This document shows positions 1 through 64,000 of a stretch of 64,000 bases of DNA, one piece after another (positions within the stretch are counted from its first letter, which is position 1; each line of letters opens with the position of its first letter). The DNA is taken from the sequence record NC_134264.1; one strand, written 5' to 3'. Both the position numbers and the translations under genes were made by a program. Source of the DNA: Escherichia phage Lindwurm. Below the pieces are notes generated by a model that worked only from the letters and a program-made list of their open reading frames with translations, had not been told where the DNA came from and made no database searches.

Positions 1-577
1 TACTACTTTCGTTGATAGATGTAAATAAGAATTTGATTTGACCCTGAGTTACTTTAACATTAGATTCTAGTATTAAGTGCATTCGGATACCTGGTTTTAG
101 CCCAGCCGAAGACGATGCATGAGCGATAAACCCTGCATCAAGGGGAAACATGTCCTCACTAATACTATTTAACATTCTAATAATATGTCGAGCCATGCCA
201 ACAAGATCAAACTTGTTACAACCACCTGTATCTACAATACCATCCACATCCATTGCAATTATATGACTTGGGTTAGATACATTAAAGTTGCCCTTCTTAC
301 GTCGCACATTATTTTTAGGTGCAAGACATCGACCTCGTACCGCAACGATATGAGGGTCAGACGTTAAACGTCTCATAAGAGGAAGCATTTCTACTAGGGT
401 TTGAGGATCAACTTCATCAATTACATCAAACTTGAAGGGCATTGAAGCTGGTTTACCTTCAGGATGCTTTGAAGAAAATCTTTTAGCAAAAAGATAGTCT
501 TCTGCTTTAACTTCTCGCCAATTGCCTGTGGCTAAATCGCGATGAAATCCTGCATGACCTTGTAGGATTGAGAACAC
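1..577 (-). CDS. hypothetical protein, C-terminal part beyond window edge
   Basis: Open reverse frame from GTG at 577 (AGGAG 7 nt upstream) to window start; contains IIAMDVDGIVDTGG motif; not in ORF track because it runs off the edge. Confidence 0.4.
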   Translation of the reverse strand, partial: MFSILQGHAGFHRDLATGNWREVKAEDYLFAKRFSSKHPEGKPASMPFKFDVIDEVDPQTLVEMLPLMRRLTSDPHIVAVRGRCLAPKNNVRRKKGNFNVSNPSHIIAMDVDGIVDTGGCNKFDLVGMARHIIRMLNSISEDMFPLDAGFIAHASSSAGLKPGIRMHLILESNVKVTQGQIKFLFTSINESS

Positions 578-1139
578 AACAATACTCCTGTGTTGGAAAT
601 GAAATAAGTTTTCTTTAGGACTATTCAGAAAGAATAGAACAACTGTTACTGTCAATTTCTCAACAAATTAATTGCAAATACTGAAGTGGGGTGGCAACTT
701 CCACTTTCACGCTGCGCTGCTGCTTTGCTATACCGCACAAATCCTTGAGGATGGCCGCTAAGCCAGATTTGCTCACCTAATGCTTCATATACTAGCTCAT
801 ACTAGATGCAATATAACTTACAGAATCACGTCTCGGAGTTTTTCACTCCTCCCGTCTCACTTCACAACCACCTCTATCTAGGTTGCTTCGAGGCCTTACC
901 AGGGTTCCTACGGGACGCAGATCGCTAAGTATTCTATTAACTATTTGTTTAAAAACTAACACGTAACAGTTAAAACAACCCTTAATGGGGCAGCCTAACT
1001 GTTCCGTATCGCGGATTGTAAACAAGAAAAATTAGCAAAATCAATTTTTACTAATGTCTCTCAATTCAATATAAATATTATATCAAGATTTTGGGCATCC
1101 TGCAAGTAAAATTTTCCGGATGGTGCTATCATTGGTCTT

Positions 1140-1172
1140 GAGTACGGATAAAACCGAGCCAAAATGACTCGG
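1140..1172 (-). terminator. rho-independent terminator of the minus-strand nrdD operon
   Basis: ACCGAG/CTCGGT stem read on minus strand followed by T-run. Confidence 0.5.
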
Positions 1173-1196
1173 TAATCAGAGTTCAGCTAATAAAAA

Positions 1197-1589
1197 TCAT
1201 TCATCATTTAATCCCGGAACATAGATCCCAACACGGTTTAATTGTTCTTTAGCTTCTTTGAGAATATCTGGAGTGTACTCCCAAATATCATCTTCCACCT
1301 GTAAAAGATGGGGCGAACAACCATCATCCGGCACACGACATATGGCCAAACCACGTGGATGGAACAAAGAGAAGTTTAGGGCAACAATCAAGCCCATAGC
1401 AGACAATTCATTCCAATCCAATTCCCATTCCCCCGCGTAGCCGGATAGGAAAACACCAACACAGGGATCATCTGTTTGCTGCTCAGGAAAAGTGAAGGAG
1501 GCTTGTCTTACCCCCAACCAACGTTGTAGCAGCTTCTCCGCACGTTTCACCAAACTAGGGTCAATCTGACGCCAATATACTTGTTCCAT
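1197..1589 (-). CDS. hypothetical protein, paralogue of adjacent 142-aa ORF
   Basis: 130-aa ORF; shares WxELDxMGL(I/V)xALN and G(I/Y)xxPGL blocks with 1599..2027. Confidence 0.55.
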   Translation of the reverse strand: MEQVYWRQIDPSLVKRAEKLLQRWLGVRQASFTFPEQQTDDPCVGVFLSGYAGEWELDWNELSAMGLIVALNFSLFHPRGLAICRVPDDGCSPHLLQVEDDIWEYTPDILKEAKEQLNRVGIYVPGLNDE

Positions 1590-1598
1590 TATGCCTCC

Positions 1599-2027
1599 TT
1601 AGGCAGTTAAACCTGGGATCATATACCCGAAACGTCGAAGTTTCTGAATCCCCTCATTTACTTCTTCCGGTGAGTAAGACCAACCATAACGTTCATTAAT
1701 CTGAAAACCAGGAGATTCACTAGTTTTATAGTTAACAACTAGGCGATGCTTAGCAGGCATAAACAGCTTATAGTTTAACGCAAAAACTAAGCCCATTTCG
1801 TCTAACTCTTTCCAGCCCACAATCTCTTCAAGATCCTCCTCTACCTGAACAATTAAACCAATACAGGGAGCCTCATCAATATCATCTTTAAAAGCAAAGG
1901 AGATTTCGTTATTCTCACACCATATTTTCAAAGAGTTAATAGCCTCATTATACAGGCTAGCCGGGAGAGTACGCCAAAAGTTAACTAAAATTGGGTTAGC
2001 TTCTTTAGAGAATACATTATTGAACAT
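1599..2027 (-). CDS. hypothetical protein, paralogue of adjacent 130-aa ORF
   Basis: 142-aa ORF, tandem with and similar to 1197..1589. Confidence 0.55.
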   Translation of the reverse strand: MFNNVFSKEANPILVNFWRTLPASLYNEAINSLKIWCENNEISFAFKDDIDEAPCIGLIVQVEEDLEEIVGWKELDEMGLVFALNYKLFMPAKHRLVVNYKTSESPGFQINERYGWSYSPEEVNEGIQKLRRFGYMIPGLTA

Positions 2028-2029
2028 AT

Positions 2030-2542
2030 TTACACCTTAAATTGTTGCAAGGATTTACACATTTCAAGATTTGGGCTAAATTCTAGCATATAGCTAACAG
2101 CTTTTAAATCTTGAAGATTTATCCCAGTCCTACCGTTGACTATAACCGTTGGATACTGATACATCATAGCACCCGCATCATCAAGCACACACCAATGTTT
2201 GAGCTTATGCTTTTCAACGAAGCGAAGAACAGAATTACCCCTAGATAATCCACCCCCAGTAAAATCCGTTGTACCAAGAAAACGATCGATAAGACCTAAT
2301 CCGGTCATAATCTGAATGTTCTCCATCTCATTTCTGACAGAGAACCAAGATGATACTCCAACAATCATTATTGGAGAAGGACGAATAAAGTCCTGAAAAG
2401 CCTTGAGAAGCGGTTTGAAAACCCAATCACTTCCAAAGAAAATCTTTTCATCATCAGGCGCATGATATTGGGAGATGCTCGAATTGAGCACCCCATCAAT
2501 GTCTAGAAAAATAATTGGAGTATTACTTATTTCCTGACACAT
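2030..2542 (-). CDS. HAD-superfamily phosphatase-like protein
   Basis: N-terminal FLDIDGVL (DxDGx) motif typical of HAD hydrolases. Confidence 0.55.
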   Translation of the reverse strand: MCQEISNTPIIFLDIDGVLNSSISQYHAPDDEKIFFGSDWVFKPLLKAFQDFIRPSPIMIVGVSSWFSVRNEMENIQIMTGLGLIDRFLGTTDFTGGGLSRGNSVLRFVEKHKLKHWCVLDDAGAMMYQYPTVIVNGRTGINLQDLKAVSYMLEFSPNLEMCKSLQQFKV

Positions 2543-3338
2543 AAGGTCTACCCTCTAAATGAGCTTCTACACGAGCAATAAAATCAGGATCACTGAAAGC
2601 ATCTACCGCACCTTTACTCCAGTAAGGGATACCGCGTTCTTCCAGCTGGTACATCTCACTACGAGTCATACCTTGATAGCTCGGTTCCGCCGCTAGGGCA
2701 CTATCATAGTAGTTAACAACCATTAGCTTGGCAGCAGTCAAATTAAGAACAGGAAATAATTCCCAGTAGAAGTTAATTACTTGGTTAGAGCAACCAACCA
2801 CAACGATCATATCTTGACTGGTAATACCATCAAAAACATTGTACATTTCTGCGTACGCTGGAGCATGCTCCCCAAAAAAGATTACATTAGGTTTAACCCA
2901 TTTATAATCGTCTGGATCAATAGAATTGTACCCTACATCAATAATCCGTTTATTGCTACTATTGTAGCTATCAGCTACAACAACCTCTTTTAAATATCCG
3001 TGAATGTGCAGAATGTCACTATGTGGAACGCCAGCACGCTCAATAAGGTCATCAACGTTGGTAGTCAAGTTTACTACTTGGCCTGGATATTGTTTATACC
3101 ATTCACCAATACGCAAATGCGCAAGATTGGGTTCAACAGTTTTTAGCTCTTCACGACGCTTGTTGTAAAACATATGGGTTTTATGATAAAAATTACCACG
3201 AAAGGCATGAATATTACATACCTCTTCTAGATCATAATCATCCCACAATGCTTTACCGCTAGCAGTATCAGTACGAAAAGCTCGTACACCACTTTCAACA
3301 CTCAAACCTGCACCACTAATAATAATTAATCTACGCAT
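2523..3338 (-). CDS. Sir2-family (sirtuin-like) NAD-dependent enzyme
   Basis: GAGLSVESGVRAFR, TTNVDDLIERAG, HIHG, PNVIFFGE and VVVGCS blocks match sirtuin core; no CxxC zinc ribbon. Confidence 0.7.
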   Translation of the reverse strand: MRRLIIISGAGLSVESGVRAFRTDTASGKALWDDYDLEEVCNIHAFRGNFYHKTHMFYNKRREELKTVEPNLAHLRIGEWYKQYPGQVVNLTTNVDDLIERAGVPHSDILHIHGYLKEVVVADSYNSSNKRIIDVGYNSIDPDDYKWVKPNVIFFGEHAPAYAEMYNVFDGITSQDMIVVVGCSNQVINFYWELFPVLNLTAAKLMVVNYYDSALAAEPSYQGMTRSEMYQLEERGIPYWSKGAVDAFSDPDFIARVEAHLEGRPYVSGNK

Positions 3339-3552
3339 TTTTCACCTGTTCTCTGAAGTTTTGCCCAATACTGTCTAATAGCTCAGCTAATTCTTTATTG
3401 CCTTTCTCCATTAAGGTATTAGCAATAACTTCTAGCATAGTAGCACAGGATTCAACACCATCCTTATAGCCAGTTTCCCACTGCTGCATTAATGCGTTTT
3501 CCAAAGCGTCGTTTAAACCCTTATCTGGTAGCATCGGCTTCGAGAATGCCAT
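3331..3552 (-). CDS. hypothetical protein
   Basis: 73-aa ORF in minus-strand operon, overlapping neighbours. Confidence 0.4.
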   Translation of the reverse strand: MAFSKPMLPDKGLNDALENALMQQWETGYKDGVESCATMLEVIANTLMEKGNKELAELLDSIGQNFREQVKNA

Positions 3553-3745
3553 AAAGTTTCTCCTCTAGTTCCATAACACGATTTTCATAAGAGGCACGCA
3601 ACTTTTCAATTGCCAGCGCACGCACTGTAACCTCATTAGAATTAATAGCTAATTGGGCCAGATCTTCTGTTTCCATACGTCCGTTGTAAATTAAGCGATA
3701 TTTAAGGTGTTTCACATTCTTAGTCATTATTAAACTCCACTGCAA
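3521..3745 (-). CDS. hypothetical protein
   Basis: 74-aa ORF in minus-strand operon. Confidence 0.4.
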   Translation of the reverse strand: MQWSLIMTKNVKHLKYRLIYNGRMETEDLAQLAINSNEVTVRALAIEKLRASYENRVMELEEKLYGILEADATR

Positions 3746-4100
3746 CTGTTTCTAGGTCTTCATCAGAAAAATTAGAGTATACATCTTTAAGGTATTGTTT
3801 AATGTCTTCAGTAATATCTTCGTATCCCTCAGGAATACGTTGGTATACTTTTAGTACTCTATTATAAACAAATTCAATATCATACTTTATTTCACCCTCA
3901 TCCTCGTCAAACAAGCAATCTGAGTTATACGGTGATACATCTAGATTTGTTTCTACCCAATCACCAATAATTGATGGATATCCAATACCCTCTAGATGGG
4001 AATAATCTCCAGTAGATGCAAAAATAGCTTCTCTAAGATCGTCTACGCCAAGATGGAAACCACCACATGTAGACTCAACTATATAGGGCTTTAATTCCAT
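3720..4100 (-). CDS. hypothetical acidic protein
   Basis: 126-aa ORF immediately downstream of nrdD; no radical-SAM CxxxCxxC so not NrdG. Confidence 0.45.
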   Translation of the reverse strand: MELKPYIVESTCGGFHLGVDDLREAIFASTGDYSHLEGIGYPSIIGDWVETNLDVSPYNSDCLFDEDEGEIKYDIEFVYNRVLKVYQRIPEGYEDITEDIKQYLKDVYSNFSDEDLETVAVEFNND

Positions 4101-4199
4101 ACCTTTCTCCTCTCAAATTTATAAATCTATTATATATAAATTTTTGGCTGAAAGCAAATAAAATAAAAGCCAGGTCGACTAGCAACCCGGCTGATTAGC

Positions 4200-6074
4200 T
4201 TATTTAGCTCGAATATCCTGATGTTTCACTCTGCCCATCACCTCGTGCTGTTTACCGGGGTTAAATGGACGAGCACCCGGATTTCCAAGATACCCACAAA
4301 CTCGACGAGTTACTTCAAGAGTTTCGGGGTCATGATTACCACAGATAGGGCACTTAAATCCATCTTCGGATGCTATTGTTTCACCTAAGAATCCACATTT
4401 ACCACAAGAATCCACCGGAGTATTAATACCGAAGTAATGAACCTTACTAGCAGCATAATTAATAACCCATTCCAATGCATCTGGGAATCGTTTCATATCC
4501 GGTAATTCTACATAGGAAATACACCCACCAGAAGCAATCGGAGTAAAGTTAGATTCATAATCAAATTTGACGTTAGGAGCAACTTTACGTTCCACATCAA
4601 GGTGGTGAGAGTTAGTGTAGTATCCTTTGGACAGAATATCTTCATGCTCCGGGAAATATTCACGGTCTAGACGACAAAAACGGTCACATAGGGATTCTGA
4701 TGGTGTAGCATACAGGCTATAACCTAACTTAGTCTCTTCCTTCTTTTGATCGACCCTATCTCGCATGTACTGCAATACACGCTGAACAAACTTGATGCAG
4801 GTCTCGGACATTGTATCTACATCTTTGCCAAACATGAACTGTAGCATTTCATGGCAACCAATATACCCTAGAGATACAGAAGCACGGTTATAGAAATGAT
4901 CGAATACATATTCATCAGGCCCCAAGCGTAACCCAAAGGCTCCTGACATATAGAGGATGGGTGCAGCTTTAGCTTGAATGTATTTTAAGCGATCAACTCT
5001 CCACTCCAACGCTTTTAATGCTGTATCCACACGTAGCTCAAGCAAATCAAAGAATAGGTCAATATTTCCCTCAGCTTCGATAGCAATTCTAGGCAAGTTT
5101 ACAGAAACAACACCTAAGTTATTACGACCGGCAGTTTCACCATCTTCTGTAGCAGCTAGGAATGAACGACAGCCCATAGAAACTTTATAGTCTCCAGTAA
5201 CTTCTACAACCTTGTCATAACTGATATAATCTGGATACATACGTTCAGCAGTACATTTCATAGCTAATTTCTTGATGTCATAATTAACATCTCCTGGTTT
5301 CATATTTACGCCATCACGAAGTACAAATACCAGTTTCGGGAAGATAGCTGTACGTTTATTGATACCTAAACCATCCATGCGTACTTTCAGTATTGCCCTC
5401 TGTACTAGACGTGCTTCCCAAGAAGTTCCTAGACCAAAACCAAAGGTAATAAATGGACTCTGACCATTAGAGTTGAACATGGTATTGATTTCATATTCTA
5501 AACCCTGACAAGCGTCATAGACTTCTTTTTCAGTCATCTCCGTAGCCATTACGGATGCTTTGGCTTCATCCTTAGTCCAACGTTTTGCAAACGCATGATT
5601 TTTATCATAGGATTTACGAACATAAGGGGCTAATACTTCATCAAGGCGATCTACAGAAGTACCACCATACTGATGGGAGCTAACCTGAGTGATAATCTGA
5701 GCAGTAATAGCCGCCGCAGTAGTAATAGAGTTTGGAGTGCTAATTTCAGCATTACCAACCTTCATACCATTCTTCAACATATCTTCCAGAGCTACCAGAC
5801 AACAGTTAGTCATGCCTAATGCAGCATAATCAGCATCATGGAAATGAATATCCCCAATCATATGAGCATTTCGAATCTGAATTGGCATTTCTTCTAGAAT
5901 CAGATACTTACTCAATTCACCTGCAAGCATATCCCTTTGTGTAGGGAAACGTTCTGAGGGTTTATTGGCATTATTAAATAGCAGCTCTTCATCTGCTGAC
6001 CCTTCGATAATCTCTTTGCAGTTTCTAATTAACGCCTGCATTTCTTTATATTTTAGTTCTTCGTTACGATTCAT
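4200..6074 (-). CDS. nrdD: anaerobic ribonucleoside-triphosphate reductase (class III)
   Basis: 624 aa; C-terminal glycyl-radical motif RVCGYLG and CxxC zinc site (CGKC...CPIC). Confidence 0.9.
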   Translation of the reverse strand: MNRNEELKYKEMQALIRNCKEIIEGSADEELLFNNANKPSERFPTQRDMLAGELSKYLILEEMPIQIRNAHMIGDIHFHDADYAALGMTNCCLVALEDMLKNGMKVGNAEISTPNSITTAAAITAQIITQVSSHQYGGTSVDRLDEVLAPYVRKSYDKNHAFAKRWTKDEAKASVMATEMTEKEVYDACQGLEYEINTMFNSNGQSPFITFGFGLGTSWEARLVQRAILKVRMDGLGINKRTAIFPKLVFVLRDGVNMKPGDVNYDIKKLAMKCTAERMYPDYISYDKVVEVTGDYKVSMGCRSFLAATEDGETAGRNNLGVVSVNLPRIAIEAEGNIDLFFDLLELRVDTALKALEWRVDRLKYIQAKAAPILYMSGAFGLRLGPDEYVFDHFYNRASVSLGYIGCHEMLQFMFGKDVDTMSETCIKFVQRVLQYMRDRVDQKKEETKLGYSLYATPSESLCDRFCRLDREYFPEHEDILSKGYYTNSHHLDVERKVAPNVKFDYESNFTPIASGGCISYVELPDMKRFPDALEWVINYAASKVHYFGINTPVDSCGKCGFLGETIASEDGFKCPICGNHDPETLEVTRRVCGYLGNPGARPFNPGKQHEVMGRVKHQDIRAK

Positions 6075-6103
6075 TACACCCTCCTTCTCTAACTAAGACT
6101 ACT

Positions 6104-6132
6104 ATTATAACTCATTCGAGGGCGGATGTCAA
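6104..6132 (-). promoter_or_regulatory. consensus sigma70 promoter for nrdD operon
   Basis: Minus strand reads TTGACA-17 bp-TATAAT upstream of nrdD start. Confidence 0.6.
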
Positions 6133-6183
6133 CAATATTTTACTATAAAGTTCTGTAACATGATCTGAGTCAAAAAATTTTAT

Positions 6184-6212
6184 TTGCCAACCTCTATTAA
6201 AAATTGTATAAT
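6184..6212 (+). promoter_or_regulatory. T5-type early promoter
   Basis: TTGCCA-17 bp-TATAAT with A/T-rich upstream tract. Confidence 0.5.
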
Positions 6213-6324
6213 CACGCACTCGTGTATGCGATATAAAATGATTATCTAGTATCACACATCTCCCGTTAAAAGCAAGCAAATTTTTTATTTAAATGCAATA
6301 TCATAGGCTTATTTAAAATTGTAG

Positions 6325-6353
6325 TTGCTTTTTACTGTATATATTGGTATAAT
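6325..6353 (+). promoter_or_regulatory. T5-type early promoter upstream of phoH
   Basis: TTGCTT-17 bp-TATAAT. Confidence 0.6.
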
Positions 6354-6426
6354 ATATTTGTAAGTTGATAAACAAGATCTTTTTGTTGATCCTCTGTTAG
6401 CGAAGTACACTATAGGAGTGTTATTT

Positions 6427-7179
6427 ATGGGAAAAGCACGTCAAAAAAGAGAGAACCGCAATGGTTCAAGAAAGTGTGGCAACAAATATGAGAATAACGT
6501 AATTCAGGCTGATTTTTCTAATGATTACGCTAACCCAGTTGCTAAATCCCTAGTAGGTAAAAACCGCGAGCAAAAATCATATATCAATATGATCAAGAAC
6601 AACACAGTGACTGTGGGTATCGGTGAGCCAGGTACTGGTAAAACCTTTATTCCGTCCGTTCTTGCAGCTCAGGAACTCGTAGACATTCACTCAGATATTG
6701 AGCAAGTGATCCTCGTACGTCCTAATGAACCTCTAGGTAAGTCTCTTGGTATGCTTCCTGGTGATCTAGCGGAAAAGCTAGAGCCTTGGTTGGAGCCAAT
6801 AGCTGATGGTATGAAATGGGCCATCGGCGATCATGCATATAAGGGATATGTCGAACGTCAGAAAATTAAATTTTTGGCTATCGAACATGCTCGTGGCAGA
6901 ACTTTCAACAACTCCTATGTAATTGTCGATGAAGCTCAGAATATTTCCGTTGAGGCAATGATTTGTCTCCTAACTCGTGTAGGACAAGACTGCCGTTTAA
7001 TTATCTGCGGAGATATAGCTCAGAAAGACATTAAAGGTGACTCAGGTCTAGCACTCCTTATGGAAGTCTATGAGAAATACGAAAATGCCCCATTCTCAAT
7101 GATCGAATTGATTGATAACGTTCGTTCTGTTGAGTCTAAAGCATTCTATGATATTTTTAAAGACATGGGGAAGGTGTAA
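6427..7179 (+). CDS. phoH: PhoH-like ATPase
   Basis: Walker A GEPGTGKT; PhoH-like length; AGGAG 8 nt upstream of ATG 6427. Confidence 0.8.
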   Translation: MGKARQKRENRNGSRKCGNKYENNVIQADFSNDYANPVAKSLVGKNREQKSYINMIKNNTVTVGIGEPGTGKTFIPSVLAAQELVDIHSDIEQVILVRPNEPLGKSLGMLPGDLAEKLEPWLEPIADGMKWAIGDHAYKGYVERQKIKFLAIEHARGRTFNNSYVIVDEAQNISVEAMICLLTRVGQDCRLIICGDIAQKDIKGDSGLALLMEVYEKYENAPFSMIELIDNVRSVESKAFYDIFKDMGKV

Positions 7180-7180
7180 T

Positions 7181-7402
7181 ATGGGAAACGTCGTTCATCT
7201 GAGCCGTAAAACTAAAATACATCGTACTTCACTGAGTGCTGCTAATATGATTACACGTAAGGAAGGGGAAGAAAGTCCTAAGACAACCCTAGCGTGGAAA
7301 ATTGTAACCTCAAATCCAAATAAACCATTCAATTATAACGAGCTGAGCACCTCCATAGATATTCTATTAAAAGAAGTAGCTAGAGCTAAAGTAATTGAAT
7401 AA
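7181..7402 (+). CDS. hypothetical protein
   Basis: 73-aa ORF from ATG 7181 with GGAAGG RBS; track ORF 7112 trimmed to this start. Confidence 0.4.
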   Translation: MGNVVHLSRKTKIHRTSLSAANMITRKEGEESPKTTLAWKIVTSNPNKPFNYNELSTSIDILLKEVARAKVIE

Positions 7403-7429
7403 GCTAAAAAGCTAGACTGGTAGTATACA

Positions 7430-7462
7430 GGGCCTGAGTATGAAAATACTCGGGCCTTTTCT
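7430..7462 (+). terminator. rho-independent terminator
   Basis: GGCCTGAGTA/TACTCGGGCC stem followed by TTTTCT. Confidence 0.6.
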
Positions 7463-7477
7463 ATCAGAAAATTTTAT

Positions 7478-7506
7478 TTGCCTAATGACCGATAATAAAG
7501 TAGAAT
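7478..7506 (+). promoter_or_regulatory. promoter upstream of nrdA
   Basis: TTGCCT-17 bp-TAGAAT. Confidence 0.5.
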
Positions 7507-7544
7507 ATTCCTTAAATCCTGATAACTATAAAAAGGAAAGCCAA

Positions 7545-9875
7545 ATGAGCCATCGCATTGAAAAAGTAATTAAACGTGACGGTACTGTAGAAGACTTTGC
7601 TCCTGAAAAACTCAATGGTTGGGCAGAGTATGGTTGCAAAACAGTTGATGTAAGTTGGTCAGCCATTACTATGGCTGCTCAAAAAACTCTGCCTAAAGGG
7701 GTTGTAGATTCCGACACTCTGATGGATGCATTAATTAAAGCTGCTGAAAGTCTTATCAAAGATAACCCAGCATACGATGTACCAGCAAAGGAATTACGTC
7801 TTGCGCAAATGCGTAAACGCCTTTATGACTCTTTCGAACCACCTTCTCTACGCTTCTTCCATGACCATATGGTTAGCGTAGGTGCATGGGAAGACATGAG
7901 TGCATGGATTACAGATGAGCAATTTGAAGCTCTGAATCAGGTTATCGACCATGATCGTGACCGTCTTTTTACTAGTGGTGGACTGAAGCAGTTCTTTGAT
8001 AAGTATTCCCGTCGTAACATAGCCACTGGTGAAATTTACGAAACTCCGCAGTTTGCCTACATGGGTATGGCAATGGCGATGCTATCTCAACCTAACTGGA
8101 CAATTCTAGATGCAATCGATCTCTACAACGCAATGTCACTCCACAAAATCAACGTTCCTACGCCGCCACTGGTTGGTCTGCGCTCTAGTGACCGTGGATT
8201 TGCTAGTTGCTGCCTCGTGGATTCCACTGACACGTTGGATTCAATCGACACCGCCGAGCACATCGTCTTCAAAATGGTCGCAGCCAGAGCGGGAATCGGG
8301 TATCATCTTGAAAGCCGATCAATTGCTGATCCGGTGCGAAATGGGGCATTCCCGCATTCCGGAAAACTGCCATATTATCGACACATTGACCGCTCAGTAA
8401 AGGCCAATACTCAGCAAACTCGTGGTGGTTCTGCTACAGTGTCTTATCCATACTTCGACCCTGAAATCATTCAATTGATGCAGGTTAAGCAACAACGTGC
8501 TACAGATGAGAATAAAATCGATAAGATGGATTATTCTCTGAGCTTTAACAATCTTTTGTTAAAACGTTATCTTAAAAACGAAGATATTACGCTAATGTCA
8601 TACTTCTATGCTCCAGAAGTTCATGAAGCGTTTTATAGTGATGACGAGGCTAAATTTGAAGAAATCTACGTGGCAGCGGAGAAACGTGTGGCATCTCTTA
8701 CAAAGATCGACCACGAAGGAAGAACAGTTCCTGCAGCTCCTAAAGTCTCTGCAAAAGAAATCCTAGATACTTGGCTACGTATCCGAATGGAAACAGGACG
8801 TATGTATGCTCATCACATCGGGGAATCTAACCGTCACGGTAACTTCCTTGATCCGATCCGTATGACAAACCTTTGTGTTGAAATTACTCAGCCTACACGC
8901 CCGTTCCATCATATCACGGAACTGTATAAGACAAAAGAGCAGCTTGATCAAATGAAGCCGGAGGATATCGGTGAAGTATCTCTGTGTAACTTAGGTGGTG
9001 TTGTACTTGGACGCATGGAATCTCTGGCTGAGTGGGAAAAAACTTGCTACATCCTTCTGAAATTCGTTGATACAATTATTGAAATTCAGGATTATCCATT
9101 CCCAACTATGGAGTATACGGCTAAGAAACGTCGTAATGTTGGTATTGGCCTGATGAACGCAGCAGGTGCAATGGCAGCAGAAGGTCTGGCTTACGAAGGT
9201 ATTGAAGCTCGTAACTGGATCCACCGTGAGGCTGAAAAACTGTCTTACTTCCTGCATAAAGCCTCTGTACGCCTAGCTAAAGAACAGGGCGCATGTGAGT
9301 GGTTTGATCGTACTAAACCGTCTAAAGGAATTCTGGTAATCGACACGTACAAGAAAACTGTTGATGAACTGGTATCCGTAGGTCTAGAAATGGATTGGGA
9401 GTCTCTGCGTGCAGATATTCTGAAATATGGTATGCGTAACTCTGTTCTGACTGCTCAGATGCCAGGAGAAAGTTCTTCTGTTCTGTTAGGTGTTACTAAC
9501 TCTATCGAACCACCTCGTAAGATTGTATCTATCAAGGGTAGTGCAGTAAATAAAGTAATTGCAATTGCTCCGGGTGCAACCGATTGGGAAACGTTAATGA
9601 GCTATAAACTGGCTTATGATGTAGATCGTATCGAGTGGATCAAGTGGGTAGCAACTATGCAGAAATTCTTCAGTCAGTCTATCAGTACGAATATGTATTA
9701 TGACTACACCAAGTTTGAGAATGAAATCATTCCTGGCCCAGTAGTAGTTCGTGATTTCATGACTGCTGTTAAGTATGGGTGGAAAACTTGGTATTATGCT
9801 AACTTCAATACCGCAAATGGTGGAGGTGCTGGAGAAGAAGCAGCCGGTTGTGCATCCGGTGGTTGTACTATTTAA
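7545..9875 (+). CDS. nrdA: ribonucleoside-diphosphate reductase alpha subunit
   Basis: ATP-cone start MSHRIEKVIKRDG; NLCVEI active-site block; ~776 aa; RBS AAAGGAAAG. Confidence 0.9.
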   Translation: MSHRIEKVIKRDGTVEDFAPEKLNGWAEYGCKTVDVSWSAITMAAQKTLPKGVVDSDTLMDALIKAAESLIKDNPAYDVPAKELRLAQMRKRLYDSFEPPSLRFFHDHMVSVGAWEDMSAWITDEQFEALNQVIDHDRDRLFTSGGLKQFFDKYSRRNIATGEIYETPQFAYMGMAMAMLSQPNWTILDAIDLYNAMSLHKINVPTPPLVGLRSSDRGFASCCLVDSTDTLDSIDTAEHIVFKMVAARAGIGYHLESRSIADPVRNGAFPHSGKLPYYRHIDRSVKANTQQTRGGSATVSYPYFDPEIIQLMQVKQQRATDENKIDKMDYSLSFNNLLLKRYLKNEDITLMSYFYAPEVHEAFYSDDEAKFEEIYVAAEKRVASLTKIDHEGRTVPAAPKVSAKEILDTWLRIRMETGRMYAHHIGESNRHGNFLDPIRMTNLCVEITQPTRPFHHITELYKTKEQLDQMKPEDIGEVSLCNLGGVVLGRMESLAEWEKTCYILLKFVDTIIEIQDYPFPTMEYTAKKRRNVGIGLMNAAGAMAAEGLAYEGIEARNWIHREAEKLSYFLHKASVRLAKEQGACEWFDRTKPSKGILVIDTYKKTVDELVSVGLEMDWESLRADILKYGMRNSVLTAQMPGESSSVLLGVTNSIEPPRKIVSIKGSAVNKVIAIAPGATDWETLMSYKLAYDVDRIEWIKWVATMQKFFSQSISTNMYYDYTKFENEIIPGPVVVRDFMTAVKYGWKTWYYANFNTANGGGAGEEAAGCASGGCTI

Positions 9876-9883
9876 TAAAAACA

Positions 9884-9910
9884 AGGAGATCTTCGGGTCT
9901 CCTTTTTCTT
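9884..9910 (+). terminator. rho-independent terminator
   Basis: GGAGATC-TTCG-GGTCTCC hairpin plus TTTTTCT. Confidence 0.65.
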
Positions 9911-9921
9911 TGAAATTTTAC

Positions 9922-9950
9922 TTGCTAATCGCTACCAGATTTGCTATAAT
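9922..9950 (+). promoter_or_regulatory. T5-type early promoter upstream of nrdB
   Basis: TTGCTA-17 bp-TATAAT. Confidence 0.6.
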
Positions 9951-9981
9951 ATTCCTGAAATAGTGAGAAAGAGGAAAATCA

Positions 9982-11127
9982 ATGACTACTTTACTAAACC
10001 TGAATTGGGATCATACTAACGCTGACCTTTTCCTGGGAGATTCTCTCGGTATCGCAGATTATGTACGTGTAGCACATCCAGAACTAGAGCGTCTGGCACT
10101 TCTGCAACGCTCTCAATTTTGGACTGAAACTGAAATCAGTCTGGAAGCAGATAAGAAACAATGGCCTAATCTCCCACGGGAAATTCAGGAAATTACACTC
10201 CTGAACTTAGCCTGGCAGACTCAAACAGATTCCTTTATCAGTCGTGCTCCTGAAGCAGCTATTATGCCGCTTGTAAGTCGTCCAGAATTGGAAGGTATGC
10301 TCAAGCAGTGGAGCTACTTCGAAGATCTGCATAGTCGTGCTTATAGCAATATTATTCGTAATGTGCTAACTGATCCAGCAGAATTTATTGATTCTGTAAC
10401 CAAAAACCAAGAAGCATTCGCACGCATCGCTGATTCTGTTGAACTATTCGATGAACTGTACCAGTTAGGTCAGTATTTCATCGCAGTACGCGATCATCGT
10501 GGCGACAATACATATCCAGAAACTGAGTTCCCTGAAGTTAAACGTGAAACTCAGGCTAAGCTATTAGATGCTTACTTTGCGATCTACGGTCTGGAAGCAA
10601 TGCAGTTTTACGCATCCTTTGCATGTACCTTTGCACTAGCAGAGAACGATATTCTGCAAGGTATTGCTAAAAATCTGCAATTAATCGCTAAAGATGAAGC
10701 TCTGCACACTCAGATGTCCAAAGCAATCATCCAGATTATGTTCCAGCAGTTTGACAAAGATCTGGTGGATGAAGCAGTGGCTAAAGCACCAGCACAGCTC
10801 CTGAAAACTCTGAAAACTGAAATTGAATGGGGTCATTTCATTTTCAAAGGTCGTAGTCTGATTGGCTTGAATGCAGAACTTCTAGAAGAATATCTGTACT
10901 TTGTGGGGCGTAATGCGTTTATGCACATTGGTGTAGAATGGCCTAGTCATTTACCAGTAATCACCAAAAACCCTATTCCGTGGATCATGAACTGGTTGGA
11001 TACCACTTCTTTACAGCCTGCTCCACAAGAAATCCAGATTGGTGCAGCCTACCGTGTAGGTCAGGTAACTGAGACCTCTACGGATACTCTAAAAGATCTG
11101 GGCAATGAATTTGGAGATTTCTTATGA
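9982..11127 (+). CDS. nrdB: ribonucleoside-diphosphate reductase beta subunit
   Basis: 381 aa; EALHTQ-type di-iron ligand blocks. Confidence 0.85.
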   Translation: MTTLLNLNWDHTNADLFLGDSLGIADYVRVAHPELERLALLQRSQFWTETEISLEADKKQWPNLPREIQEITLLNLAWQTQTDSFISRAPEAAIMPLVSRPELEGMLKQWSYFEDLHSRAYSNIIRNVLTDPAEFIDSVTKNQEAFARIADSVELFDELYQLGQYFIAVRDHRGDNTYPETEFPEVKRETQAKLLDAYFAIYGLEAMQFYASFACTFALAENDILQGIAKNLQLIAKDEALHTQMSKAIIQIMFQQFDKDLVDEAVAKAPAQLLKTLKTEIEWGHFIFKGRSLIGLNAELLEEYLYFVGRNAFMHIGVEWPSHLPVITKNPIPWIMNWLDTTSLQPAPQEIQIGAAYRVGQVTETSTDTLKDLGNEFGDFL

Positions 11128-11657
11128 TAACGGCATTATATGCAGTTGGGCCGAATGGGGAGTTCGGCCTCCGAGGTAAACTCCCCTGGGGTTCCTTCAG
11201 AGAAGAACTAGATGCTTTCTACTCTCAACTGGACGTGTTGAACCCAGATAACATCATCATTGGTGCGGGTACTTATTTAGCACTTCCAGAAGTTGTTCGG
11301 CAACGTATGATTGGAGAATCTGACCTCTTTATTCGTGCGGATCGTCCTCTGCCTGATGATATTAAACATGGTATCTATACCCCAATTTCAAAGATTGGGG
11401 ATACATTACCTACGTTCTTAAAAGATCAGCAGACAGTGGTTTTAGGTGGTGCAACATTACTGTACGAAATGTATATTCATGGACATATTGAAAGTGCTTT
11501 TGTATCCACAATCTTTAGTACTCAAAAACTAGAGGCAGATGTATATCTGGATAATACGATTCTAGATTACAACTATGAATCTACTCGTTTAGTTTACGCA
11601 ACTGGCGCAAACAGTGATAACAGCCTGCGATTTGTACAGGAATTGGTTACTTATTAA
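11124..11657 (+). CDS. dihydrofolate reductase-like protein
   Basis: N-terminal MITALYAV...GKLPW and GGATLLYE resemble DHFR; sits next to thyA. Confidence 0.6.
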   Translation: MITALYAVGPNGEFGLRGKLPWGSFREELDAFYSQLDVLNPDNIIIGAGTYLALPEVVRQRMIGESDLFIRADRPLPDDIKHGIYTPISKIGDTLPTFLKDQQTVVLGGATLLYEMYIHGHIESAFVSTIFSTQKLEADVYLDNTILDYNYESTRLVYATGANSDNSLRFVQELVTY

Positions 11658-12496
11658 TGCAACAATATTTAAAAATTCTAACAGATGTAATTTTACTGGG
11701 TGAACCACGTAACGATCGTACAGGGACAGGCACGGTTTCAATTTTTGATTCCTATGCTAAGTTCGACCTACGTGAAGGATTTCCCGCCGTAACCACTAAA
11801 CGTCTAGCTTGGAAATCAGTAGTTGGAGAACTCCTATGGTTTTTATCTGGATCTACAAATCTCCATGATCTGCGAGTATTCACATTTGGGCGTGACGAAG
11901 GACAGTGGACTATCTGGACTCCAAATTATGAAGACCAAGCTATAAGTATGGGCTATGACAACGGTAATCTAGGACCAGTATATGGTAAACAGTGGCGTAA
12001 CTTTGGCGGACGAGATCAGATTCTAGAACTCATTGAGGGTCTCAAGAATAATCCACATGGTCGTAGACACCTAGTATCTGCATGGAACGTAGCTGAACTG
12101 GATAAGATGGCATTACCACCATGTCACTATGGTTTCCAATGTTACGTAAGTAATGATGGATACTTAGACCTTAAATGGACACAACGTTCTGTAGACTGTT
12201 TTCTAGGCCTACCTTTCAATATTGCTAGTTATGCTTTATTAACACATATCCTAGCAAAATTGACTGGATTAAAACCTCGTTATCTCATCTTTAGTGGTGG
12301 AGATACACATATCTACAGTGATCATATAGAGCAAGTAGAGGAGCAAATGAAACGTAAACCACGTCCTTTGCCAACTCTAGTAATGCCAGAGTTTGTAGAT
12401 CTCTATGATTTATTAGAGAATAATACTGCGGCTTGGTCTTTCAAGCTGGAAGGGTATGATCCGCATCCAGCTCTTAAAGCTAAAATGTCCTCTTAA
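11657..12496 (+). CDS. thyA: thymidylate synthase
   Basis: PPCHYGFQCYV active-site block; 279 aa. Confidence 0.85.
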   Translation: MQQYLKILTDVILLGEPRNDRTGTGTVSIFDSYAKFDLREGFPAVTTKRLAWKSVVGELLWFLSGSTNLHDLRVFTFGRDEGQWTIWTPNYEDQAISMGYDNGNLGPVYGKQWRNFGGRDQILELIEGLKNNPHGRRHLVSAWNVAELDKMALPPCHYGFQCYVSNDGYLDLKWTQRSVDCFLGLPFNIASYALLTHILAKLTGLKPRYLIFSGGDTHIYSDHIEQVEEQMKRKPRPLPTLVMPEFVDLYDLLENNTAAWSFKLEGYDPHPALKAKMSS

Positions 12497-12502
12497 CTTA
12501 AG

Positions 12503-12526
12503 TAGCCCTTCGGGGCTATTATATTT
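12503..12526 (+). terminator. rho-independent terminator
   Basis: TAGCCC-TTCG-GGGCTA hairpin plus T-rich tail. Confidence 0.6.
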
Positions 12527-12536
12527 GAAATTGTAC

Positions 12537-12566
12537 TTGCTTATTAAGTACAATTTCAAATATAAT
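12537..12566 (+). promoter_or_regulatory. T5-type early promoter
   Basis: TTGCTT-18 bp-TATAAT. Confidence 0.55.
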
Positions 12567-12647
12567 ATACTCAATAAGTACAAAAGGATAATAAAATGAG
12601 TAGAGAAATTGAATTAGAACAAGCCCTTCTGAATTTACTCCAATTAC

Positions 12648-12980
12648 TTGCAGGGTGATAAAGAAACTATTACTAAGGAACAGGTATTATTAATACTAGA
12701 CTCTATCACTTCTAAATTCAGGACTTTAGAAGACTACTACTCTGTAGGCAATGGAGATGAGAAGGTAGAGTTATGTCTAAATCTCCTAGAAGATATGGGT
12801 TGGGATGAGGAAGATCAAGTAGGATATTTAGGTATATCTACAGAAATTCTAGAAAATACAGAGCATGAAAATATACTTGAAGTAAAGAGCAGAAGTGCTA
12901 TTCGGTATAATACTTATGGTACAGGTATTACAGGAATAAAAGCATTACTTAGTATAGATATAGGATGGTTAGATGAATAA
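12648..12980 (+). CDS. hypothetical protein (possible frameshifted 5' extension from ATG 12596)
   Basis: 110-aa ORF; good RBS+ATG at 12596 is in another frame and stops at 12658. Confidence 0.35.
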   Translation: MQGDKETITKEQVLLILDSITSKFRTLEDYYSVGNGDEKVELCLNLLEDMGWDEEDQVGYLGISTEILENTEHENILEVKSRSAIRYNTYGTGITGIKALLSIDIGWLDE

Positions 12981-13521
12981 AAAGTTACCTAGCCAAGAAA
13001 GATTAAAAGAATTATTAATCTATGATCCAGATACCGGTATATTTACTAATAAGGTAAGTCGTGGTAGGGGAGGAAAAGCAGGTTCACCCGCTGGATACCT
13101 AAGAAAAGATGGCTATATAACTATTAAGATAGATAAAATAGATTATTTAGCACATAGACTAGCCTTTCTATACATGACAGGATCAATACCAGATTTAATA
13201 GACCACAAAAATAGGATTAGGTCAGATAATAGGTGGATAAACCTAAGAGAAGCTACAAGCCAGTCTAATAATAGAAACTGTACCGCATCGAGTAAATCTG
13301 GATATCTAGGTGTACACTGGAACAAACAATTACAGAAATGGCAAGTACAGGTGATTGATAATAAAGGTAAAAATATTTATGGGGGTGTTTTTGACTACTT
13401 AGACCTAGAAAGTGCGGTCATAAAGGCTAATGAACTGAGAAAAACACTTCATGGTAGCGAAGCAGTTATAGAAGATTTCTATACTAACTATTACCCACCA
13501 GTAGAGGAACTTAATAAGTGA
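12973..13521 (+). CDS. HNH homing endonuclease with AP2-like DNA-binding domain
   Basis: IDHKNRIRSDNRWINLREATSQSNNRN HNH motif; GYLGVHW AP2-like block. Confidence 0.7.
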   Translation: MNKKLPSQERLKELLIYDPDTGIFTNKVSRGRGGKAGSPAGYLRKDGYITIKIDKIDYLAHRLAFLYMTGSIPDLIDHKNRIRSDNRWINLREATSQSNNRNCTASSKSGYLGVHWNKQLQKWQVQVIDNKGKNIYGGVFDYLDLESAVIKANELRKTLHGSEAVIEDFYTNYYPPVEELNK

Positions 13522-13994
13522 GCGTTTTCCACATTTACACAGATGGTGCTTGTAAGTCTAACCCAGGTCCAGGTGCTTGGGGTTTTATTGTCTATGATGA
13601 TAACGACGATCGTTTAGGTTCTAAATCTGGTTATAATCCTAAAACTACAAATAATGAGATGGAACTCACAGCTATTGTAGAAGCTCTACGTTGGTCTGTT
13701 AAAAAAGATAATAGACCAATTGCTATCTATACTGACTCTGCTTATTGCAAAAACGGCATGGAAAGTTGGATGTTTTCTTGGCAAAGGAAAGGCTGGAAGA
13801 AAGCAGATGGTGAAGTTCCTCTTAATCTAGAACTTTGGCAGGAAGCATTTAAATTAACACAGCAGTATATCAACTTTCATAATACTAATCCTACCTTTAT
13901 TAAGGTTAAAGGACATTCTGGTATTAGTGGTAATGAAGCTGTAGATGCATTGTGTAATACTGTTATTACTGAGCAAGAACTTGCCGAGATGTGA
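13518..13994 (+). CDS. rnh: ribonuclease H
   Basis: YTDGACKSNPGPGAWG, ELTAI, YTDS and HSG blocks of RNase HI. Confidence 0.85.
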   Translation: MSVFHIYTDGACKSNPGPGAWGFIVYDDNDDRLGSKSGYNPKTTNNEMELTAIVEALRWSVKKDNRPIAIYTDSAYCKNGMESWMFSWQRKGWKKADGEVPLNLELWQEAFKLTQQYINFHNTNPTFIKVKGHSGISGNEAVDALCNTVITEQELAEM

Positions 13995-14014
13995 TAAATA
14001 AATTAAAAATTTTC

Positions 14015-14043
14015 TTGCTTAAAGCCCTCTAATTTAGTATAAT
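14015..14043 (+). promoter_or_regulatory. T5-type early promoter
   Basis: TTGCTT-17 bp-TATAAT. Confidence 0.6.
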
Positions 14044-14070
14044 ATTCGTATTGAAAGTGAGGAGGGCTTT

Positions 14071-14355
14071 ATGCGGATTTATAACTCAAATTCATTAGGA
14101 TTTAAACCATTGAGAAAACGTGCACAATCACCTCGTCAAATAAGAAAGGCTAATATTGGTGAGCCAGAGACACGACTTCCACCTCCTCCAGAACAACGTT
14201 TAGTTTATCTGGACGAAGAATTAGCGGAACGCGAAAGAAAAGCTCAAGAAGAGATTGAGCGTAAGAAAATGTGTACTGCTCCAGCCTACTCCAAAGGGGC
14301 TTATCAGTATATCTATACAGCCGAGGAGGCTAAAGATGCGGGGCGTAAAAAATGA
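14071..14355 (+). CDS. hypothetical protein
   Basis: 94-aa ORF with GAGGAGGG RBS. Confidence 0.5.
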   Translation: MRIYNSNSLGFKPLRKRAQSPRQIRKANIGEPETRLPPPPEQRLVYLDEELAERERKAQEEIERKKMCTAPAYSKGAYQYIYTAEEAKDAGRKK

Positions 14356-14801
14356 AGATTACCGAATTTAAAGGTACTTATAGTTTCTTATCTAACTTTT
14401 ATTTATCACCAATCACTTTCGAATACCTAAACGAGATATGGCATGCTGATACTGTAGAACATGCTTTTCAGGCTATGAAATCCGACCAAAAAGATGATGT
14501 AGCTCATGTACTGCGCTCCCTAAATGCAGGAGTTGCCAAACGTAGAGGACGTAAATTAACTCTACGCTCTGACTGGGATAAGGTAAAAGATGATGTAATG
14601 CTAGAGCTTTTACGGTTAAAGTTTGCAATACCTGATTTGAGAGACAAACTGTTAGCAACAAAAAATGCAACTTTGATCGAAGGAAATACCTGGGGAGATA
14701 CATATTGGGGTGTTTGTCGAGGCATCGGGGATAATACTCTAGGTGTTCTTTTGATGCAGGTAAGGTCTGAAATTAAAAGAAGCTTACAGTTAATAAATTA
14801 A
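14352..14801 (+). CDS. NADAR (YbiA-like) domain protein
   Basis: YSFLSNFY, EHAFQAMK and GNTWGDTYWG blocks typical of NADAR/DUF1768. Confidence 0.65.
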   Translation: MKITEFKGTYSFLSNFYLSPITFEYLNEIWHADTVEHAFQAMKSDQKDDVAHVLRSLNAGVAKRRGRKLTLRSDWDKVKDDVMLELLRLKFAIPDLRDKLLATKNATLIEGNTWGDTYWGVCRGIGDNTLGVLLMQVRSEIKRSLQLIN

Positions 14802-14809
14802 AAATTCAT

Positions 14810-14838
14810 TTGCTAAACGCTTCAAATTCTCGTATAAT
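14810..14838 (+). promoter_or_regulatory. T5-type early promoter
   Basis: AAAAATTCATTTGCTA...CGTATAAT; TTGCTA-17 bp-TATAAT. Confidence 0.65.
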
Positions 14839-14876
14839 ATACTTCATAAATTGATAAACAAAAAGGAAAACAAATA

Positions 14877-15392
14877 ATGGCTAAGCAGAAAAACGCAAAA
14901 ACTCAAGCAGCTCCGGCAGTTAAAACTTTCCCGCAGACCGAGGCTAATCGCAAAGCTCGCCTGGAACGTCACCTGCGTAAGCATCCTACCGATACCCAGG
15001 CTGCGCAAGCACTGAATAATCCGGCTCCGATTCGTAAGAAGCCTAAAGCTAAAAATGCCGCCCGTAAATCCTACAAAATGGTTATGTATGTAGAAAATTA
15101 CGGACACAAATCTGTCCCAGTTTCCCTGAGCTTCAACGCTGGGGCTGAATTGTTCTCTCGTAATGGTATGTCTATGAAAGACTATGAGAAGGCAGTTAAC
15201 CAGAAGCGTAAACCAACAGCAGATGTATTGCGTGATACTCGTGGACAGTTTGGTTCTGTTAAGCCAAATATCCTTGGCGTAGAGTATAGTAAAGATAATG
15301 TTCGTGCTCTGTGTTACGGTGTAGGCATTAAATTCACTGGTGATTCTGCTCGTAAATCTGCTAAACCAGCTCGCAAGCGTAAAGCGAAGTAA
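14877..15392 (+). CDS. hypothetical basic protein
   Basis: 171 aa with Lys/Arg-rich termini; AAAGGAAAAC RBS. Confidence 0.55.
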   Translation: MAKQKNAKTQAAPAVKTFPQTEANRKARLERHLRKHPTDTQAAQALNNPAPIRKKPKAKNAARKSYKMVMYVENYGHKSVPVSLSFNAGAELFSRNGMSMKDYEKAVNQKRKPTADVLRDTRGQFGSVKPNILGVEYSKDNVRALCYGVGIKFTGDSARKSAKPARKRKAK

Positions 15393-15455
15393 CAGGTAAA
15401 TAGGGGCGAAAGCCCCTACAATCGACTAATTCTCTAACTAATCAAGGATATTTTT

Positions 15456-15671
15456 ATGTTCTCTAAGAAACCACGTTCTGTTACTGAAATCGTTGCTTCC
15501 TTTACCACTATCACTGATGAGCTTCAAGCTCGTATTGAGGCTGATCAAAAAATCGCTGCTGATATTCAGAAACAGCAGGAAGAACTCGCTTTAAAGTTGG
15601 CTGAAACCAACAAGAGTGAAAAATCTGCCCAAACTATTAAGGAAAATATCCTTAAACTGCTGGGCAAGTGA
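15456..15671 (+). CDS. hypothetical protein
   Basis: 71-aa ORF with AAGGA RBS. Confidence 0.5.
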   Translation: MFSKKPRSVTEIVASFTTITDELQARIEADQKIAADIQKQQEELALKLAETNKSEKSAQTIKENILKLLGK

Positions 15672-15712
15672 TTTAGATCAGGGGGCGAAAGCCTCTCTTA
15701 TTTGGAGAAACT

Positions 15713-15934
15713 ATGCGTAATTTTGTAGCAAAGAATGATTTTAACCGTGCTAGCACCCATAAGTCAGCTAGGGATTATACACGACTTTCTAGTCATGAGG
15801 TAATGGATCTAGCAGTGGATGAGTTAGACTTAGATGACCTCTATATGGAAGAAAACTGGGATGTCAGTGAGGATATGCTTCCTGGTTTTAAAGACCCCAA
15901 GAAGTGGGAGTCTATTAAAGAGACAGCTCTTTAA
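15713..15934 (+). CDS. hypothetical protein
   Basis: 73-aa ORF with GGAGA RBS. Confidence 0.5.
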   Translation: MRNFVAKNDFNRASTHKSARDYTRLSSHEVMDLAVDELDLDDLYMEENWDVSEDMLPGFKDPKKWESIKETAL

Positions 15935-15962
15935 TAGTTTTCTACACAATAAAGGATAAGTT

Positions 15963-16664
15963 ATGAAAGTAAAACCATTTGGTATGCTAGATATTGAATC
16001 TCTAGGAACTCCAGGAGATTGTGGTACTACTCATATCGCAATGCCTTCTTTCGCTTTTGTGGCTATGCATGGAATTGATAAAGACCCTGACTTAGTATTT
16101 GTTACTTTGGATGTGCAGGATCAGCTTAATTCTGGTGCCAAAGTTACAGCATCTACTCTAGCATTCTGGATGGATCAGGCTAAACATAGCCCGTCTGCTA
16201 TCCACATTATGGAAGCTATGAATGAGCGTAATCCAAAACTGATTGCCTTCCAAAATGGTAAACATCATTGCACTAATAAACTTGGCTCTAACCATGCTGC
16301 CTTCTCTATGGCTCAAAATATTATGGAGTTGGCTCTAGGCGAAAATGCTTTGTATTATGGCAATGGCCCAGAGTTTGATATGACTATCTACTCTGCAAAC
16401 ACTTTCCATGCTGGAACCAATGAAGAAATAGTTCCGTGGAAATTCTGGAACTTGGGTAATGTTAGATCTCTTCGTAATCTCTGGATGCAAACTGGCTATA
16501 GTTATAAAGCTCTAGAAACCGAAGGTATTAGCTGGGCAATAGCTAAAATGGAGAAGATGGACACCATTCGTTATGGGATCTATCCGGTTAAGCACGATCC
16601 AGCATTCGATGCCCTAGTTGAGAGCTATTGTGTTGCAGCTATGATCGAAAAAGTGAAAATTTGA
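15963..16664 (+). CDS. hypothetical protein with DEDDh 3'-5' exonuclease-like motifs
   Basis: LDIESLG (DxE) near N-terminus and HDPAFDAL (Hx4D) near C-terminus. Confidence 0.45.
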   Translation: MKVKPFGMLDIESLGTPGDCGTTHIAMPSFAFVAMHGIDKDPDLVFVTLDVQDQLNSGAKVTASTLAFWMDQAKHSPSAIHIMEAMNERNPKLIAFQNGKHHCTNKLGSNHAAFSMAQNIMELALGENALYYGNGPEFDMTIYSANTFHAGTNEEIVPWKFWNLGNVRSLRNLWMQTGYSYKALETEGISWAIAKMEKMDTIRYGIYPVKHDPAFDALVESYCVAAMIEKVKI

Positions 16665-16693
16665 TTTGCTTCCGGCTCCAAAATTCTGTATAA
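16665..16693 (+). promoter_or_regulatory. T5-type early promoter
   Basis: TTGCTT-17 bp-TATAAT. Confidence 0.65.
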
Positions 16694-16734
16694 TATATTC
16701 ATAAATTTGAGAAAACAATAAAAGGAAAACAAAT

Positions 16735-16917
16735 ATGCCAGTATCTAAAAATGTTCGTAAAAATGGTAAGAAAGCTACTCGTAATCTGGGTATCCGTCGT
16801 ATGGCTGAACGTCAATCAGGTATCCAGAAAATCTTTGATCTGCTAAATCGTGCTAATCCTAAAATTGATAACAGTAACGATACTGTTCTGCGCACTCTGC
16901 TGGCAATTGGTCTGTAA
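16735..16917 (+). CDS. small basic hypothetical protein
   Basis: 60-aa ORF with AAAGGAAAAC RBS. Confidence 0.5.
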   Translation: MPVSKNVRKNGKKATRNLGIRRMAERQSGIQKIFDLLNRANPKIDNSNDTVLRTLLAIGL

Positions 16918-16970
16918 TAGACCAAATTTAAACAAATTCAAATCTCAAACTTCATATAAGGAAGCAAATA

Positions 16971-17609
16971 ATGACTACTCGTATCTCTAAAACTCGCGCT
17001 CTGGCAACTATCAAATCTCTGGAAGCTAAAATCCGTAAAGCTACTGAACAGCAGCTTCTGATTGCTGTTGGTGAAGGTAAGGATAAAAACCAGGTTGTAG
17101 TTGGCGCTGCAATCGAAGTAGCTGATCTGTCTACCCGTATTAAGACTGATTTCCAATCTCTACTGGATATGATGTCTCAGCGTGATCGTATCAAATCTGC
17201 TCTGATTAAGAGCAATGCAGAAACAATCGTTAAGATTGGTTCTCGTAAAATGACTGTTGCGGAAGCAATTGAAGCTAAGCGTTCTATGGAGCTTAAAGCT
17301 CAACTGCTGGCTAACATGCGTAAGCAGTTCCATGCCGCTACGGTTAAATTTAATACGCAGAAAGCACAGTTTGATGCTAAATATGAGCGTTTACAGGATA
17401 GCATGGCTACCCGCGATAAGAAAACTTCCGAAGATGAAGTTAAAATGCAGCTCAACCTGCTGGAACTCAAGAATACTCCATTCTTGATTGATCCGCTGGA
17501 ACTGGAGAAGCTGATTAAGCAGCATGACGAGGAATACCAGGACTTTGCAACAAATGTTGACTTTGTTCTGTCCGAGTCTAACGCTTCTACCTTCATTGAA
17601 GTAGAGTAA
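16971..17609 (+). CDS. hypothetical protein
   Basis: 212-aa ORF with AAGGAAG RBS. Confidence 0.55.
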   Translation: MTTRISKTRALATIKSLEAKIRKATEQQLLIAVGEGKDKNQVVVGAAIEVADLSTRIKTDFQSLLDMMSQRDRIKSALIKSNAETIVKIGSRKMTVAEAIEAKRSMELKAQLLANMRKQFHAATVKFNTQKAQFDAKYERLQDSMATRDKKTSEDEVKMQLNLLELKNTPFLIDPLELEKLIKQHDEEYQDFATNVDFVLSESNASTFIEVE

Positions 17610-17992
17610 TAATTTAAAAGCTAGTAAATCGGTAGACGAAAGCCCAAGCATCTTACCTCGCACCAGTGGTTGAAATACGAGGTTAAATAAGACCGCTGAC
17701 CATACTATAAAGTATAATCTATTGGAGATTATGTTTATTACACCAGCCTTTTAAGCTGACACGTAAAAACAAAGCGTCGTTGATATTACCGACACAACTT
17801 CAAAGATCAACATTTAAGTATGAAAGCTGAAAAGTTTAAAGAACTCAAACTTCTAAACTTCTAAAGCTAAAAGATGCAAAGTATTCGTTGATGATTCAAA
17901 CCCTAGATCAAAGGTACATGGCTCATAAGATATGGCCTGTGGCGCCTCTAGGCTGTTTATCGGTTTACTAGTTTCACAATTTAAAAATGTAT

Positions 17993-18021
17993 TTGCTAAT
18001 CTACTAAATTATATGTATAAT
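17993..18021 (+). promoter_or_regulatory. T5-type early promoter
   Basis: TTGCTA-17 bp-TATAAT. Confidence 0.6.
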
Positions 18022-18051
18022 ATATTTTTAAATTGATGAAACGAGGCTATT

Positions 18052-18369
18052 ATGACTTTTCATATTTTGATTGATGATGTGCGTAATCTTCATGGAATGG
18101 ACATTATCATTCGAACCCCAGAAGCCGCTGTAGAGTTTCTGAATAAAACTGATACCACAGGCCATTTCGTTTATATGGATAATGACTTGGCTGTAGATGG
18201 TATGGAAGGTTATCAAATTCTTCGTTTACTCTTAGAATTTGGGCAGAGACCAAAGAAAGTGGTACTAGTAACCTCGAACCCAGTAGCTAAGCAAAATATG
18301 CGTAATGATTTGCTTGACTTAGGGTATAAAGAAAATCCCAATCGTGTTGAATATGATTGGCAGGAGTAA
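18052..18369 (+). CDS. hypothetical protein
   Basis: 105-aa ORF with GAGG RBS. Confidence 0.5.
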   Translation: MTFHILIDDVRNLHGMDIIIRTPEAAVEFLNKTDTTGHFVYMDNDLAVDGMEGYQILRLLLEFGQRPKKVVLVTSNPVAKQNMRNDLLDLGYKENPNRVEYDWQE

Positions 18370-18374
18370 AAAGA

Positions 18375-18824
18375 ATGAAGGCAGCTTTGCTTTTAGTAGC
18401 TGCCCTTACCTTCAGCTTTAGTAGTCAGGCATCGCACGATGCAAAAGAAATAGATTGCATTGCTAAAAATATCTATTTCGAGAGTCGTGGTGAGGGCATA
18501 AAGGGAATGACGGCGATTGCACATGTTACTAAAAACCGTGTAAACTCCGGTAAATTCCCAGATTCCTACTGTAAAGTAGTATATCAGTCTAACCAGTTCT
18601 CTTGGGTATCTAAGAGACCAAAAGTTGATAAAACTGATGAGGCTTGGCAAACCGCTAAGAATTTAGCTAGAGTGATATACTACGTTGATTTACCACAAGA
18701 TCCTACATATGGAGCACTATACTTCCATAGTGGTAAAGATAAACCTTACTGGACAAAGAAGTTTAAGAAAACAACTAAGATTAAGGGACATACGTTTTAT
18801 AAACCTGTTGTCACTAAAACTTAA
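18375..18824 (+). CDS. secreted cell-wall hydrolase (SleB-like)
   Basis: Signal peptide MKAALLLVAALTFSFSSQA; NIYFESRGEG...AIAHV...NR hydrolase block. Confidence 0.6.
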   Translation: MKAALLLVAALTFSFSSQASHDAKEIDCIAKNIYFESRGEGIKGMTAIAHVTKNRVNSGKFPDSYCKVVYQSNQFSWVSKRPKVDKTDEAWQTAKNLARVIYYVDLPQDPTYGALYFHSGKDKPYWTKKFKKTTKIKGHTFYKPVVTKT

Positions 18825-18832
18825 AAATTTAC

Positions 18833-18861
18833 TTGCTTAAATACTTAAATTTCCGTATAAT
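18833..18861 (+). promoter_or_regulatory. T5-type early promoter
   Basis: TTGCTT-17 bp-TATAAT. Confidence 0.65.
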
Positions 18862-18892
18862 ACTTCCATAAATTAATGAGAGGAAGCGAAAT

Positions 18893-19063
18893 ATGAAATC
18901 AGTTGTAATTATTGGTGTTAACACTCGCGGTATTCGTACTACGAAAACTGTTAAAACTTCTAACGTTGCTGAAATCACTACGAACCCTAAAAAGTTTGAT
19001 TTCGCCAAAGTCTCAGCAGTTATGACAGAACAATCTTTTAACCAAGCGTTAGGAATGAAATAA
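18893..19063 (+). CDS. small hypothetical protein
   Basis: 56-aa ORF (below track cutoff) with GAGAGGAAG RBS; stop overlaps next start (TAATG). Confidence 0.4.
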   Translation: MKSVVIIGVNTRGIRTTKTVKTSNVAEITTNPKKFDFAKVSAVMTEQSFNQALGMK

Positions 19064-19617
19064 TGGAAGAGAATATTTTAGATGTTTTGCGTAGAGCTTT
19101 GCAGGATTCTAAGTTTAATGGTTCTGATAAAGAAGTCGCTAAAAGCTATCAGACCATAGTTGGGGATCTTCAGCGTATTGATAAAGACTTCATCACTTCA
19201 GAACAATTTGTGTCTTATCTCAAAGCTCAACTAAAAAGCATTAACCAGATGAAAGCTAAACTTCATGGTCAAGATCTTGATAGTTATAGCTTGCAGTCTG
19301 CTCAGTATGAATACATTCTAAATAAGTGGTTGCAGGAGTATCTGCCCCCTCAGTTGTCTGATACTGAGATTCGTAAATACTTTGCAGAATTAGTTAAGCT
19401 AAACCCCGGAATTACAAAGGGTATGCTGATGAAAGCGATTAAGGAAGAATTTCCTGGGCGTTATGATGGTGGTACTGCTGCTCAGATTGCTGGCGAATTT
19501 AACCAAGCAGATAGTTTAGTAAACTTAATAAAAGTTGCTAAACAGGATATTTCAGAAGGTAAATCATATACGCAAGAAGAAGCACTTGCTAAATTAAAGT
19601 CCGATAGATTAAACTAA
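19063..19617 (+). CDS. GatB/YqeY-domain protein
   Basis: EYLPPQLSDTEI and GMLMKAIKEEFPGRYDG resemble the YqeY C-terminal domain. Confidence 0.5.
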   Translation: MEENILDVLRRALQDSKFNGSDKEVAKSYQTIVGDLQRIDKDFITSEQFVSYLKAQLKSINQMKAKLHGQDLDSYSLQSAQYEYILNKWLQEYLPPQLSDTEIRKYFAELVKLNPGITKGMLMKAIKEEFPGRYDGGTAAQIAGEFNQADSLVNLIKVAKQDISEGKSYTQEEALAKLKSDRLN

Positions 19618-19625
19618 AAATTTAT

Positions 19626-19654
19626 TTGCTAAATGCCTTTAAATTCTGTATAAT
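19626..19654 (+). promoter_or_regulatory. T5-type early promoter driving ORF-free RNA region
   Basis: TTGCTA-17 bp-TATAAT; no ORF follows for ~0.8 kb. Confidence 0.6.
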
Positions 19655-20451
19655 ATATTCATAAATTAGAGAACAGCGAGCCGATTACGCTGAGTGCAGA
19701 ATCCCAACCGGAGCGCATTGAATAGAGTCGGTGGGTTAGTTGTAAAACTAGTACACAGGGGGCGGCAATCCCGGTTAGTGGCTAGAACGTGTAAAATGAG
19801 GCGTCTGAAACCTCTCCCCTAAACTCTTCTCTAATTTATAAATAGTGGGGTGTGGAAATCACTTATGTAGTAACACTGCCGTACTAGTATAATTGGTATT
19901 ATCAAGCCGTAACTGGTGGAAGATGTAGGTTCGAATCCTACGGTCGGTAAGAACTGGATAACTGGTGCTTTTAATGTAAAAGCTTCCGAGGTTAGTTGCG
20001 CACTGCCTAAACCACGCGGTAGTTGGTTCCAGACTAACCAACCAGTCTGCTGAATAGTTTTATTACGATTTAACTATGTCCAGGCTAAAGAAGAACTTTA
20101 GAAGGTATTCTAGGATAGTGAAGTTCTTTCTCCATATCGGAGTAGTTTTTCAAGCTATCCCCAAAGTGGGAAATGCTGACATGAGAGATGTCACTAATGG
20201 TGCACAATAGCACAGGTAATTCGCGATAACTCCTGTTGAGTAGCAGCAAAAGGCGGGAAGTCATGACCCCAAGCCTAACCGAGTCCTCAATATACCGCAG
20301 GACATAACCACTAAGTCACCCTGACTTAAACTGGAAAATAATAGACGTTACCGTATTTTGTCTTGAAATACTTAATGAGTGAGACTTATGACTCTCCCGG
20401 TATCGTCTGTATTTTTAAGAGTTTTTACAAGAGTTCTTAAAAATACTTAAA

Positions 20452-20525
20452 CGGGGTGTAGTCTAAGGGAGAGGCAGGAGTCTTCTAAATTCCTTTATGC
20501 AGGTTCGAATCCTGTCACCTCGGCC
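20452..20525 (+). tRNA. tRNA-Arg (anticodon TCT)
   Basis: 7-bp acceptor CGGGGTG/CACCTCG; T-arm GCAGG-TTCGAAT-CCTGT; loop cTTCTaa; CCA encoded. Confidence 0.75.
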
Positions 20526-20560
20526 AATTTTATTAACTGTAACTAAAACAAAGGAAACAT

Positions 20561-21508
20561 ATGTTTAATACTAAAAATATGAAAGAACTGACTTCTGAGC
20601 AGAAAGTAATTCGTACTATTAAACGTTGGGGTATTGGTGCTGTAGTTGGTTTAGCAGGCTTGATTCTAGCTTTTAATTCGTATACCATTGTTTCTGATGG
20701 TACGGTTAAAACCCAGACTTTCCTGGGTAAAGTAGACCCTAATCCAGTATTACCTGGTTTCCATCTTGTAAACCCGTTTGCATCTTTCGATACTTTTAGT
20801 ACAAAAGATATTGCTGTAAAATTAGATAAACTTCAGGTTCCTAGTCAGGATAAGTTTAAATCCACTGTTGACCTGACTGTTATGTTGCAGTTTGATGGTT
20901 CTAAGGCACCGATTAACCGTATTAACGCAGGTACTCAGGATCAGGCACTAGACAAGTATGTAACTGAAAAATTACTGTCTACTATTCGTGAGTTTGGTAA
21001 GTCTGTACCTAAAGCACAAGATTTGTTTGATGCTAAAATTCAGGCTCAATTGCAAACTGCAATTCAACAAGAAGTTGAAGAGTATGCACGCCCATATGGT
21101 TATACAGTTAAGCAGGTATTCCTTCAGGATATTACTTTGCCACCGGTAATCATGGAACAGGTACAGAATACCAAAGTTCGTGAAGAGCAAGTTAATGCTG
21201 CGAAAGCTGAACTGGCTCGTGTTGAACAAGAAGCACAGCAGAAGGTTAAACAAGCAGAAGCAGATCGTGAAGCTCGCAACAACCAAGCTATTGCTAATGA
21301 ACGTGACGCAGATGCTAAACTGTACGCAGCTAAGAAAGAAGCTGAAGCTAACGCCGCATTGCAACGTACCATTACTCCTGAGATGATTCGTTGGAAACAA
21401 CTGGAAGTTGAGATGATTCGTGCTCAGAAATATCAAGGTGGTGTACCTCAGACTGTGGTAGGTACTGGCTACGATGGTCAAATGATCATGGATATGCGTA
21501 ACAAATAA
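20561..21508 (+). CDS. SPFH/band-7 (prohibitin/HflK-like) membrane protein
   Basis: N-terminal TM helix, SPFH-like core and long Ala/Gln/Glu-rich coiled coil. Confidence 0.6.
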   Translation: MFNTKNMKELTSEQKVIRTIKRWGIGAVVGLAGLILAFNSYTIVSDGTVKTQTFLGKVDPNPVLPGFHLVNPFASFDTFSTKDIAVKLDKLQVPSQDKFKSTVDLTVMLQFDGSKAPINRINAGTQDQALDKYVTEKLLSTIREFGKSVPKAQDLFDAKIQAQLQTAIQQEVEEYARPYGYTVKQVFLQDITLPPVIMEQVQNTKVREEQVNAAKAELARVEQEAQQKVKQAEADREARNNQAIANERDADAKLYAAKKEAEANAALQRTITPEMIRWKQLEVEMIRAQKYQGGVPQTVVGTGYDGQMIMDMRNK

Positions 21509-21531
21509 TAGTTACACGTAATCTTCGAACC

Positions 21532-21568
21532 AAGCCCGCGTTTCCTCCGAGAGCGCAGGCTTTTCTGT
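21532..21568 (+). terminator. rho-independent terminator
   Basis: AGCCCGCG...CGCAGGCT stem followed by TTTTCTG. Confidence 0.5.
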
Positions 21569-21582
21569 ATTTAAGGCAAAAT

Positions 21583-21622
21583 AAAAAGCCCCTAAGTCTT
21601 TCGACTAGGGGCTTTATTGTTT
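21583..21622. terminator. bidirectional terminator
   Basis: Perfect 9-bp stem AGCCCCTAG/CTAGGGGCT flanked by A-run and T-run. Confidence 0.65.
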
Positions 21623-21628
21623 GGTTCC

Positions 21629-21823
21629 TTAGAACCATATACTCTTGTTACAGCAACCACCCATACGGGAGGCCAATCTTGACTGAAAATCTACTCTAGG
21701 GGGCAGGATAAGAGTAGGCTTAAAGGCAAACGGATTGAACGCCGGTATTTGCGTAAACATTGCTGGAGAGCAACAACGTGCTACAGGCATTGGGCAGCAC
21801 GAAACAGGTTTTCTGCAACACAT
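21629..21823 (-). CDS. small Cys-rich protein
   Basis: 64 aa with CC pairs (MCCRKPVSCC...ARCC...GGCCNK); strong AAGGAG RBS. Confidence 0.5.
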   Translation of the reverse strand: MCCRKPVSCCPMPVARCCSPAMFTQIPAFNPFAFKPTLILPPRVDFQSRLASRMGGCCNKSIWF

Positions 21824-21832
21824 AATTTCTCC

Positions 21833-22249
21833 TTAGGAGTTATTACCACCATTTTGAGCTTTTGCAATTTGGCTTTGGCAGAAGCTATTAAACTTACCCA
21901 TAAGTGATACAAGCTGTTTCCCATCCTCTGTCTTTGCGAAGTCTTCGAAAAGGGCTAGTACTGCCTGTCCTTCCGCGGAAACCTGTGGTTGTTGGGTTTG
22001 TTGCTGAACTTGCTGCTGAGGCACCTGTTGCTGCATTTGTTGGGGCATTTGCGACTGCCCGCTCATTTGCTGCATCATTTGCATAGGACTCACACTTCCA
22101 GGGTTTTGCTGGAGTTGTTGCTGCATCTGTTGCGCTTCTGCTAAACGCTGTTGCAATTGTTGTAAGTAGGGGTTATCCAGACCCGGAATGGGCTGCTGGG
22201 AGCCCATACTTTGATTAAGTCCGTTATTTACAAAACCATATTTACTCAT
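21833..22249 (-). CDS. Gln-rich low-complexity protein
   Basis: 138 aa with long Q-rich tracts. Confidence 0.5.
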   Translation of the reverse strand: MSKYGFVNNGLNQSMGSQQPIPGLDNPYLQQLQQRLAEAQQMQQQLQQNPGSVSPMQMMQQMSGQSQMPQQMQQQVPQQQVQQQTQQPQVSAEGQAVLALFEDFAKTEDGKQLVSLMGKFNSFCQSQIAKAQNGGNNS

Positions 22250-22270
22250 AATGGGCTCCTCCCCTTAATA

Positions 22271-23257
22271 TTAAGCCGGCAGTTTAGCCTGCAGACCAGC
22301 CAGAGTCTGAGTGATAGTACCAAGACTTAAAGCGATTTGATTAATTACCTGACCGTTAGCACCGCTACCCGCAGCGATTGCTTCACGTAGGCGACACGCA
22401 TCTAACTCATCCTGGATACGCGCAGTAGTTACACCGGCGATCGCAGTCTGAAGTTCACAGCAACATTCAGCAATCTGACGTTCCAGAGAGTTCTGGTTAG
22501 CACACATCTGAGCCTGAACAGCGGCAAACTGGTTATTAGTTTGTAAAGTCTGCTGGAAAGCGATCTGTGCAGAATCAAACTTATCTTGTGCACGAGCTAT
22601 CTGATTAGCTGCGAAAGATTGATCAATCTGGCGAGAAAGATCGAACTGGCCCTGAATAACGTTGCGAGTTTCCTGGCAGATCTGATTAGACAGATTAGCA
22701 CCTGTACCATAGATCGTAGTTAGTACAGACTGAGTATCACGGCTCTGGTTTTGGGATGTCTGGCTAAAACCATTGTTAACTGCGCTTAAAACAGCTCCAG
22801 TGCCCTGGTTAGCTTCTGTACGAGTAGTGTTAATAGCTGCTAGAATACTAGCGGTATCTTGGTTCTGAAGTACTGCATCAACTGCGGTACCTTCACCAAC
22901 TACACCACGCCCACCGAATCCACCGAAACCACCGAATCCGCCTGTTAATAGAGCACCGATTAGGATAGCTCCGAATAGTCCCATACCTTCACCACCGAAA
23001 GCACCTGCGTTTGCTGGGTAACCACCCAGTAGGCCAGGAAAGCCACTAGTGAATACGTTTACTGGTTCTTGCATTTTATGTTTTCCATATTTATGACAAT
23101 GTTCATCATCGTCATCTTCTTCATCGTCGTGTTCGCGATGTTTCTCTTCGTAGGCTCTGACCTTCTCCCACTTTTTCTTATCTGATTCCTCGTGACGGTG
23201 CAGTTCTGCTGCAACGCTAGCGACGGTCTCAGGACTCTTAGCTACTTCTTCTGTCAT
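22271..23257 (-). CDS. acidic / Gly-rich / Gln-Asn-rich protein
   Basis: Start MTEEVAK at 23257 with AGGAGG RBS; DDEEDDDDE tract, GGFGGFGGFGGRG tract, Q/N-rich C-terminus. Confidence 0.55.
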   Translation of the reverse strand: MTEEVAKSPETVASVAAELHRHEESDKKKWEKVRAYEEKHREHDDEEDDDDEHCHKYGKHKMQEPVNVFTSGFPGLLGGYPANAGAFGGEGMGLFGAILIGALLTGGFGGFGGFGGRGVVGEGTAVDAVLQNQDTASILAAINTTRTEANQGTGAVLSAVNNGFSQTSQNQSRDTQSVLTTIYGTGANLSNQICQETRNVIQGQFDLSRQIDQSFAANQIARAQDKFDSAQIAFQQTLQTNNQFAAVQAQMCANQNSLERQIAECCCELQTAIAGVTTARIQDELDACRLREAIAAGSGANGQVINQIALSLGTITQTLAGLQAKLPA

Positions 23258-23464
23258 TTTTTGACACCTCCTAGTATATAGAAAATGTGTGTCTCTTTGA
23301 TCACTCATCCATAACATATACTTTACACTACCCCAGCGAAAATGTCAAGGGGTCTTTAAAAATTGCCCCCGGATTTTTAGTGGGGTCACAAATTTTGGTC
23401 CTCACTACTTATCTGCTACCCTTAAATGCCCTATGATTTTCCTCTAAAAAGTTAAAAAATTTAA

Positions 23465-23493
23465 TTGCTTGAATGCTATATTCTCTGTATAAT
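23465..23493 (+). promoter_or_regulatory. T5-type early promoter
   Basis: TTGCTT-17 bp-TATAAT. Confidence 0.65.
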
Positions 23494-23523
23494 ATATCTA
23501 TAAATTTGAGAGAGGAACCAAAT

Positions 23524-24042
23524 ATGAATGTTGATGAGCTAACACAGCACCTCTTATCTAGAGGATTTGATACAGATAAATATCATTGCTGGTTAAGTAC
23601 GGAAGGATGGCTAACAGTCCCGTTGTATGACTTCTCTGGGATGTTGAGGGGCTATCAAACTTATAATCCTTCTGCTCCAAAAGGTCATGGTAAGTGCCCC
23701 TTTGAAGCTAAATACTTTACTTATTCTACTACCCAGTGTGTATGGGGACTAGAAACTCTCAATGGAGATGAAAAAGTAGTATTGATTGCTGAATCTGTAT
23801 TTAAGGCAGTTGCGTTACATAACGCTGGTTATCCAGCCCTAGCAATGTTGGGTTCTTCTCCAGGAAAAGCGTTATTAAAGCAACTGAAATTACTACCTTT
23901 TAAATTGATAGCTGTCGGGGACAATGATCCTGCGGGTGAAAAATTTGCTAGAAAATTAAACGGCTTTGTTTCTCCTGTAGATGTAGATGAGATGTCTACC
24001 GAAAACTTGAAAAATTTTCTTGCTATGAAGCTAAATTTCTAA
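23524..24042 (+). CDS. TOPRIM-domain protein (DnaG-primase-like)
   Basis: VVLIAESVFKAVALHNAGYPALAMLGSS and LIAVGDNDPAGEKFARKL match TOPRIM E...DxD motifs. Confidence 0.5.
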   Translation: MNVDELTQHLLSRGFDTDKYHCWLSTEGWLTVPLYDFSGMLRGYQTYNPSAPKGHGKCPFEAKYFTYSTTQCVWGLETLNGDEKVVLIAESVFKAVALHNAGYPALAMLGSSPGKALLKQLKLLPFKLIAVGDNDPAGEKFARKLNGFVSPVDVDEMSTENLKNFLAMKLNF

Positions 24043-24048
24043 TATAAT
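24020..24048 (+). promoter_or_regulatory. T5-type promoter preceding tRNA genes
   Basis: TTGCTA-17 bp-TATAAT overlapping 3' end of preceding ORF. Confidence 0.55.
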
Positions 24049-24063
24049 ATATCTTATAAATTC

Positions 24064-24152
24064 GGAAGAATAGCATAACGGTATTGCAGCAGATTGCTAA
24101 TCTGTCGGTTTGAAATATAGCCTTGTGGGTTCGATTCCCACTTCTTCCGCCA
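24064..24152 (+). tRNA. tRNA-Ser (anticodon GCT)
   Basis: Acceptor GGAAGAA/TTCTTCC; T-arm GTGGG-TTCGATT-CCCAC; loop ttGCTaa; long variable arm; CCA. Confidence 0.8.
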
Positions 24153-24158
24153 GATTTT

Positions 24159-24236
24159 GGTTCTCAAGCTCATATGGTATGAGCACCCAGCTCATAACTG
24201 GAAGGTACGTAGGTTCGAATCCTCGGGGAGCCACCA
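24159..24236 (+). tRNA. tRNA-Met-like (anticodon CAT), imperfect T-stem
   Basis: Acceptor GGTTCTC/GGGAGCC; D-stem GCTC/GAGC; loop ctCATaa; T-stem has 2 mismatches; CCA. Confidence 0.5.
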
Positions 24237-24254
24237 ATTAAATAGAGGTCACAA

Positions 24255-24443
24255 ATGGATCTATATATAGTTTATGTTGTGTTTATTCAAGATAGAGAAT
24301 ACCCGGATGAATATAAAAAAGGATATAGGTTAGCCAGAGCTACCTCTGAAGCCCAAGCTATGGATAAAGTGGCAGATTATATGATTACGGTAGAAAACGT
24401 ACACTATATCGACTACCTTGAAGCCTCAAAAGTAATTGACTAA
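24255..24443 (+). CDS. hypothetical protein
   Basis: 62-aa ORF after tRNA pair. Confidence 0.4.
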   Translation: MDLYIVYVVFIQDREYPDEYKKGYRLARATSEAQAMDKVADYMITVENVHYIDYLEASKVID

Positions 24444-24452
24444 GGAGACTAT

Positions 24453-24638
24453 ATGTCCAAGTTTCAAGAACTCAAGCAAGAGCTAGAAGAGTGTGCCTGC
24501 CCTGAGTGTAGGGGAATTGGTGAAAGTTCTGATGCAGAAGCAGGAGATACTTTTTGCAATATCTGGGTTTGCCCAAATTGCAATGGTACAGGTATTAATC
24601 CTAACTGTGGTATTTCCCTAGATATTGAACGAGGATAA
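24453..24638 (+). CDS. small Cys-rich zinc-ribbon-like protein
   Basis: CACPEC...CNIWVCPNC pairs; AAGGAG RBS. Confidence 0.45.
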   Translation: MSKFQELKQELEECACPECRGIGESSDAEAGDTFCNIWVCPNCNGTGINPNCGISLDIERG

Positions 24639-24738
24639 TACCTGTGAAACTAAAAGATTACTATATTGGTTGGTTTGTGGGACTAGTAGTAGGATTTTCA
24701 CTAGGCTATAATATGTATCAACTAATAAACTGATTACA

Positions 24739-24815
24739 TGGGGGTGTAATCGAATTGGCATAGGTACTGGACTTAAAATTCAGGTTTTGTGGGTTCGAAT
24801 CCCACCACCCCTACC
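24739..24815 (+). tRNA. tRNA-like gene (anticodon TAA, weak D-arm)
   Basis: Acceptor GGGGGTG/CACCCCT; T-arm GTGGG-TTCGAAT-CCCAC; loop cTTAAaa; no clean D-stem; CCA. Confidence 0.5.
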
Positions 24816-24991
24816 AAATTAAGGAAATAAGATGTATAGACATCCACCTCCGCCAACACGTCGTTCTAGAGAAGTTATTCTCATGGAGTTGACTAAAAAC
24901 TTCAAGGCAACTCTTGAAGATAGAGATCTAGGCACGGATGAAGACATTGATTTTATTTGTAGACTATTAAAGATGAAACTGGAGAAACAAC

Positions 24992-25198
24992 ATGGCTAAT
25001 CCTGAAATTACCGCACAACGTTTCATGCTTAAAGGTATGATTGCTGAGGCGGGTTTAACTCAAGAGGTTGCAGATTTTCATAAGCAATTTCTTGATATTA
25101 TAACTCTAGCTAAAGAAACTGGAGAAAAAGAACATGGAGCGGCAATTATGGCTATATCTCTTATTAGTCTAGACTTGGCTGAAGAATCTGGAGTTTAG
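24992..25198 (+). CDS. hypothetical protein
   Basis: 68-aa ORF. Confidence 0.45.
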   Translation: MANPEITAQRFMLKGMIAEAGLTQEVADFHKQFLDIITLAKETGEKEHGAAIMAISLISLDLAEESGV

Positions 25199-25228
25199 AT
25201 CCTCCAAACAGAATTTTTAAAAATGTAC

Positions 25229-25258
25229 TTGCCTTTTGCTTTAAATTTCTGGTATAAT
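25229..25258 (+). promoter_or_regulatory. T5-type early promoter
   Basis: TTGCCT-18 bp-TATAAT. Confidence 0.55.
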
Positions 25259-25288
25259 AGTTATATAAATTGATGAAGGAGTTAACGA

Positions 25289-25564
25289 ATGCAAAATCGT
25301 GTTATAGCAGCTGGTATTGAAAGTGCAATCTGTAAATCCTGGGAAGGCTGGGAAGGTGAGATTGAATGGCTTTATTTCTACGATGTAGAGCTTCTGCCGG
25401 AAATTAAAGCTAAATGTGTTGAAGCTGGCATGTCTCCAGATGCAAGAGCTGATATTGATATTTCAATGTCTGAACTTAAAGGTCGTGTAATCACTGTTAG
25501 TGATGAGGGCGAAGAAGTTTTTGAACTTCCGTTCTCCTTAACTGTCACTCCTAAGTTCGACTAA
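25289..25564 (+). CDS. hypothetical protein
   Basis: 91-aa ORF with AAGGAG RBS. Confidence 0.45.
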   Translation: MQNRVIAAGIESAICKSWEGWEGEIEWLYFYDVELLPEIKAKCVEAGMSPDARADIDISMSELKGRVITVSDEGEEVFELPFSLTVTPKFD

Positions 25565-25600
25565 CTAATACAGCATTGGGCAAGTTCTTTAAAATTTGAC

Positions 25601-25629
25601 TTGCCCAATACTATAAAACTTGGTATAAT
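25601..25629 (+). promoter_or_regulatory. promoter preceding tRNA cluster
   Basis: TTGCCC-17 bp-TATAAT. Confidence 0.5.
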
Positions 25630-25762
25630 ATTTATCTAATTTGGAAAGTTCTTTTTAAGGTAGTTCTTACTTTAGCAGAGTAAATTTTTGGCAGATGGCC
25701 CCCACCATTTTACCGATAACTCCTAGTCAGTGCGGTAACACTGGCTACCTTAAAGAGAATTT

Positions 25763-25850
25763 GGGCGTTTATTCCGTAAGTGGTAGCGGAGGGGACTGTA
25801 AATCCCTGGTCATTGCGACTCGAGTGGTTCGACTCCATTAACGCCCACCA
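25763..25850 (+). tRNA. tRNA-Tyr (anticodon GTA)
   Basis: Acceptor GGGCGTT/AACGCCC; stem GGGGA/TCCCT; loop ctGTAaa; long variable arm; CCA. Confidence 0.8.
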
Positions 25851-25857
25851 ATTTAAT

Positions 25858-25932
25858 GCACCTATCGTCTAGCGGTTAGGACACCACTCTTTCACAGTGG
25901 GAACACGAGTTCGATCCTCGTTGGGTGTGCCA
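25858..25932 (+). tRNA. tRNA-Glu (anticodon TTC)
   Basis: T-arm ACGAG-TTCGATC-CTCGT; stem CCACT/AGTGG; loop ctTTCac; CCA. Confidence 0.8.
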
Positions 25933-25941
25933 ATTAATAAT

Positions 25942-26012
25942 TGGGGTACGCATAGGTTGCAAATGGGCCTCCAAAACCCATGAAAAGGTTTCGAATACCT
26001 TTACCCCTGCCA
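25942..26012 (+). tRNA. tRNA-Trp-like (anticodon CCA), compact
   Basis: T-arm AAGGT-TTCGAAT-ACCTT; loop ctCCAaa with C-A closing mismatch; 3-bp D-stem; CCA. Confidence 0.5.
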
Positions 26013-26018
26013 AAATTT

Positions 26019-26093
26019 GCACCTTTAGCTGAGATGGATTAGCGCTTGCCTGAAGAGCTTGAGAGGTTCGTTCGATTCGAACAGGGTGCACCA
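26019..26093 (+). tRNA. tRNA-Phe-like (anticodon GAA)
   Basis: Acceptor GCACCTT/AGGGTGC; D-stem GCTG/TAGC; T-arm GTTCG-TTCGATT-CGAAC; loop ctGAAga; two U-U in anticodon stem. Confidence 0.55.
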
Positions 26094-26110
26094 ATTTGAG
26101 GGAGCTGCTG

Positions 26111-26383
26111 ATGCATCCTGAAAACTTCTTTATTTACTGCGCTGATAAGTCGCTGAAACGTAGAATTAACAAAGTCTATCATTATCGTGCTAGTCAACAG
26201 CCTTATGTATATGCTTTTGATGATGATCACATTCCACTAGAACAATTATCTTGTGATTACATGATATTGAAGAACTTTGACGAGACAAAGATCTCAAGCG
26301 TTCATAATCGACAGAATCCATTAACGTGGAAATATAAGAAGAAAAAGAAAGGCATCAAATTTTTAAAAAATGTAGTTGCTTAG
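26111..26383 (+). CDS. hypothetical protein
   Basis: 90-aa ORF from ATG 26111 with GAGGGA RBS. Confidence 0.45.
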   Translation: MHPENFFIYCADKSLKRRINKVYHYRASQQPYVYAFDDDHIPLEQLSCDYMILKNFDETKISSVHNRQNPLTWKYKKKKKGIKFLKNVVA

Positions 26384-26404
26384 TTTCCAAAAGTTCTGTA
26401 TAAT
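26376..26404 (+). promoter_or_regulatory. T5-type promoter preceding tRNA genes
   Basis: TTGCTT-17 bp-TATAAT. Confidence 0.6.
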
Positions 26405-26452
26405 AATTACATAAATTGAACTGGAGAAGCAACATGATAGAATAAGATAAAT

Positions 26453-26528
26453 CGACCGTTGGCTGAATGGCTTAGGCGAAGGATTGCAAATCCTTTTTAT
26501 GTGAGTTCAAATCTCATGCGGTCGTCCA
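26453..26528 (+). tRNA. tRNA-Cys (anticodon GCA)
   Basis: Acceptor CGACCGT/GCGGTCG; stem AAGGA/TCCTT; loop ttGCAaa; T-arm GTGAG-TTCAAAT-CTCAT; CCA. Confidence 0.8.
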
Positions 26529-26536
26529 AATTTTTA

Positions 26537-26619
26537 GGGTCGTTAGCCAAGTGGTTTGGCGGCGGATTGTTAATCCGTGTCGAAAGACAACGTAGGTTCG
26601 AATCCTACACGGCCCGCCA
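26537..26619 (+). tRNA. tRNA-Asn (anticodon GTT) with 13-nt variable region
   Basis: Acceptor GGGTCGT/ACGGCCC; D-stem GCCA/TGGC; loop ttGTTaa; T-arm GTAGG-TTCGAAT-CCTAC; CCA. Confidence 0.6.
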
Positions 26620-26721
26620 AATTCTGTGTAGAGTTAAGTAAACCGGTAGCCAACCAGCTATCATTGCTGATATCGAATTCAGCCACAGATACCGTTTTCA
26701 TTAATAACTGAGGAAACAAGC

Positions 26722-26907
26722 ATGTCCAAGAATGTAATTGCGCAGCTAGAAGTTCATCGTGATAGCACTATCAACAATATTGAAGTTGAGAAGAAATACA
26801 TCGAAGAACTTAAACATGATATACTGGTAAGTCTCAACCGTCTTAACGTACGAAAAGAGTTTCTTAAGGAACTTAATGCAGCTATTGAAAAACTCAAAGC
26901 TGAGTAA
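26722..26907 (+). CDS. hypothetical protein
   Basis: 61-aa coiled-coil-like ORF with GAGGAAAC RBS. Confidence 0.45.
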   Translation: MSKNVIAQLEVHRDSTINNIEVEKKYIEELKHDILVSLNRLNVRKEFLKELNAAIEKLKAE

Positions 26908-26916
26908 ATGAATTAT

Positions 26917-26993
26917 GCGACCGGGGCTGGCTTGGTAATGGTACTCCCCTGTCACGGGAGGGAATGTGGGTTCAAATCCCATCGGTCGCGCCA
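26917..26993 (+). tRNA. tRNA-Asp (anticodon GTC)
   Basis: Acceptor GCGACCG/CGGTCGC; stem CTCCC/GGGAG; loop ctGTCac; T-arm GTGGG-TTCAAAT-CCCAT; CCA. Confidence 0.8.
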
Positions 26994-27019
26994 AACTAAA
27001 CTAGCACGAGAAATATGCT

Positions 27020-27367
27020 ATGATTAATGCTAAAGAAGAATTGTTACTTGCCCTAAAGAATACTAATTCTGAAGTTAAGTGTATTAAGATAGAATTCGGT
27101 TATTATGGTGACAAAGAAGTTTGGGTATTGCCCGTAGGTTATACAGAAAAAGATATTGAAGATTTTCTAAATAATCTAGACTTTAAATATGATTCTGGTT
27201 ATGGTGGGCAATTGCTTTATGGTAACGTGTGGTTTACTGATGGAACTTGGTTAGAACGTGGTGAATACGACGGTTCTGAGTGGTGGGAATATAAGGCTAC
27301 GCCAGCAATCCCAGAAGAATGCCGAACAATTAATGGTGAAGTAGATCGTACTTTACTATTAAATTAA
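27020..27367 (+). CDS. hypothetical protein
   Basis: 115-aa ORF. Confidence 0.5.
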   Translation: MINAKEELLLALKNTNSEVKCIKIEFGYYGDKEVWVLPVGYTEKDIEDFLNNLDFKYDSGYGGQLLYGNVWFTDGTWLERGEYDGSEWWEYKATPAIPEECRTINGEVDRTLLLN

Positions 27368-27489
27368 CAAAATTTCAGTGCAGAACACGGAGCTAGCAAT
27401 TCGGAAGTGCTGACTCATGATAAGCTGCCTATGTACTTGCGAAGCGGTCGTGTCCAAGACTCGGACTCTTGCACTGAAAACAATCAAAC

Positions 27490-27610
27490 ATTCTAGCGTG
27501 GTTGATGGGGAAACCAGCTTGGCGAGGGCAGAAGCTCGTTCGATTCGAGTGAAAGAATGGTTCTCGTAAGTCCGCACAAGTGATAACAGGTTCGAGTCCT
27601 GTCTAGAATG
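27490..27610 (+). ncRNA. oversized tRNA-like element (~121 nt)
   Basis: Perfect 7-bp acceptor ATTCTAG/CTAGAAT and T-arm ACAGG-TTCGAGT-CCTGT enclosing ~95 nt with an inner T-arm-like hairpin. Confidence 0.4.
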
Positions 27611-27769
27611 ACACTATAAAGTTTACTTATTATGTAGGTTCCGGTAGACCGGCGGGTCTATTCTGGCATTTAAGAGAGGTCTCGCAAGCCTCTTTGTCAG
27701 CAGTGGGGTTGGTAGCCTCCAGGTGGCCTACACAATAAGTAAATTTATTAAAAATTCATTTGCTATTCT

Positions 27770-27798
27770 GCTTAATTCTCTGTATAATATATCTTATA
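27770..27798 (+). promoter_or_regulatory. T5-type early promoter
   Basis: TTGCTA-17 bp-TATAAT. Confidence 0.6.
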
Positions 27799-27820
27799 AA
27801 GTGAAGAGAAGGAAAGCTAA

Positions 27821-28018
27821 ATGAAGAAAGTTTTATTACTATCCGTATTCCTACTTACTGGTTGTTTTAAATTTGACTCAACCATTAATAAAGAGTATGA
27901 ATTTGCTAAAAATTTCTGTGGCGGAGAGAGTAATATAAAGAATTTCTACATATATAGTACGATTCCTAGTACCGTTTATTGTGTAGACGGACGAATTATT
28001 AATATTCCTCCACAATAA
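27821..28018 (+). CDS. small lipoprotein
   Basis: MKKVLLLSVFLLTGC signal peptide with lipobox LTGC. Confidence 0.5.
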   Translation: MKKVLLLSVFLLTGCFKFDSTINKEYEFAKNFCGGESNIKNFYIYSTIPSTVYCVDGRIINIPPQ

Positions 28019-28027
28019 AAGAATTAA

Positions 28028-28103
28028 CAGTGCGTAGCGCAGTTGGTAGCGTGGGAGCCTTGGATGCTTCGGGTCGCAGGTTCGAGTCCTGCCGCACTGA
28101 CCA
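28028..28103 (+). tRNA. tRNA-Pro (anticodon TGG)
   Basis: Acceptor CAGTGCG/CGCACTG; T-arm GCAGG-TTCGAGT-CCTGC; loop ctTGGat; CCA. Confidence 0.8.
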
Positions 28104-28109
28104 AACAAT

Positions 28110-28187
28110 TGCGGGTTAGATCTCTGGTAGAGATCACTAGTCTCATAAGCTAGAAAGAGGTAGGTTCGATTCCTGCACCCGCTTCCA
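28110..28187 (+). tRNA. tRNA-Met/Ile2 (anticodon CAT)
   Basis: Stem CTAGT/GCTAG; loop ctCATaa; T-arm GTAGG-TTCGATT-CCTGC; first acceptor pair mismatched; CCA. Confidence 0.65.
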
Positions 28188-28207
28188 TTTTAATAGAGGA
28201 TTTCGAA

Positions 28208-28375
28208 ATGAAAGTATTTCGATTAGTAGTAAGTGACAAACGTTCAGGTAAGAATACATCAAAATCCTTACTTGCTCATTACGGTAAAAATTGGGATGAA
28301 GTAATGGTAGAGTTTAGTACTAATCACCCTTACTTAAAAGTCCACTCTATTAAAGAAGTGTATAATGGTTACTAA
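28208..28375 (+). CDS. small hypothetical protein
   Basis: 55-aa ORF between tRNAs, hand-translated, AGAGGA RBS. Confidence 0.4.
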   Translation: MKVFRLVVSDKRSGKNTSKSLLAHYGKNWDEVMVEFSTNHPYLKVHSIKEVYNGY

Positions 28376-28376
28376 T

Positions 28377-28455
28377 AGATCGCTAGCTCAATAGGTTTAG
28401 TAGCATCCGACTTTTAATCGGAAGGTTCTGGGTTCGAGTCCCAGGCGATCTACCA
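28377..28455 (+). tRNA. tRNA-Lys (anticodon TTT)
   Basis: Acceptor AGATCGC/GCGATCT; stem TCCGA/TCGGA; loop ctTTTaa; T-arm CTGGG-TTCGAGT-CCCAG; CCA. Confidence 0.8.
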
Positions 28456-28473
28456 ATTTCAAGAAAAATGCAG

Positions 28474-28502
28474 TTGCTTAATGCTTAATTTCTTGTTATA
28501 AT
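28474..28502 (+). promoter_or_regulatory. T5-type promoter driving ORF-free segment and tRNAs
   Basis: TTGCTT-17 bp-TATAAT. Confidence 0.6.
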
Positions 28503-28834
28503 ATTTATATAAATTGATGCGAAAATAGCTGCCTAGATATCAGGTGTATGACGTCTACACTAGCAGAGCTACCGAAAAAGAGATCCTCAGGATAAACGTC
28601 GTAGCAAAATTAGTCTGATATCCATCAATTTAGTTCACTAAGGTATTAGCTTGACCTAGGACTGGCTGCCAAAAAGCACGATCCCTACGATTCGGGAGAA
28701 GTTCTAGATTAGTCCACTAGATTCAGCGGCAACTGAATAGTGTATCGGGTTTGCGAGATGACGCGGTTCCTTCCGCTCGAAGCGAAGGTGCTGTAGTTAC
28801 GCCGAGCTAATAGCCTTAGTAAACTAAAGAATTT

Positions 28835-28908
28835 GGGGATATAGTTTAATGGTAGAACATCTGCTTTGCACGCAGAAGACGAGGGTTCAACTCCCTCTTT
28901 CTCCACCA
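28835..28908 (+). tRNA. tRNA-Ala (anticodon TGC)
   Basis: Stem TCTGC/GCAGA; loop ttTGCac; T-arm GAGGG-TTCAACT-CCCTC; one acceptor mismatch; CCA. Confidence 0.7.
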
Positions 28909-28913
28909 AATTT

Positions 28914-28998
28914 GGGGCTATGCTGGAACTGGTAGACAATACGGCCTTAGATTCCGTAGCTTAAATGCGTGGGAGTTCGAGTCTCCCTAGCCCCACCA
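28914..28998 (+). tRNA. tRNA-Leu (anticodon TAG)
   Basis: Acceptor GGGGCTA/TAGCCCC; loop ctTAGat; long variable arm; T-arm GGGAG-TTCGAGT-CTCCC; CCA. Confidence 0.75.
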
Positions 28999-29014
28999 AC
29001 TTATAGGGTAATGT

Positions 29015-29599
29015 ATGCAGTTTGTACCAATAAAAGATGCACCAGGGTATTTAGTAAATGAAACAGGGGATGTGTTATCTACATTTACTAATAAAATTTT
29101 ATCAAGATATATAGTTGATGGATACCCTGCTGTAAAATTACAGATAAATGGTAAGCAAACTTCGGTACTTATACACCGAATTATTTCTCATGTATTTGGG
29201 GACTTATATAATCTATTTGACCCTGAATTAGAAGTAGATCACAAGGATAGAGATAGGCTGAATCTATCTAAAGATAATCTTCAAGTTTTGTCAAAAATAG
29301 AACATCAGAAGAAAACTAATAAAGATAATGGATGGTCTGATAGTAGAGTACCTTGCCCCTTATGTGGAAATCTAATGCTTCAGAGATCAGTAACATGTAC
29401 AAATTGTAAGCCAAAACCTACAGGAAAGTTAATAAAACCAGAATTGTCCTTAGAAGACATAACTGAAAAGGTTTTATTAATGGGGTGGGTTAAGGCAGCT
29501 AAAGATCTAGAAGTATCAGAGTCCACTTTACGTAGACGATATACTAAACTAACCGGATTAAGCCCAAAAGTATTAACAGAACAACGGAAAAGCAAATAG
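29015..29599 (+). CDS. HNH homing endonuclease
   Basis: IKDAPGYLVNETGDV N-terminal motif; VDHKDRDRLNLSKDNLQVL...EH HNH core; C-terminal HTH-like segment. Confidence 0.7.
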   Translation: MQFVPIKDAPGYLVNETGDVLSTFTNKILSRYIVDGYPAVKLQINGKQTSVLIHRIISHVFGDLYNLFDPELEVDHKDRDRLNLSKDNLQVLSKIEHQKKTNKDNGWSDSRVPCPLCGNLMLQRSVTCTNCKPKPTGKLIKPELSLEDITEKVLLMGWVKAAKDLEVSESTLRRRYTKLTGLSPKVLTEQRKSK

Positions 29600-29679
29600 A
29601 CTGGTGACTAAACCCGATTGGAAATCGGTTGAGTGGTAGCAATACCGCCTTATGGGTTCAACTCCCATCTTTTCCGCCA
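29586..29679 (+). tRNA. tRNA-Ser (anticodon GGA)
   Basis: Acceptor GGAAAAG/CTTTTCC; stem CCGA/TCGG; loop ttGGAaa; long variable arm; T-arm ATGGG-TTCAACT-CCCAT; CCA. Confidence 0.7.
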
Positions 29680-29691
29680 AACAATTTATAC

Positions 29692-29786
29692 GGTAGGTCA
29701 ATCCAACGGCTGGCGCTGGACTCCGACTTGAAATCGGTTGATCGTAGTGATACGGTGTAAGGGTTCGATCCCCTTACCTACCTCCA
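29692..29786 (+). tRNA. tRNA-Ser (anticodon TGA)
   Basis: Acceptor GGTAGGT/ACCTACC; loop ctTGAaa; long variable arm; T-arm AAGGG-TTCGATC-CCCTT; CCA. Confidence 0.75.
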
Positions 29787-29791
29787 AATCT

Positions 29792-29923
29792 TGAAGTATG
29801 CCGGAATCGGTAGACGGGGCTGCCTAAAAGGTTTATAGAGAACATCCACTCTCTACAACATACCTCATAAAGCGGCTGAGATAAATGGTCTATCTCGTGA
29901 AGGTTCAAGTCCTTCTGCTTCTT
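29792..29923 (+). ncRNA. oversized tRNA-like element (~132 nt)
   Basis: Perfect T-arm GAAGG-TTCAAGT-CCTTC and 6/7-bp acceptor enclosing hairpins AGAG..CTCT and GAGATA..TATCTC; no CCA. Confidence 0.35.
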
Positions 29924-30152
29924 GATACACCTATGGCTCAAAGTGTAACGGTGCTATTTGATACTCTTAGTAAGACTTTCCCGACATGCGTTCGGGAGTA
30001 AGCTGCTAAGGCTAGAGTAGAAGAGTTTCGGAGAGCCGCCACAATTGAAAATTCGTACTCGTCTTGAGCTGCGTGCAATAGGAGATAACTTGATTAGTAT
30101 TCTAGAACATGCTAATTGAGGAAGGTTTCGCTAACCCTGCGAGTTTTCAATT

Positions 30153-30229
30153 GTGGCTATATCATAATTGGTTAATGATCCTGATTGTGAATCAGGCCTA
30201 TGTGGATTCGAATTCCACTAGCCACCCCA
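30153..30229 (+). tRNA. tRNA-His (anticodon GTG)
   Basis: Acceptor GTGGCTA/TAGCCAC; D-stem TCAT/ATGA; stem CCTGA/TCAGG; loop ttGTGaa; CCA. Confidence 0.8.
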
Positions 30230-30287
30230 AATTAACTTAAATAGGGAATAAAATATAGCTGATTTCTGCAAACAATGCTCCGTTGAT

Positions 30288-30452
30288 ATGTGGGGTAGAG
30301 ATACTGGTGATCTTTCTGGTTTGATTACAGAAGCTGAGGTCAAAGAAGGTTATGGTGCAGTTGTGATTTGCGAAGGATGCGGAGTTATTCGAGTAGATCA
30401 TGAAGGCAAACGTTTAGAAGAACAGGAAAACTTAGGAGAAACAAATGAGTAA
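30288..30452 (+). CDS. small hypothetical protein
   Basis: 54-aa hand-translated ORF; no clear RBS. Confidence 0.3.
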   Translation: MWGRDTGDLSGLITEAEVKEGYGAVVICEGCGVIRVDHEGKRLEEQENLGETNE

Positions 30453-30681
30453 TGCTTTAATTAGTGAAATTATGTTAACACGTCTTGCAGAACTGCAAAC
30501 TCTTCGAGATGAATCTCAGAATAACTTAGCGTACCATAAACAAATGGTAGATACTCTTACTACTCGTATTGATACTTACGAGCGTGATATTGCAGCATTA
30601 CAAGCTCTATTCTCTGTACCAGCACCAGATACGTTAGAACAGCCTGCTGTTTCTCAGCCAGTAGAAACAGCATCTAGTTAA
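30445..30681 (+). CDS. hypothetical protein
   Basis: 78-aa ORF with GGAGAAAC RBS. Confidence 0.45.
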   Translation: MSNALISEIMLTRLAELQTLRDESQNNLAYHKQMVDTLTTRIDTYERDIAALQALFSVPAPDTLEQPAVSQPVETASS

Positions 30682-30690
30682 TAGCATTCT

Positions 30691-30766
30691 TGGGATGTAG
30701 ATCAATTGGCAGATCGTCGGCCTCTGACTCCGAAGGTTCCACGTTCGATCCGTGGCATCCCAGCCA
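30691..30766 (+). tRNA. tRNA-Gln (anticodon CTG)
   Basis: Acceptor TGGGATG/CATCCCA; D-stem GATC/GATC; loop ctCTGac; T-arm CCACG-TTCGATC-CGTGG; CCA. Confidence 0.7.
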
Positions 30767-30772
30767 AACAAT

Positions 30773-30848
30773 TGGAGAGTAGTGTAACGGTTAGCACAAC
30801 GGCCTTTGACTCCGTTAATGGTAGGTTCGATTCCTCCTTCTCCAGCCA
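30773..30848 (+). tRNA. tRNA-Gln (anticodon TTG)
   Basis: Acceptor TGGAGAG/TTCTCCA; loop ctTTGac; T-loop TTCGATT; CCA. Confidence 0.7.
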
Positions 30849-30856
30849 AGTAATAA

Positions 30857-30932
30857 GCGGTTAAGCACACGGGTTGTGTCGCAGGCCTTCCAAGCCTAGC
30901 TGAGTAGGGTTCGATTCCCTCTAGCCGCTCCA
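30857..30932 (+). tRNA. tRNA-Gly (anticodon TCC)
   Basis: Acceptor GCGGTTA/TAGCCGC; stem AGGC/GCCT; loop ctTCCaa; T-loop TTCGATT; CCA. Confidence 0.65.
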
Positions 30933-30948
30933 ACTTTAAGGAAACATT

Positions 30949-31200
30949 ATGCACGTTTTTGAGTTTCGTAATAAAAGTACCGATAAACGAGTTATTGTTA
31001 TTGGAGAAACATACCGAGCATACGAACAAACTGACGGATCTGTTATACTGAATGATGAGAAAGGGGGTTTTAGCTTTTATCCAGAAGAACCTTATGAAGA
31101 GTTTCGAAAACAATTTAACCTAGACTGGAGAAAGCATTTAAACACTGTTGCTTCATCTGTAGTATTGCCAACTACCAGTACTGTGCTCTCTAATGGCTGA
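30949..31200 (+). CDS. hypothetical protein
   Basis: 83-aa ORF with AAGGAAAC RBS. Confidence 0.45.
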   Translation: MHVFEFRNKSTDKRVIVIGETYRAYEQTDGSVILNDEKGGFSFYPEEPYEEFRKQFNLDWRKHLNTVASSVVLPTTSTVLSNG

Positions 31201-31357
31201 TAACCTAAAAGTCAAGATCGATAAACAAAAGAAACGTGTAGAAGTAGAGATTGGTGAAGAACGTGTAGCCTTCACCTTTGAATTTCTACAACAAATGGCA
31301 ATGACAGTTATGACTGATAAGTCTCCTGTTATTGAAAAAGAAATCCCGTTGAAATAA
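31193..31357 (+). CDS. small hypothetical protein
   Basis: 54-aa hand-translated ORF, start overlapping stop of preceding gene. Confidence 0.35.
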   Translation: MADNLKVKIDKQKKRVEVEIGEERVAFTFEFLQQMAMTVMTDKSPVIEKEIPLK

Positions 31358-31365
31358 CGGGTTCT

Positions 31366-31452
31366 GCTGGGTTGGCAGAATGGTTGAATGCACCTGATTT
31401 GTAATCAGGAGGAGTAATCCCACTGCAGGTTCGAATCCTGTGCCCAGCACCA
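31366..31452 (+). tRNA. tRNA-Thr (anticodon TGT) with ~15-nt variable region
   Basis: Acceptor GCTGGGT/GCCCAGC; stem CCTGA/TCAGG; loop ttTGTaa; T-arm GCAGG-TTCGAAT-CCTGT; CCA. Confidence 0.6.
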
Positions 31453-31466
31453 ATTTAAGGACTAGT

Positions 31467-31634
31467 ATGTTTAAACTACTAGTAGTTATCTGGTATAGTC
31501 AATCAAACAGAGCTAATACCTCCCACGTTATAGACTTTAATACTAAAAACGAAGCTGAAAAAGCATACGCTAATTTAATAGAACGTAATAAAGAATCTCG
31601 TAGTATAGTTTATGAAGTGACTAAACTCTATTAA
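31467..31634 (+). CDS. small hypothetical protein
   Basis: 55-aa ORF from ATG 31467 with AAGGA RBS. Confidence 0.35.
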   Translation: MFKLLVVIWYSQSNRANTSHVIDFNTKNEAEKAYANLIERNKESRSIVYEVTKLY

Positions 31635-31642
31635 AAATTCAT

Positions 31643-31671
31643 TTGCTTTCTCTCTTATTTCTTGTTATAAT
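31643..31671 (+). promoter_or_regulatory. T5-type early promoter
   Basis: TTGCTT-17 bp-TATAAT. Confidence 0.65.
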
Positions 31672-31701
31672 ATTTATATAAATTAATGAGAGGGAAACCA
31701 A

Positions 31702-31995
31702 ATGAAACGTTATCTTTCTGTTGTGTTCCAAACTGGTGGTCAACGCTATACCTATGAATTTCCTAGCTCTTGGAAGATCAAAGAAGGTGATCAAGTAGTA
31801 GTGTTAACACCGCGTGAGGGTTTCAAGGTAGTAACGGTTAAGCAAGTATTTCCAAAAGAGCATGAACCAGCTAAAGGCATTCGCTATAAGATGATTCATG
31901 GTGTAGTTCGTCAAGTACCACGAGCGGAAGTCGAAATCAAAGTAGATAAAGATGGTAAACTTAAATATACCTCTTGCTTAGACGAGTTGCTATAA
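31702..31995 (+). CDS. hypothetical protein
   Basis: 97-aa ORF with GAGAGGGAAAC RBS. Confidence 0.5.
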   Translation: MKRYLSVVFQTGGQRYTYEFPSSWKIKEGDQVVVLTPREGFKVVTVKQVFPKEHEPAKGIRYKMIHGVVRQVPRAEVEIKVDKDGKLKYTSCLDELL

Positions 31996-32201
31996 TGAGG
32001 ATTACTTTCACAGAAAAGATCATGAGTAATGGTGTTATGATCATTACCGCATGGGATGGTAGTCAGTGGTGTAGTGTTTCAGGTATTAAGCCTGAAAAAC
32101 AAACACTAGAAAATATCTCAAAGATTAAGCGAATAATGGCAGAACGTGCACGACTTCCAGGTGCGCCTAGAAATGGCAAACGTTCTGCTGTAAAATGTTA
32201 A
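31995..32201 (+). CDS. hypothetical protein
   Basis: 68-aa ORF; ATG overlaps preceding stop (TAATG). Confidence 0.45.
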   Translation: MRITFTEKIMSNGVMIITAWDGSQWCSVSGIKPEKQTLENISKIKRIMAERARLPGAPRNGKRSAVKC

Positions 32202-32202
32202 T

Positions 32203-32279
32203 ACTTCGGTAGCTTAGCGATCTAAAGCACTCGGCTGATAACCGAGAGATCGGGGGTTTAAATCCCTCCCGGAGTACCA
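32203..32279 (+). tRNA. tRNA-Ile (anticodon GAT)
   Basis: Acceptor ACTTCGG/CCGGAGT; stem CTCGG/CCGAG; loop ctGATaa; T-arm GGGGG-TTTAAAT-CCCTC; CCA. Confidence 0.8.
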
Positions 32280-32375
32280 AATTTAGGAATTAAGACTATG
32301 CGTCCAGGAAAGTTTAAAAAAGCTAATTGGACTAAAGAGTATAAAGAATACTTACTTAGTCTAGTAAAACATAAT

Positions 32376-32451
32376 AGTTAGTTGGCAGAGCGGTTATGCA
32401 CCTCCTTCATACGGAGCGATTACAGTGGTTCAAATCCACTACTAACTACCA
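32376..32451 (+). tRNA. tRNA-Met (anticodon CAT)
   Basis: Acceptor AGTTAGT/ACTAACT; loop ttCATac; T-arm AGTGG-TTCAAAT-CCACT; CCA. Confidence 0.75.
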
Positions 32452-32488
32452 TTAAAATAGCTAGAGATAGCTAAATTTAGGAGCAGCT

Positions 32489-32683
32489 ATGTTAACAATT
32501 AAAATAATGTCAGCCAAGAATGGGGAACAGATTCATACAGGCAAAAGTGTAAGCTTTAATCCTAGAAATAAAAGATTGGCTATAGTTGGAGTAGACCAAG
32601 CCATCTTTTTAAAAGAAGATGAAGTAGCATATGTCATGAACCAAACTGGTAAGACAGTTTCCGTATACTATGGAAAAGTATAA
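32489..32683 (+). CDS. hypothetical protein
   Basis: 64-aa ORF with AGGAG RBS. Confidence 0.45.
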   Translation: MLTIKIMSAKNGEQIHTGKSVSFNPRNKRLAIVGVDQAIFLKEDEVAYVMNQTGKTVSVYYGKV

Positions 32684-32725
32684 AGAATAAAAAGCTGAGC
32701 CAAATTCTAACATCGGGGAGATCTA

Positions 32726-33094
32726 ATGAAAGCATATCAAAATCTTAAATCTGGCGTAATTAACCTTGTTCATGAAAATCAGATTATTCAGCTATACTCC
32801 GACAACGGTGAACTTAAACAGAAAGTTCTAGTTGAAGATCTAGAAGGTATCACACCGCAATTCGATCCTGAATCCTTCCGTGAAGTTAAGGTGGAAGTCG
32901 TCCCTCAAATCGAAGGTGGTCAGCACCTAAATGTCAATGTGTTAAGCCGTGATCAGCTTTTGGATGCGCAGAAACATCCTGAAAAATATCCTCAGTTGAC
33001 CATCCGTGTCTCTGGCTACGCTGTTCGATTTAATGCACTGACTCGTGAACAACAGAACGACGTTATTAGTCGTACATTTACTCAGGCAATGTAA
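32726..33094 (+). CDS. autonomous glycyl-radical cofactor (GrcA/YfiD-like)
   Basis: [11 protein letters not shown] and [27 protein letters not shown] match the GrcA glycyl-radical domain. Confidence 0.75.
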
Positions 33095-33175
33095 TGGGGT
33101 TTGGATACGATTTCTCCCAGCTACGCAAGGTAGTCGAGCAAACTCCGTTTATCTCCCAAGTTTTAGGAGAAATGT

Positions 33176-33481
33176 GTGGATCGAGCATTAAGACGCCATC
33201 ACCGGCAACGTGTGAAGAACAACCGTAAGAAGTATTGGACAGTCTTTCCACATGAAGAAAGCCCTAAGCGGTTAGGTATTATCACTACTACTCCTTGCAT
33301 CTGTTCTTGTTGGATGTGTGGGAACCCTCGCAAATATTATAAGAATAGTAAAGCAGGTATGAAAACCTCGGAGATCAGGAAAATGGAAGCGATGATTGCG
33401 GACATCACCTATACTGGTGGTATTTCAAATGATGAATTTGATGGCTTCGTAGCGTTCGAAGATGAACGCCCCGATCTGTAA
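33176..33481 (+). CDS. Cys-rich hypothetical protein
   Basis: 101 aa with CICSCWMCGNP cluster. Confidence 0.45.
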   Translation: MDRALRRHHRQRVKNNRKKYWTVFPHEESPKRLGIITTTPCICSCWMCGNPRKYYKNSKAGMKTSEIRKMEAMIADITYTGGISNDEFDGFVAFEDERPDL

Positions 33482-33492
33482 TTAATAACAAA

Positions 33493-33526
33493 CCCCAGCT
33501 ATTGAATAAGTAGTCTGGGGTTTTTC
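33493..33526 (+). terminator. rho-independent terminator
   Basis: CCCCAG...CTGGGG stem followed by TTTTT. Confidence 0.65.
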
Positions 33527-33602
33527 TGTATAAAGGTACATAATATATGTATAATAAAATTCATCCACATTAGGTTAATTTAAAAGACTTAATGGAGGTA
33601 AT

Positions 33603-33950
33603 ATGAGCCGTACTTATCGTAAACAATCTGGTGATCAGTGGTGGAAGTCTAAAGAACAATTCTCTCAAGAATATTCTTTCCTCAAAGAAAATGGCTACTG
33701 GATTCGTGTTATTTATGCCAAATCCTGGGACGACATCAAAAAAGAAATGAAGGAAGCAACCATTCGTAATGAGAAAAAGGATGGTTATAACTGGAATTCT
33801 ATTAGTAAGAATGTTAAGTGGCATTCTAATAAAATGGTTCGTCAAGGGAATCGTCAAGAACTCCACCGCGTGATGAAAGATCCAGAAAATTATGATTATA
33901 ATCGCGATCATGACATGCGTAAACGTGGGTTATGGTGGTGCTATGACTAA
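33603..33950 (+). CDS. hypothetical protein
   Basis: 115-aa ORF with GGAGG RBS. Confidence 0.5.
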   Translation: MSRTYRKQSGDQWWKSKEQFSQEYSFLKENGYWIRVIYAKSWDDIKKEMKEATIRNEKKDGYNWNSISKNVKWHSNKMVRQGNRQELHRVMKDPENYDYNRDHDMRKRGLWWCYD

Positions 33951-33966
33951 ATTCTGAAATAATTCA

Positions 33967-33995
33967 TTTGCTAAACCTCTCTTTTCTTGCTATAA
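33967..33995 (+). promoter_or_regulatory. T5-type early promoter
   Basis: TTGCTA-17 bp-TATAAT. Confidence 0.65.
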
Positions 33996-34026
33996 TATGT
34001 TTATAAATTGATGAGAGAGGTTTGAA

Positions 34027-34308
34027 ATGAAAACTCGTCTAGACTGTGCTGTTCATGTTCTTGAACATGATGTTGCGGGAACCTGTATGTCTTACCACGA
34101 AGCAGGTCGTTTAATTAAAGAACGTGTGGCAGATGTGTGCGGATTGAAGATTACTGCTGAGGAAGCTGATGATCTTTTAGGTCAAGCACTGGAGAAAACC
34201 GAAATGTTTCTCTGTGATTCTTGTTCTTGGTGGTGTGAAGCCCACGAACGTTCTTTCAACGATTATGATGTATGTCGTGATTGTAGTGGGGAGGATGAAG
34301 ATGAATAA
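34027..34308 (+). CDS. Cys-rich hypothetical protein
   Basis: 93 aa; CDSCSWWC...CRDC; acidic tail GEDEDE overlaps next gene's RBS. Confidence 0.5.
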   Translation: MKTRLDCAVHVLEHDVAGTCMSYHEAGRLIKERVADVCGLKITAEEADDLLGQALEKTEMFLCDSCSWWCEAHERSFNDYDVCRDCSGEDEDE

Positions 34309-34600
34309 GTTTATTATTGCACTGATGATATCCGCAGTTAGTTTCGGTTCTCTGGCGTCTACCAAAGTTTCTATGAAAAATGGTAATGTTAAAGTCCAAC
34401 AGAACGGCATTATTACCGAGTATGGTAAAGTTCGTGATGTTAAGGAACGTAATGGTAAAGTAGAAATATATACTAATAAAAACTTCTCTACTCCAGCCGT
34501 TACTATTAGCAAACGCGGTGAAATAACCACTCAACGTACTAATAGTTCTGATTCTTTTACTTGTCGTTATGATTGCGACTTTGAAGGTGAAGATGAATAA
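34301..34600 (+). CDS. secreted small protein
   Basis: Signal peptide MNKFIIALMISAVSFGSLAST; acidic tail EGEDE overlaps next start. Confidence 0.5.
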   Translation: MNKFIIALMISAVSFGSLASTKVSMKNGNVKVQQNGIITEYGKVRDVKERNGKVEIYTNKNFSTPAVTISKRGEITTQRTNSSDSFTCRYDCDFEGEDE

Positions 34601-35012
34601 TTTAGACCCTAGAATTAAATTTGCAATTACAGAAATCCAAGATCAAATTGATGAGGACTTCACTGTTTGGTCAAGGTCTGGTAATGGAGAATATTGCCAG
34701 CTTTATAGCATGAAAATGGGTATTTCAATTGAGCTTAACATCAACTCTGAAGGTAGAGTAGAAGCCCAACCCATGTTCAGTATTCCAGGCTTCTCAGGAT
34801 TTGTTGCAGGTATAAAATTGTGTCTACCAAATAACCATCTTCATCGAGTTATTTGTCAGTTAGAGACTATTAAGCATTTCTTGCCAGAAGGTAACATTAA
34901 TGACTACTACCATGAAGTTGTAGCAGCTCATATGATGAAAGAAAGTAAACGTCGGAGAGAAGAACGTGAAAAGACTAAACATCAACAGCACAGTGCAGAT
35001 CCCAGCAACTAA
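34593..35012 (+). CDS. hypothetical protein
   Basis: 139-aa ORF from ATG 34593 with GAAGG RBS. Confidence 0.5.
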   Translation: MNNLDPRIKFAITEIQDQIDEDFTVWSRSGNGEYCQLYSMKMGISIELNINSEGRVEAQPMFSIPGFSGFVAGIKLCLPNNHLHRVICQLETIKHFLPEGNINDYYHEVVAAHMMKESKRRREEREKTKHQQHSADPSN

Positions 35013-35358
35013 GGATGTTTTAACATTCCTACGTAGTGAGAATACTCAGTTTTGGCATGACTATATTCAGGAAAATAAAAATAACCCAGATGTAGTTGCC
35101 TTTGCCAAAAAACGTATTGGTGAATATAAAGATCCAGAGATTAAAGATGGGATGATTACCATGCAGTTATGGGTAGCTATGAAAACCTTTGGACCCACTA
35201 TGAGTCTAGGATTTACTCCACTGTTTACTAATATTCTAATTAATGAAAAGGATCTGAAATTATTATCTCTCCATTTGCTCTTTGGTTCGTCATTGGATCT
35301 GTGGTTGCTATTTACAGCTTGGTTGATGATCTGTATATTTCTAAGAATAAAGATGTAA
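34966..35358 (+). CDS. hypothetical protein (3' part uncertain)
   Basis: 130-aa ORF; hydrophobic C-terminus may be a frame artefact. Confidence 0.35.
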   Translation: MKRLNINSTVQIPATKDVLTFLRSENTQFWHDYIQENKNNPDVVAFAKKRIGEYKDPEIKDGMITMQLWVAMKTFGPTMSLGFTPLFTNILINEKDLKLLSLHLLFGSSLDLWLLFTAWLMICIFLRIKM

Positions 35359-35653
35359 TATTATACGTTATACATAAAACTCGACCGTTAGATCTGCCCC
35401 CTCTTGATGATAAAACATTACTCAGATGTGCTAGATCTATGATATTTATTGTGGATATTCTTCTAGGCCCAACATCTGTGTTTTTCTTTTATAGAAAGAC
35501 TCGTAATATGAAAAAATTTAAAGCTGAAATGCAGAATACCTAAAGAACTCGCGTAGGACCGAGTTGCGTCACCTGCAACTGTTACGGATAAGGGAGTCGT
35601 GCCCCTTAGTGCGGTAAGTGGTGAGTTGGTCGCTGACCTTAACTGGAGATTAT

Positions 35654-35998
35654 ATGACTATAGTACTAATTCTTGTTACCACCTGGTTTTTAATCGGCGC
35701 TGTGTATGCAGTAGCTATACTTAGACACTTAGATGAATATTCTGCTGAATGGTTCATTAAACACCTTCGTATAGACAACAAAGAGCACGAGTTTGAAAAC
35801 GAAAAACAAAGAAAAGCAGTTGAAGAAATGACAGGCGAAGAATGTTTATTCTACATGCGTGCAATAGGATTCTTAGGATTATTTGGTGCTGGCCCACTAG
35901 GTTTTACCATAGCCCCTTATAAAGAAACAGTAGACGATATTAAGTTATGGAGAAATGCAGGGGTACTACGCAAAGCTAGAGAAACCAATATTACATAA
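35654..35998 (+). CDS. membrane protein
   Basis: Start MTIVLILVTTWFLIGAVYAVA (TM helix) with GGAG RBS. Confidence 0.5.
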   Translation: MTIVLILVTTWFLIGAVYAVAILRHLDEYSAEWFIKHLRIDNKEHEFENEKQRKAVEEMTGEECLFYMRAIGFLGLFGAGPLGFTIAPYKETVDDIKLWRNAGVLRKARETNIT

Positions 35999-36042
35999 GA
36001 TTGATACTAAATCAACTTACTAGCAAAAGCAAATAATGACAA

Positions 36043-36078
36043 AGCCCAGCCTGCACTTTTGCGACTGGGCTATTTTTA
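36043..36078 (+). terminator. rho-independent terminator
   Basis: GCCCAG...CTGGGC stem followed by TATTTTTA. Confidence 0.6.
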
Positions 36079-36092
36079 TAATAAAATTTTAG

Positions 36093-36121
36093 TTGCTTAG
36101 ATGCCCAAACTTTTGTATAAT
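36093..36121 (+). promoter_or_regulatory. T5-type early promoter
   Basis: TTGCTT-17 bp-TATAAT. Confidence 0.65.
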
Positions 36122-36152
36122 ATGTTTATAGATTGAGGCAAGAGGATTAAAT

Positions 36153-36851
36153 ATGAGGATTATTTCTAAGTTCGCCGATGTGTATGATTTGCAGAACAGT
36201 TTGTTCGACCCAGATCGTGTGTGGGAACGTAAAACTGAGGAGTTACTGGTTAAAGTAACTGATGATGCAGAAAAGAACATTGTGCATACTCGCCAGGTAT
36301 TTCGTGATGGTTCGCTATCTTTTCGTGGTGATTTCGAATATTTTGTAAACCCACTATTTGTTGCAGGTGAAGTTTACTGGTTACACGAGCTGTACTGCTG
36401 GCATCCAGCGTTTAGCTTCAAAACGTTCAACCTCGACACTATGTTCGATAAAATGGAAGAGATGGGATTGCATGCTCGCTCTTACTTAATGGATAAGAGT
36501 CGTGGAGATGTTCGTGAAACAATGCGTGATTTGCTCGCTGAAGCAAAACCTAAAGCAGAACGTATCTTATCCGAACTGCGTGTACCGATTGCATATGTGA
36601 AAGGTATTAAAAAGAACGATAACGATGATGTTCGTAACTTCGTGATTCAGACTAACATTCGTTTCCATCAGTCAGGTATTCCGTGGCAGGAAATTGAAAG
36701 TAACTTATACCGTTTACACCAAGTTCTCGAACAGTATATCTTCGGTGTACTAGGAACTGGTGAGCCTGATATGATTAAAGTATCAGATAAAGACAGGTTA
36801 GCAGCGCATGGATTTGATACAAAAACTTCTTTCAGGAATATGGCACGGTAA
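36153..36851 (+). CDS. hypothetical protein
   Basis: 232-aa ORF with AGAGGA RBS. Confidence 0.55.
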   Translation: MRIISKFADVYDLQNSLFDPDRVWERKTEELLVKVTDDAEKNIVHTRQVFRDGSLSFRGDFEYFVNPLFVAGEVYWLHELYCWHPAFSFKTFNLDTMFDKMEEMGLHARSYLMDKSRGDVRETMRDLLAEAKPKAERILSELRVPIAYVKGIKKNDNDDVRNFVIQTNIRFHQSGIPWQEIESNLYRLHQVLEQYIFGVLGTGEPDMIKVSDKDRLAAHGFDTKTSFRNMAR

Positions 36852-37257
36852 GTGGTATATCCTGGGAGCAGGTCTAGCGATAGGCATCGGGTTCGGTGCT
36901 TATCACTTAGTAGATAAAGTGGAGACTTTAGCGGGAGATCTTGCAGTAGCTACTAAAAAGATTTCTTCTCTAGAGACTTCCCTTAATAATGTGAAAGCTG
37001 AAAGCGAACTTCGTGAGACTAGAATGAATCAGTATTTCACGATGAATAATATTTCTCAAGCAGACTTAGATAAGAAAATTGGTCAGCTTGATAAAGCACT
37101 TAACCGCCAAGATATTATAGCTGCAAAGCCTGGATTGGTAACATTAATTGCTAAAAAGCAGAGTAAGGAGTTCGAGGAAAGATTAGCATGTTTAACTGGA
37201 AACTTGGAATACTGCTCGCAGCCGCAATCACAATCACAGGCTGTGCACAAGAAATAG
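36808..37257 (+). CDS. i-spanin-like membrane protein
   Basis: N-terminal TM helix then coiled-coil periplasmic domain. Confidence 0.4.
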   Translation: MDLIQKLLSGIWHGKWYILGAGLAIGIGFGAYHLVDKVETLAGDLAVATKKISSLETSLNNVKAESELRETRMNQYFTMNNISQADLDKKIGQLDKALNRQDIIAAKPGLVTLIAKKQSKEFEERLACLTGNLEYCSQPQSQSQAVHKK

Positions 37258-37541
37258 AGCCAGAACCCACACACGAGTTACCAACAGCTCATGTAGATTG
37301 GCCTAAAGGACTTCAACCTTGTAGCTTTGACTTTAAGTTTGAAAAGAAATTAGCTACAAATGGAGAAGATGGCGTAGTAGTTGTTGTACCATATAAAGAT
37401 TGGAATATGTTGGCAAAATGCCGTGAGGCAGAATATTCATATATTTCACGACTGACAAGTATGGTTTGCTTCTATCGTCAAGATTTGCAAGAAAAACGTT
37501 GTTTAGTATATTATCCACCAATTAACAATAGGAAAGATTAA
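37188..37541 (+). CDS. lipoprotein (o-spanin-like)
   Basis: Lipobox LAAAITITGC; start overlaps 3' end of preceding TM/coiled-coil gene. Confidence 0.4.
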   Translation: MFNWKLGILLAAAITITGCAQEIEPEPTHELPTAHVDWPKGLQPCSFDFKFEKKLATNGEDGVVVVVPYKDWNMLAKCREAEYSYISRLTSMVCFYRQDLQEKRCLVYYPPINNRKD

Positions 37542-38293
37542 TGTCAGTATTAGTCGGTTTACATGGTGAAGCTGGTTCGGGAAAAGATACAGTTGCAAAA
37601 TTAATTATCGATTGGTGTAATGACACGTATCCAACGTGTTTATCCCGTCGTTATAGTTTTGCTAAGCCCGTTTATGAACTTGCATCCGTAATCCTCGGTG
37701 TAACTCCAGAGTTTCTAGGAGAGCGCAGAGGAAAAGAGATTGACCAATGGTTTACGGTCACACAATCTCAATTGGAGCGAGCCAGAGATGTGTGGTTTAA
37801 GTACGGTATCGATAAGTTTGAAGACTTCTCGTACGTTTGGCCTATTTTTGAGGAAAAATATCTTAATCCTCAACAACTTATCTCAGAGAGTAAAGAAGAT
37901 GGACTTTATAGTTTATTTATTTCTCCGAGAAAAATGTTACAGCTCGTAGGAACAGAGCTAGGAAGGCAGCTGGTGCATGAACGCATTTGGCTCATAATTC
38001 TGGAGCAATCCATCGCTAAAGACGACCCAGACGTCGCCGTAATAACAGATGTTAGATTCCCCAATGAAGGAGAGTTACTCAGAGAAACAAACCATTTAGA
38101 TATGGATTCTTTGATAGTAAATGTAGTACCCGCTGAGCAGAAGTTCACTATTAAATCAGATCATCCATCTGAAAGTGGTATTCCTGCAAAATATATTACT
38201 CACGAATTAGTTAATAAATTCGATGGTATCAATAACCTTAAACTAGAAGTTTATAACTTCTGTGACTTAGAGCTAGAACCACTAGTTGGATAA
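37541..38293 (+). CDS. deoxynucleoside monophosphate kinase
   Basis: P-loop GLHGEAGSGKDT; 250 aa, the size of the T5 dNMP kinase. Confidence 0.7.
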   Translation: MSVLVGLHGEAGSGKDTVAKLIIDWCNDTYPTCLSRRYSFAKPVYELASVILGVTPEFLGERRGKEIDQWFTVTQSQLERARDVWFKYGIDKFEDFSYVWPIFEEKYLNPQQLISESKEDGLYSLFISPRKMLQLVGTELGRQLVHERIWLIILEQSIAKDDPDVAVITDVRFPNEGELLRETNHLDMDSLIVNVVPAEQKFTIKSDHPSESGIPAKYITHELVNKFDGINNLKLEVYNFCDLELEPLVG

Positions 38294-38305
38294 TCAAGGA
38301 TCGCT

Positions 38306-38905
38306 ATGACTAATAAAAAAGAAGAAAAGACTAACCTGTTTCACTCCATTCGCCAATCTAACGAGTATACCTTTTTCTTTGATGAAGAATTAGGCCCGCC
38401 GGATGAATACCGTGATTTATCAATGGTACTTATGCAGGCACATGAGGATGACGAAATTAATCTGATGATTAATGGCCCGGGTGGTTATGTTGATACTGCT
38501 GCACAGTTATCTAACTTAATTGCTAATTGCCGTGGAACAGTTATAGGACATCTGGTTGGTCCTAGTGCTTCTGCTTACTGCACAATTTTCCTATCCTGCC
38601 ATGGGTGGGTAGTACATCCACATGCTACGCTAATGGGACACACGTTCTCTGGCGGATTCTGTGAGAAGGGTCAAGAAATCAAGAAAGCCTATGAATCTTA
38701 CAACAAGTTCGTAGAAGATATGATGCTAGATGTCTACTATCCGTTCTTCTCAATAGACGAAATCGACGAGATGGTAAAAGACAACAAAAATATCTATCTA
38801 GATAGCAAAGAAATTCATAAGCGTATTGAAATCTTGGCAAAATATCGATCTGAGCAATATAATAAAGCCCAGTTACCTCAATCAGAAGAGCATAACGAAG
38901 AGTAA
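38306..38905 (+). CDS. ClpP-like serine protease
   Basis: NGPGGYVDTAAQ and GPSASAYC...H blocks resemble ClpP Ser/His. Confidence 0.6.
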   Translation: MTNKKEEKTNLFHSIRQSNEYTFFFDEELGPPDEYRDLSMVLMQAHEDDEINLMINGPGGYVDTAAQLSNLIANCRGTVIGHLVGPSASAYCTIFLSCHGWVVHPHATLMGHTFSGGFCEKGQEIKKAYESYNKFVEDMMLDVYYPFFSIDEIDEMVKDNKNIYLDSKEIHKRIEILAKYRSEQYNKAQLPQSEEHNEE

Positions 38906-38914
38906 GTAATTTTA

Positions 38915-38946
38915 AGCCAGGGTTTAACGACCCTGGCTTTTCTTTT
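38915..38946 (+). terminator. rho-independent terminator
   Basis: GCCAGGG...CCCTGGC stem followed by TTTTCTTTT. Confidence 0.65.
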
Positions 38947-39061
38947 ATCTAAAATTCTTCTTGACAACGACAAAATTTTATGCTCCAGAAGTGATCTTTA
39001 AAAACACATTGTAATTTTCCTCCAAAATTAGTATAATGGTACTGGTTAGAGGAGGTTACAA

Positions 39062-39718
39062 TTGGAAAAGTTCTTACAATTATTAACGGTACTGCTCCAA
39101 GAAGCGAAAGATCCAGCATCGCTTCTTAAACGTCTGCTAACTATCTTAGTTGCTGTCATTATTTTCTTATTTGTTAGTAATACTAGCGAGGTGATGTCAT
39201 TCTTAAAGACTTTCTCCACGTCTGCGGTTCTACAGGATGTTCAAACTCAAAGGATAGATAACTTTCCTAATGTAGCTAGAGAGAAGAGCATGGTACTCTT
39301 TTCTCAAACGGGTGCGGATGCTGTTTTTGTCGTCAAGTATAAACCCGATGCCATTAATGATTATTCTAACATTATTGCATGGGAAAGCAATGCGCAATTA
39401 GATAGGGCTGACTTGGCCGATAAAGCGGTAAATAAAACGTCTGAGCTATATAGACGTCACTTGGAAGGCTTTAACTACGCATCGGATTTAAGTGTAAAAG
39501 TAAATAAATACATGGGGTTAAATATACCTGCGTTTAAGAACGTTACTTTTAATTACATATACACTTGTCCGTATTTCAATCTAAACAATATCTATGCTGG
39601 ATATATTGGTATTGCTTGGAAAGATAATCCTGTAGATGCAGCCGATTCTGAGAAATTTAACGAGTATTTAACAAAGCTCTGTTCCCCACAACAGAGATCT
39701 TTAGGTAGATCAATATGA
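39062..39718 (+). CDS. holin-like membrane protein
   Basis: TTG start after AGAGGAGG RBS; N-terminal TM; directly upstream of endolysin; 218 aa. Confidence 0.55.
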   Translation: MEKFLQLLTVLLQEAKDPASLLKRLLTILVAVIIFLFVSNTSEVMSFLKTFSTSAVLQDVQTQRIDNFPNVAREKSMVLFSQTGADAVFVVKYKPDAINDYSNIIAWESNAQLDRADLADKAVNKTSELYRRHLEGFNYASDLSVKVNKYMGLNIPAFKNVTFNYIYTCPYFNLNNIYAGYIGIAWKDNPVDAADSEKFNEYLTKLCSPQQRSLGRSI

Positions 39719-40128
39719 GTTTTAAATTTGGTAAAAATAGCGAAAAACAATTAGCTACTGTTAAGCCAGAGCTACAAAAAGTAGCTCGTAGAGCTTTAGA
39801 ATTATCTCCATATGATTTCACGATCGTACAGGGTATTCGTACAGTAGCACAAAGTGCCCAGAATATTGCTAATGGTACTTCATTTTTAAAAGATCCTAGT
39901 AAAAGCAAGCATATTACTGGGGATGCCCTTGATTTTGCTCCATACATTAATGGCAAAATTGATTGGAATGATTTAGAAGCATTTTGGGCAGTTAAAAAGG
40001 CTTTTGAACAAGCTGGTAAAGAACTGGGCATTAAACTTCGCTTTGGTGCTGATTGGAATGCTTCGGGAGATTATCACGATGAAATAAAACGTGGTACCTA
40101 TGATGGCGGTCATGTCGAACTAGTTTAA
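39715..40128 (+). CDS. endolysin (L-alanyl-D-glutamate peptidase type)
   Basis: 137 aa; HITGDALDF and C-terminal GGHVE resemble Zn-binding H/D/H of T5-type endolysin. Confidence 0.65.
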   Translation: MSFKFGKNSEKQLATVKPELQKVARRALELSPYDFTIVQGIRTVAQSAQNIANGTSFLKDPSKSKHITGDALDFAPYINGKIDWNDLEAFWAVKKAFEQAGKELGIKLRFGADWNASGDYHDEIKRGTYDGGHVELV

Positions 40129-40138
40129 TTAATAACTG

Positions 40139-40163
40139 AGGCGGGAATATTCCCGCCTTTTTA
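40139..40163 (+). terminator. rho-independent terminator
   Basis: GGCGGGA-ATAT-TCCCGCC hairpin plus TTTTT. Confidence 0.7.
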
Positions 40164-40205
40164 GGCAAAGGGGGCTTTAATAATTTTTGAAGATAGGAGA
40201 AAGCC

Positions 40206-40622
40206 ATGTTTGCAGAACTATTCACTATGATGCTGCTAGGTATCTGGAAAATAAGTCTAGTAGTATTCGTTTTAATGATAGTCTTTACTATCCTTGCATT
40301 AACTACCCGAAATAGCTTATTAATAAAGGTTATTCACGGACTAGAGTATATAATTATGGGTTCATTCGGCGTTTGTAAATGCAATTGCCATAGAGATACG
40401 AAATATTGTTGGTTATGGATGGAACTAGAGAATCCTATATCCATAGCTTTGGCTGTTTCATTCGGTATGATTCTTATGGCCCTTACTCTAGCATTAATAC
40501 CTTTGATGTTAGCTGGGGGAGTTACAGCGTATTTCACCCTTTTCTCCCCGATACTTATGTACTCAATTTACCCAATAACTATGTATCTAGTTAGGAAAAG
40601 ATTTATACATGTAGTAGATTAA
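40206..40622 (+). CDS. multi-pass membrane protein
   Basis: 138 aa with several hydrophobic segments. Confidence 0.5.
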   Translation: MFAELFTMMLLGIWKISLVVFVLMIVFTILALTTRNSLLIKVIHGLEYIIMGSFGVCKCNCHRDTKYCWLWMELENPISIALAVSFGMILMALTLALIPLMLAGGVTAYFTLFSPILMYSIYPITMYLVRKRFIHVVD

Positions 40623-40635
40623 GATAAAAAAGTAG

Positions 40636-40664
40636 TTGACTTTTAGCCCTAGTTATTATATAAT
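40636..40664 (+). promoter_or_regulatory. sigma70-type promoter
   Basis: TTGACT-17 bp-TATAAT. Confidence 0.6.
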
Positions 40665-40697
40665 ATATACATAAATTAGTTAAGAGAGGTATATATT

Positions 40698-41129
40698 ATG
40701 TCTGATCGCTTCTATACTCAAATGGCGGAACATTTTCGTATACCACATTACGAGCTAAACATTGCACTCCGTGATCATGACTCTCCTGAGTACAAAAAGC
40801 TCGAAAAGAAAGCGGAAAAATCTATTGATACAAAGGTAGGTGCATCTATGTCTAAGGGCAAAAAGTTAACTCGTCTTGATCTTAATAAAATTTTAACTGA
40901 ACTTTTGGGTACTGATATTGAAGGTGCTAAATTACCACTTCTTGTACTAGAGACTATGATTAAAAAGGTCAAAAATAAAGAATATAAGAAGGTAGAAGTC
41001 CCGGAAGGCAGATTAAAGGCTCCTTATCAGGAAGCATTAACCGAGTGTTTGGGTGTAAATCTTGATCTGAGCACCGCAACCGTAAAAACTATGAAAAACT
41101 TCTTAGAGGCCATTAATAACTATGAGTAA
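40698..41129 (+). CDS. hypothetical protein
   Basis: 143-aa ORF with AGAGAGG RBS. Confidence 0.5.
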   Translation: MSDRFYTQMAEHFRIPHYELNIALRDHDSPEYKKLEKKAEKSIDTKVGASMSKGKKLTRLDLNKILTELLGTDIEGAKLPLLVLETMIKKVKNKEYKKVEVPEGRLKAPYQEALTECLGVNLDLSTATVKTMKNFLEAINNYE

Positions 41130-41412
41130 ATTAGTATATCTATTGAAAGGTTCCACTTGCAATCCTTGCAAAATGTTTGAGCCAGTATTTGATAAAGTAG
41201 TCAATGACTATAATTTGGAAATCCATAAAGAGACTGATAATACAGAATTAATGCAGAAATTTGGTGTGCGCCAAGTTCCTGTAGTAGTTCTGGCGGATCG
41301 CTTACCTAATGGTCGAGTAGAAGCCAATCATATTCTGATTGGACGTCAGCTTCGTAAAGAAACTATGCACGAAGCTATTAAAAATTTCCTGGATGATAAT
41401 CCAGAGGACTAA
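41122..41412 (+). CDS. thioredoxin/glutaredoxin-like protein
   Basis: CNPC redox motif near N-terminus; 96 aa. Confidence 0.55.
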   Translation: MSKLVYLLKGSTCNPCKMFEPVFDKVVNDYNLEIHKETDNTELMQKFGVRQVPVVVLADRLPNGRVEANHILIGRQLRKETMHEAIKNFLDDNPED

Positions 41413-41419
41413 TAAACAA

Positions 41420-41450
41420 AGCCTGATCTTAGCTGATCAGGCTTTTATTT
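41420..41450 (+). terminator. rho-independent terminator
   Basis: GCCTGATC...GATCAGGC stem followed by TTTTATTTT. Confidence 0.65.
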
Positions 41451-41453
41451 TAC

Positions 41454-41482
41454 TTGCTTTTTGCTAAAAATTTTGGTATAAT
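41454..41482 (+). promoter_or_regulatory. T5-type early promoter
   Basis: TTGCTT-17 bp-TATAAT. Confidence 0.6.
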
Positions 41483-41509
41483 ACTTATATAAATTGATCG
41501 GAGGATTAA

Positions 41510-41755
41510 ATGTTAGCGGAACAAGCAAAGCGTTTAGCCAGGATAAATAGAGCTGCACTTCTTAAGAGCAGAAAGAAACCATATAAGTATGTTAAAAAGA
41601 GAATAGTTTCTTCTGTGGAGATTGGAGGTTCTTTTGTACAGTTTAATCGTGATGAAATTAGTTATGAAGCTATAAAAGCCCTCTATAAGGAGGGTTATAC
41701 TCTCCAACTATCTAATGATTATGGCACAACTATTTTAACTGTTATTTGGGAATAA
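41510..41755 (+). CDS. hypothetical protein
   Basis: 81-aa ORF with GGAGGA RBS. Confidence 0.45.
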   Translation: MLAEQAKRLARINRAALLKSRKKPYKYVKKRIVSSVEIGGSFVQFNRDEISYEAIKALYKEGYTLQLSNDYGTTILTVIWE

Positions 41756-41757
41756 TT

Positions 41758-42621
41758 ATGAAAAAAGAATTTAATGTACATAAAACTCTAGTAGTGCCTG
41801 ATGATGCCAACCTGTTTTTCGTTGGTGATATTCATGGATGCAATGATTTGCTAGAAGATGCGTTGAAATTAGCAGGGTATAATGGCAAAAAAGATTGCTT
41901 AGTATGTGTTGGTGACTTAATTGACCGAGGCACACAAAACCTACAAGTTTTAGCCAAATTCCTGTATAATCCACATTTTATCAGTGTCCGTGGTAATCAT
42001 GACCAATTTATGATTGCAGGAGATTGGGCTAATTGGATGTATAATGGTGGTCTGTGGGCCATGAATGAGCTGGATGCAGACACCATTAAAAATATTGCCG
42101 AAGATATGGCTGAAAAAATGCCAGTATTCCTAACTGTTAGACATCGTGGTAAGAAGTATGGTGTTGTTCACGGTGGCGTACCTTTTACGTACAAAGAATG
42201 TGGTAATGAAGTAGAAACCCCAGTATGGGATAATCTTATTGCACAAGTAGAAGCAGCTAAGGAAGACCCACATGACCACCCTGGATACCATGTTGAACCA
42301 TATTTATGGGATCGAGATGTAATCCAAGAAATAGGCTTCCACTTGTCCAAAAATGGCGAGGAACACCCATATTTCCAGCGTTACGCAGGATTTAAAGAAA
42401 AATACACGGTAGAAGTACCAGAAGTTAAGGGGGTAGATTTCGTATTTCACGGACATACTGGAGTTCCTTACCCACTTCTTTATAAAAACCGTGTCTATCT
42501 TGATACCGGCGGTGTTTTCAACGGGCAGTTGACGGTTGCGCAAGTTAATGATGAAACGGGCAAAATCACCACATTTACTACACTCCGGGAAGATAGCTGT
42601 GGTGTACAGAGGATTCTATAA
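41758..42621 (+). CDS. Ser/Thr protein phosphatase (calcineurin-like metallophosphoesterase)
   Basis: GDIHG, GDLIDRG and GNHD signature blocks. Confidence 0.75.
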   Translation: MKKEFNVHKTLVVPDDANLFFVGDIHGCNDLLEDALKLAGYNGKKDCLVCVGDLIDRGTQNLQVLAKFLYNPHFISVRGNHDQFMIAGDWANWMYNGGLWAMNELDADTIKNIAEDMAEKMPVFLTVRHRGKKYGVVHGGVPFTYKECGNEVETPVWDNLIAQVEAAKEDPHDHPGYHVEPYLWDRDVIQEIGFHLSKNGEEHPYFQRYAGFKEKYTVEVPEVKGVDFVFHGHTGVPYPLLYKNRVYLDTGGVFNGQLTVAQVNDETGKITTFTTLREDSCGVQRIL

Positions 42622-42863
42622 TGGAACGTGAAGAACGTTATGTAGTTATAAAGCTGTCTGATATTGAGAAAGCCATAGAATTAGGGCATATCACTCAAAG
42701 CAACTTTACCACTTTGGAACATATCCTATCTAAACTACAGTATAGTCGAGCGCAACGTGGTAAGGAGGATCTCAAAACCGTCGTGGTAGAGCATGATTGG
42801 CCAGAGTACGAAGAAGTCTGGAAGATGCTGGAGAATCGTGTTGAATTTGAACAAGCACGATAG
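42621..42863 (+). CDS. hypothetical protein; TAG followed in-frame by 41 further codons
   Basis: 80-aa ORF ending TAG at 42861; same frame stays open to 42989. Confidence 0.5.
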   Translation: MEREERYVVIKLSDIEKAIELGHITQSNFTTLEHILSKLQYSRAQRGKEDLKTVVVEHDWPEYEEVWKMLENRVEFEQAR

Positions 42864-43096
42864 GAAGAGATTAACAAAGGCTACCAAGAAGCGAAAGAGC
42901 ACTATGAGGTTTATGATGAAATATTCAAACTTCGTGGTATTAGTAGTTATTGTCAGGGTTGGAATAAATATGCGGAGGAAGTTCTGTAATGAGAAGGACA
43001 CGCTAAGAAATTGATGCCGAAGTTCTTCATGGCATTGCAGTTTGTGTTGGGCTAGCTTTGTTGATGGCCTTACCGTTTATTTTATAAGGATTAAAT

Positions 43097-43687
43097 ATGA
43101 AAGTTAAATTCTGGTCAGACTTGCATCTAGACCACCCTGGAGCGTTACGTTTCCGTCCGTGGTTTAAGAACATGAAAGAGCACGATGAGTATATTCTAGA
43201 CACTTTGTCCAAGCATATTGGTAAACGAACAAAACTTATTTTGCTAGGAGATATTGCAGTAGGCCGTGAGGGACTGGCTAAATTAAAGTCAGTTATCCAC
43301 AATGTTCCTAATCAACTCATTATGGGTAATCATGATGCGGAACGTCAAGGACTGAGCATTAGGGACTTAGCAGAAGTTTATGATGATATTCAGGCTCTAG
43401 GTAAACAGACTGGAGGTGGCAAAAAGTTTTGGCTATCTCACTGCCCTTTGCATCCTAATGAACTTCGTGGCAAACTAAATATCCACGGACACGTACATAC
43501 TACTTCTTTACGTGATCCACGTTATATCAATGTCTCATTTGAAATGAGTAAAACTCCAATTCCACTAGAGGATATTGTGTCTGGTAAGTTTACTAGCTAT
43601 GATAGAGTAGTTAATTGTACTACCGGCGAAGTATTACAAATAGGGGAAGATGTAGCTGCTGTATTACGTGGTGATATAAATGTCTGA
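43097..43687 (+). CDS. metallophosphoesterase
   Basis: DLHLD, GDIAVG, GNHD and GHVH blocks. Confidence 0.65.
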   Translation: MKVKFWSDLHLDHPGALRFRPWFKNMKEHDEYILDTLSKHIGKRTKLILLGDIAVGREGLAKLKSVIHNVPNQLIMGNHDAERQGLSIRDLAEVYDDIQALGKQTGGGKKFWLSHCPLHPNELRGKLNIHGHVHTTSLRDPRYINVSFEMSKTPIPLEDIVSGKFTSYDRVVNCTTGEVLQIGEDVAAVLRGDINV

Positions 43688-43802
43688 GTATATAGCTGAG
43701 GCTATTATTAAACGAATCATACAAGCGATAGCAATACTTATAATCATTTGTATTGCTGTTGGCGCAGGATTAGGCATTTTAATTAAAAGTTTTATTTGCT
43801 AA
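43680..43802 (+). CDS. small membrane peptide
   Basis: 40-aa hydrophobic hand-translated ORF. Confidence 0.3.
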   Translation: MSEYIAEAIIKRIIQAIAILIIICIAVGAGLGILIKSFIC

Positions 43803-43824
43803 AATGCTTAAGTTTCTGTATAAT
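43796..43824 (+). promoter_or_regulatory. T5-type early promoter
   Basis: TTGCTA-17 bp-TATAAT. Confidence 0.65.
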
Positions 43825-43854
43825 TACTTTATAAATTGATGAGAAGGAATCAAA

Positions 43855-44286
43855 ATGAACAAAGTTGATAAAGCTCTAGTTTTCGCAGCAGCAGATAAGT
43901 TTGAACAAGTTAAGGCAACTTTCCGAACCTTGTTCCAGTCTTACGTTCAGGATAAGTCTAATCCTATCTCTGAACGTTTGATGGTCTGGGAATGTCATGC
44001 TTGCAATGCCCTATTAATTGCGGATTATCGTAGCGATATAGATAAAGATCTGTGCGAAATCCTTATCGCTGAGGAGGCAGAACGTTATCAGTTAATATCT
44101 TTCCAAGATTTGGCGGACCATATCATTCCTGATGATCTTTGGGATAAATACTACGGTGATCCTGAAGATGAAGGAATGACTCCAGAAGCCTGTATTGAGC
44201 TGATCTGCAAAGATCATCCTGAAATTGCAGAGAAATTTGAAAAAGTTTTTGCTTCTGAGTTCTCCGGCGTTGTTAACGATTGGTAA
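43855..44286 (+). CDS. hypothetical protein
   Basis: 143-aa ORF with GAAGGAA RBS. Confidence 0.5.
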   Translation: MNKVDKALVFAAADKFEQVKATFRTLFQSYVQDKSNPISERLMVWECHACNALLIADYRSDIDKDLCEILIAEEAERYQLISFQDLADHIIPDDLWDKYYGDPEDEGMTPEACIELICKDHPEIAEKFEKVFASEFSGVVNDW

Positions 44287-44303
44287 GTAATTAAAAAATT
44301 CAG

Positions 44304-44332
44304 TTGCTTTAAGCCTTAAAATTCTGTATAAT
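44304..44332 (+). promoter_or_regulatory. T5-type early promoter
   Basis: TTGCTT-17 bp-TATAAT. Confidence 0.65.
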
Positions 44333-44364
44333 AAGTTTATAAATTAATGAGAGAGGAAATTCTA

Positions 44365-44616
44365 ATGGAAAACATGACTAAAAATGAAATGGCTAACGTT
44401 CTGGCAATTCTCCTCGACATGCAGGGTTTTGAGGGTCAGCTCATGAAGATGTCTATTCCGGCAATGAAAAAGATGTATGATTCTCTGAATAAGAATGCTA
44501 TGGCGTTCAACCTTGCAAAACAGGAAGCACGTTTTGCGAAAGAACATCAGGCAACTGCTGAACGTCGTGCAGCATCTTTTGAGCGTGAAGTTAAGCAACT
44601 GAAAGGTAAGAAATAA
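44365..44616 (+). CDS. hypothetical protein
   Basis: 83-aa ORF from ATG 44365 with GAGAGAGG RBS. Confidence 0.45.
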   Translation: MENMTKNEMANVLAILLDMQGFEGQLMKMSIPAMKKMYDSLNKNAMAFNLAKQEARFAKEHQATAERRAASFEREVKQLKGKK

Positions 44617-44777
44617 TGGAGAATAAACTAGCATTAGTAGCAATAATGGTAGTTTTTCAGGCGATATTTTTGGGACTTATTCACAATAAAGTTTCTAAAC
44701 TAGAAAACTCAGCAAAAGAACTGAAAGTAGAAATGTGTAAATTAGTCCCGGATAACGAAAAATGTAGGGGTATTTAA
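44616..44777 (+). CDS. small membrane protein
   Basis: 53-aa hand-translated ORF, overlapping both neighbours. Confidence 0.35.
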   Translation: MENKLALVAIMVVFQAIFLGLIHNKVSKLENSAKELKVEMCKLVPDNEKCRGI

Positions 44778-45058
44778 TGTTAACTGAAATTCTCATTGGA
44801 CTACTAGTTCTTATGACACTAGTAGCGATTGGTGGGGTTATTGGTATTGTAAGCATACGAAAAAACATGGAGAGTATGCTTACTACTAATAGTGGACTTC
44901 ACTGCCGCTTAATAGAACAAGAACAGGATATTGAACTAGCACAAAGACGCTCAGATATTCTAAAAGAAAAACTAAACAATATTGAAGCAATAGCTGGGAA
45001 TACAAAATTACCTAATAAAGTAATGCGTGCACAGATAATTACGGAGATTAAAAAATGA
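44777..45058 (+). CDS. membrane protein
   Basis: 93 aa, N-terminal TM helix. Confidence 0.45.
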   Translation: MLTEILIGLLVLMTLVAIGGVIGIVSIRKNMESMLTTNSGLHCRLIEQEQDIELAQRRSDILKEKLNNIEAIAGNTKLPNKVMRAQIITEIKK

Positions 45059-45300
45059 TGATGTTTATTCTAGCGTTTTATCTAATTGTGGTTGGCGTAC
45101 TGGTTACTAAATACCACACATGGACGCCAAAGAATGTTGTTAAGGTAGCTTTATTTGTTATTCCAGTTCCACTTATTATCTTTTCTATGTTACTGGTGAT
45201 GTTAGTTGGTAAAGTAACAAAAACCGATATTAAACGTATTGCCGATGAATTGCAACAGTCTTGTGACATGGTAGAGGACATTCTTAAAGATGAAGCTTAA
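45055..45300 (+). CDS. membrane protein
   Basis: 81 aa, two hydrophobic segments. Confidence 0.45.
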   Translation: MMMFILAFYLIVVGVLVTKYHTWTPKNVVKVALFVIPVPLIIFSMLLVMLVGKVTKTDIKRIADELQQSCDMVEDILKDEA

Positions 45301-45616
45301 TTTTAATGAATTAAATACCTTACATGAGATATTACAGTTTGTGAATAATAATATTAGTATTCCAGATGATACACTAGAAGTTCTCATGTTAATCGAGAAA
45401 AAGGTAGGGATTGAAATTGAGGACTCTTGGAAACCACTTTCTGTATTAACACCTCTTAATATGAAAGTGATAGTTAAAAATATTGATACTGGTGAAGAGT
45501 GTGAAATGATTCGTAAAGAACTAGCTGATAGCTATTCACCAAAGTCTGTAGTAATGTATCATAATGACATACCTAAGATCCTACAGACAGCTAATTACGT
45601 ATGGCGTCTCCCATGA
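45290..45616 (+). CDS. hypothetical protein
   Basis: 108-aa ORF. Confidence 0.45.
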   Translation: MKLNFNELNTLHEILQFVNNNISIPDDTLEVLMLIEKKVGIEIEDSWKPLSVLTPLNMKVIVKNIDTGEECEMIRKELADSYSPKSVVMYHNDIPKILQTANYVWRLP

Positions 45617-45715
45617 TTGATTTAGTACCAATTACTGCAGGGCTAATAGCACTATTAGTGCTTGCAGTTTTTATTATTGTGGAGCAGGCCAAAGTAATAA
45701 GGAGACTTAAAAACA

Positions 45716-45916
45716 ATGATAAAACGTCTTGTTTATCAGGCACCAAAGATTGTAACTGAGTATTTTGTATTACTGCCTCAGATTGTATTTCTAACAGCAT
45801 TATTTAATATACTTTTTCGACATCTAGGAATAACGGAAAATATCTTCTACACTTCTGAACTACTTCCTTTTATGTACGAAGGCATTATCGTGGCAATTAA
45901 CGGAGTTCGTAAATGA
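45716..45916 (+). CDS. small membrane protein
   Basis: 66-aa hydrophobic ORF. Confidence 0.35.
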   Translation: MIKRLVYQAPKIVTEYFVLLPQIVFLTALFNILFRHLGITENIFYTSELLPFMYEGIIVAINGVRK

Positions 45917-46374
45917 CAGCATTACAACAACTACAGAATTACTGGTTTGATAATCAATTTAACGATCTCTTCATCCAGTTGTTTGTCGAAACGAACGGAC
46001 GCTTCAACTACCGATTCTTTAATAAGTTTCACGAAACAAAATTCTCGCATACAGAAATTAATGCAGCAATCCAAGACCTAACTGGTTCTAAAGTAATTCA
46101 ATATCGTGAAGTAGACTTCACACCAGATTGTTTTGGATTTGAATTGTTTAAGAAAGCATATAAATTTGGTAAGTTTGAGGATGCTCGTCAATGGGTTCAT
46201 GATTTCTGGTACAACACTGATATTGTTCCTAGTCGTGTACTGATTCTTAACTGGATTGCTAAACAACATCCACCTAAAGCTCAATCGTCCTTCTTACCAA
46301 CTGACACAGGAAACCTCTACCATGACAGAAAAGAAAAATCCATTGCTGGAGCAGATGAAGGAATGGGAGAGTAA
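45913..46374 (+). CDS. hypothetical protein
   Basis: 153-aa ORF. Confidence 0.5.
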   Translation: MTALQQLQNYWFDNQFNDLFIQLFVETNGRFNYRFFNKFHETKFSHTEINAAIQDLTGSKVIQYREVDFTPDCFGFELFKKAYKFGKFEDARQWVHDFWYNTDIVPSRVLILNWIAKQHPPKAQSSFLPTDTGNLYHDRKEKSIAGADEGMGE

Positions 46375-46693
46375 TATTGAATCTGGTCTAGTAGACGGTG
46401 AAGATATTGTTAACTCCATGTTAGAAGTAACAATAGATAATGTTAACCCTATTTTGGCTGGGGAAGCTTCTGATCTTATAGGACTTTCTAGTACTTTCGA
46501 TTCTTTGGCTAGATTAGCTTTAGATGATGAAGAGATAACCAAAGAAGATCTCGCCTCAGCTATGAATATGGCTATTAACGCTTACATTGGCAAACGTACC
46601 GATGAACTCGACAAACAAATCAAAAAGCGTGATACAACATTAAATCTTATGGAAACGGCCACTATTTTAAGAAGTGGTAAACAACTTCATTAA
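46322..46693 (+). CDS. hypothetical acidic protein
   Basis: Start MTEKKNPLLEQ at ATG 46322 with AGGA RBS. Confidence 0.45.
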   Translation: MTEKKNPLLEQMKEWESNIESGLVDGEDIVNSMLEVTIDNVNPILAGEASDLIGLSSTFDSLARLALDDEEITKEDLASAMNMAINAYIGKRTDELDKQIKKRDTTLNLMETATILRSGKQLH

Positions 46694-46699
46694 TTCTAG

Positions 46700-46731
46700 G
46701 GGCCAGGACTTAATTGTTCTGGCCTTTTGTG
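46700..46731 (+). terminator. rho-independent terminator
   Basis: GGCCAG...CTGGCC stem followed by TTTTGTG. Confidence 0.6.
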
Positions 46732-46747
46732 TATCAAGGAATATAAT

Positions 46748-46945
46748 ATGAAAGCACTAGATAATTACTTAAAGGCTAAATATAGTCCTATAGAAGATCA
46801 ATCTGCTGTAACTTGTGAAATAAGTCGAGATAATACAGTACGATTAGCTCAAAAAGGCGGAGGAACATCTGCCAGTATTATTTGGCTATCCGAAGAACAA
46901 GCAAAAGACTTGTACCATAAACTAGACAAGTTATTTAACAAGTAG
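46748..46945 (+). CDS. hypothetical protein
   Basis: 65-aa ORF with AAGGA RBS. Confidence 0.4.
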   Translation: MKALDNYLKAKYSPIEDQSAVTCEISRDNTVRLAQKGGGTSASIIWLSEEQAKDLYHKLDKLFNK

Positions 46946-46946
46946 T

Positions 46947-47393
46947 ATGAGAGAAAAAGTAAATGAATTACTAATCGAGGAAGCTAACAACTTCCCAATA
47001 AATAGGTTCATCAAATCTGATGGATCTATTAATAGAACTAAGATTAAGCAGCTACATCCCGACTTTCAGCAAGAAGCACTAAACCTTATATTTATCAAGA
47101 AAGCTGTTGCAGTTCATGGAGCTTTCTTTGGGTATGAGCGTGTAAATTATAAAACAATGCAACAGCAAGTCGAGATCTACTGTCCAGATCATGAAGGGTA
47201 TTATTGGCAAACTGCTAGATCTCATTTAGAAGGGCATGGTTGTAGACTGTGTGCACACAAGGTTGTGCAGCGTGTCACGGATTATGGAACTTATACCGTG
47301 CCAGCATGTTATCATAAATTTGTAATTGACGATAATCATATAGTTTGGTATAATAAGTTTTCAAAGTTAAGAATGGAGATAAATAGTGAGTAG
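46947..47393 (+). CDS. hypothetical Cys/His-rich protein
   Basis: 148 aa with CPDHEGYYW...HLEGHGCRLCAH cluster. Confidence 0.5.
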   Translation: MREKVNELLIEEANNFPINRFIKSDGSINRTKIKQLHPDFQQEALNLIFIKKAVAVHGAFFGYERVNYKTMQQQVEIYCPDHEGYYWQTARSHLEGHGCRLCAHKVVQRVTDYGTYTVPACYHKFVIDDNHIVWYNKFSKLRMEINSE

Positions 47394-47667
47394 CTATATT
47401 ATATGGTCAAATCCATTGGCAGCACTTAGTAACAAACTATTTAAAACAACGTGGGGCTATAATGAAATAGAATTAAGCAGTCGCCCAATACCAAATACAT
47501 GCTCTCTAGTCCCAGATCTGTATAAAGTAGTAATAAATAACGTAGAATATTTGGTTGACGAATTTGATAGAAGGTATATACTAGAGAGTATTTATGATAA
47601 CAATACATCAATGAATGAACTGATAGATCATGCCCAAATGTGTGATAAAAGCTGGATGTTAATATGA
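47386..47667 (+). CDS. hypothetical protein
   Basis: 93-aa ORF. Confidence 0.45.
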   Translation: MSSYIIWSNPLAALSNKLFKTTWGYNEIELSSRPIPNTCSLVPDLYKVVINNVEYLVDEFDRRYILESIYDNNTSMNELIDHAQMCDKSWMLI

Positions 47668-47897
47668 AAATCATAGCAATTATTTTAGTAGTTATGTTAT
47701 TCATCGTAGTACTTGTATCTTTTGCTATTATGCGTAGAGCTAGAGAACTAGCAGAAGATCTAATAAAATTACGTGGTGAGTTAGCTGCTCTTAAACTACA
47801 ACGAGAGAGCTTAAAAGTATTCGTAGCTCAAGGTAGCGTAGAGCATACAGCGGAAGACTTCATCGTATATCTTAAACGTTACATTGGAATTAAATAA
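47664..47897 (+). CDS. small membrane protein
   Basis: 77 aa, N-terminal TM helix. Confidence 0.4.
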   Translation: MKIIAIILVVMLFIVVLVSFAIMRRARELAEDLIKLRGELAALKLQRESLKVFVAQGSVEHTAEDFIVYLKRYIGIK

Positions 47898-48082
47898 TGG
47901 AAACTCTTTTTCTTTTAATGCTCGTAGGTTCCTTGCTGGTTATACTAGCACTTCTACTAATCTGCAATATCCTTAATAATAAGAATCTAGAGCTAAAGTG
48001 TGAGAACCAAATCCTTAATCGTGAACTTAAACAATATAATCTAGCAGCCCATAAACTGTTAGACAAACTGGAGAATATATAA
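47897..48082 (+). CDS. small membrane protein
   Basis: 61 aa, N-terminal TM helix. Confidence 0.4.
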   Translation: METLFLLMLVGSLLVILALLLICNILNNKNLELKCENQILNRELKQYNLAAHKLLDKLENI

Positions 48083-48696
48083 TGTTTACACAACAACCTA
48101 TTCAAGTAGTACTAGACCATGAACTGAACACATGGGATTATAGCTTTAAAGATTTAACTGCTACTGTACAATTCAAATCTATGAAGCTAACATTTGCGCA
48201 CACTGACCTTAGAGCCTGTAAAGATCTTGAGGATAAGCTCGAAGATGCTCGTAAGATTTTTGGTAAGGCTCGCATCCCAGCTGATAATCTAATTAACGCA
48301 TTAATCGATGCAGGGTACAAACTTGTGAAGACTGAGGTGAACCGCCCTAGTACTCCAGTAACTATTAGAGATCCGTGGCAGTCAGGGACAATCTCAATGC
48401 TGAATAACTCGGATAAAAGATTAATGTCGGATATGCACAATGTTCCCTGTGGGGGTGTGGTAAGTAGTACGCAGTCATATAAGTTTGTGGAAGATTACGG
48501 CCCTTCTGTGCAGTTGAAACATACTCAAGAAGCCTTTGAATCTGATATGCGGAGCGTAGCACCTGTGGATGCTGGAGTTTCTAGAAGTTCTGTTTGTACT
48601 ATTCATTTTAATAATCCTAGTAAACATGGAAGTCTAGAAGATGCTATTATGGAGGCGTTGGGAGCTGCTATTAATGAAGATAAGAGGGATAATTAA
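48082..48696 (+). CDS. hypothetical protein
   Basis: 204-aa ORF. Confidence 0.5.
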   Translation: MFTQQPIQVVLDHELNTWDYSFKDLTATVQFKSMKLTFAHTDLRACKDLEDKLEDARKIFGKARIPADNLINALIDAGYKLVKTEVNRPSTPVTIRDPWQSGTISMLNNSDKRLMSDMHNVPCGGVVSSTQSYKFVEDYGPSVQLKHTQEAFESDMRSVAPVDAGVSRSSVCTIHFNNPSKHGSLEDAIMEALGAAINEDKRDN

Positions 48697-49427
48697 TGAA
48701 AGATTTGGCTGTAAAGTTTAAGAATATTCTAGCCCTCGCTAAGGGGGCTGATCATCGCTGTTTCTCTGATTTAACCACTGAAGAGAAACATGCAGTAATG
48801 TTTGTTTGCGAAATGTTCCCAGCTAGATGGGAGGGTGGTAAGATTAAGTATGATAACAAAGCAGCAAAAGCTGACCTTGCTTATTCTTACGTTGATATGA
48901 ATAAACTCCTCAAGTCTTTAGACCCCACTGCTAAAGGTCACATGGGAAACTATATTCATGTTATCATTGATGAACCTCTCCCGGCTTATAGAGAAACATC
49001 CGCTAGAGAAGCATTAGAAGCATATCCAGAACAATTATACATCCCACCTAAGAAATGTAAGTTCGATTATCTTCCGGCGTTAGCATTTGAAACTAGTATC
49101 ACGTTTGAAGATATTTATAGAACGATTGGAGCTGTAGTAGCACGGATTGCAGTGGCACATCATCGTGGCATAGAACTTACTACAGCGGAAGATTATATCC
49201 TATACGCTATCCATGATGAAAAGGACTCCTTCAAACGTCTAATGGATGCTCTAGGATTAGGCAGTCTCACTGCGCTTGTGCTTAACCAGGCTCCTAGAAC
49301 CAAGCGTTATGCAAAGGGATCTATTACTCTTGAAGAAACAGGATCTACATCTTCATTCCTTGCTACATATATTTATTTAGCATCTAAAGGAATCTATCTA
49401 AAGGCTAGAAAGAATGTCACTATATAA
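48696..49427 (+). CDS. hypothetical protein
   Basis: 243-aa ORF. Confidence 0.5.
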   Translation: MKDLAVKFKNILALAKGADHRCFSDLTTEEKHAVMFVCEMFPARWEGGKIKYDNKAAKADLAYSYVDMNKLLKSLDPTAKGHMGNYIHVIIDEPLPAYRETSAREALEAYPEQLYIPPKKCKFDYLPALAFETSITFEDIYRTIGAVVARIAVAHHRGIELTTAEDYILYAIHDEKDSFKRLMDALGLGSLTALVLNQAPRTKRYAKGSITLEETGSTSSFLATYIYLASKGIYLKARKNVTI

Positions 49428-49770
49428 AGTATATATTCTTGCGAACAGGGATCTGACAAAGATCCCTAAGAGAACAAAGATCGGTATTAGCATGAATCCA
49501 CATAATAGGATTCAAACTCTAAACTTAGATAAGATAGTCTATCGAGGTTTTGACGATTTATACGTATATGGGATCTATGAAACCCATAACCCTAGAGATC
49601 TAGAAGCCGCTGCTCATATCTACTTTAAGAAATACCGCTGTAATTTAAAGGGATTCGAAGGATGTACAGAGTTCTTTGATATTCACCCACAACTTGCAGA
49701 ACGATTCCTATTAAATACAGGAGCCAAAAAGATTTACGATCCCAATACCAATCTCGAAGGAGATGTATAA
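49414..49770 (+). CDS. T5orf172 / GIY-YIG-like nuclease-domain protein
   Basis: KVYILANRDL...KIGISMNPHNR resembles the GIY-YIG-like T5orf172 signature. Confidence 0.5.
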   Translation: MSLYKVYILANRDLTKIPKRTKIGISMNPHNRIQTLNLDKIVYRGFDDLYVYGIYETHNPRDLEAAAHIYFKKYRCNLKGFEGCTEFFDIHPQLAERFLLNTGAKKIYDPNTNLEGDV

Positions 49771-49787
49771 ACATTAACAAAATCTTC

Positions 49788-49817
49788 TTGACAACTCATT
49801 GCGGCACATGTTATAAT
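49788..49817 (+). promoter_or_regulatory. consensus sigma70 promoter facing ORF-free repeat region
   Basis: TTGACA-18 bp-TATAAT; nothing coding for ~1.7 kb downstream. Confidence 0.55.
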
Positions 49818-50120
49818 AATCTCATAGATTAAAAACAACTCTTGTTTTGAACTCTAGGGGCGATGATTATTACACTTAGTATTACGTCTATACGTTGCGA
49901 CAGCATGAGTATAGATCTAATTACTAAGTCTTCAGTAATACTCACGCGCCCCACGAGTAAGCTCTCATGAAATGGGGCTACTTTACTTTTAATTTACCTT
50001 ATAATATTTAAAGACAATATCTGTGTTCAAGATGATACACCTGTTGCCACCCTCCATCTCTAGGATCACATACACTTTCCTAGAAACTCCAGAGTTCTCA
50101 CGAAATATCACACTTCTAGT

Positions 50121-50191
50121 GGGCGGTTCTCCTAAGTTTCTAGGAACATATACTAGGCGGTTAATACAGGGCGGTTATGGGGAGGGCGGTT
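50121..50191. repeat. four direct copies of GGCGGTT
   Basis: GGGCGGTT at 50121, 50156, 50169 and 50184. Confidence 0.7.
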
Positions 50192-50235
50192 ATTTCTAGG
50201 AGACATTTTTTGAAAACACTTTTCCAGAAATTACT

Positions 50236-50836
50236 GTCGGATTTGCACATTGTGTTTCTAGAAATTTATGGTCGGATTTGCACAATTGCCTAAGTTTTTA
50301 GGAACATATAATCTCCTGAAAATGGCAGCATTATTTCGGGCCGAAGGCCCATGATTGCCTGAGTTTTTAGAGCCACAAGAATTTTCACTTGTCAAGCTAT
50401 TTTGCCCCATTTTGCTAATAAAATTTTACTTTATCTCGCCCCAAGCCCAATTAACCTAAATTATCTCAACTCTTCCCCAAAAACGCAGCAAATCAGGCGT
50501 TGCACGCCACACATGCTGCCCCCCTAGCTTCTCCCCTAATTTTCTCTCGCTCTCTCAACTTCTCCCCAAATCCACACAACCCACACCCTCCAATCGAAGT
50601 CACAAAAATCTTGTCGGTTTCGCACATCTTAATCCTAGAAAAACCATGTCGGATTTGCACATACCCCACAGGATTCGAACGCAGTTCGAGATTGCTGGAG
50701 TTTTTGGGAAAACTCCTTGTCGGATTTGCACACTATAAAAATTTTTCGGGTCGGATTTGCACACTACCAAAAATTGTCGGATTCGCACATACACGCCCGC
50801 ACGTAACACCCGTGGAGCAATGTCGGTTTTGCACAA
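50236..50836 (+). repeat. eight dispersed copies of 14-mer GTCGG(A/T)TT(T/C)GCACA
   Basis: Copies at 50236, 50270, 50612, 50647, 50718, 50749, 50775 and 50821. Confidence 0.8.
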
Positions 50837-50838
50837 AA

Positions 50839-50860
50839 GCGCAGGGCAATTGCCCTGCGC
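50839..50860. repeat. perfect 22-bp palindrome GCGCAGGGCAATTGCCCTGCGC
   Basis: Read directly; self-complementary. Confidence 0.8.
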
Positions 50861-50867
50861 TAAATAC

Positions 50868-51040
50868 GAATGATAATAAGAATCAATCTCATTTAGAAAG
50901 TGGAATGAGAATGATAATAATTCGCATTTAGAAAATGAAATGAGAATCAATCTCATTTAAGAAGTGAAACGATTCTCATTTAGAAAGTGGAATGCAAATG
51001 ATAATGATTTGCATTTAAGAATGGAAGTGAGAAACACTGT
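50868..51040. repeat. array of AATGAGAAT / ATTCTCATT-type palindromic half-sites
   Basis: Repeated TCTCATTTAGAAAGTGGAATG and ATGCAAAT...ATTTGCAT units. Confidence 0.65.
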
Positions 51041-51048
51041 TATTTAAG

Positions 51049-51141
51049 TTATCCACAGACTTATTAACAGCACGATTTGACTTGACAAAATCCTAGCCAT
51101 TTTGAGGCGTTATCAACAGACTTATCCACAGCTTATCCTAC
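51049..51141 (+). promoter_or_regulatory. DnaA-box cluster
   Basis: Perfect TTATCCACA at 51049 and 51122; 8/9 TTATCAACA at 51110; 7/9 at 51133. Confidence 0.65.
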
Positions 51142-51158
51142 TGTATAAATATACAGTA
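51139..51158. promoter_or_regulatory. LexA (SOS) box-like palindrome
   Basis: TACTGTATAAATATACAGTA, 19/20 to consensus TACTGTATATATATACAGTA. Confidence 0.6.
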
Positions 51159-51348
51159 GTCCTATGTAGTGAATAATTCTAATATAGCGTTAAAACGTCC
51201 TAGATCGCATTCTAACGCGTTTAATTTTGGTGGGGATACTAAAACAAGGGCAAAATTGGAGGAGGCTTGAAAATTAGTTAGCCCGCTAACGATCACACAA
51301 GGCGACACGTAACACCCTAACCATTAGCAGGCTAACCATCGCGGGCGC

Positions 51349-51369
51349 GGTTAAATGAGAATGATTCTC
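51349..51369. repeat. 21-bp palindrome AAATGAGAAT-G-ATTCTCATTT
   Basis: Perfect 10-bp arms; same half-site family as the 50868-51040 array. Confidence 0.7.
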
Positions 51370-51524
51370 ATTTGAGAGTTGGGGGCACTTCCTGATAGTT
51401 GCGCCCCGTGATTATTATAGTAGTGGGCAACCGTTACGCTTTGCCCACTCCCGCCACTCATCTTGATGCCTAGACTTGCGACGGCGTACTAAAAACCGCT
51501 TGTACCAGTGATTAAACCATCGTT

Positions 51525-51728
51525 TCATAAACCCTCCTCCGGTAGTCGATGCGTGATTTTTTCCTCTTCCCCGTAGGAATCCACCAAATGCTGATAATAA
51601 CCATCGTGATCATAAATCACTTTATCATACTCGCCACGCTCGACCGCTCGCCGATTCTCCGGCGTATCAGGCACGTAAAAAACGTCAACCATTGTACTAG
51701 TTTTGGTCACAACAATTTTATTGCTCAT
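51525..51728 (-). CDS. hypothetical protein
   Basis: 67-aa ORF, last gene of minus-strand operon. Confidence 0.45.
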   Translation of the reverse strand: MSNKIVVTKTSTMVDVFYVPDTPENRRAVERGEYDKVIYDHDGYYQHLVDSYGEEEKITHRLPEEGL

Positions 51729-51782
51729 AATAACTCCTAGTAAATATATATAATCTCATTGCAATACGCCAAAACTATATAG

Positions 51783-51998
51783 TTACTCATATTCTAGCTC
51801 GAAAATACTCTCACCATATAATTTGATTAAATCAATTAAATAAAACGCTGTGCCAGTATTATTATTTCTTCTTATAAATCTATGATGCGCGTCTTTAAAT
51901 ACAGTGAATACATCACCTGTTTTACCTACTCCCCATAAATCCTGTGTTAATTTTACCCGTTTAACCTTTAGCAACATATTCCAAGTAATTTCATTCAT
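51783..51998 (-). CDS. hypothetical protein
   Basis: 71-aa ORF; overlaps upstream stop. Confidence 0.45.
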   Translation of the reverse strand: MNEITWNMLLKVKRVKLTQDLWGVGKTGDVFTVFKDAHHRFIRRNNNTGTAFYLIDLIKLYGESIFELEYE

Positions 51999-52339
51999 TG
52001 CGCCACCTTTCGAAACGCTGTTTCAATACTATCCGCAGTGGATTGAATATATGCGCCTTTCATTATCAGGCGCTCAGTACATACCTTGCGGAAAATATTA
52101 ATAAAATCATCTTCATTTTCTGCAATTAATGCTTCCCCCATAACTTGAACGTCACAAGATGCAAAGGTCAAAAATTGAAACGCTAGTTCACGGGCAACGA
52201 CCGCATTGATTTTATAATGCGCCTTGCCCTCATAAATATTAATAACGCCCTTATAAGCTGGTGAAAGCTGATTTAAATAGTTTGCTAATAATGCCGGGCG
52301 GCAATTAGCAACAAAACGATTGCCCTCATAAATAACCAT
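51995..52339 (-). CDS. hypothetical protein
   Basis: 114-aa ORF. Confidence 0.5.
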   Translation of the reverse strand: MVIYEGNRFVANCRPALLANYLNQLSPAYKGVINIYEGKAHYKINAVVARELAFQFLTFASCDVQVMGEALIAENEDDFINIFRKVCTERLIMKGAYIQSTADSIETAFRKVAQ

Positions 52340-52466
52340 TCGACAACCTCCCGATTAGGTATCCAGATAAAAGCATAAAAATCCCCAATGAAATGGGGTC
52401 ATTTTTGAATAAGGTGGCGGTAAAACCGCCAACCATTGCAAGGGCAATAACGATAACGCTTTTCAT
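52326..52466 (-). CDS. small membrane peptide
   Basis: 46-aa hydrophobic hand-translated ORF; ATGA overlap with upstream stop. Confidence 0.35.
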   Translation of the reverse strand: MKSVIVIALAMVGGFTATLFKNDPISLGIFMLLSGYLIGRLSNGYL

Positions 52467-52675
52467 AGTACCCCACGAAACGCAGCGTAAAAGGTGGCAA
52501 AATGTTTAACCGTTTCAGCGATCACGTTGCCGCGCTTATCAAATTTTTTCTCGGTAACACGAAAAGCGTTTTTATTACGTGCTACATATTCGATTTTACA
52601 ATCTTCCCGCTCGAACGTGTTAGCATCCACCAGCTTAAAGCCTTTCGAACGTGCAAGAGAAACGTTGCGGATCAT
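52463..52675 (-). CDS. hypothetical protein
   Basis: 70-aa ORF with AGGAGAA RBS. Confidence 0.45.
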   Translation of the reverse strand: MIRNVSLARSKGFKLVDANTFEREDCKIEYVARNKNAFRVTEKKFDKRGNVIAETVKHFATFYAAFRGVL

Positions 52676-52677
52676 TT

Positions 52678-52827
52678 TTATTCTCCTTTACCAGTCATGC
52701 AGCCCAGCAGATAAGAAAATACAGCGATACCCGCGCCGATAATAACCGCGTGAACGCCGAAAGCTATTGCAAACAAAGATAAAATAGCGCCCAAGATACC
52801 CGCTAAAATAGCTCGAAAAATAACCAT
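52678..52827 (-). CDS. small membrane peptide
   Basis: 49-aa hydrophobic hand-translated ORF with AGGAGG RBS. Confidence 0.35.
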   Translation of the reverse strand: MVIFRAILAGILGAILSLFAIAFGVHAVIIGAGIAVFSYLLGCMTGKGE

Positions 52828-52876
52828 TTGTGATAGCCTCCTAGTTAGTGGGGCGAAAGTAACGCCCCGTTATTAA

Positions 52877-53107
52877 TTACATTAAAACAATTTTTGCCGC
52901 TTGTTTTTTGGTACAGTGTTCCGCTTTCAGGGTATCCAGCAAAAAGCCAGCCGTTTGCTGATCGATTTTATCGGCGTTATATAGTTCCTGTATGGTGTTA
53001 TAAGTTTTAGCAATACCGAACTCCTGCACCATTTCATGAATGATGACGCGGTTAGATACCCAGCCTTGCGCGGTAAACAGATGACTAGCAGAAGAATAAG
53101 CAACCAT
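52877..53107 (-). CDS. hypothetical protein
   Basis: Start MVAYSSASHL at 53107 with GGAGG RBS; track ORF extends to 53140. Confidence 0.4.
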   Translation of the reverse strand: MVAYSSASHLFTAQGWVSNRVIIHEMVQEFGIAKTYNTIQELYNADKIDQQTAGFLLDTLKAEHCTKKQAAKIVLM

Positions 53108-53213
53108 TTTAAGCCTCCAAATTTTTGGGAAAATTTTCAACCGTCCTCAAACGGTGTAAAGGCATTATAGCAAAAAAGGCCACCATAAAAGGCGACCTTT
53201 ACAAAACTTTACA

Positions 53214-53732
53214 TTAAACTACTTGTAAGGATTCAACATTGAAACATCGTTTCAATTCGTCATGTAAAACAGCGTATTCATCCCATCGGGTACTATCAGG
53301 GATATAAACAAGCTGTTTTAATCGGTTTGCATATATTACCGCTTTGTTATCAATTATCTCGACGCCACCATATTTAATAATTAATTTCATGACGGAATTA
53401 ATAGGATCGCCGCCGTTTACATATGTGCCGGATTTACTTAGCTGATAATGATAAAGGCTCGCATATACGTTTTCATTTTCATACCATTCGCCAGTTTCTT
53501 CGTCTTCGTAACCATCGCTACCAAAACGAGAAGCGTTATCAATAGCCATTTCATGGGCGAAAGCGTCCAGATCACAACCAGCGGGAACAAAATGTTCTTC
53601 CGTCCAACCTTCCCCGCAATAGCCAGTATGACAATCGACTAAAATGATCATATCGTGTTTAGCCGTGCTCACTTCCCCTAGCGAGAAGCCGTATTTTTCT
53701 TCTAACATAATTAGTCTTCTATTAATTAACAA
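53214..53732 (-). CDS. hypothetical protein
   Basis: 172-aa ORF with Cys/His cluster DCHTGYCGEGW. Confidence 0.5.
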   Translation of the reverse strand: MLINRRLIMLEEKYGFSLGEVSTAKHDMIILVDCHTGYCGEGWTEEHFVPAGCDLDAFAHEMAIDNASRFGSDGYEDEETGEWYENENVYASLYHYQLSKSGTYVNGGDPINSVMKLIIKYGGVEIIDNKAVIYANRLKQLVYIPDSTRWDEYAVLHDELKRCFNVESLQVV

Positions 53733-53772
53733 GGGAATAGTAAAGCGGGGAAATAATCCCCGCTAGATATTA

Positions 53773-54759
53773 TTACTCGTTTTCGGTGTTAGTGGTAAAA
53801 GTAGAGATATCGATACCTTTTACCATTTCATCGATCATCTCAGCGATGTTAAAACTTTGCACCATTTCTAACATTGCCGCTTCCATAGCCGCCCCTGCTA
53901 CCGCTTTCGCTTTCTGGTTAGTCGGGGCGTACTGGTCAACCGCTACACTCAGCAGGTTAGCGATCACTACACGACCAATCGGCGTATCAATATAGCCTTT
54001 GATCATAAACGGTGCTTTTTTAGCCGCTACTTTCGTGATTTGAGTTAGTGCAATTTTACCAGCTTCCAGTTTTGCAGCGTTTACAACAGCGGATTTATTA
54101 GCGGCAACGATATTAGCGATCTTGGTCATGGTATTTTTTCCTTTGTTTTCAGTAGTTTGAGTATTAACGCTTTGAGTGTTAGAGCTTACAACCTGTTTTT
54201 CAATATTGTCAATACTTTCTTCCCTTTCGAAAGAAAATCCGGCGTCAACAATATCGCCTTCATATACACGATCATATAATTCCGGTGGCAATAAAAAATT
54301 ACCGTTATCATCAAAAGCCAATATAGCTGCATAACGATAGCCATCATAATCTGAACGATTCCACCCAACTGATAAATGACGCCAAAATGAATCGAGAAAA
54401 TTTTCTACATCATAAAGATCATTATCATTAGCCTTATAGTTTTCTATCGAGAAAACTTCTAAGCCCGCCCCAGTATCGTAGGCTTTTACTGTGCTACCTT
54501 TTACTATTACAAAATCAGCGTCCGGCCCCCGACTAGTGAGCAATTGATAATCCTGATTATATAAAACAAGCGTTGCCCCTTGTTTATATAACGGTAGAAA
54601 ACTATTCATATTATATGCATCATAATCATCAAGAAAATTATGATGAATAGTTTCAACCTTGTTAATAAAATGTTTAATGCTGGTTGACTTGCTACCATCC
54701 AGCAGGTTGCGCAATGCACCTTTTAAAACGGTGGCGTTATCAGGTTTATACAGCCTCAT
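53773..54759 (-). CDS. hypothetical protein
   Basis: 328-aa ORF, first gene of minus-strand operon. Confidence 0.55.
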   Translation of the reverse strand: MRLYKPDNATVLKGALRNLLDGSKSTSIKHFINKVETIHHNFLDDYDAYNMNSFLPLYKQGATLVLYNQDYQLLTSRGPDADFVIVKGSTVKAYDTGAGLEVFSIENYKANDNDLYDVENFLDSFWRHLSVGWNRSDYDGYRYAAILAFDDNGNFLLPPELYDRVYEGDIVDAGFSFEREESIDNIEKQVVSSNTQSVNTQTTENKGKNTMTKIANIVAANKSAVVNAAKLEAGKIALTQITKVAAKKAPFMIKGYIDTPIGRVVIANLLSVAVDQYAPTNQKAKAVAGAAMEAAMLEMVQSFNIAEMIDEMVKGIDISTFTTNTENE

Positions 54760-55023
54760 TTGTTCGGCCTCCTCGTTAATCGGTGAGTGAATGATAAAGG
54801 TAATTTTCTAGCATAGGCAAATATTATTTTACCTTTTTATTTTCCTTGCCTAGCGCCTATTTTTATGATAACCGCGCAGCGATGTAGTAAAGAGCAAAAC
54901 ACGGCGAAGCCACCAGGCCGTCGCATTGAGGCTTTGCTTTAATATTACCTAACAGCGTTTAGCTCGTTAGAACGCGATTTAGGCCGCTTAAAATTGATTG
55001 CAGTCGTTAACACTACCTTTTTA

Positions 55024-55043
55024 CCCTGTATATTTATACAGTA
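55024..55043. promoter_or_regulatory. LexA (SOS) box-like palindrome
   Basis: CCCTGTATATTTATACAGTA fits CTGT-N8-ACAG with AT-rich spacer. Confidence 0.55.
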
Positions 55044-55051
55044 GGATAACC

Positions 55052-55133
55052 TGTGGATAAGTCTGTGTAAAAGTCCTTATATTGCCGCCTATCGTGTCAA
55101 GTTATTTTGTGCTGTGGATAACATTGTGGATAA
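55052..55133 (-). promoter_or_regulatory. DnaA-box cluster
   Basis: Three perfect TGTGGATAA boxes at 55052, 55113 and 55125. Confidence 0.65.
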
Positions 55134-55174
55134 CTTAAATGATAGTGGTTCTCACTTAGGCCGATAGTTTCTTA

Positions 55175-55222
55175 TAGTTATTATTTACTGTAGTTATTAT
55201 TTATTATAATTATTATTTCTCA
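55175..55222 (+). repeat. three tandem 16-bp AT-rich iterons
   Basis: TAGTTATTATTTACTG / TAGTTATTATTTATTA / TAATTATTATTTCTCA. Confidence 0.65.
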
Positions 55223-55416
55223 TTAATTTATAGGTATATTATATATCATTAAATAGTTAGCTGGCTAATGAGATTTTCCGTGATTAATAGTCTGCTAATA
55301 ATTTAATCCGGTACAATCCACCAGCATGATTATCATCCTAGCAATTATTAGTCTGCTATCTTTCCGATACACACTAACAAATAAAAGTCAATTAATTTAT
55401 TTCATAAAATAAGTAG

Positions 55417-55502
55417 TTATCCACTGGAAAACAAAAGTCAAGTGGATAACTAGGAAAATTTCATTTTTGCTTTTGGGGATAAGTTATCAACAAGGCTAGA
55501 AT
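55417..55502. promoter_or_regulatory. additional imperfect DnaA boxes
   Basis: TTATCCACt at 55417, AGTGGATAA at 55441, TTATCAACA at 55494. Confidence 0.45.
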
Positions 55503-55895
55503 GCGCCTAAAACGCTCCAGAACGCGATAAAGTTTTTAGCCATCCCATCATAAGGGGATAAGCCGTTTATCGCTACCACGAGCTTTTTAGATTTTGTCAA
55601 GTAGGGCAAAGCAAATATAAATGAAAAAATTACTTGCCTATATGCTATGTTTTGTGGTATTCGCGCGCCCGTTTCTTTTAATTTTAGGCCGTCGCCGGAC
55701 GTGGTGCGGTGGATCGTGTCTTTACGTTTCTTTACAAAAATAAGGTTGCGCCATTTTTAGTATTTGCTATTATTTATCTCGTAGGGCGGCAATGACGAAC
55801 TACACGGCGGGAAGTTTACCGCCACGCTCTTTAAAAATTGGGTATATCTTAAAGCCTATCGGCGGTAAACTTATACATTATAAGGAATCGACGAT

Positions 55896-56099
55896 ATGAA
55901 ACAAACGCTTTTGATCACTGGCAAGCCTAGCAAGGCACTAGATAGCAAAACAAAAAATTTGTTGACAGTAGCGCAAAGATCGGTAAAATATCGATTTAAG
56001 CAATACAAGAAAGGCCGCCAGCAAGGTCTAGAAATGATCTGGCGAAACATTATGATTGACTTGAAAGAAAATCATAAAAAATCTCAAAAAATTGTTTGA
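55896..56099 (+). CDS. small basic hypothetical protein
   Basis: 67-aa ORF with AAGGAA RBS. Confidence 0.4.
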   Translation: MKQTLLITGKPSKALDSKTKNLLTVAQRSVKYRFKQYKKGRQQGLEMIWRNIMIDLKENHKKSQKIV

Positions 56100-56326
56100 C
56101 ACCCTAGCCGATAGGCTTTAAGATGTACCCAGTTCGATAAGAGCGATAACTTGATAAAATTTGACGGTCGGTGCTTACCATAATGCATCCCGCCCCCTAA
56201 CTGGGATATAGCGGCCTACGTGGAGTTCTTTAAATTGGTTAAACTGGCGAGCGGATTGTTACTTATTACCTGCTACTTTCTAGCAGGTAATGCGGAACAA
56301 TCCCCAAATAACTAGGAGTTTATACT

Positions 56327-56578
56327 ATGCAAAACGTTATTACCGCGCCGAAAGTTGGTCAATCCGTCTTCATTCCTTTCGTTACTAAAACGGATGAATT
56401 AACCGGAAAAGCCGAACGTATTAAAGGTGCGGCGCTTATGCCGTTCGATACAATCGACGCGGTATATGCTGAAAATGAACGCAGTAACAACGGCAAGCCG
56501 ATTTATAACGTTCGCGTTAAATCCGGCGACGTTGTAAAGGTTGTTCAACGCAACGAAAAATGGGAAGCTGTATTGTAA
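56327..56578 (+). CDS. hypothetical protein
   Basis: 83-aa ORF with TAGGAGTTTATACT RBS context. Confidence 0.5.
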   Translation: MQNVITAPKVGQSVFIPFVTKTDELTGKAERIKGAALMPFDTIDAVYAENERSNNGKPIYNVRVKSGDVVKVVQRNEKWEAVL

Positions 56579-56679
56579 TGTAGTGTTAACTTTATATTCC
56601 CCTGAAATATGGGGAATATATGGATTAACATTTAGTTAATCATTAAATCCCTTAAATTAAACTAATAGGAGTTTTTACC

Positions 56680-57087
56680 ATGACTAACGCTAAAACCGCA
56701 AAATTTGCATGGAATGAAGAAAATACCCAAAAAGCTGTTTCTATGTACCAGCAGTTAATCAATGAAAACGGTTTAGATTTTGCAAATAGCGACGGCTTAA
56801 AAGAGATTGCGAAAGCAGTAGGCGCGGCTTCTCCCGTATCCGTTCGGTCAAAATTGACCAGTGCAAAAGCCTATCAAAAAAGCGATAAGCCGCGCAAAGT
56901 TGGCGGCGGTAGTTCTATTCGTAAGGCTCACTATGTGCGCGTTATTGCAAAACACGCTATCGATTCCGGCATTATCAAAGACGCCGATGATCTGGCAAGC
57001 CTTGAAAGTGCTAAACTTGAAACGCTGGACGCCGTAGCGCAACTGTTAGGCGTTGCCGATGAAGTGAAACAGGCCGCAGGGGAATAA
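56680..57087 (+). CDS. A2: A2-like pre-early DNA-binding protein
   Basis: 135 aa (size of T5 A2); sits immediately upstream of A1-like gene. Confidence 0.5.
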   Translation: MTNAKTAKFAWNEENTQKAVSMYQQLINENGLDFANSDGLKEIAKAVGAASPVSVRSKLTSAKAYQKSDKPRKVGGGSSIRKAHYVRVIAKHAIDSGIIKDADDLASLESAKLETLDAVAQLLGVADEVKQAAGE

Positions 57088-57465
57088 TAGTTATATCTTG
57101 CCCCCTTCTAGTTAGGGGGCAATAATATAACTGTTTAGCGATAGTTATTTTCTTCCCTTAAATCAGGAGTTTTAAAAATGATTTTCTTCCCTACTGAATC
57201 CTTAATTCTAGGCTTATTTATTATGGCGGCCTCGTTATTGTTCTCTTATTTTCAAAATGATTTAGATTCATATTATTTTAAACGTAAATCTAAATTAGCG
57301 AAGCGTTTAGGTCTGATTTGTTTTATTGCCGCCGTTGCTTGTGGTGTTAGTTCTAGCCTAGTGCCTTTAAATTAATGTTGCAAATTATAACGCCTATTAT
57401 TCGAGGCGTTATATTTGGCAATATTGCCGTTATTAACCTAATCCCTTTAATGGAGTTTTATTACT

Positions 57466-59136
57466 ATGATTATTTCCGCAGAAAAACAAACCGTTATCCT
57501 GAAAATGGCCGCTGATTTCAATTTCTACGGTAAACGCCTGCGCGCCACTAAATTGGAAGTTTGTGACGATATTTCGAAAGCGGTATACGATACTACTAAA
57601 CACTCCACCGCTATCTGCGACTGGCTGGAAGCAAATAAACCAGCGAAACCAAAAGTAGCAAAAGTAGCAAAAGCCATTAAAAACGATGAGCGCCCCGAAG
57701 CGGCTGGGATTGTTTCTAGTACCGTGGAACAGTGGGAAGTAAAACAAGGTAAACGTTTTATTATTACGTCGATTCAGAATAATACTTTCCCGCATAAAAA
57801 CTTTTTAGCCTCACTGGAGCAATTTGCTAAATATATCGGCGCTGATTTGCTTGTTTCTAAGTATATTTATAATAAAAACGGCTTTCAAAATGGGGAAGGT
57901 GCCGACGGAATCATATTTGATTCCGTGTTTGATAAATATATTTGCAGCAAAAACGTGTTTTTGAATAACCGCCGTTTCGCTTTCATGGCTGAAATTAATG
58001 TTTTGCCCACCGCAGATTATCCGCTTTCAGGATTCGCAGAAACTGCAACGGCTTTAAATATTGAGGGGCTGGCAATTGGTCACGCTAAAATTACCGCTGA
58101 AAGCGTGCCAGCTTTAAAAGGTGAAGTAGTGCGCCGTATGTATTCAACCGGAACGGCAACACTCAAAAACTACATTCAGCAGAAAGCAGGACAGAAAGCG
58201 GAAGCACTTCATAATTTTGGTGCGCTGATTGTCGAGTTTGACGATGATGGTGAGTTTTTTGTTCGCCAGCTTGAAACAATGGACGAAAGCGGCATGTTTT
58301 ACGATTTGAATATTTGCGCCACTCCTTCAGGATGTTTTGAAACGTCGGGGCATGTTTTAGGCTTGCAGTATGGCGATATTCATGCAGAAAAACTAGATGA
58401 GGCTTGCGCTCAAGCGTCTTGGGGTCATGGGGATACTTATGGGCTTGTGGATATTCTCAAACCAAAATATCAGTTTGTACATGATGTGCATGATTTTACA
58501 TCCCGCAATCACCATAACCGCGCATCCGGTGTATTCCTAGCGAAACAGTATGCCGCCGGACGTGATAAGGTTATTGATGATCTTATCGATACGGGTCGCG
58601 TGCTGGAATCGATGGAACGTGATTTTAGTCAAACGATCATTGTCGAATCGAATCACGATTTGGCGCTATCCCGTTGGCTTGATGATCGTAATGCTAACAT
58701 TAAGGACGATCCCGCAAACGCGGAACTATATCACCGCCTGAATGCGGCTATTTACGCGGCAATCGGTGAACACGACGAAACGTTTAACGTGCTAGATTAT
58801 GCGCTGCGCAAGGTTGCAGGTTGTGAATTTAACGCCATTTTCCTGACAACTGACCAATCGTTTAAAATTGCAGGCATTGAATGCGGCGTACACGGTCACA
58901 ACGGCATTAACGGCAGTCGTGGCAATCCTAAGCAGTTTAAGAAACTGGGTAAATTGAACACGGGGCACACCCATACCGCTAGCATTTATGGCGGCGTATA
59001 TACCGCTGGCGTAGCTGGTAGTCTGGATATGGGTTACAACGTTGGCGCGTCAAGCTGGACGCAGACGCATTTAATTACCTATGCAAACGGTCAGCGCACT
59101 TTGATTGACTTTAAGAATGGTAAATTCTTTGCGTAA
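57466..59136 (+). CDS. A1: A1-like pre-early protein with metallophosphoesterase motifs
   Basis: 556 aa (size of T5 A1); GDIH and VHDVHD blocks. Confidence 0.65.
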   Translation: MIISAEKQTVILKMAADFNFYGKRLRATKLEVCDDISKAVYDTTKHSTAICDWLEANKPAKPKVAKVAKAIKNDERPEAAGIVSSTVEQWEVKQGKRFIITSIQNNTFPHKNFLASLEQFAKYIGADLLVSKYIYNKNGFQNGEGADGIIFDSVFDKYICSKNVFLNNRRFAFMAEINVLPTADYPLSGFAETATALNIEGLAIGHAKITAESVPALKGEVVRRMYSTGTATLKNYIQQKAGQKAEALHNFGALIVEFDDDGEFFVRQLETMDESGMFYDLNICATPSGCFETSGHVLGLQYGDIHAEKLDEACAQASWGHGDTYGLVDILKPKYQFVHDVHDFTSRNHHNRASGVFLAKQYAAGRDKVIDDLIDTGRVLESMERDFSQTIIVESNHDLALSRWLDDRNANIKDDPANAELYHRLNAAIYAAIGEHDETFNVLDYALRKVAGCEFNAIFLTTDQSFKIAGIECGVHGHNGINGSRGNPKQFKKLGKLNTGHTHTASIYGGVYTAGVAGSLDMGYNVGASSWTQTHLITYANGQRTLIDFKNGKFFA

Positions 59137-59203
59137 TTAAATTGATAAGCTGGGAATATTCCCAGCTTAAATACCTTATTAAATTAATTGGAGTTTTATA
59201 GAT

Positions 59204-59596
59204 ATGAAAAAGCAAAATATTCCATTCGATCGCGCTCAGTCCTCAATTGTTCTAGTTTATTCTAATGGCGAACGTTACCACGTCGAGGCGGGGCACGTTA
59301 TTGATGAATTATTAGATTTCAATGATGCGATGCAGGTTACAACATTTGCATATATGCAGGGCAAACTAACCAGCCATATTAAAGCAAAAGGCGTTTATGT
59401 TGACACGATGAAACAAGAAACAATCATTATTGACGCAGTAAAATCCGGCCTAGCCTTTGCAGTTGTCGCGCCTTGCCCCGCTTGCCTTGATGATCAATTG
59501 ATTTCTGCAAAAGTATATACTTGTGCGGGGATTCGTTCCAGCGTATCCGGCGAAGATATTAGTTTTATCGCTGATGCGTTGGCTTATGGTCTTTAA
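59204..59596 (+). CDS. hypothetical protein
   Basis: 130-aa ORF with TTGGAGTTTTA RBS context. Confidence 0.5.
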   Translation: MKKQNIPFDRAQSSIVLVYSNGERYHVEAGHVIDELLDFNDAMQVTTFAYMQGKLTSHIKAKGVYVDTMKQETIIIDAVKSGLAFAVVAPCPACLDDQLISAKVYTCAGIRSSVSGEDISFIADALAYGL

Positions 59597-59676
59597 TAGT
59601 TGATTTATTATTACCCGCTTATAAATAGCGGGTAATGCTGGATAAACTAAATCCCTTTAATGGAGAACGTAACAAA

Positions 59677-60411
59677 ATGAATCAAGTTAAAACGAATATT
59701 ACCCGTAATTTCCCGCATATTTCCCGCGTCATGATTTGGGATCTGGACGGCACTATCATTAATTCTTTCCATCGTGTAGCGCCTTGCTTTGATAGCGAGG
59801 GCAATTTAGATTTAAATAAGTATAAAAATGAGGCTTGCAAACATCATTTAATAATGCAAGATACCTTATTGCCATTAGTTGAATATATGCGCCAGTGCAT
59901 GAATGATGCAAATACTTTAAACGTTATTTGTACCGCTCGACTGATGAGCAAGTCAGACTATTATTTCTTGCGCAAACAAGGCTTGCGCGGTCGTGATAAA
60001 AGCAATATCCGTGTATTTTCCCGCGATACACTACACAAGTATTTTGAGGCTGATAAAGTTAGCGAGATATACCACAGCAAAGACGCAGTATACAAATCTT
60101 ATTATTTTGAATTATTTAAACAGCTATATCCGAACGCTGATTTCACAATGATTGATGATCATAAAGGTGTGCTATCAGCGGCGGCGTCATACGGATTTAA
60201 AACGCTGGACGCACAAGCCGTTAACGATATTCTATCAATCGGCGTGGCATTGATAGGCGGAACCTTTATTGATGAATCTCTCGATGATGATAATGATTAT
60301 CAGTTCCTAGCTGACCGATTGAAATTATGTTGGGAAAGTATGACCGAGGAAGAACGCGCAGAATATAGTTGCAGCCCTCAACAATATATTGAGAAATTAA
60401 AAGTTGCGTAA
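59677..60411 (+). CDS. dmp: HAD-family 5'-deoxynucleotidase (Dmp-like)
   Basis: 244 aa from ATG 59677; WDLDGTII HAD motif; RBS context AATCCCTTTAATGGAG shared with A1. Confidence 0.6.
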   Translation: MNQVKTNITRNFPHISRVMIWDLDGTIINSFHRVAPCFDSEGNLDLNKYKNEACKHHLIMQDTLLPLVEYMRQCMNDANTLNVICTARLMSKSDYYFLRKQGLRGRDKSNIRVFSRDTLHKYFEADKVSEIYHSKDAVYKSYYFELFKQLYPNADFTMIDDHKGVLSAAASYGFKTLDAQAVNDILSIGVALIGGTFIDESLDDDNDYQFLADRLKLCWESMTEEERAEYSCSPQQYIEKLKVA

Positions 60412-60568
60412 TAATTAAAGTTGAAATAGTCACGGTGTGTAATGATAACATGCCGTGACTATTAGCTTGCTAAGTACCGGGCGGTAATGAGACTCATTCT
60501 CATCTGGGAGGCCACTGGACACACCTCCATGTGTAATCTTATGAAATTTGGCAAAAGTCAAATTAGCG

Positions 60569-60778
60569 CTATTTACGGACTGACTGCCTGAGAATGGACT
60601 GCCATAGAGGGTCAGTCTTAACAAGATTATTGATGTACTCAATAGCTTCATCAAATCTCATAAATCCTTCTGGGATTTCCGAAGACTTAGGAAAAACTGA
60701 GAGCATCTCCTGGGTGAGACCTCTCTTTTCAATTTCTTCCTTAGTTAATTTAAACTGCTCATAGTTATTCTTCACCAC
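60569..60778 (-). CDS. hypothetical protein
   Basis: 69-aa ORF. Confidence 0.4.
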   Translation of the reverse strand: MVKNNYEQFKLTKEEIEKRGLTQEMLSVFPKSSEIPEGFMRFDEAIEYINNLVKTDPLWQSILRQSVRK

Positions 60779-60989
60779 TCACCTTAGCCCGAAATCTCTT
60801 CCGCGACGCCCGAGATCCATCCGACCACTCCCGCTCAAACTCCGCACGTTTCTCGTCAAACTTCCGCTCCCTTTCCGCAATCTCCCGCGTCACCCCCGCA
60901 ATATATTCCCGATGCTTGTTAATTGCCGCAGTCGTCCCGAAAACTCCCGCGAGTATCCCGATAATAAAAGCAATTATAATACTAAACAT
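60765..60989 (-). CDS. small membrane protein
   Basis: 74 aa, N-terminal TM helix. Confidence 0.4.
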   Translation of the reverse strand: MFSIIIAFIIGILAGVFGTTAAINKHREYIAGVTREIAERERKFDEKRAEFEREWSDGSRASRKRFRAKVSGEE

Positions 60990-61398
60990 TATTTATATTC
61001 CCGCAACTTACGTTCAATACGAGCTAAGTGGTTATCCAAGACACACTGCCCTAGAATTACCACAACTAATAAAACAATAATTATTACTCCCATTAAATCC
61101 ACCCCGCCATAGCTGCTAACCAAAAACCTACGAAGATTAGGAATAATACAAAACCAAATCCGTAAATATTAATCCACGCTTCGTACACTTCTCCGCGTCT
61201 GTTCTTTCTTTTATTTGACATATCTTTCGTGCCCCCGTAAATGTGGTATTTTAAAATATTTTATAATTTGTGCATAACCAACCATGCTTGTGACTTCCTA
61301 GAAGGACTTCTACTTTTCTTACATAGTGGTTTCTGCCAATATACCATCCAAGAAATAAAAAATTTAGTTTACTTGGATGTCTTTTTGCTTTATACTAA

Positions 61399-61665
61399 TT
61401 ACAGGTAGTTAGATTGCTCTAGTTTAAATTTACAATCACCATATTTAAGGTCAAACTGACTGAGATCCCACCACCCAAACTTAGTACGGAGCTGTACTAC
61501 TGGGAAGCGATCTCCCTTAATACGAACTTTTTGAACCTTGAGACCGTAATGTTCTTCTCCCGCACCACCAAAAGATTTTACAAATCCCGTGCAAAATGGT
61601 TTGGGAGCAGGTGCACAACCAGATAACATAACTGCGGCAACTAGTGCAATAACAAACTTTTTCAT
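61399..61665 (-). CDS. llp: lipoprotein (Llp-like receptor-blocking lipoprotein)
   Basis: Lipobox MKKFVIALVAAVMLSGC; divergent from and adjacent to receptor-binding protein gene. Confidence 0.55.
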   Translation of the reverse strand: MKKFVIALVAAVMLSGCAPAPKPFCTGFVKSFGGAGEEHYGLKVQKVRIKGDRFPVVQLRTKFGWWDLSQFDLKYGDCKFKLEQSNYL

Positions 61666-61750
61666 ATTTATCTCTCCATTTCTAATTTATGAATCTATTA
61701 TAGCAAAATAGAGGGATGAAAGCAAATACATTTTTATAATAGGAGATTAT

Positions 61751-63508
61751 ATGGGTTTTTTCGCTGGAAAATATAGCGATGGTAAGACCGTACTATCTTT
61801 AAATACTGAATCTGGTGGTGACATTAATCGTCACTATAGTCCAAATAATAATAGTATTTTTCATAGTGATATGCCATTTGTCCTAGTTGATGGTACTTAT
61901 GAGGCTGGGTTAGGCGATGCCGGAAATGGGTTTTTTGTATGTCAGATGCCCTCTGACATAATAAATATTAAATCTAATGACCCAGGTAGAGTTATACTAA
62001 CTGCCATTGAGATTAATGGTACTCATAGGGCTTTTCTTAATGGTACTCAGAGTAAGGTGGGTCAAACTATAGTTGCCACTCAAGCAGACCCCTTTAGATC
62101 TTTTGCTAGCGTTTCCCAGACTAGTGGATTTGCATTTGGTAATAGCCTGGCATCTGGAACATATAACTATAACTCATCTATAGGTCATGAAGAATCTATC
62201 TCTAGAAACGGTACTGGTGGAACCACCCTACATAGCACTTATCATGGTATAGTTAGGCCAGGTGCAGGAGCTCCAGTAGGTATTACTGTTGCAGAAGCTT
62301 TTGCACAGCTGGGTTTTCCTACTAATAGTAGTACAGTACCCATAGATGGTAATAACCAATATTACTGGGACCCAGGATGGATGTCTCCTTTAGGATCAGC
62401 ATACAGAGGACACGATTGGTTTTATGTTTGTAGCTCTAACATACGTGGGTATGGTGGAGTAAGACAAGGTCTTCCTGGTAATGTAAACACTATGTATCAT
62501 GATGGGGGTAATAGATTTGTTTGTAGGGGTTCTACAACCAATTTAGCTAATCAATCTGGTAATGCTACAATATTACAGGATTGGTATAACATAACTCCTA
62601 CTAAGGTTATTTGGTACGTTTTGAATTTAAGATATTCTAATGGTAATATGGGTATCTCTGGTAATCCTTTTACTGGTTCAGATATTCTTATCTCTCCCTC
62701 TAATTTTACTATAAAAGGGGTTAGTCTTCCTAATACTGGGTATAAGTTTATTAACCAGAATGCTTTTGGTAACTTAGGTTATAGGCCAGATATGGAATAC
62801 GTCGGAAATAACGCAGCGTACACTGGAGCCTTCGGAGATACCACTGCAAGGTGTGAACTTGTAGGCTCTAGTAATGGAAGTTTATGGTCTCCTGTAGACT
62901 ATGGAGGGGCTAAGTCTCAAATTAGTATTTACAAATTCGGAGCAGGTAAGCAATGGTACGTAAACTCAAGTAATAACACTATTGGTAACGAACATGGTAT
63001 TGTTTGGGGGCCTTCTTCAGTTCCTCTGAGACTTTTTAGTGGAAATGTTGGTAGTTCTTACATGGGGGATGATATTACTCCTTACTATCCAGGAACTGGA
63101 GATAGATATGTGGCTTTATCTACTATTGGACTAGGAATTCCAGGAGGTAATGCTACCATTATTCTTACTACTGAAGTTATATCTGGTAATCTTAATTGTG
63201 CTGGTGTTCCAGCTAATACATGGAATAACGGTGTATTTCAGGTGCAGGGAAGAAGGGCTTATATCTATAGTAATGGAGATGCAATATTCCACCAGATTTT
63301 AACATTACCTGTAGGTTACTTAGTACCCTTTCATACTACATCTGCATTTAGATACACACCTAATAATGCACTAAGTAGAAATAGTTTCATATATACAGTT
63401 AAAAATCTAGGAAATGGAAATGTAGAGTTAGGGGTAGTTATGCACGTAAGTTTAGGTAGTGCAGTTTTCCTACCTAGATTAAGAGTAACAGTTCAACGCC
63501 TTACCTAA
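61751..63508 (+). CDS. oad: receptor-binding tail protein (pb5/Oad-like)
   Basis: 585-aa Gly/Asn/Ser/Thr-rich protein next to divergent lipoprotein gene; AGGAGA RBS. Confidence 0.5.
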
Positions 63509-63518
63509 AGGAGGAAAT

Positions 63519-64000
63519 ATGGCAAATGATGTATTAGTACCAGATCTTATGTCCCCTGAAGGGATGGATGTAATTGAAGCTTATTTACAGTGTGGCAGCG
63601 ATGTGCCTTCTGCCGCACGTAGTCTTGGGATGTCCGAAATTGCCTTCCGAGATATTATGAATCGTAGTGAAGTTAAGAACTACTTAAATGATATTTTTAT
63701 GGAGAGTGGATTCCGTAACAGAGATCGTTTGTTTGGTGTTCTAGATGAAGTTATCAAGCGTAAGCTGGAGGAACTAGAAGAAACCGGCATGGGTTCTGAC
63801 CAGGATATTATGGACATTCTCTGGAAGGCACACAAGATGAAGATGGAAGAAATGAAAATGATGGTAGAACTGGAGAAAGTGAAGGCAGCAGCCCGTACTC
63901 CAGCCAATCAGACCAACATCCAGAATAATATTATTGCTGGAGCTGGGGATCAAAACTACATGGACTTAATTACTTCCCTAGCTACTGGAGGTAAGAAGTA
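63519..64000 (+). CDS. terminase small subunit-like protein, N-terminal part
   Basis: AAGGAGG RBS; HTH-like region then coiled coil; runs off window end. Confidence 0.4.

What the first reader, a model, noticed from the sequence alone, without database searches (positions are those of the whole stretch)
1197..3338. Sir2-like enzyme, HAD phosphatase and two tandem paralogues co-transcribed with anaerobic RNR
Downstream of nrdD on the same strand, with no intervening terminator until ~1150, are a zinc-ribbon-less Sir2-family protein (catalytic His retained), a HAD phosphatase and two paralogous 130/142-aa proteins of unknown fold. Sir2 domains act in NAD-consuming defence systems; a phage-encoded copy next to a phosphatase could process NAD, ADP-ribose or a signalling nucleotide and so be a counter-defence or metabolic module.
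Basis: partly seen in the sequence, partly recalled or inferred. Interest (0 to 1): 0.65.

Follow-up and report, generated by a model that had tools for sequence, protein, structure and literature searches.

The report
T5 phage sirtuin–phosphatase early operon
This is the already catalogued T5.100–T5.107 early gene block of a T5-like phage (a zinc-less sirtuin, a small HAD phosphatase and two DUF7415 proteins); no function has been shown by experiment, and the best-supported idea, already published, is NAD-dependent repair of cut RNA.

Summary
The genes are real and at the stated coordinates. The window is a Tequintavirus (96–98% nt identity to many T5-like phages), and the block is T5.102/105/106/107.

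Confirmed:
- A CobB/SIRT5-like Sir2 with all NAD and catalytic motifs (His113, Tyr58/Arg61) and no zinc cysteines.
- A HAD_SAK_2 phosphatase with an intact DxD motif.
- Two 30%-identical paralogues.

Wrong: the block is not shown to be co-transcribed with nrdD. A 10-bp hairpin plus U-tract and a TTGCTT-17-TATAAT promoter lie between them, and both are annotated as terminator and promoter in T5. Three small ORFs (126, 74 and 73 aa) were overlooked.

The Sir2 matches no defence-type SIR2 model. The Sir2–HAD pairing in T5-like phages was published by Iyer et al. (2022), who predicted Tpt1-like RNA 2'-phosphate removal. I verified two of their other contexts: RNA ligase–cREC–kinase–Sir2, and 2H–Sir2–Nudix/cREC–PIN-PhoH.

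Each paralogue is a tandem of two DUF7415 domains, modelled at pLDDT 95 with no PDB neighbour. DUF7415 occurs widely in phage replication and nucleotide-metabolism regions, not specifically with Sir2.

In a published T5 knock-down screen, Sir2 and HAD were dispensable. T5.107 was marginally important.

Verdict: already known, moderate interest.

The parts
4168..4192 (-). Terminator-like hairpin directly after the nrdD stop codon (U-tract continues to about 4158). It separates nrdD from the cluster.
   Evidence: 10 pairs, 6 G-C, -15.4 kcal/mol, z = -2.7. Near-identical to the T5 sequence annotated as a rho-independent terminator.
4129..4157 (-). Promoter-like site for the cluster: -35 TTGCTT (4157-4152), 17-nt spacer, -10 TATAAT (4134-4129). 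It is followed by the RBS GAGAGGAG and the ATG at 4100.
   Evidence: Read from the sequence. It missed the scan threshold because only 3 of 6 positions match in the -35 hexamer. It corresponds to the promoter annotated upstream of T5.100.
3720..4100 (-). 126-aa very acidic protein (pI 4.05), the T5.100 orthologue. First gene of the unit; function unknown.
   Evidence: (phrog_11748, E 5e-70).
3521..3745 (-). About 68-77-aa protein, the T5.101 orthologue. Start codon uncertain (TTG in the ORF list); function unknown.
   Evidence: (phrog_5236).
3331..3552 (-). 73-aa protein of unknown function. Its end overlaps the Sir2 start by 8 nt.
   Evidence: (phrog_5827).
2523..3338 (-). Sir2-family protein (T5.102 orthologue), 271 aa. 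It has a CobB/SIRT5-like catalytic core: G9-A-G-x-S13, F21-R22, Y58/R61, T92-x-N94-x-D96, H113, F155-G-E157, N209. No zinc-ligand cysteines.
   Evidence: 100% identical to the protein of phage phiP4.
2030..2542 (-). HAD-superfamily phosphatase of the HAD_SAK_2 family (T5.105 orthologue), 170 aa, with motifs D14-x-D16, S64-S65 and D121-D122. It is too short to hold a cap domain. Its start overlaps the Sir2 end by 20 nt.
   Evidence: It is wrongly labelled 'Sir2' through phrog_18062.
1599..2027 (-). 142-aa protein (T5.106 orthologue) made of two tandem DUF7415 domains.
   Evidence: the halves score 71.5 and 53.4 bits; cut-off 27.
1197..1589 (-). 130-aa protein (T5.107 orthologue) made of two tandem DUF7415 domains. 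Confident alpha+beta model with no solved structural neighbour. Its T5 orthologue is a 'Fit' gene in a published knock-down screen.
1149..1173 (-). Terminator-like hairpin (9-bp stem 1173-1165 / 1161-1153, loop UUU) plus U-run 1152-1149, which ends the unit.
   Evidence: -13.2 kcal/mol, z = -2.6. T5 annotates a terminator after T5.107.

Best explanation
Shown: this is the early transcription unit T5.100-T5.107 of a T5-like phage. It has its own sigma-70-type promoter and is bracketed by two terminator-like hairpins.

Inferred: the unit carries two functionally separate parts.

(1) Sir2 and HAD are a conditionally useful, NAD-consuming RNA-end healing pair.
- The sirtuin would use NAD+ to take a 2'-phosphate off cleaved or religated RNA. 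The phosphate oxygen attacks C1'' of NAD+ and nicotinamide leaves. His113 then activates the ribose 2''-OH to release the RNA 2'-OH and ADP-ribose 1'',2''-cyclic phosphate. This is the same chemistry as Tpt1/KptA, carried out on a sirtuin scaffold.
- The cap-less HAD phosphatase would either remove 3'/2'-phosphates from RNA ends, as the HAD domain of T4 Pnkp does, or dephosphorylate the ADP-ribose-phosphate by-product.
- Sealing would fall to a host ligase, because T5-like phages lack the phage RNA ligase found next to this sirtuin elsewhere.
- The benefit would appear only when host nucleases cut tRNA or mRNA.

(2) The two (DUF7415)x2 proteins are not part of that chemistry. DUF7415 is a small, widespread phage domain tied to DNA-replication and nucleotide-supply genes. 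It probably acts as a binding or adaptor module, and at least T5.107 matters for normal T5 growth.
For: Identity:
- 96-98% nt identity to T5-like phages; gene-for-gene match to T5.099-T5.108.
- Own promoter and terminators.

Sir2:
- The active site is intact, and F57-Y58-x-x-R61-R62, T92/N94, H113-G114, F155/E157 and N209 are invariant across 22 phage sirtuins and CobB.
- The invariant Tyr/Arg pair aligns with CobB Y92/R95, the pair that binds anionic acyl groups in class III sirtuins (own knowledge), so an anionic substrate is expected.

Context of orthologues (42-62% identical):
- In Vequintavirinae the order is RNA ligase 1, cREC_REC (cyclic-phosphate-processing domain), AAA_33 kinase, Sir2. 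The RNA ligase and cREC reading frames overlap and Sir2 starts 8 nt after cREC. Calcineurin-like phosphoesterases lie nearby.
- In jumbo phage GAP32 the order is 2H phosphoesterase, Zn protein, Sir2, Nudt16-like Nudix fused to cREC, then PIN-PhoH.
- In T5-like phages the partner is HAD_SAK_2, a family named for its occurrence in multi-domain RNA-repair proteins.
- These are the three neighbourhood types on which Iyer et al. 2022 (PMC9503650, section 3.7.3) based the same prediction.

Other support:
- A phosphatase can act on a sirtuin product only if that product carries a phosphomonoester. This holds for Tpt1-type chemistry and not for deacylation (inference).
- T5.102 and T5.105 are 'Not Fit' on a laboratory host, as expected for a conditional function.

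DUF7415 as a separate part:
- It lies next to the P2-type replication gene A in 41 of 80 viral loci.
- It lies between nrdD and nrdG in Jiaodavirus.
- It is fused to a MazG-like dATP/dGTP pyrophosphohydrolase, a thymidylate kinase and ASCH/DUF3850.
- Nudix, RNR, Dam, FEN and helicase genes neighbour it in large phages.
- T5.107 is one of only 17 'Fit' T5 genes.
Against: - No biochemical evidence exists for any member of this sirtuin clade. The RNA-repair idea rests on gene neighbourhoods alone.
- By sequence the protein looks like an ordinary class III protein deacylase.
- It is acidic (pI 5.4), and the residues conserved specifically in the phage clade are mostly aromatic or hydrophobic rather than basic. 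Tpt1-type RNA enzymes are basic (own knowledge).
- T5-like phages lack the Rnl1-type ligase. No RNA ligase is annotated in Baret; the only 'polynucleotide kinase' label there is a pre-early DLDGT-motif (HAD-type) protein. The pathway would therefore be incomplete without host enzymes.
- In phi92-like phages Sir2 is not next to RNA-repair genes.
- Sir2 and HAD are separable.
- HAD homologues in T4-like phages lie next to td and the gp56 dCTPase, which would also fit a nucleotidase.
- Sir2 also recurs near NAD-salvage genes (Nampt in Mydo and GAP32), which fits any NAD-consuming activity.
- The T5.107 'Fit' call is marginal (p = 0.02).
Confidence: 0.4

Rival explanations
1. The Sir2 is simply a phage version of CobB/SIRT5. 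It would be an NAD-dependent protein lysine deacylase, probably preferring negatively charged acyl groups such as succinyl or malonyl, and would strip acylation from host or phage proteins to tune metabolism or replication. HAD and DUF7415 would be unrelated neighbours.
For: - The best matches are all protein deacylases: CobB 2e-17, Sir2Af 1e-14, SIRT5 4e-12; NCBIfam CobB-type models down to 8e-29.
- Every catalytic and NAD motif and the class III Tyr/Arg pair are invariant.
- The segment replacing the zinc ribbon is of similar length to CobB's (about 35 versus about 41 residues), so the peptide-binding small domain may persist.
- The protein is acidic.
- A 2016 modelling study of the Vibrio-phage homologue reached this conclusion (PMC5107563).
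- Sir2 occurs without RNA-repair neighbours in phi92-like and Vibrio phages.
Against: - Scores are far below the CobB equivalog cut-offs (100 versus 243 bits).
- The zinc ligands that define canonical sirtuins are missing.
- Three independent neighbourhoods hold RNA-end-processing enzymes.
- The hypothesis does not explain the overlapping phosphatase gene.
- The host already has CobB.
Confidence: 0.3
2. One reading: Sir2 plus HAD degrade or convert NAD-derived small molecules (ADP-ribose derivatives, gcADPR-type or other immune signals, NADP) and so blunt Thoeris-, CBASS- or SIR2-type defences or rebalance the NAD pool.
For: - In GAP32 the gene two upstream of Sir2 matches the anti-CBASS Acb1 family (E 6e-16), and the downstream gene is a Nudix-cREC fusion.
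- In phiWae14 the HAD homologue is followed by DUF4326, which Iyer et al. predict to process ribose-linked phosphates of ADPr.
- Nampt lies near Sir2 in Mydo and GAP32.
- Sir2 and HAD are dispensable on a defence-poor laboratory host.
Against: - There is no similarity to any defence-type SIR2 or to a known anti-defence family.
- Sirtuin chemistry acts on the nicotinamide-ribose bond of NAD, which ADPr-derived signals no longer contain (own knowledge).
- A phage NADase would harm T5's own NAD-dependent DNA ligase.
- The RNA ligase and kinase neighbours in Vequintavirinae are not explained.
Confidence: 0.12
3. Sir2 transfers a phosphoribosyl or ADP-ribosyl group from NMN, NaMN or NAD to a small nucleophile or a base, and HAD then removes the phosphate. 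This is the CobT/CobB-then-CobC logic of alpha-ribazole synthesis, and it would yield a modified nucleoside or cofactor.
For: - CobB-type sirtuins have been credited with such an activity (stated in PMC9503650).
- A phosphomonoester product would give the coupled phosphatase a substrate (inference).
- The cluster lies in the nucleotide-metabolism region: nrdD, phoH, nrdAB, frd, thy.
Against: - No modified base or cofactor is known for T5 (own knowledge).
- Sir2 and HAD are separable across phages.
- No other biosynthetic genes lie in the unit.
Confidence: 0.05
4. All four genes form one module that serves anaerobic ribonucleotide reduction and is co-expressed with nrdD, for example as accessory or regulatory factors of NrdD.
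For: - Same strand, immediately downstream of nrdD.
- This order is kept in Demerecviridae, including Klebsiella T5-likes.
- A single-domain DUF7415 gene lies between nrdD and nrdG in Jiaodavirus.
Against: - A terminator and a promoter lie between nrdD and the cluster.
- Synteny within one phage family is inherited, so it is not independent evidence.
- Sir2 and HAD are not near nrdD in other phage families.
- Most DUF7415 genes lie in phages whose sampled neighbourhoods show no nrdD.
Confidence: 0.05

Closest known systems
Phage sirtuin clade with the 'Swiss-army-knife-like' HAD neighbour (Escherichia phage SP15 type), described by Iyer, Burroughs, Anantharaman and Aravind 2022 (Viruses 14:1977, section 3.7.3)
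   Same: Same gene pair in the same phage group (T5-like). It is the same sirtuin clade as in the rV5/Mydo-type and jumbo phages (42-62% identity), and the same predicted role in RNA-end clean-up.
   Different: Nothing differs for Sir2 and HAD; this window is another instance. In the passages I searched, that paper does not discuss the two DUF7415 genes, the three upstream small ORFs or the transcription signals.
E. coli CobB and human SIRT5 (class III sirtuin protein deacylases)
   Same: Closest solved relatives (2e-17 and 4e-12). They share the GAGxS, FR, (T/Q)xNxD, HG and FGE motifs and the Tyr-x-x-Arg pair.
   Different: No zinc-binding cysteines. About 28% identity to CobB. Scores lie well below the CobB equivalog cut-offs. 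The clade is phage-specific, with its own conserved residues (W32, C41, W80, W192). The substrate has not been tested.
Tpt1/KptA RNA 2'-phosphotransferase
   Same: It is the proposed working analogue: NAD+ as acceptor-donor, nicotinamide release, and a two-step mechanism in which the ribose 2''-OH attacks the intermediate. The gene contexts with RNA ligase, kinase and cyclic phosphodiesterase are similar.
   Different: Unrelated fold and family. This protein is a Rossmann-fold sirtuin, and no Tpt1 Pfam match was listed. The analogy is inference only.
HAD phosphatase domain of T4 polynucleotide kinase-phosphatase, and the HAD_SAK_2 domains of multi-domain RNA-repair proteins
   Same: DxD nucleophile motif, small cap-less core, and association with RNA-repair enzymes (T4 Pnkp from own knowledge).
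   Different: It is a stand-alone 170-aa protein. It has no detectable sequence relative in the PDB, even with a profile. Homologues in T4-like phages lie beside nucleotide-metabolism genes. The substrate is unknown.
Defence-associated SIR2 NADases (ThsA, DSR1/2, SIR2-HerA, SIR2 of short pAgo systems)
   Same: Same superfamily. They use NAD+, and many also lack the zinc ribbon (own knowledge).
   Different: No PADLOC defence-SIR2 model matches at E up to 0.1. There is no sensor or partner domain. The gene is encoded by a virulent phage, not by a host defence island.
DUF7415 (Pfam PF24187; phrog_2502 and phrog_3954), including the small genes flanking replication gene A in P2-like prophages
   Same: Same roughly 50-aa domain with the signature W-N-x-x-S-x-x-G-L-I-x-x-I-N-x-x-x-L-H-P-x-G-L-A...S.
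   Different: Here the domain is duplicated in tandem within each protein and the gene is duplicated as well, giving four domains in a row. Most relatives are single-domain proteins of 70-110 aa.

Membership tests
Sir2/sirtuin superfamily (PF02146) | Rossmann-fold NAD-binding motifs GAGxS...FR, (Q/T)xNxD and FGE, the G(T/C)S strand, and a late Asn | tested here: met
   PF02146 at 87.6 bits (cut-off 24). The motifs lie at residues 9-13, 21-22, 92-96, 155-157, 182-184 and 209, and are invariant or nearly invariant in the clade.
Sir2/sirtuin superfamily (PF02146) | Catalytic histidine in the HG motif | tested here: met
   H113-G114 aligns with the CobB catalytic HG and is invariant in 23 sequences.
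Canonical sirtuin deacylases (CobB-type) | Cys4 zinc-ribbon module in the small domain | tested here: not met
   There is no Cys between residues 114 and 181. The phage clade lacks the CobB cysteines throughout alignment A5.
Canonical sirtuin deacylases (CobB-type) | Score above the curated CobB equivalog/subfamily cut-offs | tested here: not met
   Best NCBIfam score is 100.4 bits against a cut-off of 243.
Class III sirtuins (SIRT5/CobB) | The Tyr-x-x-Arg pair that recognises anionic acyl groups | tested here: met
   Y58 and R61 align with CobB Y92 and R95 and are invariant in the phage clade. The functional meaning of this pair is from own knowledge.
Class III sirtuins (SIRT5/CobB) | NAD-dependent lysine deacylase activity | not testable with these tools
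   Needs enzyme assays.
Defence-associated SIR2 NADases | Sequence membership in the ThsA, DSR, SIR2-HerA or pAgo-SIR2 families | tested here: not met
   No PADLOC SIR2 model matches at E up to 0.1.
Phage 'RNA-repair' sirtuin clade (Iyer et al. 2022) | Orthology with the sirtuins of rV5/Mydo-type and jumbo phages | tested here: met
   57-62% identity to the Mydo and inoa proteins and 42% to GAP32. All fall in phrog_2162 (E 4e-121).
Phage 'RNA-repair' sirtuin clade (Iyer et al. 2022) | Neighbourhood with RNA-end-processing genes | tested here: met
   HAD_SAK_2 overlaps the Sir2 gene here. Orthologues lie beside Rnl1, cREC and an AAA_33 kinase, or beside 2H, Nudix-cREC and PIN-PhoH.
Phage 'RNA-repair' sirtuin clade (Iyer et al. 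2022) | RNA 2'-phosphate removal activity | not testable with these tools
   It is a prediction only. I found no experimental report.
Tpt1/KptA | Homology to the Tpt1 fold or family | tested here: not met
   The only Pfam hit is SIR2, and the PDB hits are all sirtuins.
HAD superfamily, HAD_SAK_2 family (PF18143) | Family profile match, plus motif I DxD, motif II Ser/Thr and motif IV acidic pair | tested here: met
   71.8 bits (cut-off 27.5), covering positions 1-138 of the 139-position model. D14, D16, S64, S65, D121 and D122 are invariant across T5-like, Aeromonas and Proteus phage homologues.
HAD superfamily, HAD_SAK_2 family (PF18143) | Cap-less (C0) architecture, implying a macromolecular substrate | tested here: inconclusive
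   The spacing of motifs within 170 aa leaves no room for a cap (inference from the HAD classification). The single-sequence model was unusable (pLDDT 38).
DUF7415 (PF24187) | Profile match above the gathering score | tested here: met
   Whole proteins score 121 and 108 bits. Each half alone scores 53-72 bits against a cut-off of 27.
Autonomous glycyl-radical cofactors (GrcA / T4 Y06I type), considered for the paralogues | Conserved RVxGY glycine-radical motif and a Gly_radical domain | tested here: not met
   The C-terminal RVGIY/RRFGY strings are confined to T5-like members and absent from the wider family. There is no Gly_radical Pfam hit and no structural match.

The most novel reading that the evidence does not exclude
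The zinc-less phage sirtuin is a nucleic-acid enzyme. It would be the first sirtuin shown to remove RNA 2'-phosphates (or ADP-ribosylate RNA ends) with NAD+. Working with the cap-less HAD phosphatase, it would let T5-like and more than 1000 other sequenced phages undo tRNA or mRNA cleavage by host immune nucleases. Separately, DUF7415 would be a new replication- or dNTP-linked binding domain that is needed for T5 growth.
Probability: 0.3. Interest if true: 0.7.

Novelty: already known. Interest (0 to 1): 0.3.

Why it matters
This sirtuin family is present in about 1000 sequenced phage records: T5-like, rV5-like, phi92-like, Mydo-like, KVP40-like and jumbo phages. No member has been characterised biochemically.

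If it repairs RNA, it would add a new activity to the sirtuin superfamily. It would also add a new layer to how phages such as T5, already known to counter tRNA-cutting defences with their own tRNAs, survive RNA-targeting immunity.

If it is a deacylase, it would be a rare case of a phage rewriting host protein acylation.

The window itself adds no new sequence. The proteins are 97-100% identical to deposited ones, and the Sir2-HAD idea is published.

The useful additions from this work are:
- correction of the transcription claim;
- the finding that many records label the HAD gene 'Sir2';
- a first anatomy and context map for DUF7415, one copy of which (T5.107) scored as important in a genome-wide T5 screen.

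Tried and rejected
1. Glycyl-radical 'spare part' idea for the paralogues. It was prompted by the C-terminal RVGIY/RRFGYM strings, the size similar to GrcA and the nrdD neighbourhood. Rejected: the motif is not conserved outside T5-likes, there is no Gly_radical hit and no structural match.

2. Defence-type SIR2. No PADLOC match.

4. Structural classification of HAD. There was no PDB sequence relative with either the single sequence or a 5-member profile. The single-sequence AlphaFold model had pLDDT 38 and was not used.

5. Relation of this HAD to the other T5 HAD-like pre-early protein (labelled 'polynucleotide kinase'; probably Dmp). Only the DxDG motif is shared.

6. A link between DUF7415 and Sir2 outside Demerecviridae. 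None was found. rV5-, phi92- and jumbo-type Sir2 neighbourhoods contain no DUF7415, and DUF7415 loci in viral contigs show no Sir2.

7. An Rnl1-type RNA ligase in T5-like phages. None found (annotations).

8. RNA families and repeats in 1-8000. No Rfam match at E up to 0.1 and only short chance repeats.

9. The word-indexed protein search with the 130-aa paralogue, and with a 45-member alignment, reached few distant relatives (21 and 29 hits). The exhaustive representative search was needed (164 hits).

Full report
**What the window is.** Bases 1-6500 match more than 540 T5-like phage records, at 96-98% identity to the closest (SUT_E1520, ABTNLsp4, Baret). Gene for gene, the region equals T5.099 (nrdD) to T5.108 (origin-binding protein) of the T5 reference. 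The Sir2 protein is 100% identical, and the HAD 98% identical, to those of Escherichia phage phiP4, where they are annotated 'NAD-dependent protein deacylase' and 'RNA repair protein'. The finding is therefore a rediscovery of a gene block deposited about twenty years ago.

**Checking the observation.**
- The four ORFs exist at the stated coordinates on the minus strand.
- Sir2 (2523-3338) matches PF02146 (E 1e-24) and phrog_2162 (E 4e-121). Its closest solved relatives are E. coli CobB (2e-17), the Archaeoglobus Sir2Af proteins and human SIRT5.
- In an alignment of 22 phage homologues with CobB, the NAD and catalytic motifs are invariant or nearly so: G9-A-G-x-S13, F21-R22, T92-x-N94-x-D96, H113-G114, F155-G-E157, N209. 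The phage proteins have none of the cysteines of the CobB zinc ribbon.
- F57-Y58-x-x-R61-R62 is also invariant and aligns with CobB Y92/R95. From my own knowledge, this is the pair that class III sirtuins use to hold succinyl or malonyl carboxylates. It predicts an anionic substrate.
- HAD (2030-2542) matches PF18143 HAD_SAK_2 over the whole model (E 1e-19). It keeps D14-x-D16, S64-S65 and D121-D122 in all homologues aligned.
- The 142- and 130-aa proteins are 30% identical. Both belong to PF24187 DUF7415 and phrog_2502.

- A 10-bp hairpin starts eight bases after the nrdD stop codon (4192-4168; -15.4 kcal/mol; z = -2.7 against shuffles) and is followed by a U-rich run.
- Then come TTGCTT-17 nt-TATAAT (4157-4129), a strong RBS, and the ATG of a 126-aa ORF at 4100.
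- This intergenic stretch is almost identical in T5 and Baret. The T5 record annotates exactly a terminator and a promoter there.
- Co-transcription with nrdD is therefore not supported, although read-through cannot be excluded without RNA data.
- The terminator near 1150 is real: stem 1173-1153 plus a U-run, and T5 annotates one at the equivalent site.
- Three ORFs between nrdD and Sir2 (126, 74 and 73 aa; phrogs of unknown function) belong to the same unit.
- The unit is thus seven genes of about 3 kb, from promoter to terminator.

**Is the Sir2 a defence-type enzyme?** No. No model of ThsA, DSR, SIR2-HerA or pAgo-associated SIR2 in PADLOC matches at E up to 0.1. NCBIfam places the protein nearest CobB-type deacylases, but far below their cut-offs (100 versus 243 bits). 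It belongs to a phage-specific clade found in about 1000 phage records: T5-like, rV5-like, phi92-like, Mydo-like, KVP40-like Vibrio phages and jumbo phages.

**What is already published.**
- Iyer, Burroughs, Anantharaman and Aravind (Viruses 2022; PMC9503650, section 3.7.3) describe this clade and three conserved neighbourhoods:
  - jumbo phages, with 2H, Nudix, cREC and PIN;
  - rV5/Mydo-type phages, with T4-like RNA ligase, cREC, a nucleotide kinase, MazG and sometimes a calcineurin-like phosphoesterase;
- They propose that the sirtuin acts like KptA/Tpt1, removing RNA 2'-phosphates, and that the accessory enzymes open cyclic phosphates or process the ADP-ribose cyclic-phosphate by-product.
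- An earlier modelling paper on Vibrio phages noted the missing zinc site and argued for a CobB-like deacetylase (PMC5107563).
- I found no experimental study of any member.

**Independent check of those contexts.**
- In Escherichia phage inoa the order is RNA ligase 1, a 116-aa cREC_REC protein (E 1e-14), then Sir2. The RNA ligase and cREC reading frames overlap and Sir2 starts 8 nt after cREC. An AAA_33 kinase and a calcineurin-like phosphoesterase lie just upstream.
- In Proteus phage Mydo the order is phosphoesterase, RNA ligase, cREC, AAA_33 kinase, a small ORF, Sir2, DNA ligase. Nampt and PRPP synthetase lie about 5 kb away.
- In jumbo phage GAP32 the order is Nampt, then a 2H phosphoesterase (best Pfam match Acb1, E 6e-16), a zinc-binding protein, Sir2, a Nudt16-like Nudix fused to cREC, then PIN-PhoH.
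- These contexts support the RNA-end-processing theme.

Against it:
- phi92-like and Vibrio phages carry Sir2 without such neighbours;
- T5-like phages lack the Rnl1-type ligase (annotation);
- the protein is acidic (pI 5.4), with no clade-specific basic residues.

**Is Sir2-HAD an obligate pair?** No.
- In this window the two genes overlap by 20 nt.
- T5 has two small ORFs between them and Baret has one.
- Klebsiella T5-like phages keep Sir2 and both paralogues but lack HAD.
- HAD homologues stand alone in T4-like Aeromonas and Proteus phages, next to thymidylate synthase, the gp56 dCTPase or dda/dexA. In one case (phiWae14) HAD is followed by DUF4326, a predicted ADPr-phosphate phosphatase.
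- HAD has no detectable relative in the PDB, and the single-sequence model failed.

**The paralogues.**
- Each half of each protein independently matches DUF7415 above threshold (53-72 bits, cut-off 27). The unit therefore ends with four DUF7415 domains.
- AlphaFold with a 21-sequence alignment gives a confident alpha+beta model (pLDDT 95, pTM 0.88).
- An exhaustive profile search found 164 representative relatives. Most are single-domain proteins of 70-110 aa with the signature W-N-E-x-S-x-x-G-L-I-x-R-I-N-x-E-I-L-H-P-L-G-L-A...T-G-x-S.
- Some are fused to a MazG-like dATP/dGTP pyrophosphohydrolase, a thymidylate kinase or ASCH/DUF3850.
- In Jiaodavirus a single-domain copy lies between nrdD and nrdG.
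- In 41 of 80 viral-contig loci the domain lies next to the P2-type replication initiator gene A, with DinI, DNA methylases and ASCH nearby.
- In large phages its neighbours include Nudix, GmrSD_N/DUF262, RNR, Dam, FEN and helicases.
- In T5-like phages the next gene after the terminator is the origin-binding protein.
- DUF7415 therefore tracks DNA-replication and nucleotide-supply regions, not Sir2. I infer a binding or adaptor role, with low confidence.

**Experimental evidence from the literature.** In the CRISPRi-ART genome-wide T5 screen (Adler et al. 2025; PMC11879866, supplementary files 1 and 16), T5.100 to T5.106, including Sir2 (T5.102) and HAD (T5.105), are 'Not Fit'. T5.107 is one of only 17 'Fit' genes and is listed as being of entirely unknown function, but the call is marginal (mean -2.90, p = 0.0215). 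This fits a conditional role for Sir2 and HAD and a more central one for at least one DUF7415 protein.

**Conclusion.**
- The anatomy is confirmed, with a corrected transcription map.
- Best-supported mechanism: NAD-dependent RNA-end healing by Sir2, with HAD as end phosphatase or by-product phosphatase (about 0.4). This is an existing in-silico prediction, not a new one.
- Rivals:
  - plain class III protein deacylase, about 0.3;
  - processing of NAD-derived small molecules or immune signals, about 0.12;
  - two minor alternatives (CobT/CobB-CobC-type ribosyl transfer followed by dephosphorylation; a single nrdD-linked module), about 0.05 each.
- The block is not one four-gene module.
- Novelty: already known. 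Interest is moderate, because the enzymology of a very widespread phage sirtuin is still untested and DUF7415 is uncharacterised.

Noticed in passing
window 2030-2542 (-); T5 T5.105; Baret L001:5202-5708: Annotation error in public records. phrog_18062, named 'Sir2 (NAD-dependent deacetylase)', matches residues 79-170 of the HAD protein (E 4e-57), while Pfam shows HAD_SAK_2 across residues 10-145. As a result RefSeq T5 and many pharokka-annotated T5-like genomes list two 'Sir2' genes, one of which is the HAD phosphatase.
   Followed up: yes
window 1197-1589 (-) and homologues: Several records call the DUF7415 protein 'tail tube protein' (JLBYU43, HMD-P5, vB_EcoD-Elw, STG2, Kpn02). A Jiaodavirus single-domain copy is called 'MazG-like family protein'. 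Nothing in the sequence or the model supports either name.
   Followed up: partly
window about 2523-2542; T5 L002:12244-12602; Baret L001:5695-5877: The Sir2/HAD junction is a variable spot. T5 has two 60-aa ORFs there (both phrog_5116 according to the CRISPRi-ART re-annotation), Baret has one, and this window has none, so Sir2 and HAD overlap by 20 nt.
   Followed up: partly
window 3720-4100 (-): The first gene of the unit encodes a 126-aa, strongly acidic protein (pI 4.05; 30 Asp+Glu against 8 Lys+Arg). It is the T5.100 orthologue and has no family assignment beyond phrog_11748. Its size and charge are typical of DNA mimics or host-factor inhibitors. It was 'Not Fit' in the T5 screen.
   Followed up: no
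window 6104-6212: Back-to-back strong promoter-like sites lie between nrdD and phoH. A perfect TTGACA-17-TATAAT on the minus strand (6132-6104) faces nrdD, and TTGCCA-17-TATAAT on the plus strand (6184-6212) faces phoH. T5 annotates promoters in the same gap.
   Followed up: no
phage collection records OR847503.1, OR848287.1, OR846735.1, MG065646.1, MG065677.1: Records named 'Listeria phage LM 4-11-1 / 4-14-1' carry T5-like Sir2 and HAD at 96-97% identity. Records named 'Campylobacter phage D1 / A13b' carry rV5-like Sir2 and RNA ligase. The host labels look wrong, or the assemblies are contaminated.
   Followed up: no
L095:2770-3216 (Cronobacter phage GAP32): The 2H phosphoesterase two genes upstream of the GAP32 sirtuin matches the anti-CBASS Acb1 family (E 6e-16) better than the generic 2'-5' RNA ligase family. 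The 'RNA repair' neighbourhood of jumbo-phage sirtuins could therefore also be read as a nucleotide-signal-degrading island.
   Followed up: partly
L008:1-1133 (Mydo) and L095:1-1379 (GAP32): NAD-salvage genes (Nampt, PRPP synthetase) lie within about 2-5 kb of the phage sirtuin in two unrelated phages. Nicotinamide, the sirtuin by-product, is the Nampt substrate. No NadR/PnuC (NARP3) genes are annotated in the closely related Tequintavirus Baret.
   Followed up: partly
window 1-577 (-) and 578-1196: The 5' part of the origin-binding protein gene (T5.108 orthologue) runs off the left end of the window. The roughly 620-nt gap between it and the cluster holds only tiny ORFs and promoter-like sites. 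It was not examined for origin features.
   Followed up: no

What the first reader, a model, noticed from the sequence alone, without database searches (positions are those of the whole stretch)
14352..14801. NADAR-domain protein in early region
The YSFLSNFY, EHAFQAMK and GNTWGDTYWG blocks match the NADAR/YbiA fold, members of which hydrolyse ADP-ribose from modified guanine bases. In a phage this is a plausible eraser of host ADP-ribosyltransferase (DarT-type) marks on phage DNA. Together with the Sir2-like gene it suggests the phage invests in NAD/ADP-ribose biochemistry.
Basis: partly seen in the sequence, partly recalled or inferred. Interest (0 to 1): 0.6.

Follow-up and report, generated by a model that had tools for sequence, protein, structure and literature searches.

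The report
Known phage anti-DarT1 NADAR enzyme (AdfN)

Summary
The ORF at 14352..14801 (+, 149 aa) is real and all three quoted motifs are present. It is a clear NADAR protein: Pfam PF08719 E=6e-22. An AlphaFold model (pLDDT 97.8) superposes on E. coli YbiA (TM 0.83) and on Phytophthora NADAR bound to ADP-ribose (TM 0.78). The ADP-ribose-contacting residues E36, K43, E110, D116 and W119 are invariant in 59 homologues.

The window is a T5-like phage (Markadamsvirinae). Its NADAR is 100% identical to bas33_0070 of BASEL phage Bas33 and 147/149 identical to bas32_0066 of Bas32. Johannesman et al. (Nat Commun 2025) tested this protein as AdfN^Bas32. It neutralises DarT1 toxicity in E. coli and restores RB69, T5 and Bas25 to full titre on DarTG1 hosts. 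It does not counter DarTG2.

T5 itself lacks the gene at exactly this position and is DarTG1-sensitive.

The Sir2-like gene exists (2523..3338, minus strand). It lies 11 kb away in another transcription unit and is also present in NADAR-less T5, so no functional link is shown.

Still untested: in vitro activity of this protein, a deletion in its native phage, and whether its YbiA-type Glu active site also removes cytidine- or RNA-linked ADP-ribose.

The parts
14352..14801 (+). NADAR-family gene (149 aa), the T5-like-phage AdfN (anti-DarT factor NADAR). Predicted ADP-ribose/catalytic residues: E36 (14457-14459), K43 (14478-14480), R67, W75, K79, E110 (14679-14681), D116, W119.
   Evidence: ORF. 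Pfam NADAR E=6.3e-22. 100% aa identity to bas33_0070 and 147/149 to bas32_0066. AF2 pLDDT 97.8. Foldseek YbiA TM 0.83 and 8bau TM 0.78. Invariant residues.
14071..14355 (+). Upstream 94-aa ORF of unknown function (homologue of T5.090, PHROG 4593). Its TGA stop overlaps the NADAR ATG (ATGA), so the two are probably co-transcribed and translationally coupled. Its last ~20 codons diverge from T5.090, marking the left edge of the NADAR indel.
14014..14042 (+). Sigma-70-type promoter (TTGCTT-17-TATAAT), identical to the sequence that the T5 record annotates as a promoter upstream of T5.090. Likely drives the two-gene unit of the T5.090 homologue plus NADAR.
   Evidence: Sequence compared with the T5 sequence and the T5 annotation. 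Inferred, not measured.
14810..14838 (+). Next promoter (TTGCTA-17-TATAAT), the homologue of T5 promoter P-H207. It starts 9 bp after the NADAR stop and serves the DUF7022 gene (14877..15392). It marks the right edge of the NADAR indel relative to T5.

Best explanation
The gene encodes an orphan, core-only NADAR ADP-ribosylglycohydrolase, the T5-like-phage AdfN. It is made early in infection from a sigma-70 promoter, as the second cistron of a two-gene unit. It removes ADP-ribose that the host DarT1 toxin (DarTG1 defence system) places on guanine N2 in phage DNA, so replication can proceed. It acts as an antitoxin mimic without a cognate toxin, and it needs no other phage factor. Shown by experiment, on a protein with 0-2 residue differences: DarT1 neutralisation in cells, rescue of heterologous phages on DarTG1, and no effect on thymidine-specific DarTG2. 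Inferred: the glycohydrolase chemistry for this particular protein (from fold and residues), its early expression, and its necessity in its own phage.
For: Identity to the tested protein: 149/149 aa to bas33_0070 of HildyBeyeler, with all 15 nucleotide differences synonymous, and 147/149 to bas32_0066 (T9A, K104E). Published test of AdfN^Bas32: it neutralises DarT1 in E. coli without phage, restores RB69, T5 and Bas25 to full titre on DarTG1, and does not change T5 plaquing on DarTG2 (PMC11825919). Family and fold: Pfam NADAR 79 bits against a cut-off of 35.1. AF2 model pLDDT 97.8, pTM 0.91. Foldseek matches YbiA 2b3w (TM 0.83) and ADP-ribose-bound PnNADAR 8bau (TM 0.78), with nothing else at E<1. 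Active site: E36 and K43 align column for column with T4 AdfN E36/K43, whose Ala mutants lose function. E110, D116 and W119 match PnNADAR E125, D130 and W133, which contact ADP-ribose. E36, K43, E110, D116 and W119 are invariant in 59 homologues of 47-60% identity. Natural presence/absence: T5 lacks the gene at exactly this site, where T5.090 is followed by promoter P-H207 and T5.089. T5 is restricted by DarTG1 and is rescued by supplying this protein. The gene is accessory: it occurs in 94 of 440 phage records that match the 2-kb neighbourhood.
Against: The published tests used ectopic expression from a tet promoter. The text held here reports no deletion in Bas32/Bas33 and no in vitro assay of this protein. 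The tested clone is named after Bas32, whose GenBank protein differs from the window's at two positions, although the paper calls the Bas32 and Bas33 proteins identical. By sequence the protein is closest to E. coli YbiA (41% identity; profile E=3e-37), and YbiA itself failed to rescue DarT1 toxicity in vivo (PMC11125620). It has no significant BLASTP similarity to T4 AdfN (E=1.2). It lacks both DarG1 hallmarks: the Asp at the third catalytic position and the N-terminal extension.
Confidence: 0.87

Rival explanations
1. It is a YbiA-type metabolite-repair enzyme: an N-glycosidase that destroys reactive riboflavin-pathway intermediates, as described for E. coli YbiA and plant COG3236 proteins. 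On this view any DNA de-ADP-ribosylation is a side activity.
For: The best solved-structure match is E. coli YbiA (E=2.8e-15 with the single sequence; E=3.2e-37 with the profile; TM 0.83; 41% identity). NCBIfam TIGR02464 'riboflavin biosynthesis intermediates N-glycosidase' scores 66.8 bits. The third catalytic residue is the YbiA-type Glu (E110). Many homologues carry the JGI name 'ribA/ribD-fused uncharacterized protein'.
Against: The TIGR02464 score is below its curated cut-off of 73.7. No riboflavin gene is seen among the annotated neighbours. The protein gives a strong and specific anti-DarT1 phenotype. It is an accessory gene whose absence in T5 matches DarTG1 sensitivity. A lytic phage has no evident need for riboflavin damage control.
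Confidence: 0.04
2. Its main natural target is not DarT1 but another nucleic-acid ADP-ribosyltransferase, such as a pierisin/ScARP-like or YarT-like toxin, or RNA or cytidine ADP-ribosylation. DarT1 reversal would then be one facet of a broader eraser.
For: Glu-type NADARs (the NADAR and YbiA families) also remove cytidine-ADPr from DNA and RNA, whereas the Asp-type (DarG1) and His-type (T4) enzymes act on guanosine only (PMC12945103). A YbiA-family NADAR is the antitoxin for the DarT-unrelated toxin YarT (PMC11125620). The window protein carries Glu (E110) and is closest to YbiA. The authors of the AdfN paper raise the possibility of other targets themselves.
Against: No such activity has been tested for this protein, and no such defence toxin is known in E. 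coli or Salmonella hosts of T5-like phages. The DarTG1 phenotype is complete: full titre is restored.
Confidence: 0.1
3. NADAR works together with the phage Sir2-like protein in one NAD/ADP-ribose pathway, for example by processing Sir2 reaction products.
For: A Sir2-family gene is present in the same window (2523..3338, minus strand; Pfam SIR2 E=1.2e-24). [quoted passage not shown]
Against: The two genes are 11 kb apart, on opposite strands and in different transcription units. T5 has the Sir2 gene (T5.102) and the adjacent HAD gene (T5.105) but no NADAR, so they do not co-vary. AdfN^Bas32 works alone in E. coli.
Confidence: 0.02

Closest known systems
AdfN^Bas32 (anti-DarT factor NADAR of BASEL phages Bas32/Bas33; Johannesman, Carlson, LeRoux and co-authors, Nat Commun 2025, PMC11825919)
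   Same: It is the same protein: 149/149 aa with bas33_0070 and 147/149 with bas32_0066. It has the same genomic slot (rnh, then the T5.090 homologue, then NADAR, then the DUF7022 gene) and the same phage subfamily, Markadamsvirinae.
   Different: The window phage is a different isolate, with 15 synonymous nucleotide differences from Bas33 in this gene. Compared with the GenBank Bas32 protein it has T9 rather than A, and K104 rather than E.
E. coli YbiA (PDB 2b3w), the YbiA-type NADAR / riboflavin-intermediate N-glycosidase
   Same: It is the closest solved structure (TM 0.83) and shares 41% identity over 132 aa. It has the same core-only architecture and the same Glu/Lys/Glu active-site pattern. 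YbiA also removes G-ADPr in vitro.
   Different: YbiA does not protect cells from DarT1, whereas AdfN^Bas32 does. The window protein scores below the TIGR02464 cut-off. It is phage-borne and is not in the LexA-controlled dinG-ybiB operon.
AdfN^T4 (T4 gp30.3), the T4-type phage NADAR
   Same: It has the same role as an orphan anti-DarTG1 NADAR, and E36 and K43 sit at identical positions in the alignment.
   Different: There is no significant pairwise similarity (BLASTP E=1.2). T4-type enzymes have His where the window protein has E110. AdfN^T4 works fully only in T-even infections, whereas AdfN^Bas32 works alone in E. coli. The two appear to be independent acquisitions.
DarG1 (DarT1-associated NADAR antitoxin, e.g. 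E. coli C7 and Geobacter lovleyi)
   Same: It has the same fold superfamily and the same substrate, guanine-N2-ADP-ribose made by DarT1. Both neutralise DarT1 enzymatically.
   Different: The window protein has no adjacent darT1 and no N-terminal beta-beta-alpha extension. It has Glu rather than Asp at the third catalytic position. It gives no hit to a DarG1 structure at E<=1 in the PDB sequence searches and only a weak PADLOC hit to an unrelated candidate model.
Phytophthora nicotianae NADAR (PDB 8bau, ADP-ribose complex)
   Same: The fold matches (TM 0.78). The ADP-ribose-contacting residues E43, K50, R79, W89, E125, D130 and W133 correspond to E36, K43, R67, W75, E110, D116 and W119.
   Different: It shares 26-30% identity, is eukaryotic, and has an extra N-terminal segment and an internal insertion that the phage protein lacks. 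R93 corresponds to K79.

Membership tests
NADAR superfamily (Pfam PF08719 / DUF1768) | Profile-HMM score above the curated gathering threshold over the full domain | tested here: met
   79 bits against a cut-off of 35.1, E=6.3e-22, profile positions 9-163 of 163
NADAR superfamily (Pfam PF08719 / DUF1768) | YbiA-like alpha-helical core fold | tested here: met
   AF2 model pLDDT 97.8, pTM 0.91. Foldseek against PDB: 2b3w TM 0.83 and 8bau TM 0.78; no other hit at E<1
NADAR superfamily (Pfam PF08719 / DUF1768) | Conserved Glu and Lys of the E-x6-K motif that bind the distal ribose and diphosphate, plus an acidic or His third residue | tested here: met
   E36, K43 and E110 are present. They align with PnNADAR E43/K50/E125 and T4 AdfN E36/K43 and are invariant in 59 homologues
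AdfN (phage anti-DarT factor NADAR), Bas32 type | Sequence identity with the experimentally tested AdfN^Bas32 | tested here: met
   149/149 with Bas33 bas33_0070 and 147/149 with Bas32 bas32_0066. The paper states that the Bas32 and Bas33 proteins are identical
AdfN (phage anti-DarT factor NADAR), Bas32 type | Neutralises DarT1 and restores phage growth on DarTG1 hosts | not testable with these tools
   Published for AdfN^Bas32 (PMC11825919); not re-testable in silico
AdfN (phage anti-DarT factor NADAR), Bas32 type | Orphan gene: phage-encoded with no cognate toxin next to it | tested here: met
   The neighbours are RNase H, a PHROG 4593 protein, a DUF7022 protein and an Rv2179c-like exonuclease; none is an ADP-ribosyltransferase
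DarG1 (DarT1-linked NADAR antitoxin) | Encoded next to darT1 | tested here: not met
   No DarT-like neighbour
DarG1 (DarT1-linked NADAR antitoxin) | N-terminal beta1-beta2-alpha1 extension of the YbiA core, and Asp at the third catalytic position (D171 in E. coli C7) | tested here: not met
   The 149-aa protein starts directly with the core (Pfam match from residue 9; secondary structure). The third catalytic position is Glu, E110
YbiA-type riboflavin-intermediate N-glycosidase (TIGR02464) | Score above the NCBIfam equivalog-domain cut-off | tested here: not met
   66.8 bits against a cut-off of 73.7
YbiA-type riboflavin-intermediate N-glycosidase (TIGR02464) | Conserved Glu at the PnNADAR E125 position, the YbiA-subfamily hallmark of de Souza and Aravind as quoted in PMC11543638 | tested here: met
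   E110 aligns with the Glu of YbiA and of PnNADAR
T4-type phage NADAR (gp30.3 family) | Detectable sequence similarity to gp30.3, and His at the third catalytic position | tested here: not met
   BLASTP E=1.2. T4 has His where the window protein has E110

The most novel reading that the evidence does not exclude
This AdfN has the Glu-type (YbiA/NADAR-family) active site rather than the Asp (DarG1) or His (T4) type. It may therefore be a broader eraser than a DarT1-specific antidote. It could also remove cytidine-linked and RNA-linked ADP-ribose, and so protect T5-like phages from DNA/RNA ADP-ribosylating defence toxins that are not yet described, as well as from DarT1.
Probability: 0.12. Interest if true: 0.45.

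Novelty: already known. Interest (0 to 1): 0.12.

Why it matters
It illustrates how phages disarm a toxin-antitoxin defence by carrying an orphan copy of an antitoxin-like enzyme. For this window, however, it adds only another isolate carrying a published counter-defence gene. There are two practical points. Most GenBank records label this gene 'swarming motility protein', 'GTP cyclohydrolase II' or 'hypothetical', and these labels could be corrected to AdfN/NADAR. Its presence or absence (about one fifth of the T5-like records matched here) should predict which T5-like phages, including therapeutic candidates, can grow on DarTG1-carrying E. coli and Salmonella.

Tried and rejected
1. Single-sequence AlphaFold gave an unusable model (pLDDT 49). 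It was replaced by a run with a 59-sequence alignment.

2. I looked for supplementary tables of PMC11825919 to find which accession was cloned as AdfN^Bas32. None are held, so the discrepancy between 'identical' in the paper and two differences in GenBank stays unresolved.

3. I searched the literature for a native deletion or in vitro assay of the T5-like NADAR. I found only T4 adfN work (HIDEN-SEQ) and nothing on Markadamsvirinae beyond the AdfN paper.

4. PADLOC gave only a weak hit to candidate model PDC-M42C (E=6e-7) and none to a DarG model. The NCBIfam 'DS32_2 NADAR family anti-phage protein' model scored 45 bits against a cut-off of 240. Both were rejected as memberships.

5. I considered a Sir2-NADAR functional pairing and rejected it on distance, strand and lack of co-variation.

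6. I considered that the UTK0009-type NADAR might be a common second allele in T5-like phages. It occurs in only that one phage, as two records.

7. MAFFT misplaced both the PnNADAR E-x6-K segment and the T5 indel gap. I read both from the HMMER alignments and the raw sequence instead.

Full report
**Observation.** The window has an ATG-initiated ORF at exactly 14352..14801 on the + strand, encoding 149 aa. The ORF's ATG overlaps the TGA stop of the preceding 94-aa ORF (ATGA at 14352-14355).

**Family assignment.**
- Pfam NADAR (PF08719) matches over essentially the whole profile, with E=6.3e-22 and 79 bits against a gathering score of 35.1.
- PHROG 1017, a family of unknown function, matches at E=8e-45.
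- In the PDB sequence search, only E. coli YbiA (2b3w, E=2.8e-15) and Phytophthora nicotianae NADAR (8bau, E=6.8e-7) are significant.
- A profile of 59 homologues raises these to 3.2e-37 and 4e-19.
- A single-sequence AlphaFold run was unusable (pLDDT 49). With the 59-sequence alignment the model has pLDDT 97.8 and pTM 0.91.
- Foldseek against the PDB returns only YbiA (TM 0.83) and the ADP-ribose complex of PnNADAR (TM 0.78) at E<1.

**Active site.** Schuller et al. (PMC11543638) list the PnNADAR residues that contact ADP-ribose: E43, K50, R79, W89, R93, E125, D130 and W133. From the HMMER alignments these correspond in the window protein to E36, K43, R67, W75, K79, E110, D116 and W119.

In a MAFFT alignment, E36 and K43 fall in the same columns as E36 and K43 of T4 AdfN/gp30.3. 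Alanine mutants of those T4 residues abolish DarTG1 counter-defence and in vitro activity. E36, Q40, K43, E110, D116 and W119 are invariant across 59 homologues sharing 47-60% identity with the query.

The third catalytic position is Glu (E110). That is the YbiA/NADAR-family state, not the Asp of DarT1-linked DarG1 or the His of T4-type phage NADARs.

**What the window is, and which protein this is.** The 2-kb neighbourhood matches 440 phage records, nearly all Salmonella, Escherichia or Shigella T5-like phages (Demerecviridae, Markadamsvirinae).

A tblastn search shows the protein is 100% identical to one encoded in Escherichia phage HildyBeyeler (MZ501074), locus tag bas33_0070, annotated 'hypothetical protein'. 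A direct comparison gives 149/149 residues, with all 15 nucleotide differences synonymous. The orthologue in IrisVonRoten (MZ501075, bas32_0066) differs at two residues, T9A and K104E.

Johannesman et al. (bioRxiv 2024, PMC11257639; Nat Commun 2025, PMC11825919) state that Bas32 and Bas33, 'Markadamsvirinae closely related to T5', encode identical NADAR proteins. They named the protein AdfN^Bas32 and tested it:
- It restores RB69, T5 and Bas25 to full titre on DarTG1 hosts.
- It does not affect T5 restriction by thymidine-specific DarTG2.

**Genomic anatomy.** The gene lies in the T5 early nucleotide-metabolism block. The order is nrdB, frd, thy, (HNH endonuclease), rnh, T5.090 homologue, NADAR, DUF7022 gene, and onward.

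In T5 itself (NC_005859), T5.090 is followed directly by the annotated promoter P-H207 and then T5.089. There is no NADAR.

Alignment and raw sequence place the indel precisely:
- The two phages are nearly identical through the promoter upstream of T5.090. That promoter is TTGCTT-17-TATAAT at window 14014-14042, the same sequence that the T5 record annotates as a promoter.
- They remain nearly identical through most of the T5.090 homologue, then diverge over its last ~20 codons.
- They rejoin at 'AAAAATTCATTTGCTAAACGC...', immediately after the NADAR stop. This is the P-H207 homologue (TTGCTA-17-TATAAT, 14810-14838).

No terminator-like site separates the T5.090 homologue from NADAR. I therefore infer a two-gene early transcript with translational coupling through the ATGA overlap; this is inference, not measurement.

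The gene is accessory. 94 records carry it at 95% nucleotide identity or more, out of the 440 that match the neighbourhood. Its absence from T5 agrees with T5 being DarTG1-sensitive and rescued by AdfN^Bas32.

**Mechanism.** Most likely (confidence about 0.87), the protein is expressed early and hydrolyses the N-glycosidic bond between ADP-ribose and guanine N2 that DarT1 installs on phage DNA. It would act as an orphan antitoxin mimic that needs no other phage factor.

- Shown, in the literature and for a near-identical protein: DarT1 neutralisation, rescue of phages, and no action against DarTG2.
- Inferred: the hydrolase chemistry for this protein (from fold and residues), its timing of expression, and its necessity in its own phage.

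The text available to me reports no deletion in Bas32/33 and no in vitro assay of AdfN^Bas32. I found no later paper on it.

**Rival explanations.**
1. *A YbiA-type riboflavin-intermediate N-glycosidase.* By sequence the protein is nearer to E. coli YbiA (41% identity) than to any other characterised NADAR, and it has the YbiA-type Glu. However, TIGR02464 scores 66.8 bits, below its cut-off of 73.7. There is no riboflavin gene context, and the DarT1 phenotype is strong. E. coli YbiA itself does not rescue DarT1 toxicity in vivo, so closeness to YbiA does not predict the phenotype in either direction.
2. *A broader eraser.* Glu-type NADARs also remove cytidine-ADPr from DNA and RNA, whereas the Asp and His types do not (PMC12945103). 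A YbiA-family NADAR is the antitoxin for the non-DarT toxin YarT. This is untested for the window protein and is the most novel reading my evidence leaves open.
3. *Partnership with the phage Sir2.* The Sir2 gene is real (2523..3338, minus strand; Pfam SIR2 E=1.2e-24). It is 11 kb away on the other strand, and T5 has it (T5.102) while lacking NADAR. Nothing links the two genes.

**Comparison with known families.**
- It is a member of the NADAR superfamily, by HMM, fold and residues.
- For practical purposes it is AdfN^Bas32.
- It is not a DarG1. It has no adjacent darT1, no N-terminal extension, and Glu instead of Asp. It gives no hit to a DarG1 structure in the sequence searches, and only a weak PADLOC hit to a candidate model.
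- It is not a T4-type AdfN (BLASTP E=1.2; His versus Glu). This supports the published view that phages acquired NADARs independently more than once.
- It falls just below the curated threshold for the YbiA equivalog.

**Novelty and verdict.** The finding is already known. The Sir2 remark is not supported.

Interest is low for discovery purposes. The residual value lies in annotation: most records call this gene 'swarming motility protein', 'GTP cyclohydrolase II' or 'hypothetical'. It could also help predict DarTG1 host range among T5-like phages. The open questions are the protein's wider substrate range and its role in its native phage.

Noticed in passing
L002 1501-1950 (MZ501075 bas32_0066) vs window 14352-14801 and L001 4001-4450 (MZ501074 bas33_0070): The AdfN paper says Bas32 and Bas33 encode identical NADARs. 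The GenBank records differ at two residues: Bas32 has A9 and E104, while Bas33 and the window have T9 and K104. Neither is a predicted active-site residue.
   Followed up: partly
window 12648-13521 (+): An HNH_3 homing-endonuclease ORF (12973..13521, Pfam E=1e-13) and a 110-aa ORF (12648..12980) lie between thymidylate synthase and RNase H. T5 has only a promoter-bearing spacer there, and Bas33 has a different small ORF. This is another indel hot spot, just upstream of the NADAR slot.
   Followed up: partly
window 1197-3338 (-): The Sir2-family gene (2523..3338) overlaps the start of a HAD_SAK_2 gene (2030..2542), a 'Swiss Army Knife RNA repair' HAD domain (E=1e-19) that related records mislabel as a second Sir2. 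Two paralogous DUF7415 genes follow (1599..2027 and 1197..1589). The whole block is conserved in T5 (T5.102-T5.107). Its function is unknown and may be worth its own look.
   Followed up: partly
L005 1989-2438 (Salmonella phage vB_SenS_UTK0009, NC_111487): An Epseptimavirus carries a NADAR only 60% identical to the window's, in a different slot: directly after rnh and before the T5.090 homologue. This allele occurs in that phage only, which suggests a second, independent NADAR insertion in the same neighbourhood.
   Followed up: partly
window 14287-14355 (+): The last ~20 codons of the T5.090 homologue diverge sharply from T5, although the rest of the gene is about 95% identical. This looks like the recombination scar of the NADAR cassette, and it creates the ATGA overlap.
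   Followed up: partly
window 14352-14801, compared with records listed: Public annotations of this gene are inconsistent and mostly misleading: 'swarming motility protein (YbiA)', 'GTP cyclohydrolase II', 'DUF1768 domain-containing protein' and 'hypothetical protein'. Among the records listed, only one (Salmonella phage WP85) says 'antitoxin-like enzyme' and one phage (JNwz02, GenBank and RefSeq records) says 'NADAR domain-containing protein'.
   Followed up: no
window 15963-16664 (+): A 233-aa ORF matches Pfam Rv2179c-like 3'-5' exoribonuclease (E=4e-8) and the PHROG 255 exonuclease family. Related phages annotate it as 'putative metallopeptidase' or 'exonuclease'.
   Followed up: no
window 20452-32451 (+): There is a cluster of 21 tRNA genes, typical of T5-like phages. 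It includes two tRNA-Met(CAT), two tRNA-Gln, two tRNA-Ser and two tRNA-Leu.
   Followed up: no
window 14877-15392 (+): The gene immediately downstream of NADAR encodes a lysine-rich DUF7022 protein (Pfam E=1e-74; T5.089 homologue) with its own strong promoter. Its function is unknown and it is conserved whether or not NADAR is present.
   Followed up: no

What the first reader, a model, noticed from the sequence alone, without database searches (positions are those of the whole stretch)
19626..20451. 0.8 kb ORF-free, promoter-driven segment with T-arm and pseudoknot-like repeats
A strong T5-type promoter (19626-19654) is followed by ~800 nt with no credible ORF before tRNA-Arg. The stretch contains a perfect T-arm (GTAGG-TTCGAAT-CCTAC, 19925-19941) without a matching anticodon arm, and interleaved complementary segments GTTGGTT...CCAGACT...AACCAAC...CAGTCTG (20021-20050). 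These are candidates for phage small RNAs or processed tRNA-like fragments.
Basis: seen in the sequence. Interest (0 to 1): 0.5.

Follow-up and report, generated by a model that had tools for sequence, protein, structure and literature searches.

The report
Large structured phage RNA (T5 RNAX)
This promoter-driven, gene-free 0.8 kb stretch is this T5-like phage's copy of "RNAX", a long folded non-coding RNA with a built-in tRNA look-alike that is conserved across the T5 phage family. It is annotated in T5 as a stable RNA, but its function is unknown.

Summary
The promoter, the absence of a conserved ORF, the perfect T-arm and the interleaved repeats are all present at the stated coordinates.

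The window is a Tequintavirus. The segment is the homologue of T5 "rnaX" (misc_RNA, "stable RNA with unknown functions"), which lies between promoter P16-17 and tRNA-Arg(UCU).

Comparison of about 40 distinct versions from three Demerecviridae lineages shows a chain of helix-closed RNA domains with many compensatory base changes:
- a 5' pseudoknot domain, replaced by a plain hairpin in T5;
- a core holding a tRNA look-alike, with acceptor, D and T arms kept but no 7-nt anticodon loop;
- a hairpin array;
- a highly conserved 3' domain ending in a 17-bp hairpin.

Every ORF in the window is broken in relatives. Rfam matches only tRNA.

The best reading is a stable, multi-domain structural RNA matured by tRNA-processing enzymes. 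Its action as a tRNA-mimic decoy or scaffold is inferred, not shown.

The locus is already annotated in T5, so this is a new member of a known but uncharacterised kind. In location and layout it resembles GOLLD and ROOL. Interest is moderate.

The parts
19626..19654 (+). Sigma-70 early promoter (-35 TTGCTA, 17-nt spacer, -10 TATAAT). The transcription start is inferred at about A19661.
   Evidence: 10/12 match. 95% identical to T5 'promoter P 16-17'. The start site is inferred from T5 early-promoter architecture (own knowledge).
19661..20451 (+). RNAX-homologous non-coding transcript, from the inferred start to the base before tRNA-Arg.
   Evidence: Window 19822-20451 (query 168-797) matches T5 rnaX at 92.5% identity and DT57C rnaX at 95.2%. 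No conserved ORF. No Rfam family other than tRNA.
19663..19837 (+). 5' domain A, closed by helix P1 (AAATTAGAGAA 19663-73 with TTCTCTAATTT 19827-37). It contains hairpin P2 (CAGCG 19674-78 with CGCTG 19688-92). The P2 loop GCCGATT (19680-86) pairs with AGTCGGT (19726-32), giving an H-type pseudoknot. It also contains hairpin GAGG/CCTC (19798-801 with 19811-14).
   Evidence: P1 shows compensatory variants (T5 AGAGA/TCTCT, Kenya-K44 AGTGA/TCACT, AKFV33-type AGATG/CATCT). In My1, P2 becomes CAGCA/TGCTG and the loop pairing becomes GCAGACT/AATCTGT. T5 and DT57C have only the P1 hairpin.
19845..20015 (+). Core domain, closed by GTGG (19845-48) with CCAC (20012-15). It encloses the tRNA mimic and two hairpins: Hp1 at 19967-83 and Hp2 at 19991-20007.
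   Evidence: 88.5% of cells paired against 31-44% when partners are slid. 11 pairs change on both sides. YZU-L1 has ATGG/CCAT. Hp1 occurs as GCTTTT/AAAAGC, GCTTC/GAAGC, GCTTAT/ATAAGC and GGTTC/GAACC. Model R1 finds it in T5 (211 bits) and My1 (84 bits).
19878..19949 (+). Non-decoding tRNA look-alike. Acceptor stem 19878-84 with 19942-48, D arm 19887-19902, 3-bp stem with 6-nt loop at 19906-17, T arm 19925-41, U at position -1, A at the discriminator position, no encoded CCA.
   Evidence: Rfam tRNA scores: 29.9 bits here, 38.3 in T5, 35.1 in Klebsiella phages, 33.0 in S147. Acceptor covariation (T5 GCCGACC/GGTCGGT, DT57C GCCGATC/GATCGGT, L158 GCCGTCC/GGACGGT, My1 GCCCTCT/AGTGGGA) and T-stem covariation. 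The window copy has two acceptor mismatches.
20022..20049 (+). It consists of a conserved hairpin (GTTGGTT 20022-28 with AACCAAC 20036-42) and a clade-specific alternative stem (CAGACT 20030-35 with AGTCTG 20044-49).
   Evidence: the hairpin is kept through wobble pairs and one compensatory change. The second stem has only 3-4 of 6 pairs, or is absent, in R2, 26175V, CitS1 and YZU-L1.
20051..20160 (+). Middle array of hairpins (ATAGTT/AACTAT, CTAAAG/CTTTAG, TAGAA/TTCTA, GGATAG...CTATCC enclosing CTCC/GGAG).
   Evidence: Read from the sequence and the fold. Positions 20087-20159 are 84% identical in Klebsiella phages. This module is replaced by another in S147/R2-type phages. Not tested formally.
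20165..20326 (+). Conserved 3' domain D. Helices: H1 GTGG 20166-69 with CCAC 20308-11; H2 20177-82 with 20188-93; H4 20212-16 with 20232-36; H5 20251-57 with 20268-76, whose loop AAGTCATGAC (20258-67) is almost invariant (positions 20259-67 identical in all 20 lineages of A2); H6 20283-87 with 20299-303; H7 AGTCA-CCC-TGACT 20314-26.
   Evidence: Alignments A2 and A3; 97.8% of cells paired against 35-47% when slid. 9 pairs change on both sides (0 of 500 shuffles reach this). Fixed G-U pairs place the RNA on the + strand.
20327..20450 (+). 3' sub-domain. It holds the invariant AAACTGGAA.ATA, a type-specific multi-helix region with a long-range helix (GACGTTACCG 20344-53 with CGGTATCGTC 20398-407), and a terminal 17-bp hairpin at 20409-46.
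   Evidence: The long-range helix is re-created with different sequence in the three types (GCAGTAG/CTACTGGC; GACGGAAGG/CCTACCGTC). The terminal hairpin is also conserved in Pectobacterium phages My1 and DU_PP_V.
20452..20526 (+). tRNA-Arg(UCU) with encoded CCA. RNase P cleavage at its 5' end would define the 3' end of RNAX.
   Evidence: ARAGORN. Rfam 49.3 bits. The RNase P step is inferred from general tRNA maturation.

Best explanation
The segment encodes the window phage's version of T5 RNAX. This is a roughly 790-nt non-coding, highly structured RNA made from a strong early host-type promoter on the same transcript as tRNA-Arg(UCU).

It is built from independently closed domains:
- a 5' pseudoknot domain that pairs the very 5' end of the transcript into an 11-bp helix;
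- a core domain carrying a tRNA look-alike that keeps the acceptor stem, the D/T-loop elbow and a U at -1, but has no usable anticodon loop;
- a hairpin array;
- a strongly conserved 3' domain that ends in a 17-bp hairpin.

Inferred maturation: RNase P cuts at tRNA-Arg and so releases the RNAX 3' end. It probably also cuts at the tRNA look-alike. The helices at both ends protect the product, which would explain why T5's annotators call it a stable RNA.

Inferred action (the weakest step, about 0.3 on its own): it works as a structural RNA, not as a messenger or an antisense regulator. It would present a tRNA-shaped handle and conserved single-stranded motifs to tRNA-binding proteins, as a decoy or scaffold during host takeover or against tRNA-directed defences.
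For: Homology and position match T5 and DT57C rnaX.

The promoter is homologous to T5 P16-17.

All ORFs are broken in relatives.

Covariation supports the core (11 pairs with changes on both sides, 3 of 500 shuffles reach this; 88.5% paired against 31-44% when slid). It also supports the 3' domain (9 such pairs, 0 of 500 shuffles; 97.8% against 35-47%).

Fixed G-U pairs put the RNA on the promoter strand.

Compensatory changes occur in P1, P2 and the loop pairing of the 5' domain.

The same layout is found in Klebsiella Sugarlandvirus and in Pectobacterium phage My1, which belongs to another subfamily. The structure model scores My1 at 84 bits, E=9e-17.

The tRNA look-alike reaches the Rfam tRNA threshold in five lineages. 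Its anticodon position is a 3-bp/6-nt hairpin, an extended arm, or a 6-bp stem with a 3-nt loop.
Against: - No expression or stability data could be found. Literature searches for RNAX returned nothing, so 'stable RNA' rests on a GenBank note.
- The folding-energy z-score is weak and similar on both strands (-2.0 and -1.7).
- The tRNA look-alike is not universal. S116-type phages replace it with a roughly 45-nt stem-loop in the same socket. The window's own copy has two acceptor-stem mismatches.
- The 5' domain is dispensable, since it is absent from T5 and DT57C.
- The sequences are closely related, so the shuffle controls overstate significance.
- No partner protein is identified. The neighbouring YqeY-like ORF scores below Pfam's cut-off (24.9 against 27 bits) and is not adjacent in Klebsiella phages or My1.
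Confidence: 0.6

Rival explanations
1. It is a polycistronic precursor of several independent small RNAs. Host RNases (RNase P at the tRNA mimic and at tRNA-Arg, RNase E or III elsewhere) would cut out each helix-closed domain, and the pieces would act separately, for example by base-pairing with host or phage mRNAs.
For: Each domain is closed by its own helix and is gained, lost or swapped independently between phages. T5's tRNA region is annotated with seven other short stable RNAs of about 70-170 nt. The tRNA mimic has a U at -1 and a conserved acceptor/T arm, which would suit RNase P.
Against: T5 and DT57C annotate one RNA of 719 and 636 nt, not pieces. The invariant motifs are short and mostly engaged in intramolecular helices. 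No target complementarity was identified.
Confidence: 0.15
2. It is an RNA-only multimeric assembly of the GOLLD/ROOL type. Copies of the RNA would associate through loop-loop contacts into a large particle.
For: Like GOLLD and ROOL it is a large structured RNA of unknown function encoded in phages next to a tRNA island. [quoted passage not shown] The H5 loop contains the self-complementary GUCAUGAC, identical in all 20 lineages of A2.
Against: No Rfam match to GOLLD or ROOL at E<=10. In My1 the palindrome is broken (GUCAUGCC), and that loop instead complements the neighbouring H7 region, which suggests an intramolecular contact. There are no physical data.
Confidence: 0.12
3. It is merely a long leader of the tRNA-Arg precursor, made of decayed tRNA genes and filler, with no function of its own beyond carrying the promoter.
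For: T5-like tRNA regions are mosaic and full of insertions (homing-endonuclease ORFs). The tRNA look-alike could be a decayed tRNA. The window copy has acceptor mismatches. Parts are dispensable in some phages.
Against: Invariant motifs and compensatory changes persist across three Demerecviridae lineages whose flanking sequence is otherwise too diverged for BLAST to detect. In Epseptimavirus, Klebsiella phages and My1, protein genes separate the element from tRNA-Arg, so it is not just a tRNA leader.
Confidence: 0.07
4. The conserved blocks are DNA-level sites, such as operator-like palindromes (AGTCATGACC, AGTCA-N3-TGACT) or homing-endonuclease and recombination targets, rather than RNA structure.
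For: Several invariant motifs are palindromic at the DNA level. T5 has an 83-nt insertion flanked by a direct repeat of the 22-nt H7 motif. The same 22-mer occurs in an unrelated viral contig, L185. Homing-endonuclease genes sit inside the locus in some phages.
Against: G-U pairs are fixed on one strand only, and the many compensatory changes preserve pairing rather than sequence. The tRNA-like cloverleaf only makes sense as RNA.
Confidence: 0.04
5. It encodes one or more small proteins, namely the 42-60 aa ORFs that some GenBank records annotate as hypothetical proteins.
For: Some records call CDSs here.
Against: Every ORF of 25 aa or more is interrupted by stops or frameshifting indels, or is missing, in close relatives. 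The calls differ from record to record.
Confidence: 0.02

Closest known systems
Bacteriophage T5 rnaX (RNAX; T5s08, NC_005859.1 40848-41566) and its DT57C counterpart, annotated 'stable RNA with unknown functions'
   Same: Direct homologue: 92.5-95.2% identity over window 19822-20451. It has the same promoter (P16-17), the same position between the YqeY-like gene and tRNA-Arg(UCU), and the same core, middle and 3' domains.
   Different: The window RNA carries a roughly 150-nt pseudoknot domain inside the 5' hairpin that T5 and DT57C lack. T5 has an extra 83-nt insertion in the 3' domain. The window's tRNA look-alike has a weaker acceptor stem.
GOLLD and ROOL large ornate RNAs
   Same: These are large (about 0.6-0.8 kb and more) structured RNAs of unknown function, encoded in phages and prophages next to tRNA islands. 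GOLLD has a conserved 3' half and a variable 5' half (PMC12286853). RNAX shares the setting, the size and that 3'/5' asymmetry.
   Different: There is no sequence or structure match (Rfam). RNAX has an embedded cloverleaf. Multimerisation is untested, and the candidate kissing palindrome is not kept in My1.
Other T5 stable RNAs (RNA1, RNA2 and RNA3 'tRNA-like'; RNAI, RNAIII, RNAIV, RNA2H), and the phage T4 stable RNAs co-transcribed with tRNAs (the T4 case is from my own knowledge)
   Same: They are non-coding RNAs of unknown function inside phage tRNA clusters. Some have tRNA-like features, and they are presumably matured by tRNA-processing enzymes.
   Different: Those are about 70-170 nt, whereas RNAX is 4-10 times longer and multi-domain. 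The core model R1 found no paralogue of the RNAX core elsewhere in the window or in the T5 tRNA region, only ordinary tRNAs at 29 bits or less.
tRNA mimics that are not decoders: bacterial YrlA (Y RNA-like), viral 3' tRNA-like structures, mascRNA (own knowledge)
   Same: All keep the acceptor and T-arm elbow shape that tRNA-binding enzymes recognise, but replace the anticodon arm.
   Different: There is no Rfam match to YrlA. Here the mimic has normal tRNA topology and sits in the middle of a long RNA. No Rsr/Ro partner is known in these phages.

Membership tests
T5 RNAX (rnaX) locus | Sequence homology to the annotated T5/DT57C rnaX | tested here: met
   92.5% identity to T5 and 95.2% to DT57C over query 168-797. 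The core model scores 209 bits in the window and 211 bits in T5.
T5 RNAX (rnaX) locus | Position: downstream of promoter P16-17 and the YqeY-like gene, immediately upstream of tRNA-Arg(UCU) | tested here: met
T5 RNAX (rnaX) locus | Non-coding | tested here: met
   All ORFs are broken or absent in relatives.
T5 RNAX (rnaX) locus | Accumulates as a stable RNA in infected cells | not testable with these tools
   Only the GenBank note says so. No paper was found.
Functional tRNA (RF00005) | Cloverleaf reaching the Rfam gathering score | tested here: met
   29.9 bits against a gathering score of 29, which is marginal. Relatives score 29.3-38.3 bits.
Functional tRNA (RF00005) | 5-bp anticodon stem with a 7-nt loop presenting an anticodon | tested here: not met
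   The element has a 3-bp stem with the 6-nt loop GTAACT. Other lineages have a 6-nt loop, a long extended arm, or a 6-bp stem with a 3-nt loop. ARAGORN makes no call in the window.
Functional tRNA (RF00005) | Fully paired 7-bp acceptor stem | tested here: not met
   The window has GCCGTAC/GGTCGGT with two mismatches. It is fully paired in T5, DT57C and L158.
GOLLD / ROOL | Match to the Rfam covariance models | tested here: not met
   No hit at E<=10 in the window region, and none at E<=1 in five relatives.
GOLLD / ROOL | Large structured RNA encoded in a phage next to a tRNA island | tested here: met
   About 790 nt with covariation-supported structure, at the edge of a 21-tRNA region. The definition is from PMC12286853.
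GOLLD / ROOL | Homo-oligomeric RNA-only cage | not testable with these tools
   There is only a self-complementary loop, which is not kept in My1.
   Stem 1 is kept and covaries. Stem 2 is lost in four of eight sequence variants.
YrlA / bacterial Y RNA | Match to the Rfam model | tested here: not met
   No hit. Rsr binding is not testable.

The most novel reading that the evidence does not exclude
RNAX may be a new, Demerecviridae-wide class of large ornate RNA, functionally parallel to GOLLD and ROOL. Its conserved 3' domain and tRNA-shaped module would form a particle or RNP that captures tRNA-recognising factors, for example tRNA-cleaving defence nucleases or host tRNA-processing enzymes, and so protects phage translation. 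If so, T5 with E. coli would be the first genetically easy system for working out what such phage RNAs do.
Probability: 0.15. Interest if true: 0.85.

Novelty: new member of a known kind. Interest (0 to 1): 0.55.

Why it matters
T5 is a classic model phage. Its tRNA region has recently proved to be an arsenal against tRNA-directed immunity: T5 tRNA-Lys defeats PARIS (PMC11464382), and other defences cut tRNA acceptor stems or D-loops (PMC12916289).

The largest RNA of that region has no known role, is absent from Rfam, and is missed or mis-annotated in most genomes as 'hypothetical protein', 'tRNA-OTHER', 'tRNA-Sec' or 'tRNA-Pro'.

Showing that it is a conserved multi-domain structured RNA with a non-decoding tRNA mimic gives three things:
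- a corrected annotation for more than 500 phage genomes;
- a defined structure model to test;
- a tractable relative, in setting and layout, of the enigmatic GOLLD and ROOL RNAs.

Tried and rejected
- **Rfam scans.** A permissive scan of the region and of five homologous loci found only tRNA. Sub-threshold hits (SpF41, Hrs13, MIR477, SAM_alpha) were rejected as chance.
- **Metagenome scan.** The pattern GGTTCGANTCCNNCGGTCGG was too general. It hit ordinary tRNAs, and only 3 of 120 loci were relevant.
- **RNAalifold on the full-diversity 3'-domain alignment.** It recovered only the invariant helices, because the variable helices are misaligned by MAFFT. I used a narrower alignment with a hand-written structure instead.
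- **Folding-energy z-score.** It was not discriminating.
- **Leader-trailer helix around the tRNA mimic.** Not supported by the SP76 or S147 variants. A small hairpin at 19852-62 is only partly supported (83.8% of cells paired).
- **Local hairpin GTGC/GCAC at 20200-13.** It conflicts with helix H4, and the data do not decide between them.
- **H7 motif (TTGACT...) as a promoter.** Rejected because the spacing to any -10-like hexamer is about 10-11 nt.
- **Kissing-dimer idea for the GUCAUGAC loop.** Weakened by My1.
- **YqeY-like neighbour as an obligate partner.** Weakened: it scores below Pfam's cut-off and is not adjacent in Klebsiella phages or My1.
- **Literature searches.** Searches for RNAX and for T5 transcriptomes found no data on this RNA.

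Full report
**Identity of the window and the locus.** The window carries 21 tRNA genes. The 961 bases around the finding are 96-99% identical to many Salmonella and Escherichia Tequintavirus genomes. In the reference T5 record the homologous stretch is annotated as misc_RNA rnaX, 'RNAX, stable RNA with unknown functions' (719 nt). It lies between 'promoter P 16-17' and tRNA-Arg, and DT57C carries the same annotation. T5's tRNA region is annotated with seven further stable RNAs of unknown function, of which RNAX is by far the longest. Other records leave the stretch empty or call short 'hypothetical proteins', 'tRNA-OTHER', 'tRNA-Sec', 'tRNA-Ser' or 'tRNA-Pro'.

**Check of the observation.**
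- The promoter TTGCTA-17-TATAAT is at 19626-19654 (10/12). The generic scan is not above chance for the region, but the site is 95% identical to T5 P16-17 and about 80-85% identical to other annotated T5 promoters.
- The largest ORFs are 42-60 aa. Each is interrupted or missing in relatives.
- The perfect T-arm is at 19925-19941. It belongs to a cloverleaf-like element at 19878-19949 that just reaches Rfam's tRNA threshold (29.9 bits against 29), and ARAGORN does not call it.
- The interleaved repeats are at 20022-20049.

**Comparative anatomy.** I collected the locus from about 55 genomes or contigs, giving about 35-40 distinct sequences. They cover Tequintavirus, Epseptimavirus, Klebsiella Sugarlandvirus and Pectobacterium phage My1 of the subfamily Mccorquodalevirinae. 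The region is a mosaic. Conserved islands are separated by segments that differ between lineages, and each segment is closed by its own helix.

**(i) 5' domain, 19663-19837.**
- The first nucleotides of the transcript (AAATTAGAGAA) pair with TTCTCTAATTT.
- Inside, hairpin P2 (CAGCG/CGCTG) presents a loop, GCCGATT, that pairs with AGTCGGT about 30-60 nt downstream. This is an H-type pseudoknot with a variable hairpin in its long loop.
- My1 has CAGCA/TGCTG and GCAGACT/AATCTGT, which are compensatory in both helices.
- T5, Kenya-K44 and AKFV33-type phages have only the closing hairpin, with compensatory variants.
- Klebsiella phages and some Epseptimaviruses add a further helix-closed domain of about 175 nt.

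**(ii) Core domain, 19845-20015.** It is closed by GTGG/CCAC (ATGG/CCAT in YZU-L1). It contains an invariant leader (ACTTATGT..AACACT), the tRNA look-alike, an invariant trailer (AAGA..GATAACT) and two hairpins. On 35 distinct sequences:
- 88.5% of cells pair, against 31-44% when the partners are slid;
- 11 pairs change on both sides (3 of 500 shuffles reach this);
- the covariation score exceeds all shuffles.

The acceptor, D and T stems all covary. The position of the anticodon arm holds one of three things: a 3-4 bp stem with a 6-nt loop, an arm extended by 14-15 nt (Klebsiella phages and Kenya-K44, GGGG/CCCC against GGAGA/TCTCC), or in My1 a 6-bp stem with a 3-nt loop. It is therefore a tRNA-shaped module that cannot decode. 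A covariance model of the core finds T5 (211 bits), My1 (84 bits, E=9e-17) and S116-type phages (84 bits). Elsewhere in the window it finds only ordinary tRNAs at 29 bits or less.

**(iii) Middle hairpin array, 20016-20160.** It also has a second stem, CAGACT/AGTCTG, that exists only in the T5/window clade. With single-nucleotide connecting loops, a true pseudoknot also looks sterically unlikely (my inference). The two stems are better read as alternatives.

**(iv) 3' domain, 20165-20450.** This is the most conserved part and is present in all lineages, including the Klebsiella phages.
- Invariant motifs are AGTGGGAAA, G.AGTCATGACC, CCGA, ATAACCAC, AGTCA-CCY-TGACT, AAACTGGAA.ATA and GCTTAAT.
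- Between these motifs lie helices whose sequences differ but whose pairing is kept.
- On 12 sequences, 97.8% of cells pair (35-47% when slid), and 9 pairs change on both sides (0 of 500 shuffles).
- The last sub-domain is re-created with three unrelated sequence types that keep the same long-range helix.
- It ends in a 17-bp hairpin that is also recognisable in My1 and DU_PP_V.
- G-U pairs fixed in all sequences place the RNA on the promoter strand.

**What is shown and what is inferred.**

Shown:
- homology to annotated rnaX;
- absence of conserved coding capacity;
- evolutionary conservation of RNA secondary structure on the + strand across at least three Demerecviridae lineages;
- a non-decoding tRNA-like module;
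- no match to any Rfam family other than tRNA.

Inferred:
- transcription starts at about 19661, from T5 early-promoter architecture;
- RNase P cleaves at tRNA-Arg, and probably at the tRNA mimic, which has a U at -1, a conserved elbow and an A discriminator;
- the 5' and 3' terminal helices stabilise the RNA;
- any function.

I commit to a structural RNA that engages tRNA-binding proteins as a decoy or scaffold. The conserved features are shape and short unpaired motifs rather than long antisense stretches. The setting is a tRNA island whose products are known to counter tRNA-directed immunity (PMC11464382; PMC12916289). This step is weak.

**Caveats.**
- The tRNA mimic is replaced by an unrelated stem-loop of about 45 nt in S116-type phages.
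- The 5' domain is absent from T5.
- The window's own mimic has two acceptor mismatches.
- The folding-energy z-score is unremarkable.
- No expression data were found.

**Comparison with known systems.** The locus is a member of the T5 RNAX family. Homology, synteny and non-coding nature were tested and met. Stability is not testable here. It is not a functional tRNA, because the anticodon loop and the acceptor stem fail. It is not a GOLLD, ROOL or YrlA member by Rfam. It does share the defining setting of GOLLD and ROOL: a large structured phage RNA beside a tRNA island. It also shares GOLLD's conserved 3' and variable 5' layout (PMC12286853). A self-complementary loop (GUCAUGAC), identical in all 20 aligned lineages, hints at loop-loop contacts. 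In My1 that loop instead complements the neighbouring hairpin region, which favours an intramolecular contact.

**Verdict.** This is a real feature. The locus is already annotated in T5 as an uncharacterised stable RNA, so this is a new member of a known but unexplained kind. The added value here is:
- the domain model;
- the covariation evidence;
- the family-wide distribution;
- the demotion of the proposed pseudoknot.

Noticed in passing
L164:1935-1985 (Salmonella phage S116); also L183 and L171: In S116-type Epseptimaviruses the tRNA look-alike is replaced by an unrelated stem-loop of about 45 nt (GCCAGA...TCTGG enclosing GCTCA/TGAGC). The invariant leader and trailer are kept. The module sits in a conserved 'socket' and is exchangeable.
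   Followed up: partly
L006:702-1199 and 1787-2296; L173:816-1298; L176:1-399; L165:1317-1799: Some Epseptimaviruses carry a roughly 480-500-nt HNH homing-endonuclease ORF between the promoter and the core domain, in place of the 5' domain. They also carry a 510-nt ORF of unknown function between the terminal hairpin and tRNA-Arg. Klebsiella phages and My1 also have ORFs at the second position.
   Followed up: partly
L003 (T5) about 2490-2600; alignment A2 columns 302-420: T5 alone has an 83-nt insertion in the 3' domain. It is flanked by a direct repeat of the 22-nt motif AGTCACCTTGAC(T/A)TAAACTGGAA and contains its own inverted repeat. It looks like a duplication or a small inserted element.
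   Followed up: no
L185:11187-11208 (IMG/VR contig 3300028534_000003, 97 kb): The exact 22-mer AGTCACCTTGACTTAAACTGGA occurs in an apparently unrelated AT-rich viral contig, just after a coding region and without the rest of RNAX. Within the window the motif is unique, with 0 expected by chance. It may be a self-standing signal.
   Followed up: partly
L184:2200-3300, minus strand (IMG/VR contig 3300026533_000003, 102 kb): A long GC-rich apparently non-coding stretch contains a tRNA-shaped sequence with encoded CCA whose middle carries an insertion of about 100 nt. Next to it lie a separate perfect T-arm and the AGTCACCTTGACT..AAACTGGA motif. This may be a very distant relative of the RNAX family. 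The core model gave only 15 bits there.
   Followed up: partly
window 19063-19617: The upstream ORF, annotated elsewhere as 'tRNA amidotransferase', 'GatB domain' or 'recombination related exonuclease', matches Pfam YqeY only partially and below the curated cut-off (24.9 against 27 bits). The names in GenBank are inconsistent.
   Followed up: partly
window 24000-33000: T5's tRNA region is annotated with seven other stable or tRNA-like RNAs (RNAI, RNAIII, RNAIV, RNA1, RNA2, RNA2H, RNA3). Their homologues are probably present among the window's tRNA genes but were not examined.
   Followed up: no
window 19908-19918 and 19958-19968: TAACTGGTG occurs twice, once in the loop region of the tRNA look-alike's anticodon-position arm and once in the invariant trailer. 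The repeat is not kept in S147-type phages.
   Followed up: no
literature (PMC10644984): Phage BF23 is reported to lack a tRNA-Arg gene. Whether it also lacks or rearranges the rnaX locus was not checked.
   Followed up: no
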